Assembly (NCBI GenBank): GCA_039621445.1
Contig: CP154954.1
Span: 30,632,395 to 30,696,394, forward strand
Direction of reading: 5' to 3'
DNA length: 64,000 nucleotides
From: Euglena gracilis
Lineage: Eukaryota
Shown: positions 1-64,000 of the stretch, piece by piece
Position numbering within the stretch: position 1 is the stretch's first letter
Layout of the letters: each line of letters opens with the position of its first letter
Made by a program: the position numbers and the translations under genes
The notes under the pieces: model-generated
What the model was told of the DNA's origin: nothing
The model's input: the letters and a program-made list of their open reading frames with translations, nothing else
Databases searched by the model: none

Positions 1-1773
1 CAGCCCCGGTGATAAGATCTGGGTGGTGGAGACCGAAGTGCAGAAGGTGAACGTCCACACGCAAGCCGTGGTGATGGCCGTGCAGCGGCTGGATCATATC
101 GTCTCGAAGGTGATCGTATCCTCCCAAGCCAAGGCGGTGCAGGTCATGCCCGCCAAGGCTCCGCCACCCCCGGCCGAGCAGCAGCCGGTGCCGGTGGCAC
201 TGCAGTCAGTGCCACAGGACAGAACGGTCCAGATGGAGAAGCCCATGCACGAGGGGTCCGCGGTGCGGGAGAAGCCGTTGTCCACCCTCCGACCAGCTCT
301 CCGGCTCGTCCGGAAGCAGGACGCGGCGGGAGGGGGCGGGGTGCCGTCCCTCTCCATTGCCCGCCTGACCACGCCGTCCACCGTCCCCGTCGCCAGCGCG
401 TCCGCGGTGCGAGAGGTCCGCATCGCCCCGGTGCAGGCCCAGCCAGCGGCCCTGCACTTCCTCCCGGCGCCGCTGGTGGACTCCGTCATCGGCCTCCACC
501 CGGGCCGGTTCTCCGGGCATCCGGAGGAATGGCCGCAGTGGCGGAGGCGGTGGCTCGGGAACTCGAGCAGGCGTGGCCATCCATCACGTCAGCCCAGCGT
601 CTCGCCATGTTCCGCGCGGCTTTGGACGAGGCCACGGTGCTGATGCTGGACGAGGAGATCGAGACCAAGGGAGAGGTGGAGTATGCCGTGGTGTTCGCGG
701 AGGTGGACCTGGCGAACGGCGTTGAGGACAAGGAGGTCCTGCGGCGGCGAATGACGAAGCTGAAGCTGGTGACGAGCGGGAAGCTGACCGAGAAGTCCTG
801 GAGGGAGTATTACGCGCAGATGGCGTCCTTCGCGAGGCAGGTGGGCATGGAGGAGCAGGAGCTGGGGAAGCTCCTCGTGGAGGCCATGCCCCTCCACCCC
901 TGGCGCCGGAAGGTGGCGCAAGAGTAGGACAAGCGGGTGGACCACCGGTCCATCGTGCTGGAGGGCCTGCCGATGGACACGACGGTGGAGGAGGTAAAGG
1001 AGATGATCAAGCAAGAGACCACAGTGGCCCCCGCCTCAGTGCGGAAGGCGGGGCGCCGCTTCGTGGTGATGCCAGTGGGCGACGGCACCGCACCCTGGTG
1101 AAGGCCGTGTACAACCGCCAGCGGCTCGAGGGCGGCAGCACCGTCACGGTGACGGCCGACTCGTGCGACCTACCGGCGAAGGACATCCACAACCTCATGG
1201 TGAGATGGCTGCGGATGGAGGCGAAGATGGCCCCCGAGAAGGAGAAGGAGATCCCGGAGAAGTGGCCTGTACCACGGTGGCAGCGGGACGTGGAGGTCGA
1301 CGACACCACCGTGGAGCCGTACATCCAATAGGTGGAGAAGACGAATGTGCCGCCGAAGAAGGAGAAGCAAGCGCAGCAACCACGCCCGCTGACGCCGCCG
1401 GTGCCCGCGCCCCAAGGCAAAGGACAAGGCCAAGAGGGACGTGGGTACCCGGAGCAGTGGTCATCGAGCCCATGGACGAGTGAAGAAGGAAAAGGAAAGG
1501 GTGGATACCAAGCCGAGCAGTGGTCATCGAGTGCATGGCAAGGAAATGAAGGAAAAGGAAAAGGTGGTGGGTACCAAGGCGAGCAGTGGACATCGAATGC
1601 CCCAAGACAAGATGAAGGCGAAGGAAAAGGCAAGGCGAAAGGTGGAGCCAAAGGATATCAAGGAAAATGAAAGTCCAAGGGCAAAGGCAAGGACGGCAAG
1701 AGCAACGTCTCGGCCGTCCAGGAGCAGTATCATGAGTGACGGGGCCACCCAGGCCCCAGGGATGGGGGTCTGG
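1..1773 (+). mobile_element. Gypsy element A, 5' part (gag region), interrupted by element B
   Basis: GC-rich gag-like ORF fragments. The sequence and reading frame rejoin at 14822 once B and one CTGG TSD copy are removed. Confidence 0.85.
23..1739 (+). pseudogene. gag: gag of element A (frameshifts and stops)
   Basis: FSGHPEEWPQWRRRW capsid-like motif resembles FSGKSQDWQQF in element C gag. The C-terminus has GKG/EQWSS repeats and ends at TGA 1737-1739. Confidence 0.7.
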
Positions 1774-2870
1774 TGTTTCACACCCGTGCTGCCATGTCCC
1801 ACGGCAGTACTGGGGTGAAGCGGATACCCCCGCCCCGGGCCAGTTTCCGGCGTAGGATCGTTTTTTGGCTCCTCGAGCCGACTTGTGTCGGAAATTTTTT
1901 CCCATTCTGCACTCCCCTGTGGCCGAAACTGGGCCATCATTTACAAGGAGAAACTTCCCAGTGGACCCTCCCCGACCCCTGAGGGGGGTGCCACTGGGAT
2001 CTCCAAGGGGGGTGACTTTGGGGTTTCAACCCGTCCCTGCTCAGTTGAACCGGTGAGAGCCAACACCCCCCCTGGGTGTCATTTCTCACAGTTTCTGGGC
2101 CAAAAAGGGGGTTTTGGGGTGACATTTGGCCAGTGGTTGCCTGAGTTGAAGAGTCCCACCCCCGTGCCCCTTTTCCCACAGATGAGGTGGGGGGAAGACA
2201 AACCTCACCTTCTTCAAATGATTGATTGTTCTCAATTGGACTTTCCATTTGCAAATGTAATTCCAACACTTGAATTCACAATGATAACTGTTTGTAATTG
2301 CAACAATTGACAATGCCAAGGGGTAAAAAGAGGAAAACCCTGTGAGAGGAAAACGATTTTGATGCCCCTGATGGGCAGTTAAAATTAGGATTGAGTGCGC
2401 TGATTCCTAAGCGCTCTCAGATCCCAAATCCTGGCCCATTGCACCACAATCAACCAACCCAAGTCAAAATCAAGGTTTCCACCCTTGATTTTGATAAATT
2501 ATGCTGAATTCCATCATTATTGAGCTTTGCAAACCCCTGCAAAAGCTCCAGGAACTCAGGCGCCAATCTCTTAAAATTCCGTTCCAAGCGCTTGCAAGCG
2601 CTCTCACCAAATCCAACATTTTCCCTTAAAACCAAAGGAAAAATGCAGAAAAGGCTTAAAAACATGCTAAATAGACCCAAAATCACCCTTTAGGAATACC
2701 TAGCATCACTCAATCTCTCTCCTTGCACAACCAAACCATGGGCGCCCTAGGAGAGGGAATTTTAATTAAAATCTTTAGAAAGCCTTAAAATTAGAGCTAA
2801 ACCGCCCTTAGAAAGGCCTTCTAAAAAGAAAAAACTCCGCCGCCCGGCGGTGGACCTCAAAAGGTCGTCT
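1774..2870 (-). repeat. 3' LTR of element B
   Basis: Direct repeat of 13725-14821; about 22 substitutions and no indels by manual comparison (~98%). Confidence 0.95.
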
Positions 2871-2881
2871 CTCCCTTCCTT
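2871..2881 (-). promoter_or_regulatory. Polypurine tract of element B
   Basis: AAGGAAGGGAG on the minus strand immediately before the 3' LTR. Confidence 0.75.
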
Positions 2882-3227
2882 GCGACGAAAGTCGGGGGTG
2901 TCACCCCCCCTCCTTCTCGCTTTCTTTGGGGTGGGAATGAAAGACACTTTGAATTTTTTCAACGCAAATGCGATAACATTGTTCGGCAATGTGCATAAGT
3001 GGCGTAACGGTATGGAGGAATCTATAACCCATAGATCCCATTCCACCACACCGAGCTCCCCCCCACGGTTCTCACCACCGTGAAAAGAAATGGGGGTCCA
3101 ACACCACTCAAACAAAATCCTTTCTTGAATAGATAAACATCAGCCCCCCCCCCCAAGGTATTCCCAACCGTGAAGGGAATGCAGGGTCCATTATCACCAA
3201 AAATCCTTTCGGTGATAGATGAAAATC

Positions 3228-3460
3228 AGCCCCCCCCCCCCCGAGGGGAAGGCCTTGGGCAAAAGCTTGCCCCCCCCCCGGCGAGAGGTGGGCTTGACTT
3301 GCCCCCCCCTGAGGGGAAGGACTTGGGGAAAAGATTGCCCCCCCCCCGGCGAGAGGTGGGCTTCACTTGCCCCCCCCCCCCGAGGGTAAAGCCTTGGGCA
3401 ACCGCCCCCCCCCCCGGGCAAAGGGAGGGCTTGCCTTTCCCCCCCCCGGCGGGGAGGTTG
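3228..3460. repeat. Degenerate tandem repeat (~65-70 bp unit, 3-4 copies) in the 3' UTR of B
   Basis: Recurring (C)n-gagggXaagg-cttggg...(C)n-ggcgagaggtgggctt units. Confidence 0.75.
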
Positions 3461-4733
3461 AACAACTCACCTCTTTTTTTTGGATGAAATAACATAGCCC
3501 CCTCCCTGATCAAGCCGACCGGGGTTTCGGGCCTCACTTGCCCAAAGGTGGGGGTATGATAAAATAGCCAATCAAACCGATTGGACAGGGACCCCCCCCA
3601 CGAGTACCACCGACCCGTGGGAAGGGAAATGAGGGTGGAACCACCCATTCAAAGCCCACCGCCTTGAATCTGGGTCGCCCCCCCCCCATTGAAACAAATT
3701 CACAGATTCCTCTTTCGGGACAGGGAGGGTGCAAACAAAGAGTGTGCGGTGTCGAGGTCAGGATAGAGAGTGGCATGGGTAGGTCGATAAAATTACGATC
3801 TCCACTCGTTCACTCCACATGCTCCTCGTAGACCAATACCAGAAAGCAACTCCTTGAAATAGTTTGAACTCCGTCTTCAGTTCATCCAATTCAGAGTCCC
3901 AGACTTCAAATTGATAATACGTCCTGAGTAGGTGAACAAAACGGAGAGTGATGGTTGCCAGAGCCAAACGCCTCGTCGAAGTTCGGGGTGTTGGGCTTCG
4001 GCGTCTTCCTTGGGTGCCGGTTTGCCTCCCCTTAGTGTGGTGGCAAACCATGCACACCGTTATGGGGGGGGTTCCTTCCCCCACTTGAAAATTTGGCACT
4101 TAGCCCAGCCAAACCGACAGGTCAATCTCAAAACCACATTGTCAATTACCCCCCTCCTCCAATACTTGGAGAAGGTTGTCAAGAGAACAAACCCACGGTT
4201 GTGCTTCCGGTGGTTTGTCCTCTTTAAGAAATTTTGGTGAAACTTCCAATCCGGAATCCACCCACAACAACATAAACAAAACGGGTGGCAATCATGCACT
4301 CTTTCAACGTTTTGCTTTTGTTGTTGTTGGCAATATCCCTTCCTGTTCCAGGGTGGGATCTTTTGATTGGAAAACACCCACCCGTACAAAAAAATAAGGT
4401 TCCCGGCTAGTTTCCCCCTAGCCACGAGAATCCTTCATTCACCGTTGAAATCCTTTCACGGGAGTTCAATGGAAAATGGCAAAAAATCAACAGGGGCAAT
4501 GAAATGTCCTCGATTGCCCACACCAGCCTCACCCAAACCAGGGTGTAGTGGTGAATGAAAACCTCAGGGGGAGAAAAAAAAAATGAAACCAGTGACGAGG
4601 AAACTCCCGTCATTTATCCCAGGGCCTCAGCCCTGTGATGGGGTCCACCTGCATCTGTGAAGGGGCATAGAATGGGACCCCCTCCCCAGGCAACCACTCC
4701 AGGCCCTTTTTCACCTCTCCTTTCCCCCTTTTT

Positions 4734-4935
4734 TCAGGTTGCCGTTGCCTTTAAATCCTTAGAGACATCTAACGGCAACCCTTTTCCCAGGCAATACGTT
4801 ATTACGTCGCTATTGTACTCCTGGAAAAAATGTTCCACCGGTTCCCAATTCGCCTCCTCAATCCCTTTCCACTTCGTTAAGAAAAACATTTTTCCCTTAA
4901 CGAACTTGTGGTTTAGGATTTTATCCACTAACCAG
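4734..4935 (-). pseudogene. Integrase C-terminal chromodomain of B
   Basis: WLVDKILNHK...FLTKWKGIEEANWEP chromodomain pattern. Confidence 0.85.
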
Positions 4936-6183
4936 GTATCTGGGGCACCTTCCGCCTCAGGTACTGTCCGCCGGTGGAAAAACAGGGGGACAGGCTTATC
5001 AGATGTGGGGTCCTCCACATACACCTTTAAAGCCTTCCGATGGGCCTTCATAATACAGCCCGGTTTAACCTCAATTAGGTAGGAGTGAATTCCCCCCTTG
5101 CGGTAACCTTGCAAGGGCCCAACCAACGGGAATCCAATTTTGTGCCACTATCGGGGGGTCTCAGGTACGACACCAGATTCCCCACCTCCAATGGCTCCCA
5201 ACCGTCTAAACCACGGTTGGCCCAAGCACATTGTTTGGCATGCAAATTATTCATTTTGCCAGCCACTACCAAATCAATTTCTCTTTGCCGAGAGAAAAAT
5301 GATCTGGCATCTTCACAATCCCTTAACGGTTCATAAGGTAAACCACCCAATGAACGGTGTCGACCGAACAAGATTTGAAATGGGCTTAGGCCACTCTCCC
5401 CCGGCGTATCATGGATACGGTCTAGTGCTTGGGGGAGGGCTTCAACCCAATTCAACTTGTCCTCAACCTGAATTTTCTTAAGCCGTTCCATTATTTGTTG
5501 GCCAGCCCTCTCCGCCCTACCATTCGCCTGGTGATGGTAGGCCTGGGTATCCAACCGGAGTGACGATCCACACACACAACCGTGGAGTCGTAAGAATTCC
5601 CTTCCCACTCCACGAGAGGCATGCTAAACATGTCAAGGGCCACCGAATACATTACGGCTGGGGGTATGGGTGTAGATTCCACTAAACCCTTAAGACTCGC
5701 CGGCCTTCGGCACGCTTGGCAAGTCCCACAAAGGCCCATGACTCCTTTAGCAAAATCTCGAGCGAGTGAGGAATCAGCCCAATCATACCTATGGGACATG
5801 CATTCCCATAGCCTTGGGAATCCCACATGCCCTTGGTATGAGTGGTGATCCCGAATGAGTTTTTCTTGGAGAGATTTGGGCACACAAAGCCTCTCCTCGA
5901 AAAACATTTTGTCACCAAAAACCTTGACATTTTCAGGCCACGGCACCTTTGAATCCTGGGTAGCCTGAAAAATTGGTGACCAACAGGGACATTTTAAATA
6001 TTAGTAGTAGGCTTGCCTAATTCCCATCAAGGCACACATTGTCTGCCACCAACCGGCGACAAAATGTGAGCCTAGATCGGAAGTAATAATGGATGGGACA
6101 CCAAAAGGTCTCCAAGCATGCAACAGCATTTGCTTGGCTGCCTTGGCTCCCGTAAATCCTTTTGCTAGGTGGGGGATCGCCAC
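4936..6183 (-). pseudogene. Integrase of B (rearranged)
   Basis: HHSYQGH...CGTCQAC zinc finger, VALDMF, ITSDLGSHF, QANGRAER, WLGPC. Confidence 0.9.
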
Positions 6184-6422
6184 TCCTCCTTCCATGATAA
6201 ATCCCACACAGAACCAGGGGGGATGGGTGAGGAATCGGTTGTAGAAGTGGCTTCCCCCTCCTCACCACTCAAACCACCTGAAGACAACACAGGTGATTCT
6301 CGGTCTGCCCCAGGTACCTCAGTGGTAGCCGCAGCAGCAGGTTCAGGGGTTGGCGTCGTTGGTGAAGCTGGTATAGAAGTGGGTGTCAATGGAAAATGCT
6401 CCCCCCTTGGCTCTTGGACATC

Positions 6423-8290
6423 CTACACAAGACTTGTCTCATTCCCAAACTCGTCAACCCGAGTTGAGAATGAAACATGTTTTCCTTTTTCTCCCTTGGG
6501 GGTGGAGGTTGAACCCAACCCCTGGGGTTTTGTTCCTCCAAGTGGTTCTGACTTCCTATCCCCCGGTCGTATGCACCGTCCACCCGCGTCCCCGGACCCC
6601 GTGGTAGCACCACCCCGTGTGGTGACTCCACGAATGTATGTGTTGGCTGTGGTTGGTTGGTCCACCAACCGTAGCCACATACATTCTGTTTCTTCCAATT
6701 TTTCTGTTTGAATGATTTCCCTCATTTCCTCGGTGTCAAGGGCTGACCCATGCCTTGAAATGTCCTTCAAGGCTTGGGAGGCCTGGTAAGCACATCTTGA
6801 CAACAAATCGGCTATGGTATTCTCCAGCCCCGGGATATACCCAACCGACAGATCAAATTTTGATAATATTTGATGCCACCTAGCCCCTCTCTCAATGGGA
6901 CCACTTGGTGTGTCTAGAACCTCTCCAGCCCAAGATTCTAGAGCCTTGTGGTCCGTGAGAACCAGGACGGGCTGCAGCCCAATCCATGATTCCCACTTTT
7001 GTAAGGCTAGGATTATGGCATAAGTCTCCTGTTCCCTAGGTACCCAGTTTTTTTGGCTGCCCGTTAGCTTCCTACTCATGAAGGCGACAGGCACAGTTCG
7101 CTTGGCCCGTACGTCTTCTGGAGTAGGAGCCCTGTCCTCCCCAACCAATTGTTCAAGGGTGGCACCAACCGCATACTGGCTGGCATCCACTCTTAAAACA
7201 AATGGTTTGTCTGGCTTAACGTGTTGTAAAATTAATTCACTGCACAACAGTGATTTAATTTTTTCAAATGCCTCAATGTCGGATGGTTGCCAAGAAATCC
7301 TTTTCTTGGAACCCTTCTTGCCGTCCACTCGTGAAACTTTGAGCTTATCCTGAAGGCAAGCGACAATGTGGGCATAATCCTTCACATAGGAGCTGTAATA
7401 ATTTGTGAACCCCAAAAAGGCACGTAGACTCGTGATTGTTTGGGGTAGCTCCCATTTTTCAATGGCCATTAGCTTTCCAGGGGATGGTTTTCTCACCCCA
7501 CCACCCAGAACATGGCCACAAAACTCAACCTCTTTTACGAAAAGACGGCATTTTCTTTTGTCGGCCACAAATCTGTCTTTTCGTAAAACTTCAAGGACTC
7601 TTCGCAAATCCTTGTCATGTGCTGCGAGTAAATCCTCACCAGGACCCACTCGAGTTCCAATCAAAATATCGTCGATGTAAGCATCAGCCACGTCCCCCAC
7701 CGGGAAGAGGCGATCCTCCATCATTTGCTGAAAGTTCTGGCTTGCGTTCGTTAGACCCATCACATTAACCCTCCACTGAAAAAGACCGAGGGTGGTACTA
7801 CAACATGTGATGGGCAGGCTTTCCGGGTCCAACGGCTGCTGGTGGAAAGCCTGCCGTAAGTCCAAGATGGAAAACATCATGTTTCCACCTTGTTTTACCA
7901 GGAGGTCTTCAATTACAGGAAGGGGGTAGGACACACGCCTAGTTTGACTGTTAGGCCCCCGCATGTCTACCACTCCCCTCCATTCACCTCCTTTTTCGGC
8001 ACTACAAATGTTACGGACAGCCATTCCGAAACTGTTCCCTTGGGTAATCGCTCAACAAATTTCCGGTCCCACCATTCCTGTGTGACCTTTTTGTGAGCTT
8101 CAAATCTTTCACCATGTAATACAAAAGGTTTTTGCCTTGTGGGTACAGCCCCCTCCTTCAGAGGAATCTGGGCGTAACCATAAGGTCCCTGAACGGGAGG
8201 GTCGGGGGGTACCTCCGTACCCAACACCTCTCCTTCAAAATCCTGAAAATTTTTATCCCGAAATGCTACCACCCTGGGGTCTTCCTTCTC
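6423..8290 (-). pseudogene. pol: Reverse transcriptase-RNase H of B
   Basis: LDLRQAFHQ, VMGLTNA, YIDD, LRAFLG, VDASQYAVG, LTDHKAL; frameshift near 8000. Confidence 0.95.
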
Positions 8291-8599
8291 ACCCGAGTCG
8301 CGAGCCTGGATTATGGCATTCACTGCCTTGTCCTCGGCTGGCGATTCGGTGAGATGCTTGGCTATGGTATGCAATTCCTTCTTGCCAAGGAATTTTGGTT
8401 GCATATCAAAGCCTTGCAAGGGTAGGTGCAAATTCATTTTTTGCAGGTCCAACCACACCTTTTCATTTTCAAGGGACTCCGTGGTTGGTGCGTTTTCAGG
8501 GGATTCTCCGAAGTCAGAAACCACAACCCCAATTCTTTTTTGTGAATTGTGTTTTTTCTTCCCCTTATGGGATTTCCGTTTCTGATTTCTTGTATCCCA

Positions 8600-9000
8600 C
8601 CCGTACAAGAAAGTCAGATTAGGATTGTCAAAAACCAAAGCCTTATGGTGTGGGAACACACCCAAACCATGTTCGGCTAACCATGGAAATGATAATATAG
8701 CATCTACCTCAATATCCGCGAGGTAGAATTCCCCTTCGAGGTACAAGGCCTGGGTGCCCCCCTGCCCCGTACCCCTGCATTGAAACCCCAACTCCAACTT
8801 AATACACTGGTCGCCCCCCAAAACACATTGGCCATTGGCAGCCACCAGCCGAATAGGCATTCGTGGTGACCTGGCCAAATGTTTTGGAACAATGGACCTT
8901 TTGACCAGGTTCACCTGGGCTCCCGTGTCCACCAAAACTTTGAACTGCCTGGTAACACCGTTAGGGAGATACGTCTGTGATGACATCAAAAGTTGCAGCT
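8600..9000 (-). pseudogene. Aspartic protease of B
   Basis: VLVDTGAQVNL and DAILSFPWL motifs. Confidence 0.9.
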
Positions 9001-9139
9001 CGTTTTCAATGGGCAACACCTGATTAACCTTCAAGGTGTTGGCCAAATGACAACAGCGGTCTGGAATTTCCCATTCCTCAAAATCCTGGGAATTTTGGGA
9101 AATTTCTTTGGGCTGTCCCCCCAGAATATCCCCAGCACT

Positions 9140-9731
9140 TAGGAGATAATCAATCACCAGGGGGGGTATTCTTCCTTTTTGTCGGGGGGTAAACTTCATT
9201 TTTCTGCCCCCCAACAATTCACGGTGCCGGAGTTGCCCATTGTCCCCCATCACCAGGTTAGGACACGATTCGCCATCACACAACACCGACCGTAATTGTG
9301 AAATGGCTGGGCAGCACCAGAAGCGTGTGGGCTTTTTATAACCCCAATCTGAAAACTGACAATAATCAATGTCGATATAGGGCAGGTTTTTCACCACCTC
9401 CCTATTTCGCAAAAGACCAGTGCGGGGGTTCTCCACCCACCACAACTTTGGCTGAAAATAATTTATAATTTCCAGGGCTTTCTCCACCAGGGCATCCGCC
9501 TGGGAGAAATCCCTTGGCCTGGGGTTATAAGCCGTGGAATAAATATTACAGGGGGGACTAGCGGCAATAACCTCAAAAAATCCAACCGGTATCGCCTGTA
9601 GTCCCAGGTCAAAATGTCTGTGTGGGGGTGGAAGTCCGTCCAAGGAGCATTTTCGGTTGACAAAACTTCATACCCCCGTTCTGCCAATCGCCTCCCCACT
9701 GAACCTGTGCCAGCAAATAAATTTAATGCCT
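9140..9731 (-). pseudogene. DNA cytosine-C5 methyltransferase domain of B (frameshifted)
   Basis: Motif I ALNLFAGTGS, motif IV ASPPC, motif VI ENP, YKKPTRFW. Confidence 0.88.
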
Positions 9732-10008
9732 GAGGTCGCTGAGCTGATGGTGGGGAGTTGGGCTGTGGCAGGTTTGTATGCAAAATGGGAACACTTGAAC
9801 ATTTCCCTTCCCTCCAGAAGTAACGAGTCCGATTCAAAGATCTGGGGGGCTGATCCAAAGAATGTTTTTCACCACACCCTGAATCAGCCATAAAATCCTT
9901 GTACAGCCCAGGTTTTTGAATCAGAAATGTTTGCACTGTTTTCCTCACAGGGGGGAGAGACACGGCCATGTGCAGCCCCCCCCTTCTCACACTGCCCCTG
10001 GCCCCCTC

Positions 10009-13000
10009 CTATTGGGCCCCAGGGGAAGAAGAGGTGGGCCCACCCCCCTTTGACCATGCACCCCCCTTGCCTGAGGAATTTCGCTGAGAGGCTGGCTGCC
10101 CTTTACCCTTGGGCTGCCCCTTGCCTTTTCCATTATTTTGCCAAAATCCCTTAGATTTAGCAAGGGCCTCACTCAGCGGTTTATCGCATTCACAAAAATA
10201 ATGCCCGCACTCCCCACAGTTGAAGCATGGATATGGGGACCTGCCCCTACCCGATGCCTGCGTGGTCCAGGTCTGCCCCCCCTTGCCTTGCCGGGCTGGG
10301 GGTGCTGGACGTTGGGTTCGCGACCATGAAGCTGCACCTGGCCGCGAAGACGAAGAAGGGGACCTGCCCCGCTGGGCTGGCTGGGCTGGCCCCTTATCTC
10401 CCTTTGGAGCTGGCTGTGGGGCAGATTTTGAGGTGTGACCCTGCCCCCCAGCCGCTGGTGTTGACACAGAGGTTGGGGACACCGGGGGGTTTGGCCTTTT
10501 TCCAACACCTGTATTTTCCCTGAGCCTTTTGTTGTCGATTTACTGAATAATCTGGGAAAATGGTGCTGATTCAAAGCCAAAGCCTGCTTCTCCCGAAGAG
10601 CTAACTTGCCCTCGGAAAAAGCAAACATTTCCTCAACGGTCATTAGTTGTTACACCAATTCAGCGTTGAGGAAATTTTCCATTCCCTGCAATTTCCTTCC
10701 ATTTAGGGCTGTTAATTTCAGTGCCTCCTCCGAAGAACTGAAAAAAATAAGGCAAATGGCACCAGGGTTTTTGATAACCACCTTCCGTGGATCAATCCCC
10801 CCAGTGATCTGGCTCACACTCCTTTTAATCCCATCCACCGTGGGATTTGGTATCCCTGTTAACCTGACAATGGGTTGTTTACGGGCTCGGTTATCTTCCT
10901 CTTCTATGCAAAACTTGCTTAAAAAAGGAGGAATTCTTTCCAAAAATAATCGCCGAGCCTCCCCGGCTGTGGCATCCTTAACATGGTGCCAGGCACTGCA
11001 AAATTTAATCCAAAATTCTTGCAGATCAGCCCGGGTAACTTTTCCTTCGTTTACCATAGTTACCTCCTGCCATATTTTCCGAGCTGTTAGCCCCTTACTC
11101 GAGGCATAACGGTTCTGGAACTGAGCCAATATGGTGGGGTAACTTAATTTAGCTCCATTCAACCGATAGAGCCTGATTTCCTCCCTTAATCTGGGTCCTA
11201 AACATGCCTGAAAAACCTGCAGCTTTTGCAAATCAGAATACGGTTTCCCTGATGTCAACCTGTCCCAGTAAAGATTCCAATCTACTTCAAAATCTTGCCA
11301 GTAAATGCTGCCCGATTCATCAAAATAGGGCTTAGCACCTCTCTGCAAAATTTCAAAAGCTACTGGGTCACCGATAAAAGGATAACCCAACCCGTTACCT
11401 GGGTTGGCTGCAGCCCCCCCCTGTCCCGATGGGCCTAATCGAGAAAGCAGGGGCTGCAGAAACATGTGGTGGGGACACACAATGACACAGAAGAAACCAC
11501 TGCCGTGTCTTGCGTGTCCTCCAAAACAAATCCCCCCTCAATCACTAAGGGAGGGGAAATGTTTGAACCTGCAGATTTATTTTGAGAAATAATCTGATCT
11601 GAAAAAGATGGGTCAGCACTGGGCACCGTGCTGGCCAGTGAGCTGGAAGGCTGCCCCAGGGGCTGCTGCTGTCCAGCCGACGGCAGGCTCAGCCCCATTG
11701 GCAGCCCGTGAGCAGGCTGCGGCTGGCCTGCTGGCTGGCCAGGCTGCTGGGCTAGCTGGACGACGGGCTGCTGGGCCAGCTGCTGCCCAGGCTGTGGCAG
11801 CCCAACTGGGTGTAGGGGCTGCTGGCTGCCCTGCCGCAGCCACCACATGTCAGAAATTTTTTGCAAAACCCCTTTCGGTTCTGCAGTTGGGTGTACGGGT
11901 CCATTTTTTTTGTAAATCCTGCAGCACTTTCTGTAACTCGAAAGTGTTCCCCCCAACTTTTGCAAGTCCCTGCCTTAATTCCTCCACCAGCCCACCAAAT
12001 TTATTCTCCTGGGAAAAACTCTGCTGATAAACACTCTGAAAATTCTGCTGACAATCCGTCAACAGTTTTTGCATTTCTGAGTGTCGTTTCTCTACTTCAT
12101 CTGAAATATTCTGGTGCACTTTTTGAATACCCCCACCAAAACCATGGAGGGCTGTATTCATCGCTGAATTTTGTTCACCCAGCTGGCGAACATAATCAGC
12201 GAACTGATGGAGCTGCTGAGCCTGGTCCTGTACCGTACTACGCAGCGATACCAGGTCAGCCTGAACTTCAATGATCTTGGCAGCGACAACGGCCAGCTCC
12301 TGGAGAGTTTCTGCCTCCCCCACCTGAGCTGGCTGGGCGGCTTTAAAATTCTCAGCAAACCGCTGAAAATTTTCAAGCACGACATCCTTAATTGGTAAGG
12401 CCGCCACCTGACTTTGCACTTGCTTCAAAATTTCCTGTGGCAGGCTGTCCAAAATTCGTAAAATTTCCTGCCTCAGGGCCAAAAACTGATCACGGCTCGA
12501 AGAAAACTGCTGGGCCAGTTTTTCCTCAAACCTTTTTTCCTGACTGACAAAAAGTTCAAGTGCCTGTGCGTCAATTTTTGGCACAGAAATTTGCACCTGG
12601 GCCTCACATATTTTCTCAAAACGTTGAAAAAGCTGCAGGTAGTCAGCCCTGGCCGTTTCTTGGATTCGTGCACCCATGTGCTCCACAGGTGGATGTCGAC
12701 TGCGGGGGGTTGTTGCTGCTGCTGCTGCTGCAGAACCCACTCTTTGTTGGCTTTTTCCAAAGCCAAAACCCGAAATGTCAGGTGCTGCACAGTCCACTGG
12801 AGGTCTCTGTTACTTTGTAAAAATTGCCCCCAGGGGTCTTGAAATCCCTGATTTTGTGAATCCCCCCTGGGGGTGGCTTCAGAACTTTCATAGGCTGGGG
12901 GTTGGACCTCCTCCTCATCCCCCTCGATGAAAATATGAGGAGGCTGGGGGGCTGCAGCAGCTGCTGGCTGACCGTGATCAACCTCACGGTGCAGCCGTTT

Positions 13001-13711
13001 TTGCTGAACTTCATCACTGCCTGGTGATGAAGCTGGAGTTCGGGGTCGTCGAGTAGAAGTGGAACTGGGCTGGTCCTTCGGGTTTTCCTCCGCCCCCTCC
13101 ACTTCTGCTCTGACCCGTTCGCTGCTGTCCCAGTTATTATTATTGTTTAAGCCCAGCACATTGACCTGTGCTTGCTTTTCAAAGAAAACTGGGCTGGGGT
13201 TATCACCCCCCTGCCCTGCCGAGGCACTTCCCGTTTCCTTCGCCAGCCCATCTACCTGGGATGGTTGGGAAAACTGCAAAAGTGCCACCAGCTCTTGGGC
13301 TGGTGTTGAAGAAACTGGTTGAGCTGGAGGCAAAGGCAATGCAAAAGCGGGTAATGATGGCAGATTCCCTAAATTTTGCACCCATGAAAAGTCTGGGAGA
13401 GGTTGCAATTCAGGCAGCACAAAACCGTACCCCATACTTTGCAAAGGCAAAACCCCTGAAAAGGGCTCTGGAAAACACGGTTGGTTGGAAATGACAACCT
13501 GGCCATCCCCACCCTGAAGTTCCAACATCTGCCCCATATTTGTGGGGGTTCTGAGTTCAGCCAAACTGGTTTCGGGTCTCAATTCCCTGTGCCCCGAAAC
13601 TCCAATCGTCAGATTTGCCATCTGAGATTGGGCCATTGGCTGATTATCAACGAAAACATTCTGAGCAGGGATTTCCAACCCAAAACTTCCGACTGAAGGC
13701 TGAAGGAAAAA
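10009..13711 (-). pseudogene. gag: gag of B (several frameshifts)
   Basis: Coiled-coil N-terminus, capsid-like ORF 10650-11480, CCHC knuckle CFNCGECGHYFCEC, TAG at 10009-10011. Confidence 0.85.
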
Positions 13712-13724
13712 CCTCTGCTTACCA
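13712..13724 (-). promoter_or_regulatory. Primer binding site of B
   Basis: TGGTAAGCAGAGG directly after the LTR-terminal CA; resembles an initiator-Met tRNA PBS with one extra A. Confidence 0.85.
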
Positions 13725-14821
13725 TGTTTCACACCCGTGCTGCCATGTCCCACGGCAGTACTGGGGTGAAGCGGATACCCCCGCCCCGGGCCAGTTTCCG
13801 GCGTAGGATCGTTTTTTGGCCCCTCGAGCCGACTTGTGTCGGAAATTTTTTCCCATTCTGCACCCCCCTGTGGCCGAAACTGGGCCATCATTTACAAGGA
13901 GAAACTTCCCAGTGGACCCTCCCCGACCCCTGAGGGGGGTGCCACTGAGATCTACAAGGGGGGTGACTTTGGGGTTTCAACCCGTCCCTGCTCAGTTGAA
14001 CCGGTGAGAGCCAACACCCCCCCTGGGTGTCATTTCTCACAGTTTCTGGGCCAAAAAGGGGGTTTTGGGGTGACATTTGGCCAGTGGTTGCCTGAGTTGA
14101 AGAGTCCCACCCCCGTGCCCCTTTTCCCACAGATGAGGTGGGGGGAAGACAAACCTCACCTTCTTCAAATGATTGATTGTTCTCAATTGGACTTTCCATT
14201 TGCAAATGTAATTCCATCACTTGAATTCACAATGATAATTGTTTGTAATTGCAACAATTGACAAGGCCAAGGGGTAAAAAGAGGAAAACCCTGTGAGAGG
14301 AAAATGATTTTAATGCCCCTGATGGGCAGTTAAAATTAGGATTGAGTGCGCTGATTCCTAAGCGCTCTCAGATCCCAAATCCTAGCCCATTGCACCAAAA
14401 TCAACCAACCCAAGTCAAAATCAAGGTTTCCACCCTTGATTTTGATAAATTATGCTGAATTCCATCATTATTGAGCTTTGCAAACCCCTGAAAAAGCTCC
14501 AGGAACTCAGGCGCCAATCTGTTAAAATTTCGTTCCAAGCGCTTGCAAGTGCTCTCACCAAATCCAACATTTTCCCTTAAAACCAAAGGAAAAATGCAGA
14601 AAAGGCTCAAAAACATGCTAAATAGACCCAAAATCACCCTTTGGGAATACCTAGCATCACTCAATCTCTCTCCTTGCACAACCAAACCATGGGCGCCTTA
14701 GGAGAGGGAATTTTAATTGAAATCTTTAGAAAGCCTTAAAATTAGAGCTAAACCGCCCTTACAAAGGCCTTCTAAAAAGAAAAAACTCCGCCGCCCGGCG
14801 GTCGACCTCAAAAGGTCGTCA
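13725..14821 (-). repeat. 5' LTR of element B
   Basis: TG...CA termini; copy of 1774-2870. Confidence 0.95.
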
Positions 14822-17800
14822 CTGGGCCGGCCGTCAAATCCCAACGCCAGCGTGAGCGTGCGGGCAATCTCCCAAGAGCCCCGCACGCCCCCCATACCCA
14901 GCAAGCCCCAAATCTCCCAAGAAGGGGAGAGACCGTGCCCTGAAGCACACGGTCAAGGCGGGGCCCATCAGATTTTGACAAACAACTACTGGCCCGTGCT
15001 ACAGAAGAAGTCCCGTCGTTTCGAGCAACCGTCTGCGGCGCGACCGGTCTCGTCTGCGCAGTCCTCGCCCCCCGCCAAGCCAGCAGCGTCCGTGCCATCG
15101 TCTACGCACAATCGTGCCACCGCGACGCCCCCAGTCCAGCAGCAAGAAAAGCGAGCACCGCGCCAGACCGCACCAAGCCGGACGACGCTTCCCCCGCCAT
15201 CAGCATCGCCGTCAGCGGCACCACGCTCCGCACCCGCAGCAACCAGCGCACCGCTCCCCCCCCATGGCGCACCGTCCTCCCGGGCGGCACCGCAGCCGGC
15301 CGCATCGTCTCCGACAACCACGACGCCAAAGAGGTGGGCACTGGACCTTTTCTGTGGAGCGGGTTCGGTGAAGCGGGCGCTGGAGAAGCTCGGCTACTCC
15401 GTCGTCTCGGTGGACGCCGACCCGCGGTGAAAGGCGGACAAGACGGTGGACGTGCGGCGCTGGCGGTACTGGGAGGAGTACCGGCCCGGCGACTTCCAGC
15501 TGGTCGCCGCCTCGCCGCCGTGCACCGAGTACTCCAGCGCGATGACGACCACGAGGCGGCGGCTGCGGAAGGCCGACTTCCTGGTCCGTAAGACGAAGGT
15601 GATCATCGCCTACCTGCGGCCGTCGCTGTGGTCGCTGGAGAATCCCCGCTATGGGAACCTCCGCCACCGCAAGGTCGTTGAGGACATGCAGTACGTCGAT
15701 GTGGACCACTGCATGTTCGAGGCGTGGGGCTATCGCAAGCCCACACGCTTCTGGATCGCGGACTCCATGGCCCCCATGCAGGACATCGTGGGCCACGGCC
15801 AGTGCGAGAACATCGTGGAGGAGCAAGATGGACGGCGACATCACCGACGGCAGCTGGGTGGGGCATCCAAGCAGCGCGGTACCCGAGAGCAGGCGTATCG
15901 CATTCCCGAAGGTGTCGTCCGATACCTGTGCGAGGGCACCCCACTAACTCGCCAAGCAGCCGTGCCGCCCAGCGCGATACCGCCGTCGCCGGCACCCGCA
16001 CCCGCGTCCGCCACCGCACCGCCAAGCCGGACGGCGCTGCCCCCGCAAGCAGCGGCGCGGTCCCAAGCCCCGCGCCAACGACCGCCATCGTGCACCCGCC
16101 AAGCATCGTGCACCCCCGCCGAGCCGCACAACGATCCACCCGCCGAGCCCGTCACCACCGCCGCCGACGAGCCCCACCCCCCGCGGAAGGTCCACAAGGT
16201 CACTGTCCGTCCGTGGCAGTACCGCCCCAGCCGGCCCTTCCAGGTGGGCCGCATGGAGAGGCGGGGCGGCAGCTATCAGCTGATGCTGGACGTGGTCATC
16301 GAGATCGACGGCCGGGAGGAGAAGGCGAAGGCCTTCATCGACACGGGGGCGCAGACGTCGCTGATCCGTCGGGACTTGTTCCCGAACGGATGTTTCCGCC
16401 GCAGCGAGCGGCCGCTGCTGCTGCGGACCGTGAACGGCGACCTGCTGGCAGGCGGCAGCAACGAGGCGGACGTCCTCCTGGTGTTCAACGCGAGGAGTGA
16501 AGAAGAGAGGAGTGGAGGAGTGAAGAGGTGGCACAGCCAGATCACCGTCCGTGACGGTGATATAGGGTGTGACCTGATTCTGGGTTACCCCTGGCTGAAG
16601 GAGCACAGGCTGGATGTGCAACCCTGGCGGGATGCACTCCAGCTCCACGACGACCCCCGATGGGTAGTCGCCGGCACCGAAGCAAGCGAGATCGCAGCGC
16701 TAAGCACACGCACCCACGCGACCGTCCGAGCCCGCAGCCCGTCGCCGTTGCCCCGCACGCCGTCCGAAGTGGAGGAGGAGATGGAGGCCGAGGTGAGGAA
16801 GATGAGGCTCACCGTCCGGGTTAACGGCCCCGACGGAGACGAGGGGGACGAGGCCCTGGACGCCGAGGAGGAGGCAATGGTGGCCAAGGTGCTGATCGAC
16901 GCGGCCAAGGAGGCGTAGGAAGTCCGTGGGGTGGTCACGGCCGAGGCGGAGGAGCAGCATCCACTGGCCGTCCAGCTGCGCGCCGAGGTGCTCAAGGGGT
17001 TCGAGGGCCGCGTCTTCTGCGACCGCGTGCACCCCGATCCGCCGCCCCGAGGCCAGCACGGGATGGCGGTGCTGCGCCTCAAGCCAAACGCCCAGCCGGT
17101 GGTGGGGAGGGTCATCCACCTGAAGGGCGAGCGGCTGGAGGCGTTGCGGGAGATAGAGGAGGAGTGCCGCCGCGATCGGAAGGTGGAGCGGGGCCGCGGC
17201 CCGTGGCGGGCGGCCGCCTTCCTGTTTCGGAAGAAGAACGGGAAGTGGAGGATGGTGTGTCACTACGCGGTGACGAACCTGCAGATAATGGCGGACAGCT
17301 ACCCCTTGCCCTTGACGGAGGAGATCGTGGCGGAGCAGGCGAAGTGTACCCTCTTCAGCACCATCGACTTGCGGGACGCGTTCCACCAGGTGGCCTTGGC
17401 GGAGGAGAGCCGACCGGTGACGAACGTCCATCTGCTGGGTGGGCTGTGGCAGTGGCGAGTGGTCCCGCTGGGGATCAACGTCGGGCCCGCCCTCCTGCAG
17501 CGGGACATCAACGCCACCTGCGCGGCGGTGAAGGCACACTCCCGCCCGTACTTCGACGACATCATCGTCAGTACGCGGCAGGGAGCGGAGGAGACGGACG
17601 AGGAGTTCTACCAGAAGCACGCCCGAGACGTCCGTGTGACGTTGCTGGCCTTGGAGAAGGACAGATAGGTCAGCGACATCCGCAAGGTCAAGCTCTTCAT
17701 GAGGCCGGTCGAGTTCGTGGGGCATGTCCTGGGGCACGGCAGGAGGGCGCCGGCCCCTGGCAAACTGTAGGCGGTGCAGCACTGGCAGCTGCCGCCGACG

Positions 17801-20380
17801 GTCAGCAGTCTCCGCGCGTTTCTCGGTGTCTGCAATTACTATGCGGGCTACGTGAGACTGTACGCGGAGCTGGCGGCGTCGTTTCAGGAGAAGCTGAAGT
17901 TGCCGAGGGAGCTGACCAAGGCGGGATCCAAGCACCCAGTGGTGTGGACGGAGCAGGAGAAGGAGGCGTTCGACAAGCTGAAGAAGGCCCTCATCGCCGA
18001 CCTGGAGCTGTACCACATCGATCCAGCCAAGCCGTTCGTCCTGCGCACCGACGCGTCGGACTACGCCATCGGAGCGGTGCTGGAGCAGTTCCCGAAGATC
18101 GACGGCGTGCCGCGGGTGGAGGACCTGCGGCCAGGGGCCTCCGTCTCGGTGGCCTTCATGTCCCGGAAGCTCACCGAGGGGCAGCGTCTTCGGTGGGATG
18201 TCCGGGACAAGGAGACGTATGCCGTGGTGGCCGCCCTCGACGAGTGGGCGGGCTTCCTGCTGGGCAACGAGATCCTCGGCCTGACCGACCACCGCAACCT
18301 GGAGTCGTGGTACAAGGAGTACGTCGCCGGAGTGGGCCCGCAGGGGAGGCGGGCCAGATGGCATGCGAAGCTCATTGAGTTCCGCATCACCGTGGTGCAC
18401 GTCCCCGGCGAGACCAACGTGGTGGGCGATGCCATGTCCCGCTGGGCCTACCCGGCCTCACAAGGCTGGCGTGACACCTCGTGGCACGGCACCGAGGCCG
18501 ACACAAAGGAGATGAAGGCCCACATCCTGGAGGAGAAGCTGCGCGAGAAGTCCACCCCAAAGGCGGTGCATCCCGAGGACGAGGAGACCAAGGCGGAGCA
18601 GGTGGAGAGGTCAACCCTGAAGGAGGGGAGAGAGCTGGCCGTCATCCAGCTGATCCGGCTCCAGTCGTTAGCCGCGGTTCCGTCAGCGTCCCACGTCGCT
18701 GTCACCACGCGCAGCCGCCTCGACACGCAGCGCAACGCCCGAGACGCCCCAGCAGACGCCCTGCACGATACGCGATCCGAGCATCCACGCGAGATGCACC
18801 CGTCAGCCTCGTCTCCCGCGAGCGCAGCAGTCCCACAGTCGGCATCGTCTGCGGCAGTCACACCGTCTGCGTCGTGCATCGCATCACCAGCGTCCGTGCC
18901 AGCACCATCGTCCAACGCGCCATCGCCAGCCCCATCACCAGCACCGCAGTCCACCGCACCGCAGTCCATCGCACTGCCCGCGGCGCCCACAGCCGGTGTG
19001 TCATCACCGGCCATGCCCGTCCCAGCGTCCGCAGCCGGTGTGCCGTCACTGGCCGCGTCAGTCCCGTCTGCAGCACCCGCAGCAGGTGTGCCGTCAACCG
19101 CTGATCCCGTGCCCCCGCAGCCTGACCAGGACATCAACGTCTTCGACATGGACTGGAGCAAGGCGTATGCGGTGTGCCCGCGCTGGAAGCCCGTCTGGGA
19201 CCAGGCCCACAACGGCCCGGGCTGGCCCAGCGGGTTCCAGCCGGTGGATGGGCGGCTCGTCTCGGCGGGGAGGTGGTGTGTGCCGAGCGGGCTGCTGGCG
19301 GAGGTGCTGAGGGAGCAGCACTCGGTCTCCGGCCACATTGGCGGGGACCGGCTGGTGGAGGAGGCCGAGCGCACCTACGTCTTCGCGGACCGGATGGAGG
19401 CGGCGAAGGTGGCCGGCGGGCTGCCGCGGACGTGCCCGGTGTGCCAGGCCACCGAGCACCCGCACCAGCCGCTGCGGCTGAAGGTCTGCCCGACGCCCGT
19501 CCCGCCGTACGTCATGGCGTCGGTGGCCATCGACCTCTTCGTGATGCCGGAGGTGGACTTCGAGGGGCAGCTGTACAACGTGTTCGCCGCCTGCGTCGAT
19601 CGCCACAGTGGGTGGGTCGTGGCCACGGCCCACCACACGCGCGGCCTCACCGCCGCCACCGTGGCCAAGGCGATGTACCGGGGGTGGTGGTCGCCGTACG
19701 GGCTGCCCAGGGTGATCACGAGTGATCGCGGGCCGCATTTTGCTTGTGCGTGGTGGCGCAGCATGTGCGGCCTGCACGGCATCCACCACGCCTACGCCCA
19801 GGCGTACCACCACGCGGCGAACGGGCGGGCGGAGTCCCTCCGTGCGCAGCTGCAGAAGCGGATCCGGAGCGAGAAGGCCGAGGCCCCGATCACCTGGGTG
19901 GAGTCCCTGCCCAGGGCAGTGCAGAAGCTGAACGACTCCAAGGCGCAGCACGGCCTGAGTCCGTACGAGGTGCTGTATGGACGGCATCGGGGGACTGGTG
20001 GCGTACCGTACAAGGCCCCGGTCATGGTGGAGGATGCCGTGTCGTTCTTCGAGAGACAGAAGGCCGTGGACCAGAAGGTCGCCGAACCGGAGCAGGAAGG
20101 ACCTCGAGGAGTTCGCCAAGGGAGACCTCGTCTGGTACCTCCGGCCCCCGAGGCGGCCGGGCCAGAAGCTCGAGAGCTACTGGATTGGCCCAGCCCGGCT
20201 CACCGCGCGCCGTGGCGAGCACTCGTACGAGCTGGAGCTGGAGGAGGGCCGCCGCCAAGAGGCCCACCGCTGCCAGCTGAAGGCCTGCCGCGATGACACG
20301 CGGTTGTGGGGCCCGCCTAAGATGTTCGCCTACCGGCAAGCCAGACCGCAGGAAGACGTGCACATCCGGGAGTGGACGGC
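14822..20380 (+). pseudogene. pol: pol of element A: C5-MTase-PR-RT-RH-INT (scattered stops, truncated at the chromodomain start)
   Basis: FIDTGAQ, IDLRDAFHQ, YFDD, TDASDYAIG, HSVSGH..CPVC, ITSDRGPHF, ANGRAE, WIGP. Confidence 0.95.
15331..15930 (+). pseudogene. DNA cytosine-C5 methyltransferase domain of A
   Basis: WALDLFCGAGS, ASPPCTEYS, LENPR, YRKPTRFW; one in-frame TGA at 15428. Confidence 0.9.
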
Positions 20381-21260
20381 CAGCCAGGCCCCCCCAGGGG
20401 GAACCGAAGCCACCCCCCCCCCCAGGGGGAACCGAAGCCAGCCAGTCCCCCCCACCCAGGGGGAACCGAAGCACCCCCCCCCCAGGGGAACCGAAGCCAG
20501 CCAGGCCCCCCCCAGGGGGAACCGAAGCCCCCCCCCCCCCCCCCCCAGGGGGAACCGAAACCAGCCAGCCCCCCCCCCAGGGGGAACCTAAGCAAGCCCC
20601 CCCCCCAGGGGGCACCGAACAGCCAAAGCCCCCAGGGGGCACCAGCAAGACGAGAGGCCCCAGAGGGACACCGAGCCAAGGCCCCCCAGAGGGCCACCGA
20701 GAGGCCCCAGAGGACCACCGAGCCAGGACCCCCCCCCAGGGGGCCCCAGAGGCACCCGAGCCAGGACCCCCCTCCCGGGGGCCCAGAGGCCACAAACCCA
20801 AGACCGCCCCCCCCCGGGGGCCCAGAGGCCACCAACCAAGGCCGCCCCCCCCCAGGGGGCCCAGAGATCACGACCAAAGACCCCCCACACACCAAGGCAG
20901 AAGACCCCACGGGGACCCCCCGGGCAAAAAAACAGCCCCCCGGACCCCCCCGAACAAAACAAAAAAAAAGCCCCCCGGACCCCCCCCGAAAAAAAAAGCG
21001 CCCCCCCAAGGGGCGCCCACACCCACCGGAGCCCCAGAGCGCTAAGCGAGAACCGAAGAGGGCGCAAGGAGCACCCCCCCCCCAGAGCGCCACAGGAGAA
21101 CCGAGCAAGCGCAAGGGAGAGAAAGGCACGCCCACCCCCCGCCCAGCCAGCCGAAGGAAGCCAGGCAGGGGGCAAATGAGGCGAGCCGAAGAGACCCCCC
21201 AGGCACCAGAAAGACCCAAGGGAGCCCAAGGTACCGCCCCCCCCCCCAACCAGCCGGGGA
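20380..21260 (+). repeat. GC-rich degenerate minisatellite
   Basis: Units like ccccccagggggaaccgaagcc(agccagg) with variable homopolymer lengths. Confidence 0.9.
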
Positions 21261-23300
21261 GCCCACCGCCCCCCCGAATGGCTCAACGCTCCGGGCTCTG
21301 CCCCCAGCCTGCAGGTCGGCGCGGCGCGGCTGCCAAGCCACCCAGCAGGACTGCGGCCCCCGCCCAGAGCCCGGAGGAGTTCCACCCCCTCCCAAGGCGC
21401 CGACAGGAGCCTGCGGCCGGCCTGCCAGCAGACCGCCCGGGGACCAACGCCAGCCCCCGACCAGGCTCCTGTGGCGCGCGAGGCCACACACGAGGGGCGC
21501 CCCCGGGCGCCAAACGCCAAAGGCCAAGGCCACACCCCTGCCCTCCGTATACCCGAACCGCCCTGACGTTTGTTTGTACGATTCGTTCACTTCGCCAATG
21601 AGGTGCGCACCGCCCCCCGCTCCCGCCTCCGAGGTTAGCCGAAGGCAGGCGAGGCTGGGCGCCTCGGTAGGAAGGGGAGTGTGGGCGGCGGGAGGCGGCC
21701 TGGCGCCTGCGCACTGGAATTAGCGAATTTTCTGCCCCATTCCGCTACCTTTTTTACCTGTGTACTTTTCCCCCCCAGGTTCTCTCTTCCGAACGTTTCA
21801 TTAAAAGAATTGTGCATGCTGAAGGAAGGAATTTCAAAAATTGAATCTGAGTTCAACGAAACAATTGTCCAAGGAGTTCAAAAAGTCAATACGGAAGGTC
21901 AATCAAAAGACAAAAATTCAAACTCAAAAAAGGAAGAGCAAGCGTCGCTGGGAATCAAGGTGAAGGTGTTCTTCCGTCCCCCCCGCTACCCTTTTTTAAA
22001 TTCAATCCAGGCTTTTCCTCCCCCCCCCCCTACTGCTTCAGAGGTACTCCCAAGGAGTTGGCCAAAAATACCGTTCCCCCCCCCCAATATTTGAATTATT
22101 TGGCTGCCGGAACCAAGGTTCTGGCTGAAGTCAGGGACCGAAAGACACAAAAAAAGGGAATTTTTGGGGCGCGTGTGCCTATTTTTACTGGAGCGCCGGA
22201 TGACTCTTTTCCCCCACTCGGCCTGCCGGGGAGCCCATTCGGCGCACGGTCACCGAACCGGCGAGAGGGGAAAACTCAACTTGATGCTCCCTCGATCCGT
22301 GGCCGTCGTCAACTCGATGTTCTCTCGGTCTACTGCGGCCGTCGTCCTCTCGATGTTATCTTGGCCCACCGCGGCCGTCGTCTAGTCGACGTTTTCTCGG
22401 TCGACCGCGGCCGCCGTCTAATCAATATTGAGCGAAAGGACCCATGGGGTTATACTCCAAACCTGAACGTCCTGCACGAGATTCATCAGAAAAGACCTAC
22501 CCCTGAGGTGGGCATGTTTATGCACCCCGAGCAACAAAAACAATTGTCAAGTTTCTTCGTGGATGCCGCAACGAGAGGGTTTTCTAGTGGATGCAGTGAC
22601 GGCGGATTTAAGGGGCCTCCCGCCACTTTATGCAAACCCTCCCTGGAGCATCATTCCAAAGGGAGGGCCAACGTCATATAACAAGTAATCAGTCTGTTTT
22701 TGAACCTCTTTCGAATAAAATACTAATATGGGTTCGGCACATTTGCTTGAATTTGACCATGAAACAACAGCTACTCTGGTGCTGTGGGTGTACAATGGGT
22801 GGTGCCCACCCCCCTTTCCCAAACTTCAAAAAAATATGGCCCAAAGGGGAGTGGTGCACAGTTAACCACCACCTCGCACGGCCACGACACAGGAAAGGAG
22901 ATGAAGGCACGGGAAGGGCGAAACACATGAAGATGGTGAGGTCAGCGCTCCCGCCCATAAAGACACCTTATAAAGATAGATGTCTCACCCAGAACGTTGG
23001 CCCCCTCCAAAGCACCCCAAACCCCCCACCCCGAAAAAAAACCAATAGGAGCCAAAAATCCCCGCCAGCGCAGAATGCGCCCAGCAAGCGTCCATATGAG
23101 AGGGGGGTAACAGTTCAGCTTCGCAAAGGTGTCAAAGGAAGCCTCATCACCGCCAACTCCGGCAACAACGGAACAGTAAGAAACACCCACCTGCACACCA
23201 AACACACCTAGAACAGAACAGCCGGCAAAGAAAGCAGGACCTCACCATCTTCTTGTGCTTTGCTCTCACGGTCCCTTCCTCCCCCTCCCTGTGTGCAGCA
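21260..23300 (+). mobile_element. Internally deleted DIRS-like fragment (5' region, N6A-MTase remnant, terminal inverted repeat)
   Basis: Shares motifs with 57950-58400 (-). LYANPPWSIIP near 22625-22660. Inverted repeat ~22903-22943 / ~23239-23279. Confidence 0.65.
22291..22425. repeat. 36-bp tandem repeat, ~4 copies
   Basis: gcggccgtcgtc..tcgatgtt units at a 36-bp period. Confidence 0.8.
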
Positions 23301-23312
23301 AGTCAGAGTCTC

Positions 23313-25365
23313 TTACTTCCCCTTCCTGTGTCGTGGGAGTCCGAAAGAGCCCTCGGGCAGCAGAAACTGGGGTCCAGGGGAGCAAAGGCGGGGACCAGCA
23401 GGATTGGGAGGGACCCCAAAATGCACCTTACTTCTATATATTTTGTAAGGTGCCAACATACTACCATGACACGGAACCTTTGGCCACCAAGCCAGTGATA
23501 AAACGTATAATACTGTAAGCAATACCGGCCTGTCTGCTTGCAAATTGAAAAGGCTGTATTAAACTGTCAACCACCTGGTCAGTGGTGGATCCATGGGGTG
23601 GGGCAACCCCATTTTCTGCAGAATCACCTGTAAAAGATTAAAAGCGTTTTGATAACGCTTTACACGGGGGTTCCTTCCGAGGGAATCGTTAATGGTCTCA
23701 TTTTGTATTTGTTCCCTTCCATAATTTGCCTGAGCAAAAGAACGGGTCACCTAGAGGTTGTCAGTTTTTCTCCCCTGCACCTTTTCAGGGGCTGGGTCCC
23801 TGGTACTTTAATTTATATTAAGTGGCCACCAGGTGGTGGAATCCCAGCAGGGGGTTACCTTCAAAACGTTTGTCTGTGAAAACGTTTTTTATTTTGGGAA
23901 GAATTTCTTATTTACTGACGGGGGGTTGCATAATGGTCCCCCATATTGTGCAGGGGATCTTGCAGTGCCATACATTGCCGATCTCTCCCAGTACGACCAC
24001 CTGGCCACAAAATAGAGGAGATATTTGCTGCCTGGGGAGGCGCATATATCTTTTTTCAAACCTATGAACTTCTTTGAAATGTTTGTTATGCCATTGAAAA
24101 AGTCAGGGGTATTAGTGTCACTTTCCCATCTTCTGACGAGGTCTGCAAGACGCAGTTTTGAAGGCCCCCAGTTTGCAATGTTATAGCACAAAGTGCATCA
24201 ATAAGCACACTAAACAGCCTAAGACAATCAGGAGAAGCAGTTCTACTTTCAGTAGACAATCACGTAACTCATTAATACCTGAAAAAGGAGGGAGGCAGAA
24301 AAGGACCCTTCTTTTCCCTCCAAAATGACTTCACAACGTGTCCTGTATGGACGTCTTATCCCCCCCAGGCGTGTATGCTGTTGTCTGACTGAAACGCCCT
24401 GGTAGCATTTTGGGAGAAGGTTCTTTCCTCTCCTGTGTTTGGTAGTATTTTAATTTCCGTTAACTGGGAGTTGTAACGTGTGAAATACGACGTGTTTTTT
24501 TTCCAAGGGGGCTGTGTAAAGTTTTGCAGGAAAATTGGCCACAGCATCCGTAAAAGCTCCGAGAAAGAGCAGGGCAAGTAGGTTGGACCTGATTTGTCCC
24601 AAAACGGCAGCCAGCTGCCTTTTTGACATGACGTCCTTTTTAAAAAATTTTGTCTTTTTGTGGGGGTGTTTGTAACGTTCCTTCCTGGAATTTTTGTCAC
24701 ATCTCCAGGTGATTTACAATTTGTCTGGGTTCCACGGTTGACTTTTTGCATTGATTTTTAACACTGCTCTGGGAAAATCCACGACCACTGTGTTCACGTG
24801 ATTTCGGCGTGTTTGTGTGGTGGGGCCACCACCAAAATGTGTAGCTCGAGGCCCGTTTTTCTCGACAACTTTTCGAAAGTTTTCATGACTCCCGTTTTCA
24901 TGACAAATTTGGGGCACTAAGTTCAGTCCAAAGCAGCTGGTTGGAACTCCCAAGTTTACTCCCCGCCCCCCAGCTGATGCCTCAATAAAAACCTTAAGGC
25001 TTGGCTCATGGCTACCTGAAAGTAGTCATCACTTAAGTCTGATTTGACTGCCCACTGCCCACTTTCCAGACGTGATCCAGCTTGAAAGGTTTTACTTAAA
25101 ACTTATGTGTTATTCCCCTGTAGTCGCTTATGAACCTACATTTGCCCCCCCCCCTCTGGCTTTAAAAATAGAGACCATTTTCCTGTGTCCTGAAACTTCT
25201 TTATGGATCCAGACGTTTCGTAATCCAAAAGGATTTTTTTCCGCTCGAGTCAGGTTTAGGTTTGCCCTTAAATTTGGGTGGGTGGACTGTTTTGGGTTTC
25301 TCTCCCAGGGGGGTTGGATGCCATCCTTGGTTAGTCGACAGGTTTCTGGGGGGGGGGGGGTCAGT
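23313..25365 (-). mobile_element. Heavily decayed DIRS-like element I (RT/RH/MTase/YR start)
   Basis: Colinear similarity to element F, e.g. VMKTFEK, ASPGSK..FVARW, RNPRVKRYQNAF. Confidence 0.8.
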
Positions 25366-25560
25366 TGTGTACCAGGTTGCCATAATGCCATGACACTTTG
25401 TACCAGATACAATCTGTCTACGGCTTACAATCTGACTACGGCCCAGCTGTACACAGTACTATGGTTAAGCATAAGACAAAGAGAGACTCCCATTCTGAGA
25501 GCGAGAGCTTAACAAGCTTAGTGGTTCCCAATTCAAGGTTCCGTGGTTTGGTGCTTTGCA
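25366..25560 (+). repeat. 5' LTR-like repeat of element J
   Basis: TG...CA, ~195 bp, diverged direct copy at 34861-35055. Confidence 0.75.
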
Positions 25561-26199
25561 GTCCTCTTTTAGGATTCGTGGGTGAAGTCCCTTTTAAAGA
25601 GAGAATTTTATTATTTATTTGACAAAGCTCGAAGGATCAAAATGTACCTTGAAACAAGGGACTGCGGTCCCACTCTTCCGCCTTGCCTTTGTGCTTTGCA
25701 GCAAAAGTGGAAAAGCGAAGCAATTTTTATTGTTACTCCCCTCTCCGGCTGTTTGGTGGAAAGGTTTAAGCAGAAAAGCGAGGGCGGTACGTAAATTAGG
25801 TAGCAGATTATGTATAACGGTCAAACGACCAACGGTAAGCTCAGAAAAAGTTATGTACGCATGGGCGAGGTGTCTCAGGGGCACAAGCAGCTACGGTCGC
25901 ACGACAAAGCCTCTGAGCCCCCAACTTTGCTAACATTTTTGGGTTTTTTAAGGCAATTTTTACAATTTTTACAAACTTTTCACAAACTTTTAGCAAAAAA
26001 TCCAAAGCGAAAATCTAACAACGGAAACACACCTATTAACAAAGCCTTCGTAATAGTTTCGCTTCGTGGGCTGCAGGACGCACGCGAGGTCGCTACAAAG
26101 AATTTTTTTCAACAAGGGGCGGACGCCCAAGCCGCTTCGGCGGTACCTTACCTTCACAAAGGAAAGCCAGAAGTAGGGTGGGGGGTGTAAGCCGACTGT

Positions 26200-29100
26200 A
26201 TCTGTCCCAAATTTTGTAAGGGTTCAATTTGTTTGGGTAACATATATCCACCGTTGGACAAGTGAAAGTTCGTTTCCCGCTATTTCTTGGCGGTAAATGT
26301 CTTTGATAGTCGTGGGAATGAAATGGAGTACAACAATATCGAATTGTTCTTTCATGTGGTTCTCTCTTAGTTCATCAACTTCAGCAGCCAATCCAAACCA
26401 TTTAGAGAACCAAAGGTTCGATCCATTTTTGGTCGCTGGGAGCGAATTGCCGCCGTTTTTTCTCCAGCGCACTTTGCAAAATTAGGCTTCAACAAGTTGA
26501 TGCACGTTGGTCAAACAGTTCATCAAAAGTAATCCGATTCCGCGTCACCAGTTTTCGGCAGCGTTATTTTTCTTCTTTGGGGACGCATTCAATAAAGTCC
26601 ACCTTGATTACCTCGGGGTTCCCGTCCTGGGTCGGACCGTTCAGGCCCCAGTACCTATACCTATACCTCGTCGCACCGAAATTAGTTCCAAGTTGTGGGA
26701 TATCCTTCCCATTGTGACTTCACTTTGTTGGCAATTATAGTTGTACCTTTGTCGTGTTGTGGTCCGGGATTTCCGTCATTGTTGTTGGTATTGGGTTGCG
26801 ATGGTGGTGTACGCGAATGCGTATCCAGGATGTCAAGCATTGCACCATAGGTGCAATGGGTGTTTGGCGCATCGTGAATCCGCGAGTTTTGTGGTTATAT
26901 GTCGTCATTCCGTGATTCTGATTGTAAGATGTCGCGATTGCGCAACTCGGGGTGTGTTAACATACGACTGGGGTAGGAATCCTGTTGTTCACGGCAAATC
27001 AGGGAACTGCGATAGATTCCGCGTTTCGCGTTCGCCACCAATGACCAATACCCTGGGTAGGGGTATGGCTCATACCACTAATCAGTTTCGAGTCACGGAA
27101 TTATTGTTGTAAATGCAGAGGATTCGCGGTTTTTGATGCAACAAACGGTTCCTCATTCGAAAGTTCACCCCTAGGGGCGGGGAATCTTAAGTTGGGCTAC
27201 GCGCATGTTGTTGCAATCGTGATTGTAGGCACGTTCATGATCATGTGCAAACATGGATGCTTGTACGGCATGTGCATCCGGGGACGTTTGTATGGGTGAC
27301 CATATTTTGCCTTAGGAATAGTTGGCATCCAACGGAAGTCCAATTTGATGCACAAAGTCGCGATTTGGATGTCGGTCATCCGAAGATGCTTCGGTTGATG
27401 CCCGAACAGCGCTTTGTGAGCTAGAAGTGGCAATTTGGCCACCGAAAGCTGCGTTTTAATGGGCAAAATGCAGGGGGGAGTTGCGGGATTTTGCATGTGT
27501 CCCATCCAAACTCAGTGCAAAATCTTAGTCACTTTGTTCCAGTGAACCATCCTCCCGGAAGGGGACCAGAATTAGCTCAAAATCACGCTGCAAACACTTT
27601 ATATGTTTTCGGCATGAGAGTAGTTCATCCAAAAGTGATCATTTTTCAACAATGGATTAAAGATCCGCTGAAAGCTTTGTAAAAGTTTGGAAGCTTTGTC
27701 AAAGAATTGGAACCGATTGGCAAAAGTTTCCTTTGCGGTTGCAATGGTGTTCAGCCGATTCTTGGTTTGTGGGTGATTGGTACCCAACGCGGGTTGGGGC
27801 ACCTCTGCCGCATTTTTGGCGGTTTTGTCATCCATCATTGTACAGTTTCGGTAACACACGCGGATTCGATTTTGTTCACAATTGCTTGCAACTGATTGTG
27901 CAAGTCAGTTACGGTGGATCTCAGGGCTCCCATACTGGTATTTGTGGTAGAAATTTCCGCAAAGCGGCGTTGTAAGTCTTGAGTCGCATTTTGCAGGCCC
28001 GAAACATCCTCAAAAGTGGTTTACACGTCTGCAAACGTGGTTTGGAGTTTCCGCAGTCGCAGTTTGTAGCGTAGTAATGACAGCTTCTCGGTCTTGGAGT
28101 AAGCCAAGAATCACCGCATCGCGGGTTTTGGAGATCCGCCGTAGCGGATTGTAGTGCATTGGTAACGGTTTCGAGTTTTGGTATGTAGTTTTCCACTTTT
28201 TTGGATTAAATCCTGCCGATGTGCATATTCTGCAACTTGATTGAGCAATCTGGTCAATTTGTGGGAACGTTCACAACATTTGCAGTAATTCTGTTCCAAA
28301 GAAGCAATCAAATCAACAAGAAAGCAACAAGTACCGGACCAAGCAACAAGAAATACACTCTTCCTTAACATTTTCGCCTGCCAGTGTGCAAAATTGATGA
28401 AAACTGGCGTTTTCGTCACCTAAACGCAAAACGAGTTCTTTGGATTGTTGAAAAGCATTCGATACGATTGAAAGTGCTCATATGAGACATATGAGCCCAG
28501 TTCCGCACCCGTAGGCGCATAATGCCGTTGTTGTAACCGGGACTGCATTTCTTGCGTTGTATAAGAAAATTTTTCCAGTTGTGTGAACAAGGGTTGTAGG
28601 TGTTGTTGCTAATGTAAAAACGTTGCGTTATTTCGCGACGCATGCAGGGTCTCACTTACTTGTTGGAAGTTTTGTACAAAGGTGGTGCGCAAAAATGTGT
28701 CAAAACTTTGGTGGAGGTTTTGTCGGTCCATTGCAGTGGAGTTTAAATTCTTTTGGCAAATTCCCCTGTGTCTTGGACATATTTCCAGAGGAAATCCAGC
28801 TTGCCGAAAAGGGCTTTGTGGCTGTATTCATAAAAATTGTAGGACTTTGATCAGTGCTTTGTCGCAATTTTGGACACATACTTCGACGTGTCGAAATTAC
28901 TGTTGTAATTAGTGGTTCTCCAATAAATTTTCGAGTACGCGCTCAACAGGGAGAACTCATCCCGGTCTTTCTCGGGGTCATTGTCAATGGGAACAATGAC
29001 ACCGGCAGTGTCCAGGACCATCAACCGCATTTTAGCGCACCTGGGGAAGGCTGGTAATTTCCCCAATTGTGGAGGGGGTAAACTCCCGAATCAGGCTTAC

Positions 29101-29300
29101 AGGAGGGAGAGCCTTGCGGGGGGCAAGGGTTGGAAATAACAAGGTGTTTCCAACCCGGCCGGCCCGGCGAGGGGGGGTGGGTTCCACTGGCGATTGGGTG
29201 CCAAAAGGCACAAATTTACAATCCCGTTTGGGCGTTCTGCCCATTTCTGTGTCAAACTCCGCTGAAGCGGAGGTGGTCCGCAAACCCATTACTGGGGATT
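26200..29300 (-). pseudogene. Decayed gag-like region, antisense to the J pol remnant
   Basis: Fragmented coiled-coil, low-complexity and capsid-like ORF pieces on the minus strand; weak evidence. Confidence 0.4.
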
Positions 29301-29319
29301 TCGCGAAACCGGGTTTGGT

Positions 29320-30950
29320 TCGAAAACTGTACTTGACATTCCTGACCCGTACAAACCATATGTACTGTAGGTCGACAGCGGCGACTATGCTGTCAGCGGT
29401 TTGTTGAGTCAAAATTCCTCGTCCAATTAACTGCGCCCTGTAGCATTATTCATCAGAAAGCTACAAGGTGAAAACGGCAAAGGATAATTCATATGGAGCA
29501 TACGAGAAAAGAAGACGCATGCCATTCTCCTTAGCCTACGAAAACTCCGAAGTTGGGTGGGCAGTTCTCTGGTACAAATACTAGTGTTGACAGACCGTGA
29601 GTCTCTCCAACACAGGTACACTGAAGAACTTGAGCAAAACCATGTCCTCATTTGGCCGAAGATGCCGTTGTCACGAATTTTTGAGTCAATTCAACCTGGT
29701 GGTAGCTTACACACCAGGTCACACTCAAGAAAGAGCGGACCAACTTTCCCGAGCACCTTGACACATTCGCAAGGCGCGCAGATGCTGCTAATGACCTACT
29801 AAACAAATAGCCTGTTTCGAGGCTTTTGTTGTGGACGCCGATAGCCTCCGTACGGGGAAGTATCATTCCGAAAAATCAAACGTAAAGGCGTGAAGGTGGC
29901 ATTCTCAACCATTTCACCATTACGAAGTCTTTGTAGGACATCATTGTAAAAATGATCCTTGGAATAATCCCATTCGCGAAAAATAGAGTGGACGTTGATT
30001 CGGATCACATGACTCGGCGGTGCCCCGGCATTCTGCCGCGTTGCTGGCAAATACTGCAAACCCTGTGACCTGGTTGATGACTTAATTTTATGTTATCACG
30101 ACCAAGGTCACCCTGGTGCACCCAAACTGCTTTCCTTGGAGAGACTTAGTTACTATACAACACTGACAGGAAAAAAAATTGTACAAGCGCTGTTTGCAAA
30201 TTGTGCAAAGGTGTCAAATTTGTCAAGCTGTTAAACCGCGCAGAGGTACCCCCCCCTGGTACGATGGTCTTCTTCCCTGTACCAAACGACATTTTACACC
30301 CCCCAGCATATATTTTATGAAATTAGAAAATTGCAAAGGGTCAGATGACAAAAATTTACGATTACGTTATTGTTGTCACCTGTCGGCTAAGTGGGTGCAT
30401 CGTAGCCATTCCTTGCCAGAAAGCAGGGTTGACAGCACAAGTTTTTGCAGAAATGTTTTTAGAATACTGCATTTGCCTGATGTGTTTACTGAATTAAATC
30501 GTCAGTGACCAAGCATATTATTCCTTTCTGAGAAGCCACAACTCTTTGTGGCTTCCTCGGAATTGAGCTGCACTTTTCTATGATTTACTGTCCAGAAGGC
30601 AAAAGTCGCGTGGAAGCGGCAGAGAAAGCCGCAGTGAACATGCTACGACTTTCACTCGCCGAAACGCACAAAGCCTGGCTACAAGTATTGCCCTTTTGTT
30701 TATTTAACACTAACGCTTTACCGGGTTTGATATTACAATAATAACCATAAAAAATCGTCTTCGGACGAGAACCTCCAGCCATTGGCGACATCCAGACAGA
30801 ACGACCTGCTCGTTCTAGCGTGTTTTGCGAAACATGGTTCTCTAAAGTTTTATCACTTCGCACGTATGTGCAAAAGCGTGTACACGCTATAAACTCACAA
30901 AAAATTTCACAAGGCTGAAAACTCTGAAAAAAACGAAACAACATTCAAAT
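29320..30950 (+). pseudogene. Decayed Gypsy RNase H-integrase (element J)
   Basis: IPDPYKPYVL*VDSGDYAVSG, VLTDRESL, HDQGHPG, CQICQAVK, GKSRVEAAEK. Confidence 0.8.
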
Positions 30951-32591
30951 TCCTGTAAACACCTTCTAATGGACAGATATACAAAGAATTTTGTACGTGG
31001 TGTAGACTTTTGACAAAACTTACAATGGGCGGATACCGAAAACATACAATGAGCGGATGCCAAAATGTATAACAGGCGGATGCCAAATCATTTTGACCCC
31101 AGCGAAGGACTTCTCACAAAAGGACTACGGTCCTATACAACACATTTTTAGTACACTTGGAGATACAATACTTTTATCTTATACTTGGTGTGGATATGCA
31201 TACAACATTATTTTTGTTTGTGTGTGCAACGTTTGCCTGCGTATAATGTTAACAGTACAATAATTCCTCATTCTTCTGTTTCCCCACAGCTCATTGCGTG
31301 CTTTTATCTGCTTTCTTTCAAGATGGATGCTGGAGGATGGGGACCTGGTCCCCCCATCCTCCCAACCGTATTTTCCCCCCGGACAACCTCCAACGGGATG
31401 ACCATCATCCATAACCCCCTTTGGGAATACGAGGACTTGCACTTCCACACGGAAGGCAGTTGCCCGTTCGGCATGTACAAGCTGCTTCGGCAGCAAGGCT
31501 CGTAGTGGCTAATCCCTCTGTCGCACGTTGAACAAAAACAACATACACAGACGGGACACCCTACACTTGGTGACTCTCACACGCATTCCCTAACCCTTAA
31601 TCGCACTCAATCTACCTACGACCAGTTCGCGGTGCCGCAACCGCTGCCCCCAAGGAGATATGATGTGGCTACTAGTAGCCACGCTGTTTTTGGGGAGGCA
31701 GAACAACGTTATGTCGAATATGAGCAAAGGTAACTCACCGAACAACTTCGTAGTCACTGTCCTACGGCACAACCTCCTCAAAGGCAGTATGCCACACAAC
31801 CCCTACAAGGGCAGCATGCCGCACTGGCAGAACCTCAACGGCATTATGCCACTCCTGTGATGCCTCGGTACCTTCAGTACATGGGTGAACTGTCAACTGC
31901 CTCAACAGATACAATACGCAGTGCACTGCACACGAGCGCAATCGAAAGACTGGATCCGTTCATCCGCCTGACGTCGGATTCATACTGTCGACGATTGCTT
32001 ACCATCGCCAACAAGCCCATCGCCGACGTGTGGTTCCAGACAGCGATAGTGGGTAGAATCTTTTTCCAACCCGGAGAAACCGGTTTTCCAGATAATGTTA
32101 CCTTACGGGACCTGGGAGTCCTGGTCCCGCCTGTGCTCCGCGGAGTGCACCCTGTGGGTTCTTACGCAGGACACGGGTTTTCCTAAACTCCTGAACTCAC
32201 AGAAAGTGAGGTGTGCGATGTTCGAATGCAAGAACCAATATACCCACCACAACAACGTTTTACTTCTCATCCACGCATGATACCTGCCTGGAACCGGGGG
32301 GCTGGTGTTCAATCACAATACTTTTTGGAGGCCAAAGGGCCCTACGATGAAGTGTATGGTGACAACATACGGCCGAAGAGGCATATGACTAGAATGTAAC
32401 GGCAAGAAACTGAGCCGGATTATACCACAGAAAACAAAAAAAGAACCCCAACCATCACAAGCACAAAGACCAAGTACCACTGACGTACCGCTGTCGGAAC
32501 CAACAGCGGTACGGTCGTGGGAGAATGACCCCTGCGTCCCGTAGAGGACCGAACATGTGCGGCGGATGGGACAGCCTACGACGTCAGGTAG

Positions 32592-32892
32592 CCGGCGCGT
32601 AGTACCAAGCCGAGTATCGCTCGAGTAGTTTAGTCAGTAAGGTGTTGGACTAACACGCGGGAGGTCGTGGCTTCGAGACCAAGGTGCCGCCGTGTGGGTC
32701 CTGGTCGATCATGTACGGGCAGAGGGCATGCTGCGGCGATCAACCGGCGCGTGCAACTGCGCACAGGGAGGAAGGCACTGGTTGTCTGGACGTTGTGTGT
32801 GGTTCCCCGCCTGAGGACGTGCCACGGCCTCAAGTAGCACAAGCGTCGGCCCCTTGGCCATCCAACGGTGGGTGGTGACAACCTACATACAC
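32592..32892 (+). repeat. ~300-bp repeat with tRNA-like head, copy 1
   Basis: Diverged direct copy of 33370-33666. Confidence 0.75.
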
Positions 32893-33369
32893 ATTAGCGG
32901 GTGAATCCGTCCAATGCCACACGAACCGCAGATCAGAACTTTAACCCAGGCCGCCCGAAAGGCGGAGGCAGACGCGCCGAATCTAGGACGACTGAAACTC
33001 CAACACCGTTGCAAAGTCTCATGCCGATGCGAACGAGGATGCTCCAAGGCGGCAGATGGAAGACGATAACACGTAAAGTGCCGGCTATACTAAACCCGAG
33101 CTGCAGGGGTCGGCAGCCTGGTGACACAGTACTCGTTAAATGCACTAGCGAACTACGGATGTGTAAGGAGCTTTGGGCGGCAATAAACACTGTAAAAAGC
33201 CACAGCAGACAAGGGAAACAGTTTCCTTGTCAGTAGACAACCAGGTAATCTACTATTACCTAACAAAAGGGGAGGGGCAGAAGTGGCCCCTTCACTTGCA
33301 AGACCCTTTTTAAATGGTGCATGAAGCACAAAGTAAACCTTCAAGTAAAATGTGTCACTTCAAAGGAAT

Positions 33370-33666
33370 CCGGCGTGTACTACCAAGCCGAGTATCGCTC
33401 GAGTAGCTTGTTCGGTAAGGTGCTGGGCTCATGCGCTGGAGGTCGTGGGTTCGAGACCCAGGTCCCACCGTGTGAGTCCTGGTCGATCCCGTATGGGCAG
33501 AGGGCACACCGTGTGGATCGACTGGCGCATGCAACTGCGCACAACGCTAAGACACTGGTTGGCCGGACCTTATGCGTGGTTCCCCGCCTGAGGACGTGCG
33601 ACGGCGAGTAGGATGAGCTTCTGCCCCTTGGCCGTCCAAAAGTGGGTGGTGACAACCTACATACAC
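33370..33666 (+). repeat. ~300-bp repeat with tRNA-like head, copy 2 (SINE- or LTR-like)
   Basis: A-box-like TAGCTTGTTCGG, CTCAT loop, B-box GGTTCGAGACC (33448-33458). Confidence 0.7.
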
Positions 33667-34860
33667 CGAACTCAGTATGAACGAGTACCATAAACCTCAG
33701 ACTTTGCCTATACAATAAAATGGGAACAATACCTTCCCCTCGACAATGTTGTCAAACTCGGTGCCCATTTTGGAACACCAAGTGGAAGGTGTAATCATGG
33801 ATGGGATTGGACCGCACTCAGAAATTTTGGGGATGCCAACGTGGGCACATCCAGAAGTGCTGCGTGTTAACGCTCCGAAATGAAGACACGGACCTACGTT
33901 TCAAGTGCTTCGGTTACAGCTCCTGCGACGCCAGGAGCTCAACATACTCCAGCACCACAACCAACACCGGTGCAAGCAGTTACGACTGCATCACAACCTG
34001 TTTCTGTTTCCAAAACACTGCGGACGGGTGAAGCAGTCTCCGCCGCTCAAACAACACAAACTCAACCTGCCTCACCAGCAGCAGCCTCAACCCAACCAGT
34101 ACCTGCACAACGAACCGGACCCCTTCCCAAGCCTCGCAGCCGGCCCGTGCCCTAATACTAGCACCATCGACAATTCTTGTAAGGGCACCTCCTGTTCCGA
34201 CTGCACGACCACCTACTCCTTCACAACTGCCTTGGCTGGACAGCAACAACCGCCTGTTTAACAGCGACAACCGTTCCCTGGTCAACCTCGGTTTGAGTCG
34301 CCTGCACAACGCGCCACCTATGAGAAAACTCCACGAACGACCTGAATTCCCCAGCAAGACCTTACAACGTTGGCACGCAAAAAATTCTGCGTGCACCGCA
34401 ATTTGCAAGCCCACCACAAACACGTCCAATGCCAGAAACACAACGTCGTCGTTTGGAAGATGCCCCACAAAGCGCGCAGTCGCAGCAGGATTGTCAGAAA
34501 AGCGATGACCTGCCGATCCCACCAAACGTAAAAAGATCAGCATACTAAATGCAACACGAACTACGTCTGCATGTTCCCGCAGACGACATCACTGGATATT
34601 GCACTTGTTGCATCACCATTACAATGTGGAGAGAAAACAACGAGCATTCCGGAAAGACGGTGCATAGCGTTGGACCGAAGCCGTACGTTAAGCGGAAAAA
34701 GGACAGTAAGGCCAGAAAGGCAAAGGTAAATGTGAAGGATCACAACCAGCTTGCGACCTGGACGTAAAATTCATGACTGATCACCTGTTCTTGGAACTGT
34801 GCCTGGTGTCCCGAATGGCCCAGTCCAGAAGGGAAGGCAGGCAGTGCCCTTGGAGGGGGA

Positions 34861-35055
34861 TGTATACCAGCCAGCCATTATGCCATGGCACTGTGTACCA
34901 GATACAAGCTGGCTACGGCCTAAAATCTGGCCACAGCCGAGCCTATACAGTACTATGGTTAAGCATAAAACAACGAGAGACTCTCATTCTGAGAGCGAAA
35001 GCTTAACAAGATAAGTGGTACCAAAATTCAAGGTTACAGGGTTTGGTGCTTTGCA
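34861..35055 (+). repeat. 3' LTR-like repeat of element J
   Basis: Preceded by the purine run GGAGGGGGA; TG...CA termini. Confidence 0.75.
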
Positions 35056-35784
35056 ACTCTCAAATTAAAGGGCCCCTGTGGGTCCCATTTGGGGGTCCTC
35101 CTGGGCCTGAGCCATGTAGTAAGGCCTCACTGGGCTGAAAGCTGGTTAGCTTCTGGCCCCCATGGCGTAGAAAGTGATGCCCCCAGTGGGCTAGAAATTC
35201 TTGGCGGTAATGGCTCTGGTCTGCATTGCCTGGCTTCTCTTTGCCTTTGGCTTAACTTTAAGTGGGTCTCAAGCTGCATGTGAAGACCGGGGTGGCCTCT
35301 GTGAGCCCCCCTTTCCCCTTTGAGGGGTTGTGAATTGGAGACTTTTTAGGGGTTGTAGGCAAGCATTTTTTGTCCCGTCCAGTGGGAATGTGCTTGCAGA
35401 ATCGGCCTCCAAGTCCCGGTCGATGTTGTCTCCCTGGGTCTACGTTCCATCTGCCGGTACTGGGGATTTGAATTGATGGGGACTTTGGTGGATGACAACC
35501 TTGGGGCACCCATTGTTTCCGCTTGTTGGAATCTGGGCCGAACTTTCTGTTACCATGGGTTTGATATTGGTTTTCTGTTTGGTTTTTTGGCCACCAACTG
35601 CCAAGAGCTGTGGGTGCCCCTTTATGGTGAGGAAGTGTCCGAAAAGGAAATTTTCTTTTGGGGGAAGCCATGGTGTGTCAGAGAGAGGCGCACCACCAGG
35701 AAGAGAACTTTCCCAATAGGTATTTATTTACAAACTTTACGAAATGTTGAACAGTTCCTTTCTCCTTGGTGTTGAATGGCAAGT

Positions 35785-36140
35785 AGGAGTCAGCCAACTC
35801 TAGTGAGGCTGCAATAAGTGCAAACTCCTAACCCAGCGCACCAAAACAATCACAACAAACCTCCGGCGATCAAGGCATCGCCTGAAAAAGTCTTTTTGCT
35901 TCGCCCTCGGTGTCCCTTCCTCCTTGGTCGGTTTGCCTCGAGGGGGTGCGACTGCCGGCAAGAAAGGCATGGTGTTTATGAATCCCGAGGTGTCCGAACC
36001 AAACGCGCCGGAACAGTTTAAAGAGCACCGCCAGCAATCAAGGCATGTCCTCTCAAAACTATTTGTGCTTTGCCCATGGTGCCCCTACCTCCCATGTCGG
36101 TTTTGCACGAGGGAGTACGGGGATACCAAGGCCACGGACG
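35785..36140 (+). repeat. DIRS terminal-sequence remnants (plus orientation)
   Basis: gtcagccaactc...cctaacccagcgca...cttcgccctcggtgtcccttcctcc, matching the ends of elements F and H. Confidence 0.7.
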
Positions 36141-36427
36141 CTAGGCCGTTCACCTCCCTGGCACACTTCGTTGTGCTCAGTCCAAAAACCATCCACCTCT
36201 TCCCGGATTCGATCACGGGGACGATGTGCACCGTCGCGGCCTTCGACAAAAGGACCGCCACATTGTACCCTTGAAAAACTTCCCTCGGCACGAGGTTTTT
36301 ACGTTGTCTATCGGAGTCAATTTATTTGCGGTCGTTGCCAACTGACGTTTTGCGAAGGACATAAATATCCACCAAATTGGGCACCAGAAAACAATAGGAA
36401 GCGCCACTCCAAGTAACATACAAACAG

Positions 36428-37160
36428 TCGTACTCCCTCGGGGAGACCGACAAGGGAGGAAGGGACACCGAGGGCGAAGCACAAAGGCCTTGAGAAACCA
36501 TGCCTTGTTCGCTGGCGGTTTGTTGTGTGATTGTTCGATGCGCTGGGTTATGAGTCCCTTCCTAGTGCTGTCTCGCCGGGGTTGTCTTACGATGCTGCTC
36601 CGACTTGGCAACGTGAATTTTTGCCCCTTGGGTGGTGCACCCATTTACTGACCGAGGGCTCTTGAACACAAATTTCCTTTTACGGGGGGGAGTTAGGCTC
36701 ACAAGGCGTTTGAGCTTCGTCCTCGGTGTCCCTTCCTCCCTTGTCGGTCTGCCTCGAGGGAGTACGAGACACCTCGGGCTCTGCATTTTGCCCTTGTCAG
36801 GCTTGACTGTGCACTGAAATTTGAGGGGCCAGGGCACTTCCTAAAACGCTTCGGGCTCCAAGCGTTTTAGGATGGGTTGTGAAGCATCCACCCTCCTCCA
36901 CTGGCCAATTTCACAAACTTCTTGGGCTGAAACCCCCAATTTTTGGAGTGAACCAACTCCCGTCCCTCTGGTGGAGTGTGCCCCCCACACCTGGGGTGAT
37001 ACCCCATGTTTCGCCAAAAAATATTTAGTGGTTGAAGCAACAGTGTCTGCACTGATGGCTTTACATGGAGGCTTTAATGAAATAAGATGGGATCCCCGGG
37101 GTTCGACGAATAAAGGTGTTGCAGCCACAGGGATTGCGCAATTCGTTAATAATTGCGCAT
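36428..37160 (-). mobile_element. 3' end of DIRS-like element H (YR C-terminus plus terminal inverted repeat)
   Basis: WGAHSTRGTG...EIGQWR YR motif; inverted repeat 36428-36494 / 36698-36767. Confidence 0.85.
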
Positions 37161-37559
37161 AGTATACCAAGTAACCCCCCAAGCTGTAGCTCCCCCCAAA
37201 TGTACATTTGTTTTGCACAGTGCTCTGTTCTTCTGTCAATTATTGTCACCAATTGCGTTGCATTTTCTAGTGTCAAATTTCAAGTCAATTCAGGATGTCA
37301 AAAAGTATCAAGTTCCATTGAGAAGTCAATTTAAACCCAAGAGTCCAAGCACGTCATTGTCATCTGCATCTACACCAACACCCAGCCCTACCCCACATTT
37401 ACCACACTCCCCTAAAGGTAAAATGCTCACCAAGTGAGCCTGACGTGTTCACATTTAAAGGACCCTATTCAGGTTGCGCCCCCAGGGGTCCCTTCACAGG
37501 GACCACAGGCGGGGCATCCCTTTTCTGGTTAAAATGACCAACACCCCAACCCAGCCACC

Positions 37560-39830
37560 CCAAAACATCTAATTCACGAAAAAAGTTCCATGGAGGGAAA
37601 TGGGGAGACAACCCCCTACACCAACGTTTGCAAAAAAGCCTGAAATGGTGGACAAAACAGGCTCCCCAAGCAATATGTTAACTCATCAGGGATGGAATTT
37701 AAACCCGCTCGGTTCACCCGGCAAAACTGGCAACACCTACCCAAAAAACCAGAGCAAATTTGGTCCTGAAACAGGCAGAAAAGACTATGCAGGACTACAA
37801 AAGAACTAGGTCACAGAATGTGAATTCAAACTCCAAACATCTCATACCGTGCCTTTTGGTTTCGAAACCAGAAGGGGGACAACCAAAGTGGAGGTTGATA
37901 AGCGACTGCAGGGAACTAAATCAACAGCTGGATCACATCCAGAATATTTTTCCTGTTTTAAAAAAAGGCTACTAGGCAGCCAAAATCGACTGAAAGGATG
38001 CCTATTTTCACATCCCAGTGAGCCAGGCCCTAAAGCCTTTTTTAAACCATCAGTTGGGGGGGGTGACATGGGAATTCGAGGCAGGCTTTTTGGCCCGAAC
38101 GTAATGCGCCAAATCTTCATGGGGGTCATGAAAACCTTCGAAAAACGTTGGAGAAAACGGGCCATTCAGGTATTCATATACCTGGACTACATTTTGCTGG
38201 TGAGCCCCACTGAGAACAATAACCAAAAAAATCTCATCACAGTGGTCAGAGATTTTCTGAAAGCAGTGTTCAAAATCAATGTCAAAAAGTCAACCCTACA
38301 GCCCACCCAAGTTTAAATCCTCTTGGGTTTCAACTCAACTTCCAAGAAGAGAAATTACAAGTGCTCCCCAGAAAGTAAAGACAATAAAGAAGGAGCTGGG
38401 AAAAATTGAGAAAAAAGCGTTCATGTCAAAAAGACAACTGGCTGCCATTTTGGGTGAGATTAAGTGCAATCTGATGGCCCTGCCCTTTTTAAGAGCTTTT
38501 ACATATTCCATTGCAAATGTTTTGGTGGCAAATTCCACATCCCCCTGGGATTCAAAACATCCCTTTAAAGGAACAAAATGCCCAATTGAGGGGAATAAAA
38601 AATTATACTGGACGCCTGGGGGGTAAGACCCTTCCCCCAAAGTGCAGCCATTGAGTTACACTCAGACACCAGCACCAATGCCTGGGGGGGGCTGGACATC
38701 CAAACAGGCAAAATTATGCAAGAATTCTGGAGATAAGACTCCGTTTTGCACATAAACCTAAATAGCAGACCCCATAAGAAGGTGGAAGATGGATAGTGGG
38801 GATTAATCTTTAGACCCCCAGTTTTTCCAATGGCTAAAACAACAGTTCAAAGAATTTATAAACGTGGAAACATACTTGTTTTCCTCCCCAGGAAACAAAA
38901 AATTACCAACGTTGTGGCCAGATGGTCACATTGGGAAACTTCAGGGGTGGATGCACTGTAATGTCCACTGGACAATCTAGGGGGATTGTCTGCGAACCCC
39001 CCTGGGGAATTATTCAAACATTTCTCCCCAGATAGAAAGAATTCCCACAGACCAAAGTTTTGACGGTCACCCTTTTTTGGGATTCAGCCGACTGGTGGCC
39101 CCAATTAATCAAAATGAAAGTGCAAGGGACCCCTGCTTCAAAATAACCCCTAACAGGGTTATGTTCACCAACTGCAAGGAGATGAAAAGTCCGCCCCCCA
39201 GGTGGCCCCTACTTTGCGTGATTTGCGCAGTCAAACTTTGAAGGGGAAAACGGAACAGTACTCGACCATTAACGATTTTGTGGGGTGAAATCCTGGCTTA
39301 AAGCACCATCAAAGCGCCTGCTGACTTTTATGGGATATTTGGACAAAATGGGGATACCATCCCTCAAGCCACCACAAACCAAGTGGCTGACGCTTTAATG
39401 CAATTATTCAAATTATCCAAGGCTTAGGCCCGTAATGTACACAGTTCTATGCTTTTGATCCCAGTGTTTGGTGGACTGAGATTCCTTTCGCTTTTGTCCC
39501 TGTATAAAAAACTTTGGAACCAAAATCTTGAAAAATAGGGAGCATTCTGGGTTCCCCTCCCAATCGTCTGGGGGAAGGCCAAAGCCCCTTTCCCCACTAA
39601 AAAATATACATTGCGTACACATGATATTTTTCTGCTCACGAGTCTTCTGTCTGTACAGATCTTCTGATTTGGCACAAATCAAACGCAGCACAAGTGCGTT
39701 GGGCATGGCGCCCCCCCCTTAGAAATTAGGCGTGAAGGCAAGAAATTCCACACGTGGGGAAGGGTTGTGTCCATAGCCAGTGTCCCCAGATCAGTCCCTT
39801 TCATTTAATGCTTTCATATTTTTCCTCCAA
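37560..39830 (+). mobile_element. Decayed DIRS-like element G (RT/RH/N6A-MTase/YR start)
   Basis: WRLISDCRELN, FIYLDYILL, LFSSPGNKKL, ANPP, RVFCLYRSSDL. Confidence 0.85.
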
Positions 39831-39869
39831 AGACCGTTTCGTTTCACCTCGGACCGCGCAAAACCCCTA

Positions 39870-41758
39870 GGGATTAAGTTATTTGACGCTGGGTGGGAGT
39901 GTGCACGCGCTCTCTCCGTCTCTGCTCACAAGCTTTCTTTTGCCGGACCTTGACATCGGTGTTGTCAGATAACATACCATACAGGCGCCGCCGAGGGTCC
40001 CCCCCTTGTTCTGATCTGCCCCAGCCATGGGTGGAATAATTTGCCCTGGGGGGTGTTGGGTGGGCCCCCTTTTCCTCCAATACACCCTGCGGGGCGTCGA
40101 CCTGGGGCTGCTGAAGTTGAATTATGAAAGGTTTGCACCTTAGCTTCTGGGACATTTCTGGGTCACCCCTTTGGCCCCCATGGCCTTGTTGACCTCGCAT
40201 TTGGCCTCCCTGGCCAGATAAATTCTGGTCTCCATTGCCCTGTGAAAACTGGCCTCCATGTCCCTGCACTTGTTGGCCTGCATGGCCGTGCAATTGAAAT
40301 TGAACAAAACTCTGGTCCATATGTCCTTGGTTTCCCCTCCATGTTGCTGTTCTGGACCATGGTCTCCAGCTCCACCGGAAACCTGGTGGGGCTGTTGTGC
40401 CCCCGCCTTCTTCCCATTGGGAGGGGTTGCTGTGTTAGAAAAATTGGCGGGATTTGACAGACCATTTCTTCCCCTTCCTGTGGGGAGTTGCTTGTGGAAT
40501 TTTTCCCCCATGAGCACCACGTTGTCCTTGATTCCATCTTCCGCGCTTTTGCATGAAATGCGTCCTGGCAGCTGGTTCTGCTTGTTGGACATGCCTTTGG
40601 AATCCTCTGGGTTTCTTTTGTCCCATCTGGCTTGGCTTTTGGACCCAGGTGTTTCTGCCCGTATTGGGCTGGGGGTTCCTCCCTCGTTCTGGTCTTTCTG
40701 AACACTGTCGTCCACCGACCGTGGCCGTCACTGGGTGGGGTTTTTTCTGGCAACTTTCTGATGAAGGGAACTGAGGGGAAGGGACGGCCACGGTTCGCCA
40801 TGTTGTGTCCGCACCTCCATGTTCTCCAGCTGCTGCGGCGGCTGCCGCTCCAGGTAGTTCACGTCGAGTGTTTGATTCCATTTCCTTCTTCACTGCATTG
40901 TCTATTGAACGTCAGATTTGAAATTGACAATTGGCCTGAGAATGGACACTCGTCGGGGTCGTGCCTTTCTGGATATGCTTATTCTGCTAACTTCTCCTTC
41001 TGGTTCTTCTTCGTTCGACTCTGCTCCTGTCTTCTGGTCCAAGTACACCTTCGTGTCGAAGGTGTAGACTGTTGGGGGTCGTCGACGGTCTGAGGGGGGG
41101 GAAGCACCCAAAGGACCATTTTTCAAAGTCGCGCATAACATCTCTAAGTGCGCGCTTAAATCCACTTTTCAGAAACTTTCCAATTCATTCTCCAGTTTGA
41201 ACAAAAACCTCAAAGGTAGCTAATTATCCCCATTTCACAGACATTTGTGGAATTTTTTATTGACCATTATCCGAAATTGAAGTTTTGGAAGCGGAATTCA
41301 AGTCATCAAGATTTATTGGATATTTGACAACTATTTGAATTCTACGGTGGAAGTGGATTGGTTCAATTGTGGCAGGGGATTTTCCAACTGCCGGACGCCC
41401 TCCGGCCACCTTCTTGACCCATTCCGGTGTGTGTGGACTCCCGGACATCGGTGTTGGTGTGTGGCATTCTTTGTGCTATCTGCTCTTTTTTGGGTTGGCA
41501 AACCGCATTTCGAAGGATAGCACCAAAGGTTTTCAATGGGAGTTTAGGGAATTTTTGAAATGTTGTTACCGATCCTACGCGGGGAGTCCCAGCCAGGAGG
41601 GAACCCGGGGGAAACACCCGAAAATGACTTGAGCCCACCATGTTTGGGAAAAAACCCGGTTCCGGCGGGGGCAACCGCACCCCCCCCCCCACGTGCTGGT
41701 GGCTGGGAGGACGGACCCCGGCGAGGGGGGGCCTGGCCTGGCCCTGGCACGGGGAGGG
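39870..41758 (-). mobile_element. 5' relic of LTR element L (LTR end, PBS-like site, decayed gag-like frame)
   Basis: Minus strand ...AAACA followed by TGGTGGGCTCAAG (41628-41640); fragmented low-complexity ORFs. Confidence 0.4.
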
Positions 41759-42987
41759 AATTATGCTCTCCCAGTTAATTATACTTCGGCTCAATTCCTG
41801 TAAATAGCAATCCACCCCATGTGCCCATTGGTCCCGTGAGTCAAAACCATCACCCCCCATCATCTGACAATTTGATTCGGGGGGCTGTGGTTCAAAAACA
41901 GGGGGCTGAAAAACAGGTAATTCTGGTTCCTCTGGTTTCCTCATCCCCTCTCATTTCCATGTTAGACCCTGCATGATTTAACAGCCCGGCTGGCCCCCCT
42001 ATGGCCAGATTGGAAGATTCAGGTGTTAAATTTGTTGATGTTAAATTTTCAGGGTCTGGCTCCTTCAAAATTGCCATCCCCTCGTTGGCTGTTAATCTAC
42101 GGTCCACTGAAAATCTGTCCTCCAACAAAAGCACAGGTTCACCCGCCTCGATCTGTGGAATTTGTGTCCCAAAATCTGGACACTGATTTCCAAACTGGCT
42201 GTGCAGCTGGGGGGTTTGCATCAGAAACCCGAAATTCGCAGAAAATTCTGGCAAATTTTGTTCAAGATTTTGATTTCTGGGAGGTACCCAGCCTGCTGCA
42301 ATCAAAAATCTTCCATTTCTCTCAACCGGTCTGGGTTTTGTACACCCTTCTCCTCCGTTTCACAGTTACTTTGATACGACGGGGAGGATTCTGCCCACCG
42401 AACCAGCTGATTTTCCCCTTTTGGCTGTGAATTTTCCCCCTGTGCAGTTATCACACTTACGGGGACTGAGTTTACAGGGCTAACCCCTGATTTTTCAGAC
42501 GAGAAATCTGAATTATCATCTGGAGCAACCTGTGATTGTGTGTTAAATGACTGGGAGCTGGGAATTGAATTGAATTGAGATTGCTTTGAGATTGAAGACT
42601 GGCTGAGAGAATATGCAGAAAATCCTGAATGATTCTAACCACTCAACCAATCAGTTGATTGAAACAGCCCCTCAGATTCCACAGATTCTGCAGGTCTGAC
42701 ACTCTGACTGCGGGGGCTGGTTTCTGAAAAATCTGCTGGCTGACCTGAAAAGTTCTGTGATTCCACATTCACAGAATTAGCGACATTTGTGTTTGCTTTT
42801 GAAAAATCTGTGACCATGCCAAAATTTTCAGCAAGATTTCTGCTGGCTGTGCCATCAAAACTTTCCGTGTTTTCTGGGCTGAAAACTTTTTTGCCGACAG
42901 GGCTGGCAAAACGTCCTGTGATTGTCGTGTTCAGGGGTTCTGAAAAATCTTCACTGACAGGGTCAGTGAAGCTACCTCTGCTTACCA
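41759..42987 (-). pseudogene. PBS plus gag N-terminus, probably the inverted 5' part of element C
   Basis: PBS TGGTAAGCAGAGG at 42975-42987 is identical to that of B; the downstream frame resembles the N-terminus of B gag. Confidence 0.6.
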
Positions 42988-45704
42988 TATTCAGGTTCCG
43001 CACCCCTCCCCCAGGTCGTAATTGAGAATCGGCTGGAAAATTTTGAGAAGAATTTGGCTGAAGAAAATGCCAGAGCACAGGCAGAACTTTTGCAATTCAT
43101 CCATGAAAATTTGGAGAAACGAACGGCTGAAATGTGCAGCCAGTTTGAACACGAAAAGCAAAAAAGTCAGGAGCAAATTCAGCAATCAGTCAGCCAATTT
43201 ATTTTACGGTGCCAGCAGGGGGGGGGGGTGCAGTGGAAAACATTGCAAACTGCCACGAACAACTTTTGGGGAACGGAGTTCAAAGGCAGATCGAAGGAAA
43301 ATTTCATGATTTTGAGAAAAAGTTACGAGATTTTCTGGGCAGTGAACTAGCACAACTTGAGAGCTGTGGAAACGATGTCCAAAACAAATTGTTTGCACCA
43401 GGTGGGTTGGTCGAACAAGTTGGAATTTGTTTGCATTCTGTTGAGCAAATTAAGTCAGATTTTCAGAAGGAAATTTTGGCAATTCGACAAGCAAATCGTG
43501 AGCTATGCTCTGGGCTGGACAAAAAATTTGCTGAAACTGCTGCTGGGCTGAAAATTGTGGGGAGGAATCAAAGTCAAGTTTTGGGACCTTAACCCAGGAA
43601 ATTCAGCAGCGATTTGACGCATTAAAAAACGAGAGCAAAGCTCTGGGGAGCAGGGTCGCAGCAGTTGAGAAATTTCTGGGAAGCCAGGTTAAGGTGCCTT
43701 GGGATAAGGTGGTTGAAGTGCTGGGAAAATCAGAAGAAACAATTCAATTGGAAGTTCGGAGGGAAATGGCAACCCAGGTCAGAAAAATGATGGAAATTAT
43801 GATGGTGCAAATGATGGATGAAAAGCTGAGGCAAACGCAATGGAAGAAAATTTTGAAAAATTGCAAACTGACATTGAAAGTCGACTGAAACAGCAATTTT
43901 TCACAGTTTCGATGAACATGCAGACATATTTTCAGCGTGAAAAGAGTTAACGGGAGGGTTTGCAAAAACTGTGTCAAACTTTGCAGACTCGTATGTAAAG
44001 CATGGAGGGGAGGGTTCAGGAAATTTCAGCCAAAAAACACAGCAAATTGACCCCAAGGCACCTAAAGGGGCTCAGCCCAAGTCAACAAATCAGCCGAATT
44101 CTGGGATTTTTGGCATTAAGGGGGTGACACCGGCTCAATCATCTGGTTCAGGTTAAGGGGGTGACCCCAATGATGCCATGTGAAATCTGGGATGTTGATC
44201 TGGGCGGGTGCAGACCATCAAGTAGTTCACAGGGGGGTGCATTTGCAATAAATCAGGTTAGTGGCATTTGTGCCATTGGGGGGGCACCCCAGCGACCCCC
44301 AGTCATAAGCGTTGGTAACCCAGCGGTGCAGCATGTGTTGAGAAATTCGACTGCACCAAAATTTTCAGGGAAATCTCAAGATTGGCAGCAATTTTCTGAG
44401 GATTGGCAAGCATTTTCACGAAAACTGAACTCTGCAGGGGGGGAAGTGAGTGAAGATTTGAAAGTTGCTCTGTTGGAGGATTGTCTTGATGAAACGAGCA
44501 AAAAAATTCCGAAGCTCCATCTAAAGGAAGGGGGGATCAATTTTAATGCCGGGTGGGGTCGCCTGGAAACGACTTTTTCGCAGAATCAGGAGTCTGGGGC
44601 AAGGCAAAATTGGCAGCAGGTGAGCCTTTTTTATACGGGCAAAGTAGCCCTTGAGCACTGGCTTGAATTTCAGGCAAATTTCAAGATGGCCAAGTGCAAG
44701 GTTAAGGATGCCGGGGAGGGGGAAGCAAAACGACTTTTGTTGCAGAAACTTCCTTTTTTCATCCTGAAATGGGTTTCAGATGAGGAGGAAAGGAGGCTGA
44801 ATAATCAGCCAACTTTACGCCTGAAGGTGCCAGGGAATAGGAATTCAGAAATGGTTTCGCAAAGTTTGGGGAGAATACTTGGGAAAAGACCAACAAAAGT
44901 GTCGGAAATTCACGAGGGGGAATTTGAAATCAATTTCCCTGACATTTATGCCTATGAAAAAGTCAAAAGTTTTCATGAAAAAGAGTTTGACGATTCAAAA
45001 GTTTTGTTTCAGGTTCAGGAAATTGAACCGGTTTGACCACCGAGGATATTTTCAACCTCGTGAAAACAAAGTTGACACTCAGAAACAAGCATGACGCCTT
45101 ACAAAGTTCTGTTTCATTCCCAGGCTATCAAGGGTTTAGGCGTTCAAGGTCGGTGGGTGCTGAAAATAGAGGGGGGAGGCAATCGGGGAGTCGGAAGAGT
45201 TCACCTGGGTCAACCCCGGGTAGGGCAACGACACCTCCCCCAGCCAGAAGCAGATCACAAATCAGCGAAACAGCAAAACCTGATCAATCTGTTGCGGTTT
45301 CATCTTCAAATGTGCAGCCATCAAGCAATTCTTCAAGGCTTTCAACGGTGGAGAACCCACCCAATGTGCAAAGACCCGTAGTGGGGGGGACACAATGGAT
45401 CCCACCCCACTCACAACCAACAATGCTGTATGTTGCTAGACAAGGTCCGTGGAATAGAAACAATTTTCAGTCGTATGGCAAGGGCAGCCAATGGAAAGGG
45501 GGGAACAATTCCCAAGGATATGGGGCTAATAACTCCCAATGGTATGCGGGTAACCAACAGGGGTACAAGGGGAAGGGTGGTAAGGGAAGGGGGAGAGGCA
45601 AAGGTTATGACCAGAATTTTAGTGCCAAAGTGGGGAAGGGCAAAAACAATAACTTACACCAACGGTTTAGGGACGCCAGGGTAGAAAATTTCAGGGGTTT
45701 ATGA
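42988..45704 (+). pseudogene. gag: gag of element C
   Basis: Coiled coil, PKFSGKSQDWQQF...EAKRLLLQKLP homologous to B gag, GKG-rich tail. Confidence 0.85.
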
Positions 45705-46066
45705 CCCCGGGCAGTGAAAACCACAACCCAGCTTCTAAACCCGACCCTTCCACCCGTAACCTCCAATCCACCAATCATCTTACCACAAACGAAATGACCG
45801 GGAGCTGAGCTTGGAGTGAAGTCAAATGGGCTGGCCGAGCCCAGCATGATGGATTGAGGGAGCGAGAAACCAAGACCCCCCGGAGCCAAGGAGAGCAGGC
45901 ACGGCCCGGAGGCGGGCGAAGGAGGTATGAGGGGGAAGCAAATCTCCTCCCATTCCTTTCGCGTGCACATCCCTCCCCATTCCACATGCCAAGCCAACAC
46001 TATTATGATTTTTTGAGCGAGAATAGGCGGGCCTCAAACAAAAAGTAGGCCAGAAAATTTCCCAGG

Positions 46067-46665
46067 GCATTTGACCTCTTTTCTGGGAAAAATTCAGTGG
46101 GAAATTAATTGTGAGAAAAGGGTTATGAGGTGATTTTGGTGGACATCAACCCAGGTTTTCACCCAACCCATCCCGTGGACATCCTAGAGTGGGAGTATCG
46201 TGTATACCCCCCTGGATATTTCCAAGTCATAACGGCTAGTGTGCCTTGCACGGAGTATAGCCGTGATAAGACAGTGGGAGAAAGAAATTTGGAGTGGGAA
46301 GACCAAATTGTGACAAAAACTTTGGAAATTGTCGAATATTTTCAGCCCAATTTATGGTGGATTGAAAATCCCCGAACGGGACTTTTTCCAAAAAGGCATT
46401 GTGTGCGAAAATTCAATTTCATCGATGTGGATTATTGTCAATTTTCAGATTGTGGATATCAAAAGCCTACCCGCATTTGGGGGAGTGAAAATCTGTTGAG
46501 TTTGAAGGACAAACTTTGTGATGGGAAAACCTGCCCCCATTTGATTGTCAGTGAGGGGGGTGGTTTAGTACTCAAAGAACAATTGGGAAGAAACGGAATG
46601 AGGGTGAGCACTCAACAAAAATGGAGGGTACCTGAAAAAATGGTCATGTACCTTCTTTCGGCCCT
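46067..46665 (+). pseudogene. DNA cytosine-C5 methyltransferase domain of C
   Basis: AFDLFSG, TASVPCTEYS, IENPRTG, YQKPTRIW; two stops in the N-terminal part. Confidence 0.88.
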
Positions 46666-46689
46666 TGATTTTAAGGAGGAAAAGTTTTC

Positions 46690-47040
46690 CTTTAAGCATG
46701 AAGATTATGCCGTTCGGAATTCATTTGTGCAAATGATTGAGGAGAAATGTAAAAGGAGGGCCGAGGTGGATTGTTTTGCTTCTACCCAAAATTCTCAGTG
46801 CACATCATATTTGACCGAGAAGGGAAATGCTTTGGCGGTACCATGGGGAGGGGGGGGGTACGGTTTGGTTAAAACCCCCCTGGACATTGTGGCCAAAGGT
46901 GGCAATGAAGTTGCAAAAGGACCCTTGTGATGCCACTTGCATCTTACCTGATTGGAGCAAAGGTTGGGTAAGGGAACTTGTTCAGAAGGCACCAAAAAAA
47001 GTTGTATTTTCCACCCGGAACCAAGCTTTTTGAGGTGGAT
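46690..47040 (+). pseudogene. Dam-like DNA N6-adenine methyltransferase domain of C
   Basis: EDY...VDCFASTQNSQC...NALAVPW, then a frameshift in a G-run, then VWLKPPW...CILPDW..W. Colinear with the DIRS MTases in this window. Confidence 0.75.
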
Positions 47041-47057
47041 GGGAAATCAATGGGGGG

Positions 47058-50000
47058 GTGCGAGGTGTGGGAGTTTGGGCCTTGTTGATAGAGGGTAATA
47101 AGCCCCCCGCCAACACCAGCAACCCCAAGAAACCAAAGGCGGTACATTTGAAATCGCGGATGGTTAAAAAGAGATACCCACCCACAGGGAGTGAGACATT
47201 TTTGAAGGACCCACAAATTTTGATTCGGACAAGGGTTGTTTTAGGGAACGGGGAGGAACAAAATATGGACATTTTGGTGGACACCGGTGCCGAGGCTAAC
47301 CTCATAAGACAAGGGTTAGTGAGTGAGCACCTAATGTATTCGGCCGAACACCCCTTGAGGTTTGAAACCGCTAGCAGTCAAGCCTTGAGTGGTGGGGGGA
47401 GGTGCACTAAGGTGGTGATGAAGTTGCAAGGGGAGGTGAGTGATAACACCCCACCCACAGATTTTGAGTACGATGTGGAAATTTATGAAGCCAATATCAA
47501 AGTGGACGCAATTTTATCATACCCATGGCTTGTATGCACAAAAATCGGAATTTTTCCACATCACCTTGCTTTGGTAGTGGAGGAACCCGAATTGACATTT
47601 TTGTTCGGTGTGAGAGATCATAGGAGAAAACGGCAAGGAAAGGTCCCTTGCACCCTTCCCCAAGGGGGGGAGGTGACAAATTTGGAAAAGTTTGGCTTTC
47701 ACCTTCCGATGGAGGGTTTTGATCAAAGGGGACAAACCTTGGATGGGCGCTCACTCAAAATTTTGGGCAAGAATTTGGAAATGGCAAATGAAAACCACCT
47801 ACCTATTCGCAAAATGATCATTGCAAGGGAGGGGAGGGGAATAATGAAACGGAATCCGAAGAGGAAGAGAGAATAAGGAAGCTAAGAGAGGAAATTTTTG
47901 GAAGGTATGATGGAACCGTATTTCGGTCAAAGGTACAACCCGACCCACCCGTAAGAGGACTATGTGGTTATGCGTTCATATATTTGCAAGAAGGAGCGCG
48001 GCCCACCCGACAAAAACCATTTTTCATGCACGGGGAACAGAAAGAAGCTTTGGAAAAAATCAATCAAGATTGGATCGATATGAAATTCATCGAGCCAGCC
48101 ACAACAAAAAAATCAGAATGGCTCTCACAAACATTCCCTGTGCCCAAAAAGTCAGCCGATTTTCCTTGGAGGGGGGTTGTTGACATGAGGGGGCCCAACA
48201 GCCAATCCCGTAGGTGCAACTACCCTCTTCCGAAAATCGAAGACATCCTGGTGAGGCATGGCGCAAACCAAACGTTCTCCATTTTGGACTTAAAACAAGC
48301 CTTTCACCAACAGCCGCTTCACCCGGAGAGTAGGCCTATAACTTGCTCCTTCACACCAAAGGGTCTTTACCAATGGAGGGTGAATGTAATGGGGTTAACT
48401 AACGCCTCACAACAATTCCAACAAATGATGGATGACCGTTTAGCACCCGTAAGGGATATTGCTACCCCATACACTGATGACATTTTGGTAGGGACTACCG
48501 TCGGGGAGGTGGAGGATCTCCTCGAAGCACACAAAAGGGATTTGTGTAGAGTGTTGAATTTACTCGCCGAGGAAGTTTTTGTAGTGGACCCCAAAAAAGC
48601 GGAATTATTCATCAAGGAAGTGGAATTTTGTGACCAGATTTTGGGGCATGGCACGCGTCGGCCGGCCCCCGGCAAATTACGTGCCATTGAGAAATGGGAG
48701 GTTCCTACAACCATAACGGCCTTAAGGGCTTTCCTCGGTTTCAAAAATTATTACAACACCTACATACACATGTATGCCCAAGTTGCGGCACCTTTGCAAG
48801 ATAAGTTGAAGGTTTCTAGGGAGGAAGGCAAGAAAGGGAGCAAAAAATGGGTTGTCTTCAGGGAGGTTGAACACAAAGCATTTGAGGAGCTAAAGAAACG
48901 GTTGTGTTCCGGTTTAATTCTTCAAAGGGTAGACCCCGATAAACCCTTTGCTTTGAGACATGATGCAAGTGGGTATGCCGTAGGAGCAACTTTAGAACAA
49001 CTAAAAGAAGGAAACGGTACGCCCACACCCCAATATATTTTAGACAAAAGAACGGTGCCTGTTGCTTTTATGTCCCGAAAACTCACCGAGGGGCAAAGAA
49101 AATGGACCTCCCGGGAATTGGAGACATATGCCATAATTTTGGCACTGCAAAAATGGGAGAGTTGGATCGGTCTCAAACCCATTTTGGTGTTGACCGACCA
49201 CCAAAGTTTGGAGGCATGGACAAAGGAAGTGCCCGACACCTCAAATGGACCGGTGGGGAGGAGGGCACGATGACACCAAATTTTCTCAAAATACGATTTG
49301 GCAGTGGGGTAAATTCCGGGGAAGGAAAACACTATTGCCGACATTTTAAGTCGGTGGGCGTACCCCGCTTCGCAAGCTCTAAGGGACATTAGTAAACATG
49401 GTTCGGCCGAAGATAAGAGGGAACTGGAGGAGCTCATAAGAGAGGAGAGGGAAGATGAGAAAAATTGCTTGTTGTTCAAATTCAAAAATCAGCCTAACGC
49501 TCGTAACGTGTGGACAAGGGGGCTGGTAACCCGCAGTGGAAAAGAGGTGGCACCCAATTTTGTGGATGATGCATCAGGGAGTGGTACCGAGAGTGTAGAA
49601 AGTCCGGGAAGAATAAACACCACCGAATACACTCACTCACAAGGGCCTAGGAATTTTGGTTCGAAAAAGGGTAAGAGGAGAGTTACCTTCTGGGATGGAG
49701 TGGACCCTGTGGGAAATTTGGTGACTAGCCCAAAACTTCCAACTAATGAGTTACCGAGGGGGGTGACGGAAGAAGGTGTGGGCACACCAACTCCAAGTGC
49801 AACCCCCAAGCTAACAAAATCAGTTTGGGACAGAGATTTGGTAGTTGCGTATACCGAATGCCCCACTTGGAAGGAAATTTGGCTAGCAACTCAAAATGAC
49901 GGTTAGTGGCCAAAAGGTGTGAAAGTTCACAAGGACCGTATTTTTTTTGAGGAGAGGTTGTGTGTCCCATTTTCTTTTCAGGAATTCATTGTACAAGAGG

Positions 50001-50530
50001 TTCATGAATTCTTGGGACACGTTGGTCCGGAAAAGGTGTGGAATTTCATCATTTTGCGGTACGCATGGGCTGATGAAAAAAGGGCACGTGTTTTCAATGA
50101 AAGTTGTTCCAAAAATTGTGTCACGTGCCAAGCAAGTTCAAGGGGGGAGACTTTGAAGGGGCCCGTAGATTCAACACTCATTCCAGTGGCACCCATGGTG
50201 AGTGTGGCCTTAGATCTTTTCAAAATGCCATTGGTAAAGTATGAGGGGAAAGTTACAATACCATGGCGGTGTGTGTTGACCGGCACTCCGGTTGGATCGT
50301 GGACATACCATTTTTAGAAAAAGGATTAACGGGTGCAAAATTGGCAAAGGCAATGCTCAAACACTGGAGGCTTTTGGGGATTCCTTCAATCATTTCTAGT
50401 GACCAAGGGAGTCATTTCGTGAACACATGGTGGCAAACCATGTGCTCATTTTTGGGAATTCAGCAAGCTTTTTCTCAAGCCTACCACCACCAAGCCAACG
50501 GGCGGGTGGAAAGGGCGGGGCAACAAGTCA
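47058..50530 (+). pseudogene. pol: PR-RT-RH-INT of element C (truncated in integrase)
   Basis: LVDTGAEANL, LDLKQAFHQ, YTDD, DASGYAVG, HEFLGH..CVTC, SSDQGSHF, QANGRVER. Confidence 0.95.
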
Positions 50531-50567
50531 TGGCCCTGGCACGGGGGAGGGGTGCGGCCCTGAACAA

Positions 50568-53500
50568 AGGGCAAAATAAGAGTCAGCCAACTCCGGGGAA
50601 AACGACACTGAGCAGAGATTCCTAACCCAGCGCAGTCAGCAAACGCACAACAAACCGCCTGCGAACAAGGCATGGCCTCTCAAGGGCAAAGTGCGGTGCA
50701 CCAGGTGTCAACAGAAGAGCACAAGGTAGGATTTTACCCCGACCTCTCGGGCTCCGCACTGCGAGATGGTGAGGTCCTCCTTTCCTTGCCGGCTGTTCTA
50801 TTCTGGTGTGTTTGTGCGTGCGCGGAGGGTGGGGGTGCTTGTTACTGCTTTTTGTTGCCGGAGTTGGCTGATTCCTAATTCTGCCCTTCGACCTCAAGAA
50901 GGAAGAAGTTAACTGTAACAAGTTCAACTGGAATCACTTCGAGGAGCGTTGTATTCACAAAGACTATCACTATGATCAACTGGTGGACCAAAACTTTTTT
51001 CGGATGCTTCGACTTCAACGGGGAAAAATTCAACTCTTCGATTTCAACTGGAATTATTCCCAGAAGCATTGCAATTACGAAGATAAAAGTTAACTGCTGG
51101 ACGTCCATGAAGAATGAACTTTCAAGAAATTCAGACTGCCAAGAAGAACCCCATTTCCAGGGGACAAAGCAAGGGCTATGGCAGCCTTTAAAAAAAATTA
51201 GAAGCCCAAGGGATTCAAGTCAACATCAAGGCTATTGCAGTCATCATTTTAGAGAGCAACAGGCCCAGGGTCAAGGCTATGGCAGCCAGCAGCCCAGCCT
51301 GGAAAGTTCCCATTGGGGAAAGAAAGGTATGTCTAACCTTCCCCCCAGCACCCTCTGAAACAAACCCCCCAGGGGCAGCAAGCAGATGCCAAGACAGCTG
51401 GCATCAAGACCCTCAAAAAAATCATACCAAGGTGGCTTATCTGGGAAATCCAGAGGGACAGAGAAGTCACAAGAGAAGGTCCGGAGAGAAGACCAATGGA
51501 GGCCAGGCAGGCCTGAAAGCCAATGGAGGCCAGGGGGATATGAAGGCCAATGGAGGCCACTGCATTCAAGACAAGAGCAGTCCAGGAGACCAGAGCATTG
51601 GAGGCCAGAAGGCCAATGGAGGCCACCACATTCAAGACCATCCACAACACACCAGCCCTGGGGGGGGGGGAAGGCCCAAGGTTGGATCAGACAAGCCCCC
51701 CCAGAAGATAATCAGCCCAGACCGTCCAGCGTTATATGTACCCACCCAATGCAGACCCAGACCTTCCCCCATCATTCAAAAACAGGGGGAAAGCCTGTCT
51801 TTGAGAAGCCCTATGGCAGGGCCAGCTGTAGCCCCAGTGATGGGATGGGGCAGCTAGGGAGAAGGACCCCAGTGATGGAGCCTGTGGAATCCCCAGACAC
51901 ATTACACCCAGGGGTGCCCCCTTACAAGACCCTGCAGGCCAACATTCCCCATTGGGTCAAAGCAGGAGCCAGCAGAGAGGTAGTAAACCTGATAAGGGAG
52001 GGGGTTATGGCAGATATTCCCCTCCCCCCTCACATGTCCTTAAACGTTCCCTTCAAAACTCCCCAGGAAACCATGACTGCCCAGAAAGTCCTGGCAGAAT
52101 ATGAACACGCAGGAGCAACCAGGCAAATCCCCCCAGAGGAGGCAAAACATTTTGTCCCTTACTTCATCATTTGAAAAAGGACGGGTAGAAGACAAAAGAA
52201 AGATTAAGATCAGCTTGTGAACAGTAAATCTCCACTTCACCCCCCAGAAGTTCAGACTGGAACACATGGGAAAAATCTTCCCATAATTAAGGAAGGGTTG
52301 GTTTTGTGAAAAAATCGATCTGAAAGATGCTTATTTTCACCTAAAGCTGCACAGCAGCCTGGAAAAACATGTTTGCATGCAAATGGGGTGGGGGGAAACT
52401 TGGCAGTTTCAAGCTGCATGCTTTGGCATCATCAGCCTGGCACAAAAATTTATGACTCTTATTGGAGTCTGGGAAAGAAAATGGAGAAAGGAGGGAAAGG
52501 TGGTTTTCATCTACCTGGACGACATTTTGCTGTTAGCCCCCAGCAAAAAGACAGCAGCCCAACATTTGGCAAAGAAAAGGACCTTTTACTGGCAGGTTTC
52601 AGATTAAACCTCCCCAAATCCTGTAAGGGATCTGCACAAGAAATAAAGCAATTGGGCCAGTGGATCAATTTAAAAAAGGACAACTATAAATTCCTCAGGA
52701 AAAACTAAATCCTTCAGAAAGGAGCTAGGTAAAGTGCTCACAGCACAAAAACATGTACTGCAGAAAACTCAGTTCGATTGTGGGTCGCGTCAGAAGCTAC
52801 TTAGTCTCAATGCCATTTCTCAGAATTTTGACAGATCAACTTTGCAAAATGGTGGACCCGCACACAAAGTGGGGTTGGGACAACACCGCAATCATTCCCC
52901 AGGGGGTCAAGGATCACACTGTGTAATTAAAGGCATTTTTACAGCCAGGTGTTGGCAGGGCATTTCAATCCCAGGCCTCTCAGGCACTCTTCTCAGACAC
53001 CAGTACCTGGCAATGGGAGGGCTAGAACAAAGATTCAGGAAAAAAGGTGCAGGATTTTTAGAGGGATCTGCATGTCCTTCATATCAATCAAAAGAGTTGC
53101 AGGCTGCAGTGGAAACTGTAAAAGCTTTGTCCAAACCAAAACAAACCATTCTGCTGCATGTAGACAGCCAGGTGGCTGTAATTTATTTATCAAAATGGGG
53201 AGGACAAAATCCATACCTAAATTCCATCTTAAAACCCCAGCTGTATCATTGTCAGGAAAAGCAGATCAATTTTGCTGGTGGTTTGGGTTTCCACCCAGGA
53301 GCAATTGGCAGATTCCTTGACCAGGGAGCAAAAGGACCAAAACGATTATCCCCTAAAGCTGAACATATTTCACCACATTCTTCAATTTTTCAAAAAACAC
53401 ATAACCCCAGAGGTGGACATGCTCTGCACACCCAGCAACAAAAAACTCTCCAAGTTCGTTTGTCAACACCCGCAGCAAGGGGCTTTGCTGGTGGATGCCT

Positions 53501-54561
53501 TGAAGGCAGATTTAGGGGACTCCCCCCAGTTTATGCAATCCCTCCCTGGAGCATCATTCCCAAGAGGGTTCAGATATTAATGTTAAACCCAGACCTAAAT
53601 TGTCTGTTGATCGTACCCCACTGTGCTTCGACATCATGGTGGCGCCAATTAATGTCAATCAGGCAGCCAGGCAGCAAAGTTTTGCTGGCACCCCCCCAGT
53701 GGGGTTTGTTCAACAACTGCTGGGGGGAGGAGATGCTTCCCCCCCAAGGTGTAATTTGGCCTGCTTGGTTGATTCAGGCAAATATTACAATCCCAGGAAG
53801 TTTCGTTGTCCAGTATCGACACTTACATAAAAACCTGGGAAATGTCACAAGATATGACTCAGCCTTCAGGACATTGGTGTGCCAGTTGTTGCAGAAAGGG
53901 GTGCCCCTGCAGGATTGCACAGTTCACAAGATGGCCGAGGCCGTCCTTGATCTTGTTGTTCACAGCCTCAACACTGCAAGAAATGCATATGCAGCAGCTT
54001 TGTTACTTCCAGGGTTTGGTTCATTGAGGCTTTCCCGTCTTTTGGCTCCATTGAAAAGGAAATGGAATTCCAATATTATGCAAGTATGCCCATTTTTGGG
54101 ACCCAACTGAATTTGTAGAAAGCATTATTAGAAATTCAAAAACCCTTTCACAACTGTCTTTGAAAGAGCTCAGAAACAGACTCATCATTGGTTGGAGGCT
54201 TTTGGCTCTCCACAGGGAGGGTTAGCCAAGCCAGAACCAAGCGAAAAAGCAGTTTCGTGGAAAGAAAAAAATTCTTGTTTTTGCAAAGGAAAGGGTGCAG
54301 TACCCCAGGTGGGAGGACACTTTGAATTTGCCACACAGCCCCCTCATAAGTTCCTGGCATTTATTGAAAGAGTATGTGGAGAGGACAGCCCACATGGTTG
54401 GACACAAAAATAATTTGCTATGGTCTTTGGATGTTAAAAGACCTTTGACCTCAGACAGAGTGAATTCCCTCGCCAAAGAAGAGTTGCAAGAGCGGGGGGG
54501 TGGACACCACCCACTTGAAAGCTCACAGCACCTGAGCGGATGGGGTTTTATGGCGGAAAAA
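50568..54561 (+). mobile_element. DIRS-like element E (gag, RT/RH, N6A-MTase, YR), 3'-truncated
   Basis: IDLKDAYFH, FIYLDDILL, LHVDSQVA, VYAIPPWSII, KAHST; 5' inverted repeat 50568-50595 / 50858-50886; QWRP repeats in gag. Confidence 0.9.
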
Positions 54562-54829
54562 TCAAACTCCCTCGAGGAAAACCGACAAGGGAGGAAGGGA
54601 CACCGAGGGCGAAGCACAAAGACCTTGTGAGGCCATGCCTTGCTCGCCGGCGGTGTTGTTTGGATTGTTCGTTGCGCTGGGTTAGGAGGTCCCGCTTAGT
54701 GCCGCCTCGCCGGAGTTGGCTGACGATGCTGCTCCGACTGGGCGACGTGGCTTCTTGCCCCTGGGGGGTGTCCCCCCTTCTCCCCCCCCCCTGGCCCCCA
54801 CTCTCTGACAGAGGGCTTTTGAACACAAA

Positions 54830-55910
54830 TTATCTTTTACGGGTGGGGGGGTCGGGCTCACAAGGTCTTTGTGCTTCGCCCTCGGTGTCCCTTCCTCCCT
54901 TGTCTGTTTTCCTCGAGAGAGTACGAGACACCTCGGGCTCCGCACTTTGCCCTTGTGAGGCCAGATTGTGCACTGAAATTAGGGGGGCCAGGGCATTTTC
55001 CAGGGCACCTTGGGCACCCAGTCGTTGATAGTGGGCTCTAAAAGCCTCCAACACCCTCAACTGACCAATTTCACAAACTTCTTGGGCATAAAGGCCCAAC
55101 TTTTTGAGTAAACCAACCCCTGCCCCTCCGGTGGAGTGGGCCCCCCACACCTGGGGGGGGGGGGTACCCCATGTTTGGCCAAAAATTCTTTTGTGATGGA
55201 AGCAATGGTGTCAGCACTTATGGCCCTGAAGGGTGGTTTTAATGAAATCAGGAGGGGGCCCCCAGGTCTGACGAATAAACGTGTGGCAGCCACATAACTC
55301 ATCATTAAATGAAAGGGGCTTATTTGGGGACATTAGGGATTGGACACAACCCTTTCCCACTTATGGAATTTATGTCCTTTACACTTAATCTTGATGTAGG
55401 GTGCCCTACCCAACACACTGGTGGTTCATTTGACTTGCGACAAGTCTGAGGATCGGTATAAACAGAGGATTCGTGAGCAAAAAATCAGCTGTGTACGCAA
55501 TGTACAAATATTAGTGGGCATGGGCGCCTTTGCCAGCCCCAGGAGGATTGGGAGGGGGTCCCAAAATGCCCCATACTTCTCCAGGTTTTGGTTCCATAGC
55601 CTCTTGTAGGGGGTCAAAAGGGTGTGGAATCTCCGCCCACCAAACCCAGGAATCAAAAGCATAGCACTGTAGGCATTACGGGCTTGGGCCTTGGAAAATT
55701 GGAATAATTGAATTAAAGCGTCAGCCACTTGGTCTGTGGTGGCTTCAGGGGGGGCACCCCCATGTGTTCCAAAATCACCCACAGAAGTGCAAAAGCACTC
55801 TGATAACGTTTTAAGTTGGGGTTTCTCCGCAGGAAATCGTTAATGGTCTCAACTTGAATTTGTTTCCCCTCCACAATTTGCCGGAGCAAATCATGCAAAC
55901 CAGAGGCCAC
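54830..55910 (-). pseudogene. Tyrosine recombinase of F
   Basis: Catalytic R (LYRSSDL), HST(G), and AFRAHY with the catalytic Tyr; frameshifted. Confidence 0.85.
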
Positions 55911-55929
55911 CTTGGGAGTGGCATTTGCT

Positions 55930-56320
55930 CCCCCCTGCAGTTGGTGAACATGCGTAGGGGGTGATTTTCAGACAGGGGTCCCTGGAACTTTCATTTTTAT
56001 TAATTGGGGCCACCAGGTGGCTGAATCCCAGTAGGGGGTGACCATCAAAACTTTGGTCTGGGGAAACGTTTTTAACCTGGGTAGAAATTGTTGAATTATT
56101 GACCAGGGGGGGTTTGCATAAAAATCCCCCATGTTGTCCAGTGGACATTGTAATGCATTTACTGCTGTGGCATCCCAGTGGGCCCACCTGGCCACAAAAT
56201 TGGGCAGTTTTTTGTTGCCTGGGGAGGCAAACAAATCTGTTTCCAGACTTGTGAAATTTTTGAACTGTTGTTTGAGCTATTGAAAAAGTTGGGGGTCTAA
56301 AGAATAATCCCCCCTGTCCA
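55930..56320 (-). pseudogene. N6-adenine methyltransferase of F
   Basis: DLFASPGNKKL, NALQCP, FYANPPW, VTPYWDSATWWP. Confidence 0.88.
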
Positions 56321-56329
56321 TTTCCCATC

Positions 56330-57655
56330 TGCTGATGGGGTCTGCCAGGCATTCTTTTGAAGGCACCCAGTTGACTTGGTGGTTTACTTGGTGCTCCGTG
56401 CGCCACTTGAAAAATGGTCTCAGCTTTGTTGAAGGGGTCCTTTCTGCCCCCACCTTTTGTCAGGTAAAAGTAAATTACCTGGTTGTCCACTGACAAGGAA
56501 ACGGTTTCCCCAGGTTTGTTCAAACTTTTCACAGTGCTGATTGCTGCACTGAGCTCCTTTACATTGATGTGCAAAATGGAGTCTTTTCTCCAAAATTACT
56601 GCACAATTTCTCCTGTGTGGATGTCTAGCCCCCCCCCAAGCATGGGTGCTGCTGCTTGAGTGCAACACTCTGGTTGCATTTTGGGGGAAGGGTCTGCCCC
56701 CCCAGGTGTCCAGCAGATTTTTTATTTCCCTTAATTGGGCTTTGATTTCCTGGGAAATGGGGTGTTTTGAGTCCCAGCGGGCTGTGGATTTTGGCACCAA
56801 AAAAATTGCCAGAGTGTCTGTAAAAGCCCTTAAAAAGAGCAGGGCCATTAGGTTGCATCTTATTTGGCCCAAAATGGCAGCCAATTGCCTTTTTGACATG
56901 TAATCTTTTTTCACGATTTTTCCCAGCTCCTTTTTTATGGTTTTGACTTTCTGGGGGGGCACCTGTAGCTTTCCTTCCTGGAAGTTCAGTTGAAAACCAA
57001 GATGGGTTACCACTTGGGTGTGCTGGAGGGTGGACTTTTTCACATTGATTTTGAACCCAGATACCAGCAAATCTTTGACAGCTGTTTTCACGTGATTTTG
57101 TATATTGTTTTGGGTGGGGGCCACCAGCAAAATGTCGTCCAGGTAAATAAACACCTGGATGCCCCTTTTTTCTCCACAGTTTTTCGAATGTTTTCATGAC
57201 TGACATGAAAATTTGGGGCATCACATTTAGCCCAAAGCAGCCTGTTTGAAATTCCCAGGTCTGTCCCCCTACCTGATGCCTTAAAAATGGCCTTAGGACT
57301 GGACTTACTGGAATATGAAAATAGGCATCCTTTAGGTCTATTTTTGCTGCCCAGTGGCCTTTTCCAAAACTGGAAAAATGTGTTGGATATGATCCAACTT
57401 GAAGGGTTTTACTTGAAACTGCTGATTTATTTCTCTGCAGTCGCTGATCATTCTCCATTTGGTTGTTCCCCCTTCTGGTTTTGAAATTAAAAACCAGGGG
57501 ATCAAATGCTGGGTTTCTGAATGCCAAACTCGTTTCACTGACCCAGTTTTTTCGTAATCCAGCAGAATTTTTTCTGCCTGGATGAGGTCCAGGTTGGCCC
57601 TGGGCTTTGGGCGGGTGGAGTTTCCCGAACGTTGTTGTTTTTGCCCAGCCTTCAC
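56330..57655 (-). pseudogene. RT-RNase H of F
   Basis: DIRS-type RT motifs across frameshifted ORFs. Confidence 0.9.
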
Positions 57656-58559
57656 TCCCGGGGGTCCGTGAGGGGGTACCGGCGGGGTGGGGGGTAGGCG
57701 CGACGGGCTCTAGGGAGAGGGGTAGGTTCGGGATACTCCCCTTTCCACGTAGGATTTTTTCCCGGGGACCAAAGGCCCTCCTTTTTGGGGAGTGGTTGGA
57801 GGGGGGAGTCCGGCTTGGCGTCCCTTCCGGCAGTGGGGGGGTTTTAGGAAAAGGCCTGGTTGCCCTCCCCTAGGCTTCTTGTCCCCCAGCACCAACACCT
57901 TTTTTTGCTTGTACTGCTCCTCCTGCGCCAGCAGATATCCAATCCTTTGTAATCTTTTGCTTTCTCCGCCCTTGGGAGTTTTGACTTTCTTGAACTTTTG
58001 CACTTTCTTGGCTCCAGTGCCTTTCCTTGAAATCCTGTAATTCCTTGAAAATTGATACAATTTGACTTTGGTCTTGATTCAGCAGGCACAATCTTGAATT
58101 GAAACCATAGGTAAAGAGAGGGAGCCTGCAGTGAAAACATCAGAACAGTTAGAGTGCGGTTTGCGCTATTTTAATGCTGAATTAGCGCAGTGGTTCGCTA
58201 TATACAACAGCAGGCTGTAATAGTGGCAACAGAAGGTGCAGCGGCCGGTCCGCCAACTCTCCCCTTCCTCGGCCTTGCCTCCGGCTGCCGGGCCTGGCCG
58301 CTGCCTCTCTCGCCCCCCTGCTACAGGAGCCTGGTCTGGGCTTCCCGATCCTTCGTTGCGCCGCTGCCTGGCGTGCCGGCTGCGGGCGGGCTCCTGTGGT
58401 CCGGGTGGGGGTGGACGCCAGCCAATCCCTGGCCGGGCTCCGCAGGCTTTCGGTGGGCGTCGTCGCTGATGTCGTCCGGCCTTGCGGGCTGGCCTCAGGA
58501 ATTGGCTGGGCTCGGGCTTTGGCTCTCCTTGGCTCTCCTTGGTGGGTGGTCTTGTCTGG

Positions 58560-59500
58560 GTTCGGTTGCCCCCCCTCTTTTGGGGCTGGCGGTCCCCCTG
58601 GCCGCTTTTCGGCCCCCCCCCCCTTGGGGTCTGGGCGGCCCCCTTGGGCCGCTTTTCTTCGGCGCCCTGGGGTCTGGGCGGCCCCCCTGGGCCGCTTTTC
58701 GGCGCCCCCCCCCCTGGGGTCCTGGGTGGCCCCCCTGGGCCGCTTTTTTTGGTTCCCCCCCCCCTGGGTCGTGGGCGGCCCCCCCTGGGCCGCTCTTGGG
58801 TTCCCCCCCCCCGGGGTCTGGGCGGCCCCCTGGCCGCTTTTTTTTTTGGCGGCCCCCCCTGGGCCGTGCGTGCCCCCCCCCCCCCGTCGTCTTGGGCGGC
58901 CCCCCCTGGGCCTCTTTTCGGCGCCCCCCCCCCTGGGGTCTTGGCCGCCCCCCTGGGCCGCTTTTCGGCGCCCCCCCCCCCTGGGGTCCTGGGTGGCCCC
59001 CCTGGGCCGCTTTTTTTTGGTCCCCCCCCCCTGTCGGGTCGTGGGCGGCCCCCCCTGGGCCGCTCTCGGGTCCCTCCCCCGGGGTCTGGGCGGCCCCCTG
59101 GCCACATTTTTTTTTTGCCGGCCCCCCTGGGCCGTGCGTGCCCCCCCCCCGGGTGGTCTTGGGCGGCCCCCCTGGGCCGTTCTTCGGCGCCCCCCCCCCC
59201 CTGGGGCCTGGGCGGCCCCCCTGGGCCGCTTTTCGGCGCCTCACTCCCTGTCGGTTCGCGGGCGGCCCCCCCTTGGCCGCTCTTGGGTCCCCCCCCCCCA
59301 GGGTCGGTCTGGGCGGCCCCCTGGCCGCTTTTTTTTTTGCCCTCTCCCCTCTGCCCTGCGTGCCCCCCCACCCCCCGGGTGGTCTAGGGCGGCCCCCCCT
59401 GGGCCGCTCTTGGGTGCCCCTGGTCCGGGTCCTTTGGTCCTCCTTGGGTCCCCTCTGGGTCCCCTTTTGTCCCCGGAGTCGGTTGGGTCCCCCCCCTTTG
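58560..59500 (-). repeat. GC-rich degenerate minisatellite (~43-bp unit)
   Basis: gggcggcccccctgggccgctttt...ccccctggggtct units, roughly 20 copies. Confidence 0.9.
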
Positions 59501-60420
59501 GGTCCCCTGGTCGTTAACCCTCCTTATTTGCTCGCCTCTCCCCGGGGCTTTCGCCCTCGTGCTTCGTCGCTCTCCTCTCCTGTCCTCTCTCTCTCTCCTC
59601 TCTGGGCTCTCTCCGGTCTCTCTTCTCCTGGCTCGGCCTCGGCCGGGCTCACCGTGGCTCAGCTTCGGTTGGGGAAGAGAAGGGAGGGGTGGCACACCAG
59701 TGTAAGAGGTTGTGTTGGTTGGTGAGAAGCCTCCACAGTATCCATCAGGTCAGTAGGGGGTGAGCCAGCTGCCGCCGACGTCACAGCATATCCTCACGAC
59801 GACAGCACAGCATGATCATCTGCTCAGCTCCTTCGCGCGCGCTGCCAGCTGCCTGTCCTGCACGTCGAAGGCGAGGGGAGGGAACAGAAAGATGAACTGG
59901 AACACGACCACCATGGAGAAAATCCCAGTTTGACGCCAGGACTTTTCCATTTCCCCATGGGGTGTGGGTAGGGGGCAGGGGTGGCCTCCTTGTTGGGAAG
60001 GAAGGGCCGGGTCGTACCGTGGCCATGCAGGGGCACGCCTCCGGTGGTGGTGCCCCCTCGCCACAGGGACGGGTCATGGGGGTGCACGGGAACGGGGCCC
60101 CCTGGTGGGAGGGGGGGATCCCGAGCTGGGGCGTCCCTGCGGGTCGACACGCGTGGGCGGCGACCTCTACCCGTGGGGGCAGGGGAGACTCGGGGACCGG
60201 GTCTCTGAGGTACGCCTGGAATGCGGGGTGGGTACGCGTGGGACATGGGGAGTGATGGGGTGGTGGACGGTGGGGCTGGGGCAATGGAAGCGCGGGAGAG
60301 CGCATCCCTCGCAGACGCGGATCGCACGGAGGCGGGGCGCTCGCCGCTCGCGGGCTGCCGGTGGACCCTGACCGGGTGCCTGGGGTGGGCCGCTTGTTGG
60401 GGACCCGCCGGGCCAGCGTC

Positions 60421-62898
60421 TCATCCGTCTTCTTGGTCTCGATCTCCTTCGTCTCCTCCATCACCTTCATCATCGTCTCCAGAATCATCACCTTCTCGAC
60501 ATACATCTCCGTCCTCGGTGTTCTGCCACATCCACTCCTCTGGTGGCTCCTCCCAGGACAGCCCAAACTCCTTCTCCTTCTCCTTCTCGATCTCCACGGC
60601 GTGGCAGATGGCGATGTGGGCTTCCTCCGGGAACCTCGAGAGGTACTTCATGATGTCCTCCTTGATGTCGTGTTCGACGAAGTACGACACGATCGGGGAG
60701 GCGTACCGGTGGAAGAAGTGCCTCAGCGGCTCCCACGTCTTGTCCTCGTACCCCAGCCACTTGACGAGGAACGCGAGGTCGCCGTTGGCATCGCGCCTGT
60801 GGGTGACCACCGCCTCCACCTCCCAATCGTCCAGCCGGGAACCCTCCTCCGGCCTGGATTGGCGGAAGTGGAAGAGGCGGAGCGGTGGCCCCATGAGGGC
60901 TGGATCGTGGCGGTAGCTCTTGATTTGGGATCGGTGGGCCACCTGCTTCCGGCCATCCTCCATCTGGAGCACGTACGTGTGCTCACTGGTGCGCTCTGCC
61001 ACCACACACGGCCCGATCCAGTACGTCTCCAGCTTCTCGCCGGTGCGGGTGCGCGGGCGGAGGTACCAGACCTTGTCGTTCAGCTCCGGCAGCTCCTTCC
61101 TCCGCTTGTTGACCGTCTCGGCTGTCTTGGCGTGCTCCTCGTTCAAGATCTTCGCGACACGATGATCGATGTCCTGCATGCGCTCGAAGAAGGCCACCGC
61201 GTCCTCGGCCCTCGTGGGCGGCTGGTACGGCACCCCGCCGTACCACCGCTCGCGGCCGAAGAACACCTGGAAGGGGGTCAGGCCGCTGGGCCCAGCACTG
61301 TCGTGCAGGGTTCGCAGGGCTCGCGGCAGCGCCTCCGGCCACGCCACGCCCTCCGCCGCCTTCATCTTCCTCAGCCGCTTCTGGATCTGCGCGCCGAGGA
61401 CCTCCGCACGGGCGTTGCCCTCGTGGTGGTATGCTTGGGAGAAGGCATGGCGCACCCCCAGTCTTGCGCACATTGCCCTCCACCAGGCCCCCACGAAGTG
61501 GGGGCCCCGGTCCGACGTGATGACGCTTGGCACGCCGAACTGCGCCCACTGCTCATACATCGCCTTCGCCACCGCCACCGCCGTTAGCCCGCGGGTGTGG
61601 TGCACGGTGGCGATCGCCCAGCCGGAGTACCGATCAATGCAAGCTGCGAACACATTCACCAGCCTGCCGCCCTCCACCTCCACCTCCGGCATCTGGAACA
61701 GATACACGCTCACCGAACACATCACATGGGGCGGCACTGGCGTAGGAGAGATGCGGAGCCGGAAGGGTTGGTGGGGGTGCTCTGACGCCTGGCAGAACTC
61801 GCACACAGCCAGAATCTTGCCCGCCAGCTCGCGTGCTCGGGAGGGCACCGCAAACTGGAAGTTCCGGCTGGCCTCATCGAGGAGGCGCTCACCACCGACG
61901 TGCCCCGACGCCCGGTGCTGCTCTCGGATGCTGTTTTTCTTATCCGCCACCAACCGATCCGCCTCCAGCGCCCGCAGGGTCTCCCGCAGATCCGCCGCGT
62001 GCCGCCGGATCAGCTCCTCGTCCGTCCACCCCGGCAGCCGCCTCGTGCTCACCAGGATGTCGTCGAAGTAGGGGTGGGTGTAGGCGGAGACGTTGTGGCA
62101 GGTCGCGTCGATGTCCCTCTGGAGCAGCGCCGGCCCGACGTTGATGCCCTGGGGCACCACGGTCCACTGCCAGAGGCCGCCGGGCAGGTGGATGTTGGTG
62201 ATGGGCCGGCTTTCCTCCGCCATGGCCACCTGGTGGAAGGCGTCCCGCAGGTCCACCGTCGAGAAGATCTCACAATTCGCCTGCTCGCTCACGATGTCCT
62301 CCGTCAGCGGTAGGAGGTAGGAGTCCATCTGCAGCATCTTGTTGGTCAAGCTGTAGTCGCACACCAGCCTCCACTTGCCCGACTTCTTGCGGATGGGGAA
62401 GGCGGCCGCCCTCCACGGCCCCCGCCCCGCCTCCAGCTTGCCGTCCGCCAGGCACTCCCGCTCCATCTCCCTCAGGGCCTCCAGCCGCTCGCCCTTGAGG
62501 TTGATGATCCGGCCCACCACTGGGATTGCCCCCGGCTTCAGCCTCAACACCGCCTTCCCATGGGTGCCCCGCGCCTGGGGGCACGGCCACACCCGCTCAC
62601 GGAACACCCGGCCTTCGAACTCGTTGATGATCTCGTCCCGCAGCTGCCGCGCCAAGGGATGGCCGACGTCGTCTTCTGTCTCCACCACCCCTCGCACCGC
62701 CTTCGCCGCTTCTTCGGCCTCCTTCAGCATCATCGCCACTTCTCGGAATGCTGCCTCGTCCGTGGTCAGCTGCCGCATCTTCTTCACCGTGGAGAGGTAG
62801 CCGTCCAGCTCGTCTTCGTCTTCATTGCCATCTTCCTCCTTCTTCTCTTCGTCTCCACGCCGCCTCAGGATCCACTTGGGGTCCGCGTGGAGCTGCAA
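60421..62898 (-). pseudogene. pol: RT-integrase-chromodomain fusion ORF lacking RNase H
   Basis: YFDD...ADKKNS|IREQH junction, ITSDRGPHF, WEVEAVVTHRR..LVKWLGYEDKTWEP. Confidence 0.9.
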
Positions 62899-63389
62899 GG
62901 TGTCGGGTCACGGCTGCACATCCAGCCGGTTCTCCCGGAGCCACGGATACCGCCAGAATGAGGTCCGTGCTGATGCAGCCGTTGTACGCCACCACCTTCG
63001 TCGTCCACGTCCTCGGTCTCCGCTCCTCGTCGTCGGTCTGGGCCGCGAACGACAGCTTCAGCTCTGCTTCTCGTTGTCCTCCGGGTAGCGCCTCTCCACT
63101 CACCGTGCGTAGCACCAAGGGTCTCGCCGCCGCGTGGAACACCGACTCCGGGAACAACTCCTTCTTCACCAGAGAGGTCTGCGCCGCCGTATCGATCAAG
63201 GCCTTCGCCTGGATCTTCATCCCGCCTGCCTCCACCTCCACATCCATCAGCAGCTGGTAGCACCCCCCACGGTGCTCCATCCGGCCGACCGTGAACGGCC
63301 GGTTCGGGAGGTGCTGCCACGGCCGCACCACCACCTTCTGCACCTTCTTCGCCGCCTCCGCCGCCGCCACTTCTTCCCGTGCCTTCTCC

Positions 63390-64000
63390 CCCAGGCACAG
63401 GTACCGCACCACCCCCTCCGGGATGCGGTAGGCTTCCGCCCTCGTGCACCTGCGCTCGCCGCCACTGCCTCCCAGCTGCAGCCGATGTCGTCGTACGCCG
63501 TCTGGTCCTTCCACCATGCTGCCGCACTTTCCACCACAGATGACGTCGTCCAGCTCCTTCGCCATCGCGTTGCTGACCCAGAAGCGGGTCGGCTTGCGAT
63601 ACCCGTACTCCGCGAAGCGGCAGTAGTCCACATCCACGTACCGCACTCCGCGCAGGACTCGTCGCCACCGCAGCAAGCCGAACCTCGGGTTTTCAATCCA
63701 CCACCGCGTAGGCGCCAAGTACTGCACCAGCTCCCTCGTGGCCTTCACCACCGCGTCCGCCATGCGGAGCCTCCTCTTGCGGGTGGTGAGGGCTGTGGAG
63801 TACTCTTTACAGGGCGGGGACGCCGCGATGACCTCGAAGTGGCCAGGAGCGTACTGCTCCCAGTACCTCCACTTCCTCACGTCGGCCACGATGTCCGGCT
63901 TCCTCTTCTCATCCCAGTCCACGCTGATCACCTTGAAGCCCATCTTCTTCAGCGCTCTTCTCACACTTCCCGTTCCGGAGAACAGGTCCAGCGCCCATCT
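63390..64000 (-). CDS. DNA cytosine-C5 methyltransferase domain of D (open frame, fused to protease)
   Basis: WALDLFSGTGS, ASPPCKEYS, IENPR, YRKPTRFW; in frame with LIDTAAQ. Confidence 0.9.

Follow-up and report, generated by a model that had tools for sequence, protein, structure and literature searches.

A compact, virus-related C5-cytosine methyltransferase domain at the start of Pol in four Ty3/Gypsy elements of Euglena gracilis

The segment at positions 14822-20380 of a 64-kb window (the whole 64,000-nucleotide stretch of Euglena gracilis DNA analysed here) raises the question of why the polyprotein of a Gypsy-type retroelement should begin with an apparent cytosine-C5 methyltransferase, and what such a domain might do there. 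We identified the segment as the pol region of element A, a dead Ty3/Gypsy LTR retrotransposon whose layout is common to three further elements, B, C and D. From sequence comparisons and a structural model, we consider it likely that the Pol of all four opens with a compact C5-cytosine methyltransferase, related to viral proteins, that would modify the element's own DNA. The elements are as follows.

14822-20380, + strand: element A, pol region of a Ty3/Gypsy LTR retrotransposon
1774-14821, - strand: element B, an LTR retrotransposon of 13 kb, complete and inserted within A
about 44128-50556, + strand: element C
64000-58169, - strand: element D, which reaches the window end

A tblastn search of the 64-kb window with the methyltransferase domain of A identified three further copies, each followed on the same strand by similarity to protease, RT, RNase H or integrase. 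Together with the translations, these matches bore out the claim of an earlier note that four elements each carry a methyltransferase in front of the protease region; all four Ty3/Gypsy elements have this domain of ~200 aa at the start of Pol. The division of the elements into GC-rich and AT-richer pairs was likewise correct (67-68% G+C in A and D versus 48-51% in B and C). None of the four copies is intact, and nothing is functional as present in the window.

The nested insertion of B splits the first 1773 bases of A from the remainder, and position 14822 is the first base past the right LTR of B, where A resumes. Translation and Pfam gave the domain order methyltransferase, protease, RT, RNase H and integrase in a frame at 14717-20296 (+) that has four in-frame stops (15428, 16916, 17666 and 17768) and changes near 20100. 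The upstream part has a pol-frame stop at 1737-1739.

1-1773, + strand: gag-like upstream part of A (65% G+C as in A's pol; three-frame translation; CTGG junction)
14822-15331, + strand: leader of the pol frame, open and Pro/Ser/Ala-rich, ahead of the methyltransferase (translation)
15332-15940, + strand: compact C5-methyltransferase domain (PF00145 E 9.4e-4, 19.1 bits; family profile E 1.5e-54)
16283-16598, + strand: aspartyl protease (weak Pfam matches, gag-asp_proteas E 0.0044 and Peptidase_A3B E 0.099; DTGA motif)
17153-18383, + strand: RT and RNase H, with the stops at 17666 and 17768 (RVT_1 E 1.2e-16, RT_RNaseH_2 6.2e-21, RT_RNaseH 2.2e-20; tblastn)
19280-20300, + strand: integrase (zinc-binding region and rve core) and start of an SH3-like region (rve E 3.9e-10)
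20379-20625, + strand: 3' region tandem repeats with C-runs and G-runs (TRF, self-BLAST)

By composition, the GC-rich tail of A extends to about 21750. No chromodomain was found in A, where a C-terminal tblastn query from the metagenome polyprotein P0132 matched by its residues 4-78 only, at 20079-20300. The methyltransferase of A has one in-frame stop (15428-15430) and a change at one of four conserved Cys/His positions.

Element B ends in TG..CA, is flanked by a 4-bp target duplication (CTGG at 1770-1773 and 14822-14825), and has a primer-binding site starting with TGG adjoining its 5' LTR as well as a purine tract that precedes its 3' LTR.

1774-2869 and 13725-14821, - strand: LTR pair of B (21 differences in 1096 aligned bases, 98.1%)
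9143-9768, - strand: methyltransferase domain, split by a frameshift into 9768-9523 and 9583-9143 (tblastn, translation, family profile)
4737-8962, - strand: remainder of pol, with protease-RT-RNase H at 8962-6690 and integrase at 6183-5261 (tblastn)
5147-4737, - strand: SH3-like region and chromodomain (tblastn; Pfam Chromo E 7.8e-5, 23 bits against a cut-off of 25.1)

The A domain matched the two parts of the B domain at 45% identity (9583-9143, E 7e-40) and 35% (9768-9523, E 1.7e-7), and the family profile identified its C-terminal part at E 1.2e-42 and its N-terminal part at 1e-11.

44128-45701, + strand: gag-like ORFs of C, assigned by position and by resemblance to the gag ORF of B as read by eye, unaligned
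46046-46660, + strand: methyltransferase domain (tblastn, translation, family profile E 1.2e-57)
46670-47117, + strand: remnant of a DAM-type N6-adenine methyltransferase, after the C5 methyltransferase (PF05869 E 8.3e-4, below cut-off; tblastn)
47879-49414 and 49805-50556, + strand: RT-RNase H and integrase, respectively, with stops and frame changes

No Pfam family matched the gag-like ORFs of C. Its methyltransferase (39% identity to A over 46067-46654 (+), E 5e-42) has three in-frame stops and a degenerate motif I and conserved His. The DAM region of a metagenome relative, P0145, matched the C remnant in tblastn at E 3.4e-15; no DAM was detectable in A, B or D, either by Pfam on the frame of A or by tblastn of the window with that same region.

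63386-64000, - strand: methyltransferase domain of D (PF00145 E 6.3e-4, 19.7 bits; translation; AF2 model)
63334-62954, 62949-61942 and 61929-61150, - strand: protease, RT and integrase, respectively (tblastn, translation)
61122-60628, - strand: SH3-like region and chromodomain (tblastn)
58581-59420, - strand: 3' region tandem repeats with C-runs and G-runs (TRF, self-BLAST)

The D domain was the closest to that of A (57% identity over 64000-63389 (-), E 1.6e-79); all of its 205 codons are open, the window end cutting it ~2 residues before the strand of motif I, and frame changes occur past the protease. A chromodomain thus stands at the C-terminal end of two elements, B and D. In A, B and D the methyltransferase lies at the very start of Pol, ahead of the protease. 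The description of it as immediately before the protease fits D (~25 aa between them), but A has a Pro/Ala-rich linker of ~115 aa, and in C the DAM remnant precedes the region where a protease was expected and Pfam detected none (no match at E<=0.01).

The window domain has a genuine C5-cytosine methyltransferase fold, as judged from an AF2 model of the D domain (pLDDT 92.8, pTM 0.89). The Foldseek PDB matches listed were all C5 DNA methyltransferases, led by DNMT3B/3A (E 1.3e-7 to 4e-7) and including prophage 3g7u, DIM2, MET1 and DNMT1. VIA-align superimposed the model on DNMT3A (Z 13.9, 194 of 205 residues, chain 634-904), M.HhaI (Z 13.8, 198 residues, chain 12-320, rmsd 3.6) and M.HaeIII (Z 13.1). 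Sequence profiles were less sensitive. The C5-methyltransferase profile PF00145 was found, and relatives exceeded its cut-off of 22 bits (22.4 to 33.6), but A and D fell below it, and in the window copies only profile positions 1-118 of 324 were aligned. NCBIfam gave no match for D or for the relative P0121.

Motif I of C5 methyltransferases binds AdoMet, and the Cys of the motif IV PC is the nucleophile. The catalytic core of the compact domain comprises motif I (FxGxGS), motif IV (PC), motif VI (ENP) and a motif VIII-like K-x-T-R-x-W. Four signatures, FxG, PC, ENP and Y(R/K/Q)KPTR(F/I)W, had been proposed for each element, and all are present in A (FCGAGS, PPC, ENP, YRKPTRFW), B (FAGTGS, PPC, ENP, YKKPTRFW) and D (FSGTGS, PPC, ENP, YRKPTRFW); C departs in its degenerate motif I (FSGKNS, followed by VPC, ENP and YQKPTRIW). 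The canonical enzymes M.HhaI, M.HaeIII and DNMT3A/B share the same catalytic fold end to end, with motifs I, IV and VI in common, but they are larger (270-330 aa versus ~200), only 13-19% identical in sequence, and have ENV where the compact domain has ENP. Motif VIII has a single Arg (K-x-T-R) in place of the canonical pair. The compact domain has almost no small domain or target-recognition domain: motif IX and a target-recognition domain are without clear presence, a YRIPExL helix at the domain end occupies the place of motifs IX/X, and ~45 residues with an invariant Cys-Cys-Cys-His set replace the usual target-recognition domain. From its conservation, we take this set to be a putative zinc site.

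Such a reduced domain could choose RNA as a substrate, and might be an RNA m5C methyltransferase of DNMT2 type acting on the tRNA primer or the element's genomic RNA rather than on DNA. The top match among solved structures by sequence was DNMT2 / tRNA(Cyt38) methyltransferase (E 0.0064), and the 2018 paper on retrotransposon methyltransferases admits the possibility that SymbioLINE-Dnmt methylates RNA or cDNA (PMC5890265). However, this match is marginal, coming from a weak profile search of PDB sequences and restricted to motifs I-IV, and the DNA enzymes scored as high or higher in structure (DNMT3A and M.HhaI, above). In addition, the viral relatives described below lie on DNA-virus contigs adjoining another DNA methylase, a setting typical of DNA modification. 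We therefore regard an RNA substrate as improbable.

The small size and lack of a recognisable target-recognition domain would also suit a module without catalytic activity, kept to bind DNA or chromatin, to direct targeting or to assist Pol folding. Conservation of the active site argues against this. Among 67 sequences of the retroelement clade, the catalytic Cys and the motif VIII residues K, T and R are each present in 67, the E, N and P of ENP in 66, 66 and 67, respectively, and the motif I glycine in 66-67; of the 169 sequences that are viral or stand-alone, all or nearly all have these residues as well. This pattern is unexpected for a pseudo-enzyme, to which we assign little probability.

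The proposed long-term selection on the domain was upheld. Between A and D, dN/dS (NG86) was 0.26 for the methyltransferase (201 codons), similar to RT (0.245) and integrase (0.23), with dS near saturation at 1.0-1.5; the B-C comparison was saturated. Among 16 elements, the methyltransferase and RT had mean pairwise identities of 0.47 and 0.49, respectively, and their divergences correlated (Spearman rho 0.70; 0 of 2000 permutations as high). These comparisons indicate that the domain co-diverged with RT under purifying selection. The nested patchwork of the window, with B inside A, had suggested a further candidate, that the methyltransferase is a host or viral gene fragment, foreign to the elements, placed beside pol by nested insertion or mis-assembly. 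We rejected this candidate as extremely improbable: the same junction recurs in four divergent copies in one window, methyltransferase and RT distances correlate, and 33 of the metagenome proteins examined have the domain and protease in one continuous chain.

Six of those 33 proteins also have RT, and three further metagenome proteins have the domain and RT without a protease match. The open polyproteins P0132 (1628 aa), P0150 (1756 aa) and P0163 (1598 aa) have the order methyltransferase-protease-RT-RNase H-integrase-chromodomain. The position proposed as conserved is not shared by the whole of the wider clade, in which seven proteins are protease-first against 26 methyltransferase-first. 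The family comprised 189 matches of near length and 47 longer ones, and of 1.84 billion representative clusters searched with its profile, 711 matched at E<=1e-30. Each DNA run had about 6,900 contigs on the 5.5-kb stretch, which points to a very abundant family.

The window domain belongs to a single clade of retroelement-borne methyltransferases: the 67 retroelement domains were split, with SH-aLRT support of 99, from 92 rows of stand-alone or viral proteins, in an unrooted tree that gives no direction of transfer between viral and retroelement proteins. Outside retroelements, the only detectable relatives were stand-alone proteins of ~200-250 aa on uncultivated viral contigs (320 confirmed loci in IMG/VR); 185,579 prokaryote genomes held just six loci, all on MAG contigs. 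The nearest ESM-Atlas clusters (213-219 aa) carry a viral label. Neighbours of the viral genes include D5/AEP primase-helicases and an N6/N4 methylase, and none of ten neighbouring ORFs matched PHROGs. Of the two sources suggested earlier, a viral family is thus in part supported, but a Dcm-like one had no usable match: bacterial Dcm (TIGR00675) did not match D or P0121, and a viral member reached 25 bits against a cut-off of 100.65.

If our preferred reading of a self-modifying enzyme is correct, the methyltransferase would be synthesised as the N-terminal segment of Pol and accompany the replication machinery, where it could methylate cytosines of the element's new cDNA or fresh insertion. 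New copies would then arrive already marked in a CpG-depleted, probably methylating genome, which might keep them from being recognised as foreign or let them settle unobtrusively in heterochromatin, in which a chromodomain, where present, may help. Outside its GC-rich parts, the window has CpG observed/expected values of 0.26-0.69, which fit a CpG-methylating host. A and D are without CpG depletion (0.98 and 0.79, respectively), at odds with long-standing CpG self-methylation of both lineages.

The compact viral C5 methyltransferases (IMG/VR; ESM-Atlas "cytosine DNA methyltransferase (fragment)") match the retroelement domain in size, motifs and Cys3His set; aligned along their whole length, they are 31-43% identical to D, and they pass the Pfam cut-off. 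They differ in being encoded by separate genes, on contigs of DNA viruses with 27-47% G+C, whereas the retroelement domains are part of Pol.

Among retroelements, KnitGypsy-Dnmt3 of Klebsormidium nitens is described as a Gypsy Pol polyprotein with a C5 DNMT and Ka/Ks below 0.2 (PMC5890265), similar to the window elements in both placement and purifying selection. Its DNMT is reported as a Dnmt3 relative and its repeats as DIRS-like, while B has ordinary LTRs, and the window domain is structurally no nearer DNMT3A than M.HhaI, with no DNMT3 chain at E<=1 when PDB sequences were searched with the profile. In Symbiodiniaceae, SymbioLINE-Dnmt and SymbioDIRS-Dnmt3 are also reported to carry C5 DNMTs with conserved catalytic residues, as in the window family, and retrotransposon DNMTs to perform de novo CG methylation (PMC5890265). 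Their backbones are described as LINE (DNMT in ORF1) or DIRS (tyrosine recombinase), in contrast to the LTR elements with DDE integrase here; no Symbiodinium source name occurred among the matches listed (120 of the 189 near-length matches and the longer set, most of them nameless).

The EpiLTRs are described in a May 2026 preprint (bioRxiv 10.64898/2026.05.21.726589) as chromovirus-like Ty3/Gypsy LTR elements of Euglena gracilis and Cymbomonas that combine a cytosine DNMT in Pol with a DAM adenine methyltransferase and a chromodomain. The preprint distinguishes their DNMT from those of the 2018 cases and places it as sister to DNMT4; its screen began from DAM, and in the Cymbomonas element the DNMT is appended 3'. 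Compared by description, C, with its methyltransferase followed by a DAM remnant, conforms to this pattern. The relatives P0141/P0154 (methyltransferase-DAM-protease), P0145 (protease-DAM-methyltransferase-RT-RNase H-integrase-chromodomain) and P0131 also conform to it. EukProt P0167, with integrase, chromodomain, a partial methyltransferase of the compact family and a DAM-like start, resembles the Cymbomonas EpiLTR as described. Because the preprint reports LTR elements with DNMT, the novelty of the window elements is reduced and the idea is not wholly new. What sets these apart is that A, B and D are without the DAM reported for EpiLTRs and open Pol with the methyltransferase, ahead of the protease, and that the family has compact viral relatives, which the accessible text of the preprint does not mention for the EpiLTR DNMT. 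A compact, virus-related methyltransferase in Gypsy Pol would thus extend a recently described habit of retrotransposons, that of carrying DNA-marking enzymes.

The frame of element A (14717-20296, +) encodes a single long polyprotein interrupted by four in-frame stops (15428, 16916, 17666 and 17768). Pfam searches placed the C5-cytosine methyltransferase (MTase) family PF00145 first, followed by an aspartyl protease, a reverse transcriptase (RVT_1, E 1.2e-16), RNase H, an integrase zinc-binding domain (Integrase_H2C2) and rve (E 3.9e-10), which is the domain order of Ty3/Gypsy elements. Two RT-RNase H families matched at ~1e-20, and the aspartyl-protease matches, like that to PF00145, were weak. 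When the MTase stretch and the whole Pol of A were used as tblastn queries against the window, MTases were also identified in elements B, C and D, and in each of these Pol similarity lay on the same strand, downstream of the MTase. The Pol order of A was common to B, C and D (tblastn) and to intact relatives. The features referred to in the text are listed here by position.

Features of the window (coordinates, strand where noted, description)
1-1773, GC-rich gag-like upstream part of A
1774-14821 (-), element B
3233-3455, tandem repeats of C runs and G runs in B
9768-9143 (-), MTase of B, split by a frameshift (tblastn)
11853-13891 (-), extra ORFs upstream of gag in B
14822-20380 (+), element A
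20379-20625, tandem repeats of C runs and G runs in A
36432-39810 and 54566-57396, inverted copies, 77-79% identical, of a second RT-bearing repeat family
43149-43589 (+), extra ORF upstream of gag in C
~44128-50556 (+), element C
46067-46654, MTase of C (39% identity to A, E 5e-42, tblastn)
46670-47117 (+), remnant of a DAM-type N6-adenine methyltransferase in C
64000-58169 (-), element D
58581-59420, tandem repeats of C runs and G runs in D
64000-63389 (-), MTase of D (57% identity to A, E 1.6e-79, tblastn)

The earlier note had described four Pol-borne MTases, each with FxG, PC, ENP and Y(R/K/Q)KPTR(F/I)W motifs. This was confirmed as written, at a level far beyond chance, with motif I of C being degenerate (FSGKNS) and motif I of B lying on a separate frame piece. 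All four copies were defective; the stretch of D spanning the MTase and protease was still open. A different genetic code was considered as the source of the stops in A and was ruled out, because these stops are a mixture of TGA and TAG and none occurs in the MTase-protease stretch of D. No Rfam families were found in the window, and its ORFs were transposon-like only.

The start of A had been placed at 14822 because the insertion of element B ends there. A direct repeat of 1096 bp (1774-2869 and 13725-14820; 21 differences, 98.1% identical) is the LTR pair of B. On the coding strand of B the LTRs have TG...CA ends, with a primer site beginning TGG directly beside the 5' LTR and a stretch of purines directly beside the 3' LTR. 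Together with a 4-bp target duplication, CTGG (1770-1773 and 14822-14825), these features indicated that A was interrupted by B, a complete element of 13 kb. By coordinates and across the insertion site, the pol frame of A has no stop between those at 1737-1739 and 15428. The gag-like region and pol of A share a frame, with a single stop 11 codons before the site of the B insertion; this stop could reflect read-through expression or plain decay. The LTRs of B looked young, yet frameshifts and stops were already present in its coding region. LTR features were seen in B only; a search for an LTR pair of C in the window gave none, and the LTRs of A and D were either beyond the window or not found.

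The C-terminal regions of the four copies were also compared. The Pfam Chromo match in B scored 23 bits, below the cut-off of 25.1, and tblastn matched B and D to the chromodomain-bearing C-termini of two database relatives, P0132 and P0145 (E 1e-30 to 5e-33). Both B and D appeared to have an SH3-like region followed by a chromodomain, A had the SH3-like part alone, and tblastn gave no match for either in C. The DAM remnant of C directly follows its MTase (Pfam E 8.3e-4, tblastn E 3.4e-15). No DAM was detected in the other three copies by tblastn with two DAM queries (E<=0.01), nor in A with PF05869 (E<=0.1).

Several other features of the window were recorded. Between pol and the 3' end, B, A and D each have tandem repeats containing runs of ~7-11 C and runs of G, with periods of 28-268 bp. 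The extra ORFs of B encode 472 and 319 aa, the latter looking coiled-coil, and that of C (147 aa), similarly positioned, also looks coiled-coil; none of these had a convincing Pfam family. The second RT-bearing family had weak RVT_1 matches and, from its motifs only, looks DIRS-like.

The identity of the leading Pol domain was assessed from both sequence and structure. PF00145 scored 19.1 bits in A (E 9.4e-4) and 19.7 bits in D, in both cases below the gathering threshold of 22 bits. There was no match in C or in the B piece 9140-9600, which was scanned in the pre-shift frame, outside the main MTase frame of B. Relatives passed the threshold (P0132, 22.4; P0145, 26.4; P0024, 26.5; P0042, 33.6 bits). 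The PF00145 matches spanned profile positions 1-118 of 324 only. The NCBIfam Dcm model TIGR00675 did not match D, P0024 or P0121, and P0042 scored 25.2 bits against its cut-off of 100.65. A profile of 69 family members searched against all PDB sequences matched DNMT2 (E 0.0064) and M.HaeIII (E 0.89) weakly and over motifs I-IV only, also listed another tRNA methyltransferase and METTL21D, and returned no DNMT3 chains at E<=1. By sequence alone, the evidence for a C5 MTase is thin. Screens that apply the PF00145 threshold would be expected to miss this family, since the window copies fall below the cut-off.

By structure, the predicted fold was clearly that of a C5 MTase. An AlphaFold2 model of 205 residues of D, built with an alignment of relatives, had a pLDDT of 92.8 and a pTM of 0.89. 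Among the Foldseek matches listed, all were C5 DNA methyltransferases, the best being DNMT3B (E 1.3e-7, probability 1.00). VIA-align superimposed the model on DNMT3A (Z 13.9, 194 of 205 residues, chain 634-904), M.HhaI (Z 13.8, 198 residues, chain 12-320) and M.HaeIII (Z 13.1). Based on these ranges, the model takes in the entire catalytic domain, beginning with motif I and ending with the C-terminal helix.

The motifs FxGxG, PC and the Glu of ENV type are motifs I, IV and VI of C5 MTases, and all three were present in A and D. In the family alignment FSGT, the Cys of PC, ENP, DYC, K-x-T-R-x-W, two further Cys and a His, and YRIPE were invariant or nearly so. The invariant K-x-T-R-x-W provides one Arg where motif VIII has QxRxR, and the terminal YRIPExL helix aligned with the C-terminal ends of DNMT3A and M.HhaI at the level of ranges rather than residues. 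In the model there is almost nothing in the place of the target-recognition domain. At that position stand ~45 residues with a Cys3His set (C127, C155, C159 and H172 in D, 63386-64000, -), which is (nearly) invariant in the retroelement and viral members; one Cys is changed in A and the His is changed in C. These residues may form a zinc-binding mini recognition module.

Database searches with the D domain returned 189 matches close to it in length and 47 that were longer. The longer matches included open Gypsy/chromovirus polyproteins from metagenome assemblies, and three relatives, P0132 (1628 aa), P0150 and P0163, had the order MTase-protease-RT-RNase H-integrase-chromodomain. The relative P0121 was 60% identical to D and begins 10 residues upstream of the domain. 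Among the retroelement-borne proteins the MTase lay before the protease more often than after it, and six of these proteins also carried DAM.

Architectures of 63 retroelement-clade proteins from outside the window (MT, MTase; PR, protease; RH, RNase H; INT, integrase)
MTase before protease: 26/63
Protease before MTase: 7/63
MTase and RT, no protease match: 3/63
MTase-only fragments: 27/63
DAM-bearing, MT-DAM-PR: 2 (P0141 and P0154, arranged as in C)
DAM-bearing, MT-PR-DAM: 1
DAM-bearing, PR-DAM-MT-RT-RH-INT-chromodomain: 1
DAM-bearing, PR-MT-RT-RH-DAM: 1
DAM-bearing, DAM-PR-MT: 1

At E<=1e-30 the family profile matched 711 representative clusters, and relaxing the cut-off to 1e-10 and 1e-3 raised the count to 3103 and 6218, respectively. 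The cluster look-up gave one named record, a partial protein labelled Genlisea aurea, which was no taxonomic lead.

For phylogenetic analysis the domain was cut from 236 distinct sequences, and an unrooted tree was built on 159 (IQ-TREE LG+G4, quick search, SH-aLRT support only). Included in full were the four window pieces with at least 150 profile positions (excluding the N-terminal piece of B), the 37 proteins similar to protease or RT and the 43 that were unclassified; the stand-alone and viral-contig proteins were sampled at random (40 of 80 and 35 of 72, respectively). One branch, with a support of 99, separated 67 rows from 92. The group of 67 comprised 37 fused proteins, 25 fragments, the four window copies and one 189-aa fragment; the group of 92 was stand-alone or viral throughout. 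A and D fell with P0121 in a clade of 11 rows (support 97), B paired with the relative P0006, and C belonged to another subclade. The tree supports a single origin for the retroelement MTases.

Within the retroelement clade, the catalytic Cys and the P of ENP were conserved in 67/67 sequences and the E and N in 66/67 each; motif VIII retained its K, its T and its R in 67/67 each, and motif I its F and G in 61/61 where covered. Between A and D, dN/dS was 0.26 for the MTase (201 codons), 0.245 for the RT (248 codons) and 0.23 for the integrase (259 codons), all rough values at a dS of 1.0-1.5 (NG86, own script). The ratio was unusable for B versus C, due to saturation, and for the protease of A versus D, with 10 aligned codons. 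Across 16 elements with both domains, mean identity was 0.47 for the MTase and 0.49 for the RT, and the distances of the two domains were correlated (rho 0.70; none of 2000 permutations as high). The MTase has been maintained with the same care as the replication enzymes. The long-term selection proposed in the earlier note is largely borne out by the dN/dS value and the catalytic residues, and at the level of sequence these data show an intact C5-MTase catalytic core, in the N-terminal Pol domain of living relatives, under purifying selection.

The shorter matches were stand-alone proteins of ~195-290 aa. In IMG/VR there were 320 confirmed relatives, 80 of which were kept; these lay on contigs of 4-32 kb, two with giant-virus MAG names. 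The G+C content at the eight loci examined was 27-47%. Neighbors of the stand-alone genes included D5/AEP primase-helicases and an N6/N4 DNA methylase, and none of ten neighboring ORFs matched PHROGs. Pox_A32 and NCLDV capsid Pfam models had no match in the records searched (two of five), the capsid model being without a match in controls as well. Among prokaryotes (185,579 species, one genome each) there were at least six confirmed loci, all on MAG contigs, and the nearest ESM-Atlas clusters (213-219 aa) were labelled viral. Of the viral or bacterial Dcm-like source suggested in the earlier note, viral kinship is favored by the stand-alone relatives on viral contigs, and the Dcm part gained no support, scores falling short of the TIGR00675 cut-off.

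The GC-rich (A/D) and AT-richer (B/C) lineages lie ~20 points of G+C apart within one family and one genome. The A/D lineage was not CpG-depleted, unlike B/C.

CpG observed/expected ratios in the window
B (1774-14820): 0.47-0.48
A (14822-20380): 0.98
22000-44000: 0.69
C (44128-50900): 0.56
Second RT-bearing repeat (51000-58100): 0.26, strong depletion
D (58169-64000): 0.79

Ratios this low suggest that the host methylates its CpG sites. Among the private changes listed towards A/T, 7 of 15 were at former CpG sites, too small a sample to build on. The stretch 14822-20380 matched ~6,900 contigs at >=90% likeness in each of two DNA runs, from which it follows that the A-type family is very abundant and must have very many diverged copies in that organism. 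None of the listed differences between A and these contigs fell at its four stop positions. In one leaf-litter metatranscriptome, 35 RNA-library contigs of 90-99% likeness covered all 30 bins of the stretch, which is no proof of transcription.

DNA methylation is usually pictured as a host weapon against retrotransposons, and retrotransposons with their own DNA-methylating enzyme reverse that picture. The kinship of the MTase to a compact family otherwise found on uncultivated viral contigs suggests that genes have moved between DNA viruses and retroelements. The catalytic unit is also very small and, if active, would offer a useful, pared-down scaffold with which to study cytosine methylation or to borrow it. 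We propose that the MTase may methylate cDNA of its own element or a newly made insertion. The element would thereby merge with a methylated genome or persist there unobtrusively, with the chromodomain, where present, assisting in targeting. The model for this idea is what de Mendoza et al. 2018 proposed, and assayed as de novo CG methylation, for other retrotransposon DNMTs (main text of PMC5890265).

A more complete reading, which we consider possible but rather doubtful in its entirety, is that chromovirus-like retrotransposons captured, on a single occasion, a minimal C5 DNA MTase of virus type, ~200 aa long and equipped with a Cys3His mini recognition module. The enzyme would be among the smallest active ones of its class and would now head Pol across a large radiation that is widespread in the environment. 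Acting in the replication complex, it would methylate new cDNA before or at integration, and could be a major 5mC writer in hosts with thousands of copies.

Retroelements with DNMTs are known. The main text of PMC5890265 (2018) described SymbioLINE-Dnmt, SymbioDIRS-Dnmt3 and KnitGypsy-Dnmt3, and that of PMC12344493 (2025, MBE) orphan DNMTs, some of them viral in origin. EpiLTRs are described from Euglena gracilis and Cymbomonas in the main text of a preprint of May 2026 (10.64898/2026.05.21.726589). They are chromovirus-like LTR elements that combine a chromodomain with DAM and a DNMT; the latter is reported to fall in a single clade that is sister to DNMT4 and separate from the 2018 cases. 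Our literature search, which covered its sources in part, found no paper on a C5 MTase in the Pol of LTR retrotransposons beyond PMC5890265 and this preprint, and neither the MTase-first layout nor the viral kinship was found in the main text of either.

Compared with the Dnmt3-type elements (KnitGypsy-Dnmt3 and SymbioDIRS-Dnmt3), the MTase studied here showed no specific Dnmt3 sequence affinity in the profile search of PDB sequences, and its Z scores were tied between DNMT3A and M.HhaI. Several metagenome relatives and C have the same toolkit as EpiLTRs in the part of the preprint considered, C being the only window copy to qualify on DAM. A, B and D differ from that description in being DAM-less, with the MTase heading Pol. 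Based on the shared toolkit and on the EukProt protein P0167, which has an integrase, a chromodomain, part of the MTase family and a DAM-like start, the EpiLTR DNMT, compared by description alone, likely belongs to the same family. Given the 2018 cases and the EpiLTRs as described in those texts, the novelty is less than the earlier note supposed. What appears to be added to these systems is a DAM-less, MTase-first Pol, a compact enzyme, stand-alone viral kin and the escape of the family from PF00145 thresholds.

What the first reader, a model, noticed from the sequence alone, without database searches (positions are those of the whole stretch)
46067..47300. Gypsy retrotransposon with tandem 5mC and 6mA methyltransferase domains
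Seen: between gag and the protease, element C has a C5-MTase (DLFSG/PC/ENP). In the same frame follows a second domain with DxFAS..N, NAL..PW, W(L)KPPW and LPDW. This matches the NPPW-type MTases of the DIRS elements in this window. The related element B lacks it. Known: this Dam-like domain is typical of DIRS elements and phages, and C5-MTase retrotransposons are described. I know of no LTR element with both. Inference: the ancestor could write two DNA marks, on its cDNA or at target sites, possibly after capturing the domain from a DIRS. This copy is decayed (KPPW instead of NPPW, frameshift in a G-run).
Basis: partly seen in the sequence, partly recalled or inferred. Interest (0 to 1): 0.92.

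Follow-up and report, generated by a model that had tools for sequence, protein, structure and literature searches.

The report
Dead gypsy retrotransposon with two methyltransferases
This is a broken copy of a gypsy-type jumping gene whose protein carries both a cytosine and an adenine DNA-methyltransferase domain, a real family feature that a 2026 preprint has already described as "EpiLTRs".

Summary
In one reading frame, 46067-46858, a compact C5-cytosine methyltransferase runs straight into a DIRS/phage-type Dam domain, upstream of protease, RT, RNase H and integrase. Read through one break with X, the Dam part passes Pfam's own threshold (PF05869, 33.8 bits against 28.1).

It is not a one-off insertion. 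Public assemblies hold intact polyproteins of 1763-1911 aa with the order DNMT-Dam-PR-RT-RH-INT-Chromo. They are 53-60% identical over the module, and their NPPW motif is intact and in frame with pol.

Predicted folds agree. The Dam part resembles N6-adenine methyltransferases and the DNMT part resembles DNMT3, M.HhaI and M.HaeIII.

The window copy is dead. It has two stops in the DNMT, three to four frame breaks in the Dam part, KPPW in place of NPPW, and a missing 3' end.

The idea is no longer unpublished: bioRxiv 10.64898/2026.05.21.726589 describes LTR elements with Dam, DNMT and a chromodomain in Euglena gracilis and Cymbomonas. The closest named relative here is an E. gracilis transcript (77% identity).

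Methylating activity is inferred, not shown. That preprint found no 6mA from eukaryotic Dam domains expressed in E. coli.

The parts
44128..45704 (+). Upstream gag-like ORFs of element C (putative gag; no Pfam family)
   Evidence: Open frames. The frame 44128-45033 is 30% identical (E 2e-22) to the region upstream of the DNMT in element B, 10800-11441 on the minus strand. No Pfam hit.
46067..46657 (+). Compact C5-cytosine DNA methyltransferase domain, about 197 aa. DLFSG at 46073-87, PC at 46244-49, ENP at 46364-72, QKPTR further on. Two in-frame stops at 46106-08 and 46112-14.
   Evidence: 59% identity to P0006 over 261 residues. Pfam PF00145 scores 14.9-16 bits here, below the cut-off, but 25-29 bits, above it, in relatives P0005, P0007, P0008, P0010, P0011 and P0032. 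The fold of the in-window paralogue matches DNMT3A/B, M.HaeIII and M.HhaI.
46658..47095 (+). Dam-type (PF05869, DIRS/phage-like) N6-adenine methyltransferase-like domain. DCFAS at 46769-83, KPPW at 46872-83 (relatives have NPPW), LPDW at 46944-55, WALLI at 47076-90.
   Evidence: Pfam Dam E 3.5e-8, 33.8 bits against 28.1, on the read-through P0004. Family-profile hits on three frame pieces. Fold of a relative's domain: pLDDT 97.4, Z 9.5 to T4 Dam and 10.8 to CAPAM.
46847..46858 (+). Frame break 1, in a run of G
   Evidence: The frame changes from 46115-46858 to 46860 onwards. Laid contigs part from the window at 46854-57 (table 7).
46994..47000 (+). Frame break 2, in a run of A. The TGA at 47031 of the old frame is therefore not in the true frame.
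   Evidence: The piece 46972-47085 in the third frame fits profile positions 108-136 (E 3e-6). Laid contigs differ in length by one base at 46994 (table 4).
47052..47070 (+). Frame break 3, in a run of G, and probably a fourth near 47067-68. After these the frame of the protease resumes.
   Evidence: My reading against relatives. Some laid contigs differ in length by one base at 47058, 47067 and 47068 (table 4).
47100..47876 (+). Linker and aspartic protease (DTGA at 47280-91)
   Evidence: Weak Pfam protease hits. tblastn to P0006 residues 337-661.
47792..49273 (+). Reverse transcriptase and RNase H
   Evidence: Pfam RVT_1 E 1.8e-16 and RT_RNaseH E 1.5e-21. 81% identity to P0006 and 77% to P0235.
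49907..50544 (+). Integrase zinc finger and catalytic core, cut off at about 50544. The C-terminal third and the chromodomain are missing.
   Evidence: Pfam Integrase_H2C2 and rve. tblastn stops at P0006 residue 1557 of 1804.

Best explanation
Element C (about 44.1-50.5 kb, plus strand) is a decayed, 3'-truncated copy of a chromovirus-like Ty3/gypsy family. Its polyprotein begins with a two-enzyme module placed before PR-RT-RH-INT-Chromo: a compact C5-cytosine DNA methyltransferase fused to a small Dam-type (PF05869) N6-adenine methyltransferase-like domain.

Shown here:
- the identity of both domains by profile and by fold;
- their fusion in one frame;
- the same order in intact relatives;
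- conservation of the catalytic motifs across the family (PC, ENP; D-x-F-A, NPP[WFY]).

Inferred: in living copies the module is made as part of Gag-Pol. It then marks the element's own DNA, either the new cDNA or pre-integration complex, or the DNA around the insertion. The DNMT would lay down 5mC (about 60% likely active, by analogy with the retrotransposon DNMTs shown to methylate CG in de Mendoza et al. 2018). The Dam part would lay down 6mA on cDNA or on an RNA:DNA hybrid (about 35-40% likely a true DNA 6mA writer). The chromodomain would steer integration. The likely benefit is that the element fits itself into a host epigenome that uses both marks.

The window copy itself can do none of this.
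For: - Pfam Dam above its cut-off on the read-through.
- Seven public proteins (P0005-P0011) with DNMT then Dam then PR in one ORF, three of them running through to the chromodomain. Dam E-values 1e-9 to 5e-13; PF00145 reaches its cut-off of 22 bits in five of the seven (P0006 19.1 and P0009 21.6 fall below).
- 21 of the 50 proteins found with the module hold a Dam part. 19 of 20 long Dam segments have NPP[WFY].
- At least 138 of 148 further representatives found with the Dam profile have the motif.
- On the DNMT tree the window copy lies in a starred clade (SH-aLRT 99) of 8 rows, all DNMT-Dam-PR.
- Laid contigs of four runs read Asn where this copy has Lys: 25052 of 25052, 15882 of 15882, 7026 of 7074 and 15805 of 15805 depth units.
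- Dam model pLDDT 97.4. VIA Z 10.8 to CAPAM, 9.6 to ErmE, 9.5 to T4 Dam, 9.1 to E. coli Dam.
- DNMT model matches DNMT3A/B, M.HaeIII, M.HhaI, MET1 and DNMT1 at E about 1e-7.
- The preprint 10.64898/2026.05.21.726589 (Results and Discussion read) reports the same kind of element and more 6mA on DAM-LTR copies.
Against: - No activity is shown for any member.
- The preprint found no gain of 6mA when eukaryotic Dam domains were expressed in dam- E. coli.
- The Dam domain is small (about 130 aa). Its best structural matches include RNA adenine methyltransferases (CAPAM, Erm, KsgA) as well as DNA Dam. The tool notes that Z of 7-8 is common for unrelated models.
- The window copy's own C5 score is below Pfam's cut-off.
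- The DNMT fold was made on a paralogue from another element of the window (P0002), not on element C.
- Most relatives are unnamed assembly records, so the host and the number of independent genomes are unknown.
- Some 'no Dam' rows on the tree are fragments.
Confidence: 0.85

Rival explanations
1. The Dam-like domain is not a DNA 6mA writer. It may methylate RNA or the RNA:DNA replication intermediate, or it may be a catalytically silent binding module kept for another role, while only the DNMT writes a DNA mark.
For: - The best structural match is the cap-specific adenosine methyltransferase CAPAM/PCIF1 (Foldseek E 3.5e-4; VIA Z 10.8). Erm and KsgA/DIMT1 rRNA adenine methyltransferases follow.
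- The preprint's E. coli assays were negative, and its authors suggest an RNA-DNA hybrid substrate (Results read).
Against: - The Pfam family matched is a DNA Dam family.
- T4 Dam (Z 9.5) and E. coli Dam (Z 9.1) score almost as high as CAPAM.
- D-x-F-A and NPP[WFY] are kept in nearly all members, which argues for catalysis of some kind.
- The preprint reports more 6mA on DAM-LTR insertions.
Confidence: 0.3
2. The Dam segment in this copy is a one-off nested fragment of a DIRS element inside a DNMT-gypsy copy, or an assembly chimera, and not part of the element.
For: - DIRS elements with homologous Dam parts lie within 5-10 kb.
- Three other DNMT-gypsy copies in the window lack the Dam part.
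- The preprint itself warns of nested insertions and assembly artefacts in Euglena.
Against: - The same junction (…YLLSAL / …EEKFSFK.EDYAVRN…) and the same order occur in seven intact ORFs from other records.
- The Dam part of C scores 64-68 bits per half against the LTR-family profile. The window's DIRS scores 39 bits.
- The DNMT of C groups with Dam-bearing relatives only.
- Hundreds of short-read contigs of four runs cover the junction region.
Confidence: 0.03
3. Part of the apparent decay is sequencing or assembly error. The frame breaks sit in homopolymer runs, so the real copy may be less broken than the window shows.
For: - Three of the three to four frame breaks in the Dam part lie in runs of 7 or more identical bases.
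- Laid short-read contigs differ in length by one base at 46994 (4178.5 of 4280.2 depth units in X3, 5283.1 of 5403.1 in X5) and in part at 47058.
Against: - Those contigs may come from other copies of a very abundant family.
- In X1 and X2 most depth at 46994 agrees with the window (707 of 10862 and 41 of 5503 differ).
- The two stop codons, Lys for Asn, the 3' truncation and further frame changes at about 47850 and 50246 are not homopolymer errors.
Confidence: 0.25

Closest known systems
EpiLTRs of Euglena gracilis (Fernandez-Moreno et al., bioRxiv 10.64898/2026.05.21.726589, May 2026; abstract, Results and Discussion read; figures and supplements not seen)
   Same: Both are Ty3/gypsy-like LTR elements encoding a Dam-type domain, a C5-DNMT and a chromodomain. 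The nearest named relative of element C is an E. gracilis transcript product, P0235, named EG_transcript_113 by EukProt. It is 77% identical over RT-RH and has the order Dam-PR-RT-RH-INT-Chromo.
   Different: The text gives no domain order for Euglena, so I cannot tell whether the DNMT-Dam-PR order seen here is the one described. The host of the window is not known. This copy is dead and lacks the chromodomain end.
EpiLTRs of Cymbomonas tetramitiformis (same preprint)
   Same: A chromovirus-like element with both a Dam and a DNMT domain.
   Different: There the DNMT is appended to the 3' end of pol. Here it stands at the 5' end, fused to the Dam part before the protease.
Dam (MT) domain of DIRS retrotransposons
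   Same: It is the same Pfam family (PF05869) and has the same motifs, D-x-F-A ... NPPW ... P-x-W. Two DIRS copies in the window carry it.
   Different: DIRS elements use a tyrosine recombinase and carry the domain after RT-RH. Element C has a DDE integrase (rve) and carries the domain before the protease, next to a DNMT.
Retrotransposons with a C5-DNMT only (de Mendoza et al. 2018, Nat Commun 9:1341; search listing and abstract start seen, otherwise known through the preprint's text)
   Same: A retrotransposon polyprotein carrying a cytosine methyltransferase. Three such Dam-less copies lie in this window.
   Different: Those are DNMT3-type domains in dinoflagellate DIRS and LINE elements and in streptophyte LTR elements. 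Here the DNMT is a compact 197-aa form; the preprint places the EpiLTR DNMTs beside DNMT4. Here it is also paired with a Dam part.
Small phage Dam methyltransferases of Pfam PF05869 (recalled: phage T1/HP1 type)
   Same: The match covers profile positions 29-117 of 169, including the NPPY-type motif.
   Different: The retrotransposon domain is shorter, is embedded in a polyprotein, and has W or F in place of Y after NPP. Its activity is unproven.

Membership tests
Ty3/gypsy (Metaviridae), chromovirus-like | Order PR-RT-RH-INT with a DDE integrase | tested here: met
   Pfam RVT_1, RT_RNaseH, Integrase_H2C2 and rve, in that order. Colinear with P0006 residues 76-1557.
Ty3/gypsy (Metaviridae), chromovirus-like | C-terminal chromodomain | tested here: not met
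   The copy ends at P0006 residue 1557 of 1804. Relatives P0006-P0008 have Chromo at E 1e-7 to 2e-9, so the family has it and this copy lost it.
Ty3/gypsy (Metaviridae), chromovirus-like | Flanking long terminal repeats | tested here: not met
   No long direct repeat pair in 38-56 kb. This is expected after a 3' truncation. Element B does have a 99% identical pair, 1774-2073 and 13725-14024.
C5-cytosine DNA methyltransferase (PF00145) | Profile match above the curated cut-off | tested here: inconclusive
   Window copy 14.9-16 bits against 22. Relatives at 53-60% identity score 25.3-29.1 bits.
C5-cytosine DNA methyltransferase (PF00145) | Motifs I (FxGxG), IV (PC) and VI (ENV) | tested here: met
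   DLFSGKNS, SVPCTEYS and IENP. P, C, E, N and P are invariant in 37 aligned sequences. The third glycine of motif I is Asn in this copy.
C5-cytosine DNA methyltransferase (PF00145) | C5-MTase fold | tested here: met
   The model is of the in-window paralogue P0002 (block-mean pLDDT 86-98 over residues 1-170). Foldseek gives DNMT3A at 1.7e-7, M.HaeIII at 4.9e-7 and M.HhaI at 8.5e-7. Element C itself was not folded.
Dam, PF05869 (DIRS/phage-type N6-adenine MTase) | Profile match above the curated cut-off | tested here: met
   33.8 bits against 28.1, E 3.5e-8, on the read-through with X at the break. Relatives score 38.6-49.4 bits.
Dam, PF05869 (DIRS/phage-type N6-adenine MTase) | Catalytic (D/N)PP(Y/F/W) motif | tested here: not met
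   The window copy has KPPW. 19 of 20 relatives have NPP[WFY]. The laid contigs read Asn. So the family meets the feature and this copy does not.
Dam, PF05869 (DIRS/phage-type N6-adenine MTase) | SAM-dependent methyltransferase fold close to adenine-N6 enzymes | tested here: met
   The model is of P0006's domain, pLDDT 97.4. CAPAM Z 10.8, T4 Dam Z 9.5 (rmsd 2.5, 104 aligned), E. coli Dam Z 9.1.
Dam, PF05869 (DIRS/phage-type N6-adenine MTase) | Methylates adenine N6 in DNA | not testable with these tools
   The preprint reports negative E. coli assays for eukaryotic Dam domains (Results read).
EpiLTR (preprint's term) | One LTR element encoding Dam, DNMT and a chromodomain | tested here: met
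   Met at family level by P0006, P0007 and P0008. The window copy keeps Dam and DNMT only.
EpiLTR (preprint's term) | DNMT in the clade sister to DNMT4 | not tested
   No reference DNMT set was at hand. The Atlas lead to small viral cytosine methyltransferases scored 0.87, below the tool's bar.
DIRS retrotransposon | Tyrosine recombinase instead of a DDE integrase, with the MT domain after RT-RH | tested here: not met
   Element C has rve and H2C2 integrase domains, and its Dam part lies before the protease.

The most novel reading that the evidence does not exclude
The Dam-like half of the module is not a classical DNA Dam. It would be an adenine methyltransferase acting on the element's RNA or on the RNA:DNA replication intermediate. 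Paired with a DNA 5mC writer, the two would form one cassette that selection has moved to at least seven different positions in the polyprotein within one host lineage. That would explain the negative E. coli assays and make these elements carriers of a new nucleic-acid-marking step in reverse transcription.
Probability: 0.15. Interest if true: 0.75.

Novelty: new member of a known kind. Interest (0 to 1): 0.4.

Why it matters
Retrotransposons that carry their own writers of two different DNA marks, plus a chromatin reader, show how mobile DNA can adapt to a host's epigenome instead of only being silenced by it.

This window adds three things:
- a concrete locus, with Dam-less sister elements and Dam-bearing DIRS elements side by side;
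- evidence that the DNMT-Dam-PR order recurs in intact public sequences;
- evidence that the two domains occupy many different positions among close relatives.

The central idea is already in a 2026 preprint. If the host is Euglena gracilis, the find is simply one dead copy of a described group.

Tried and rejected
- Whole genome: none is held for this window, so no family census or insertion ages could be made in the host.
- LTRs of element C: none found.
- PDB by sequence with the read-through: 0 matches at E up to 1.
- Word-based search with the Dam region alone: only 6 proteins, no DIRS. A Dam tree against DIRS donors was therefore not built, and the capture-from-DIRS step was not tested for this lineage.
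- The top 150 of the Dam profile search are mostly short fragments without names or context.
The DNMT fold was obtained from whole stored proteins, with an in-window paralogue as the first row, so element C's own DNMT family was not folded.
- Sequencing runs: no RNA holder is listed and organism names are coded. The laid records are short contigs that cannot be assigned to this copy.
- Cluster look-up gave no organism names except one protein filed under Genlisea aurea.
- Rfam: 0 matches. The one tRNA call lies in a C-rich repeat.
- Earlier findings of this scan: none.
- The Atlas gave only sub-threshold leads to small viral cytosine methyltransferases.
- The preprint's figures and supplements could not be seen. 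They may show the Euglena domain order and the DNMT tree.
- Literature search for other prior descriptions found only that preprint.
Full report
**What is there.** The stretch lies in a retroelement-dense window. On the plus strand between about 44.1 and 50.5 kb, Pfam finds aspartic protease (weak), RVT_1, RT_RNaseH, Integrase_H2C2 and rve in the gypsy order.

Upstream of the protease, one frame (46067-46858) reads a C5-methyltransferase. DLFSG is at 46073-87, SVPCTEYS has its PC at 46244-49, and IENP is at 46364-72, followed by QKPTRIWGS. With no stop between, the frame runs on into EEKFSFKHEDYAVRN...EVDCFASTQN...GNALAVPW. After a frame break in a run of G, the next frame reads TVWLKPPWTLW...CILPDWSKGWVRELV.

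**Is it more than chance?** On the unbroken frame alone, Pfam Dam (PF05869) scores E 2.4e-4. I read through the G-run with X, using code 1 with TGA=X and GGGT=X (protein P0004). The match then grows to residues 216-300 against profile positions 29-117 of 169, with E 3.5e-8 and 33.8 bits. This is above the curated cut-off of 28.1.

The C5 domain of this copy stays below Pfam's cut-off (14.9-16 bits against 22). It is 59% identical over 261 residues to a relative, and close relatives pass the cut-off. A PDB search by sequence found nothing.

**Is it a family feature or a one-off?** No genome is held, so I turned to public proteins. A search with the 271-aa frame, restricted to longer proteins, gave 50 hits.

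Seven of them (P0005-P0011) are 53-60% identical over 90-99% of the query. In one ORF they carry DNMT, then Dam, then the protease. P0006, P0007 and P0008 (1804, 1911 and 1763 aa) run on through RT, RNase H, integrase and a chromodomain. In these seven, Dam scores E 1e-9 to 5e-13. PF00145 reaches 25-28 bits in five of them. The motif reads LW(L/I)NPPW in all seven.

A local scan found a Dam part in 21 of the 50 hits. Of the 20 long Dam segments, 19 have NPP[WFY].

On a tree of the DNMT domain (52 rows, quick IQ-TREE), the window copy falls in a starred clade (SH-aLRT 99) of eight rows, all with the order DNMT-Dam-PR.

Contigs of four public runs of one coded organism were laid on 45900-47400. 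Between 590 and 854 short contigs per run fit, of which 135-250 are 99% or more alike, so the family is very abundant there. At 46874, all the depth in three runs, and 7026.5 of 7073.8 in the fourth, reads the base that turns this copy's Lys codon into Asn.

**State of this copy.**
- The DNMT has two in-frame stops, at 46106 and 46112, and Asn in place of the third glycine of motif I.
A third-frame piece (46972-47085) fits the family profile at positions 108-136. So the frame shifts again in the run of A at 46994-47000, and shifts back in or just after the run of G at 47052-58, probably with a further break near 47067-68.
- The TGA at 47031 is therefore out of frame.
- Some laid contigs differ from the window in length by one base at 46994, 47058, 47067 and 47068. 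These may be other copies, or the window may hold homopolymer errors. I cannot tell which.
- Further frame changes lie at about 47850 and 50246. Homology stops at residue 1557 of 1804 of P0006, inside the integrase, so the chromodomain end is gone.
- No LTR pair was found.

**Folds.** The Dam segment of P0006, with 83 relatives as alignment, gave a model of pLDDT 97.4. Foldseek's best PDB matches are the cap-specific adenosine methyltransferase CAPAM (E 3.5e-4) and KsgA/DIMT1. The fuller VIA search gives CAPAM Z 10.8, ErmE 9.6, T4 Dam 9.5 (rmsd 2.5 over 104 residues), E. coli Dam 9.1, and M.TaqI and DpnM 7.5. This is the fold of adenine-N6 methyltransferases, of both RNA and DNA.

For the DNMT I folded the intact in-window paralogue P0002 (62825-64000, minus strand) with 36 relatives. 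Block-mean pLDDT over residues 1-170 is 86-98. They match DNMT3A/B, M.HaeIII, M.HhaI, MET1, DNMT1 and DIM2 at E about 1e-7.

**Surroundings.** Three other DNMT-bearing gypsy copies lie in the window: 4746-9792 (minus), 15284-20390 (plus) and 60640-63994 (minus). In all three the DNMT is followed by the protease with no Dam part.

Element B is a young full-length copy with a 99% identical LTR pair. On the DNMT tree it belongs to a different, Dam-less clade, so it is not a derivative of C.

The minus-strand DIRS at 55971-56276 has DLFAS...NPPW and matches the LTR-family Dam profile at E 6e-11. The plus-strand DIRS is decayed.

**Breadth.** A profile of 11 Dam segments was searched against 1.84 billion representatives. 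It found 12,178 proteins at E up to 0.001 and 130 at up to 1e-30. At least 138 of the 148 new top hits keep NPP[FWY].

Of the 120 best relatives of element C's RT-RH frame, 26 carry both domains, 42 carry the DNMT only, 15 carry Dam only and 37 carry neither; many of these are N-terminally truncated. The 26 show seven different domain orders:

| Domain order | Proteins |
|---|---|
| DNMT-Dam-PR | 8 |
| PR-Dam-DNMT-RT | 5 |
| Dam-DNMT | 4 |
| Dam-PR-DNMT | 4 |
| DNMT-PR-Dam | 3 |
| PR-DNMT-Dam | 1 |
| PR-DNMT-RT-RH-Dam | 1 |

On the DNMT tree the Dam label needs at least three changes forced by starred branches.

**What is known.** Three full-text searches turned up one directly relevant paper, Fernandez-Moreno et al., bioRxiv 10.64898/2026.05.21.726589 (May 2026). 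I read its abstract, Results and Discussion; the figures and supplements were not available.

It reports the following:
- Dam domains occur in non-DIRS LTR elements, by repeated capture from DIRS.
- 'EpiLTRs' with Dam, DNMT and a chromodomain exist in Cymbomonas tetramitiformis, with the DNMT at the 3' end of pol, and in Euglena gracilis, with a different arrangement that the text does not spell out.
- More 6mA is found on DAM-LTR copies.
- Dam domains expressed in dam- E. coli gave no 6mA.

The closest named relative of element C is P0235, which EukProt names EG_transcript_113. It is 77% identical over RT-RH and has the order Dam-PR-RT-RH-INT-Chromo. That naming style is used in E. gracilis papers (listing only). 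The host of the window is therefore probably a euglenid, though I could not show which.

**Verdict.** The copy is dead, activity is inferred only, and the concept is already in a preprint. It is most likely a member of, or close kin to, the Euglena EpiLTRs.

Noticed in passing
window 1774-14024 (minus-strand element B): A full-length DNMT-bearing gypsy element with a 99% identical 300-nt direct repeat pair (1774-2073 and 13725-14024). It has long open frames and no Dam part. Its DNMT is 85% identical to a JGI metagenome protein (P0030). It looks young.
   Followed up: partly
window 15284-20390 (+) and 60640-63994 (-): Two DNMT-chromovirus copies have 66-68% GC and CpG observed/expected of 0.94-0.98. 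Elements C and B show 0.48-0.55 and the two DIRS copies 0.15-0.29. Neighbouring element families thus differ strongly in CpG decay.
   Followed up: no
public relatives (P0005-P0329): DNMT and Dam domains sit at many different places in otherwise colinear polyproteins. There are seven orders among the 26 proteins that carry both. Some proteins have the DNMT or the Dam part between RNase H and integrase.
   Followed up: partly
alignment A3 (DNMT domain; P0002 numbering): C127, C155, C159 and H172 are invariant in 37 sequences. They lie in a short insert where a target-recognition domain would be. This may be a zinc site in a very compact C5-methyltransferase.
   Followed up: no
P0032 (EPS62093.1): A Dam-PR-DNMT-RT fragment of this superfamily is filed as a protein of the carnivorous plant Genlisea aurea. 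It may be protist DNA in that assembly.
   Followed up: no
window 20354-20606 and 3234-3438: These are C-rich tandem repeats of about 30-34 nt and 68 nt (CCCCCCCAGGGGGAACCGAAGCC... type) at the 3' ends of gypsy copies. ARAGORN's single tRNA-Pro call (20504-20585) lies inside one and is probably spurious.
   Followed up: no
window 46847-58, 46994-47000, 47052-58: Frame breaks coincide with homopolymer runs of 7-12 bases. This could be assembly error from long-read data rather than true decay (one search is ambiguous).
   Followed up: partly
window 29344-30921 (+) and 37810-38313 (+): Further decayed retroelement remnants: gypsy RNase H and integrase pieces, and an RVT_1 fragment.
   Followed up: no
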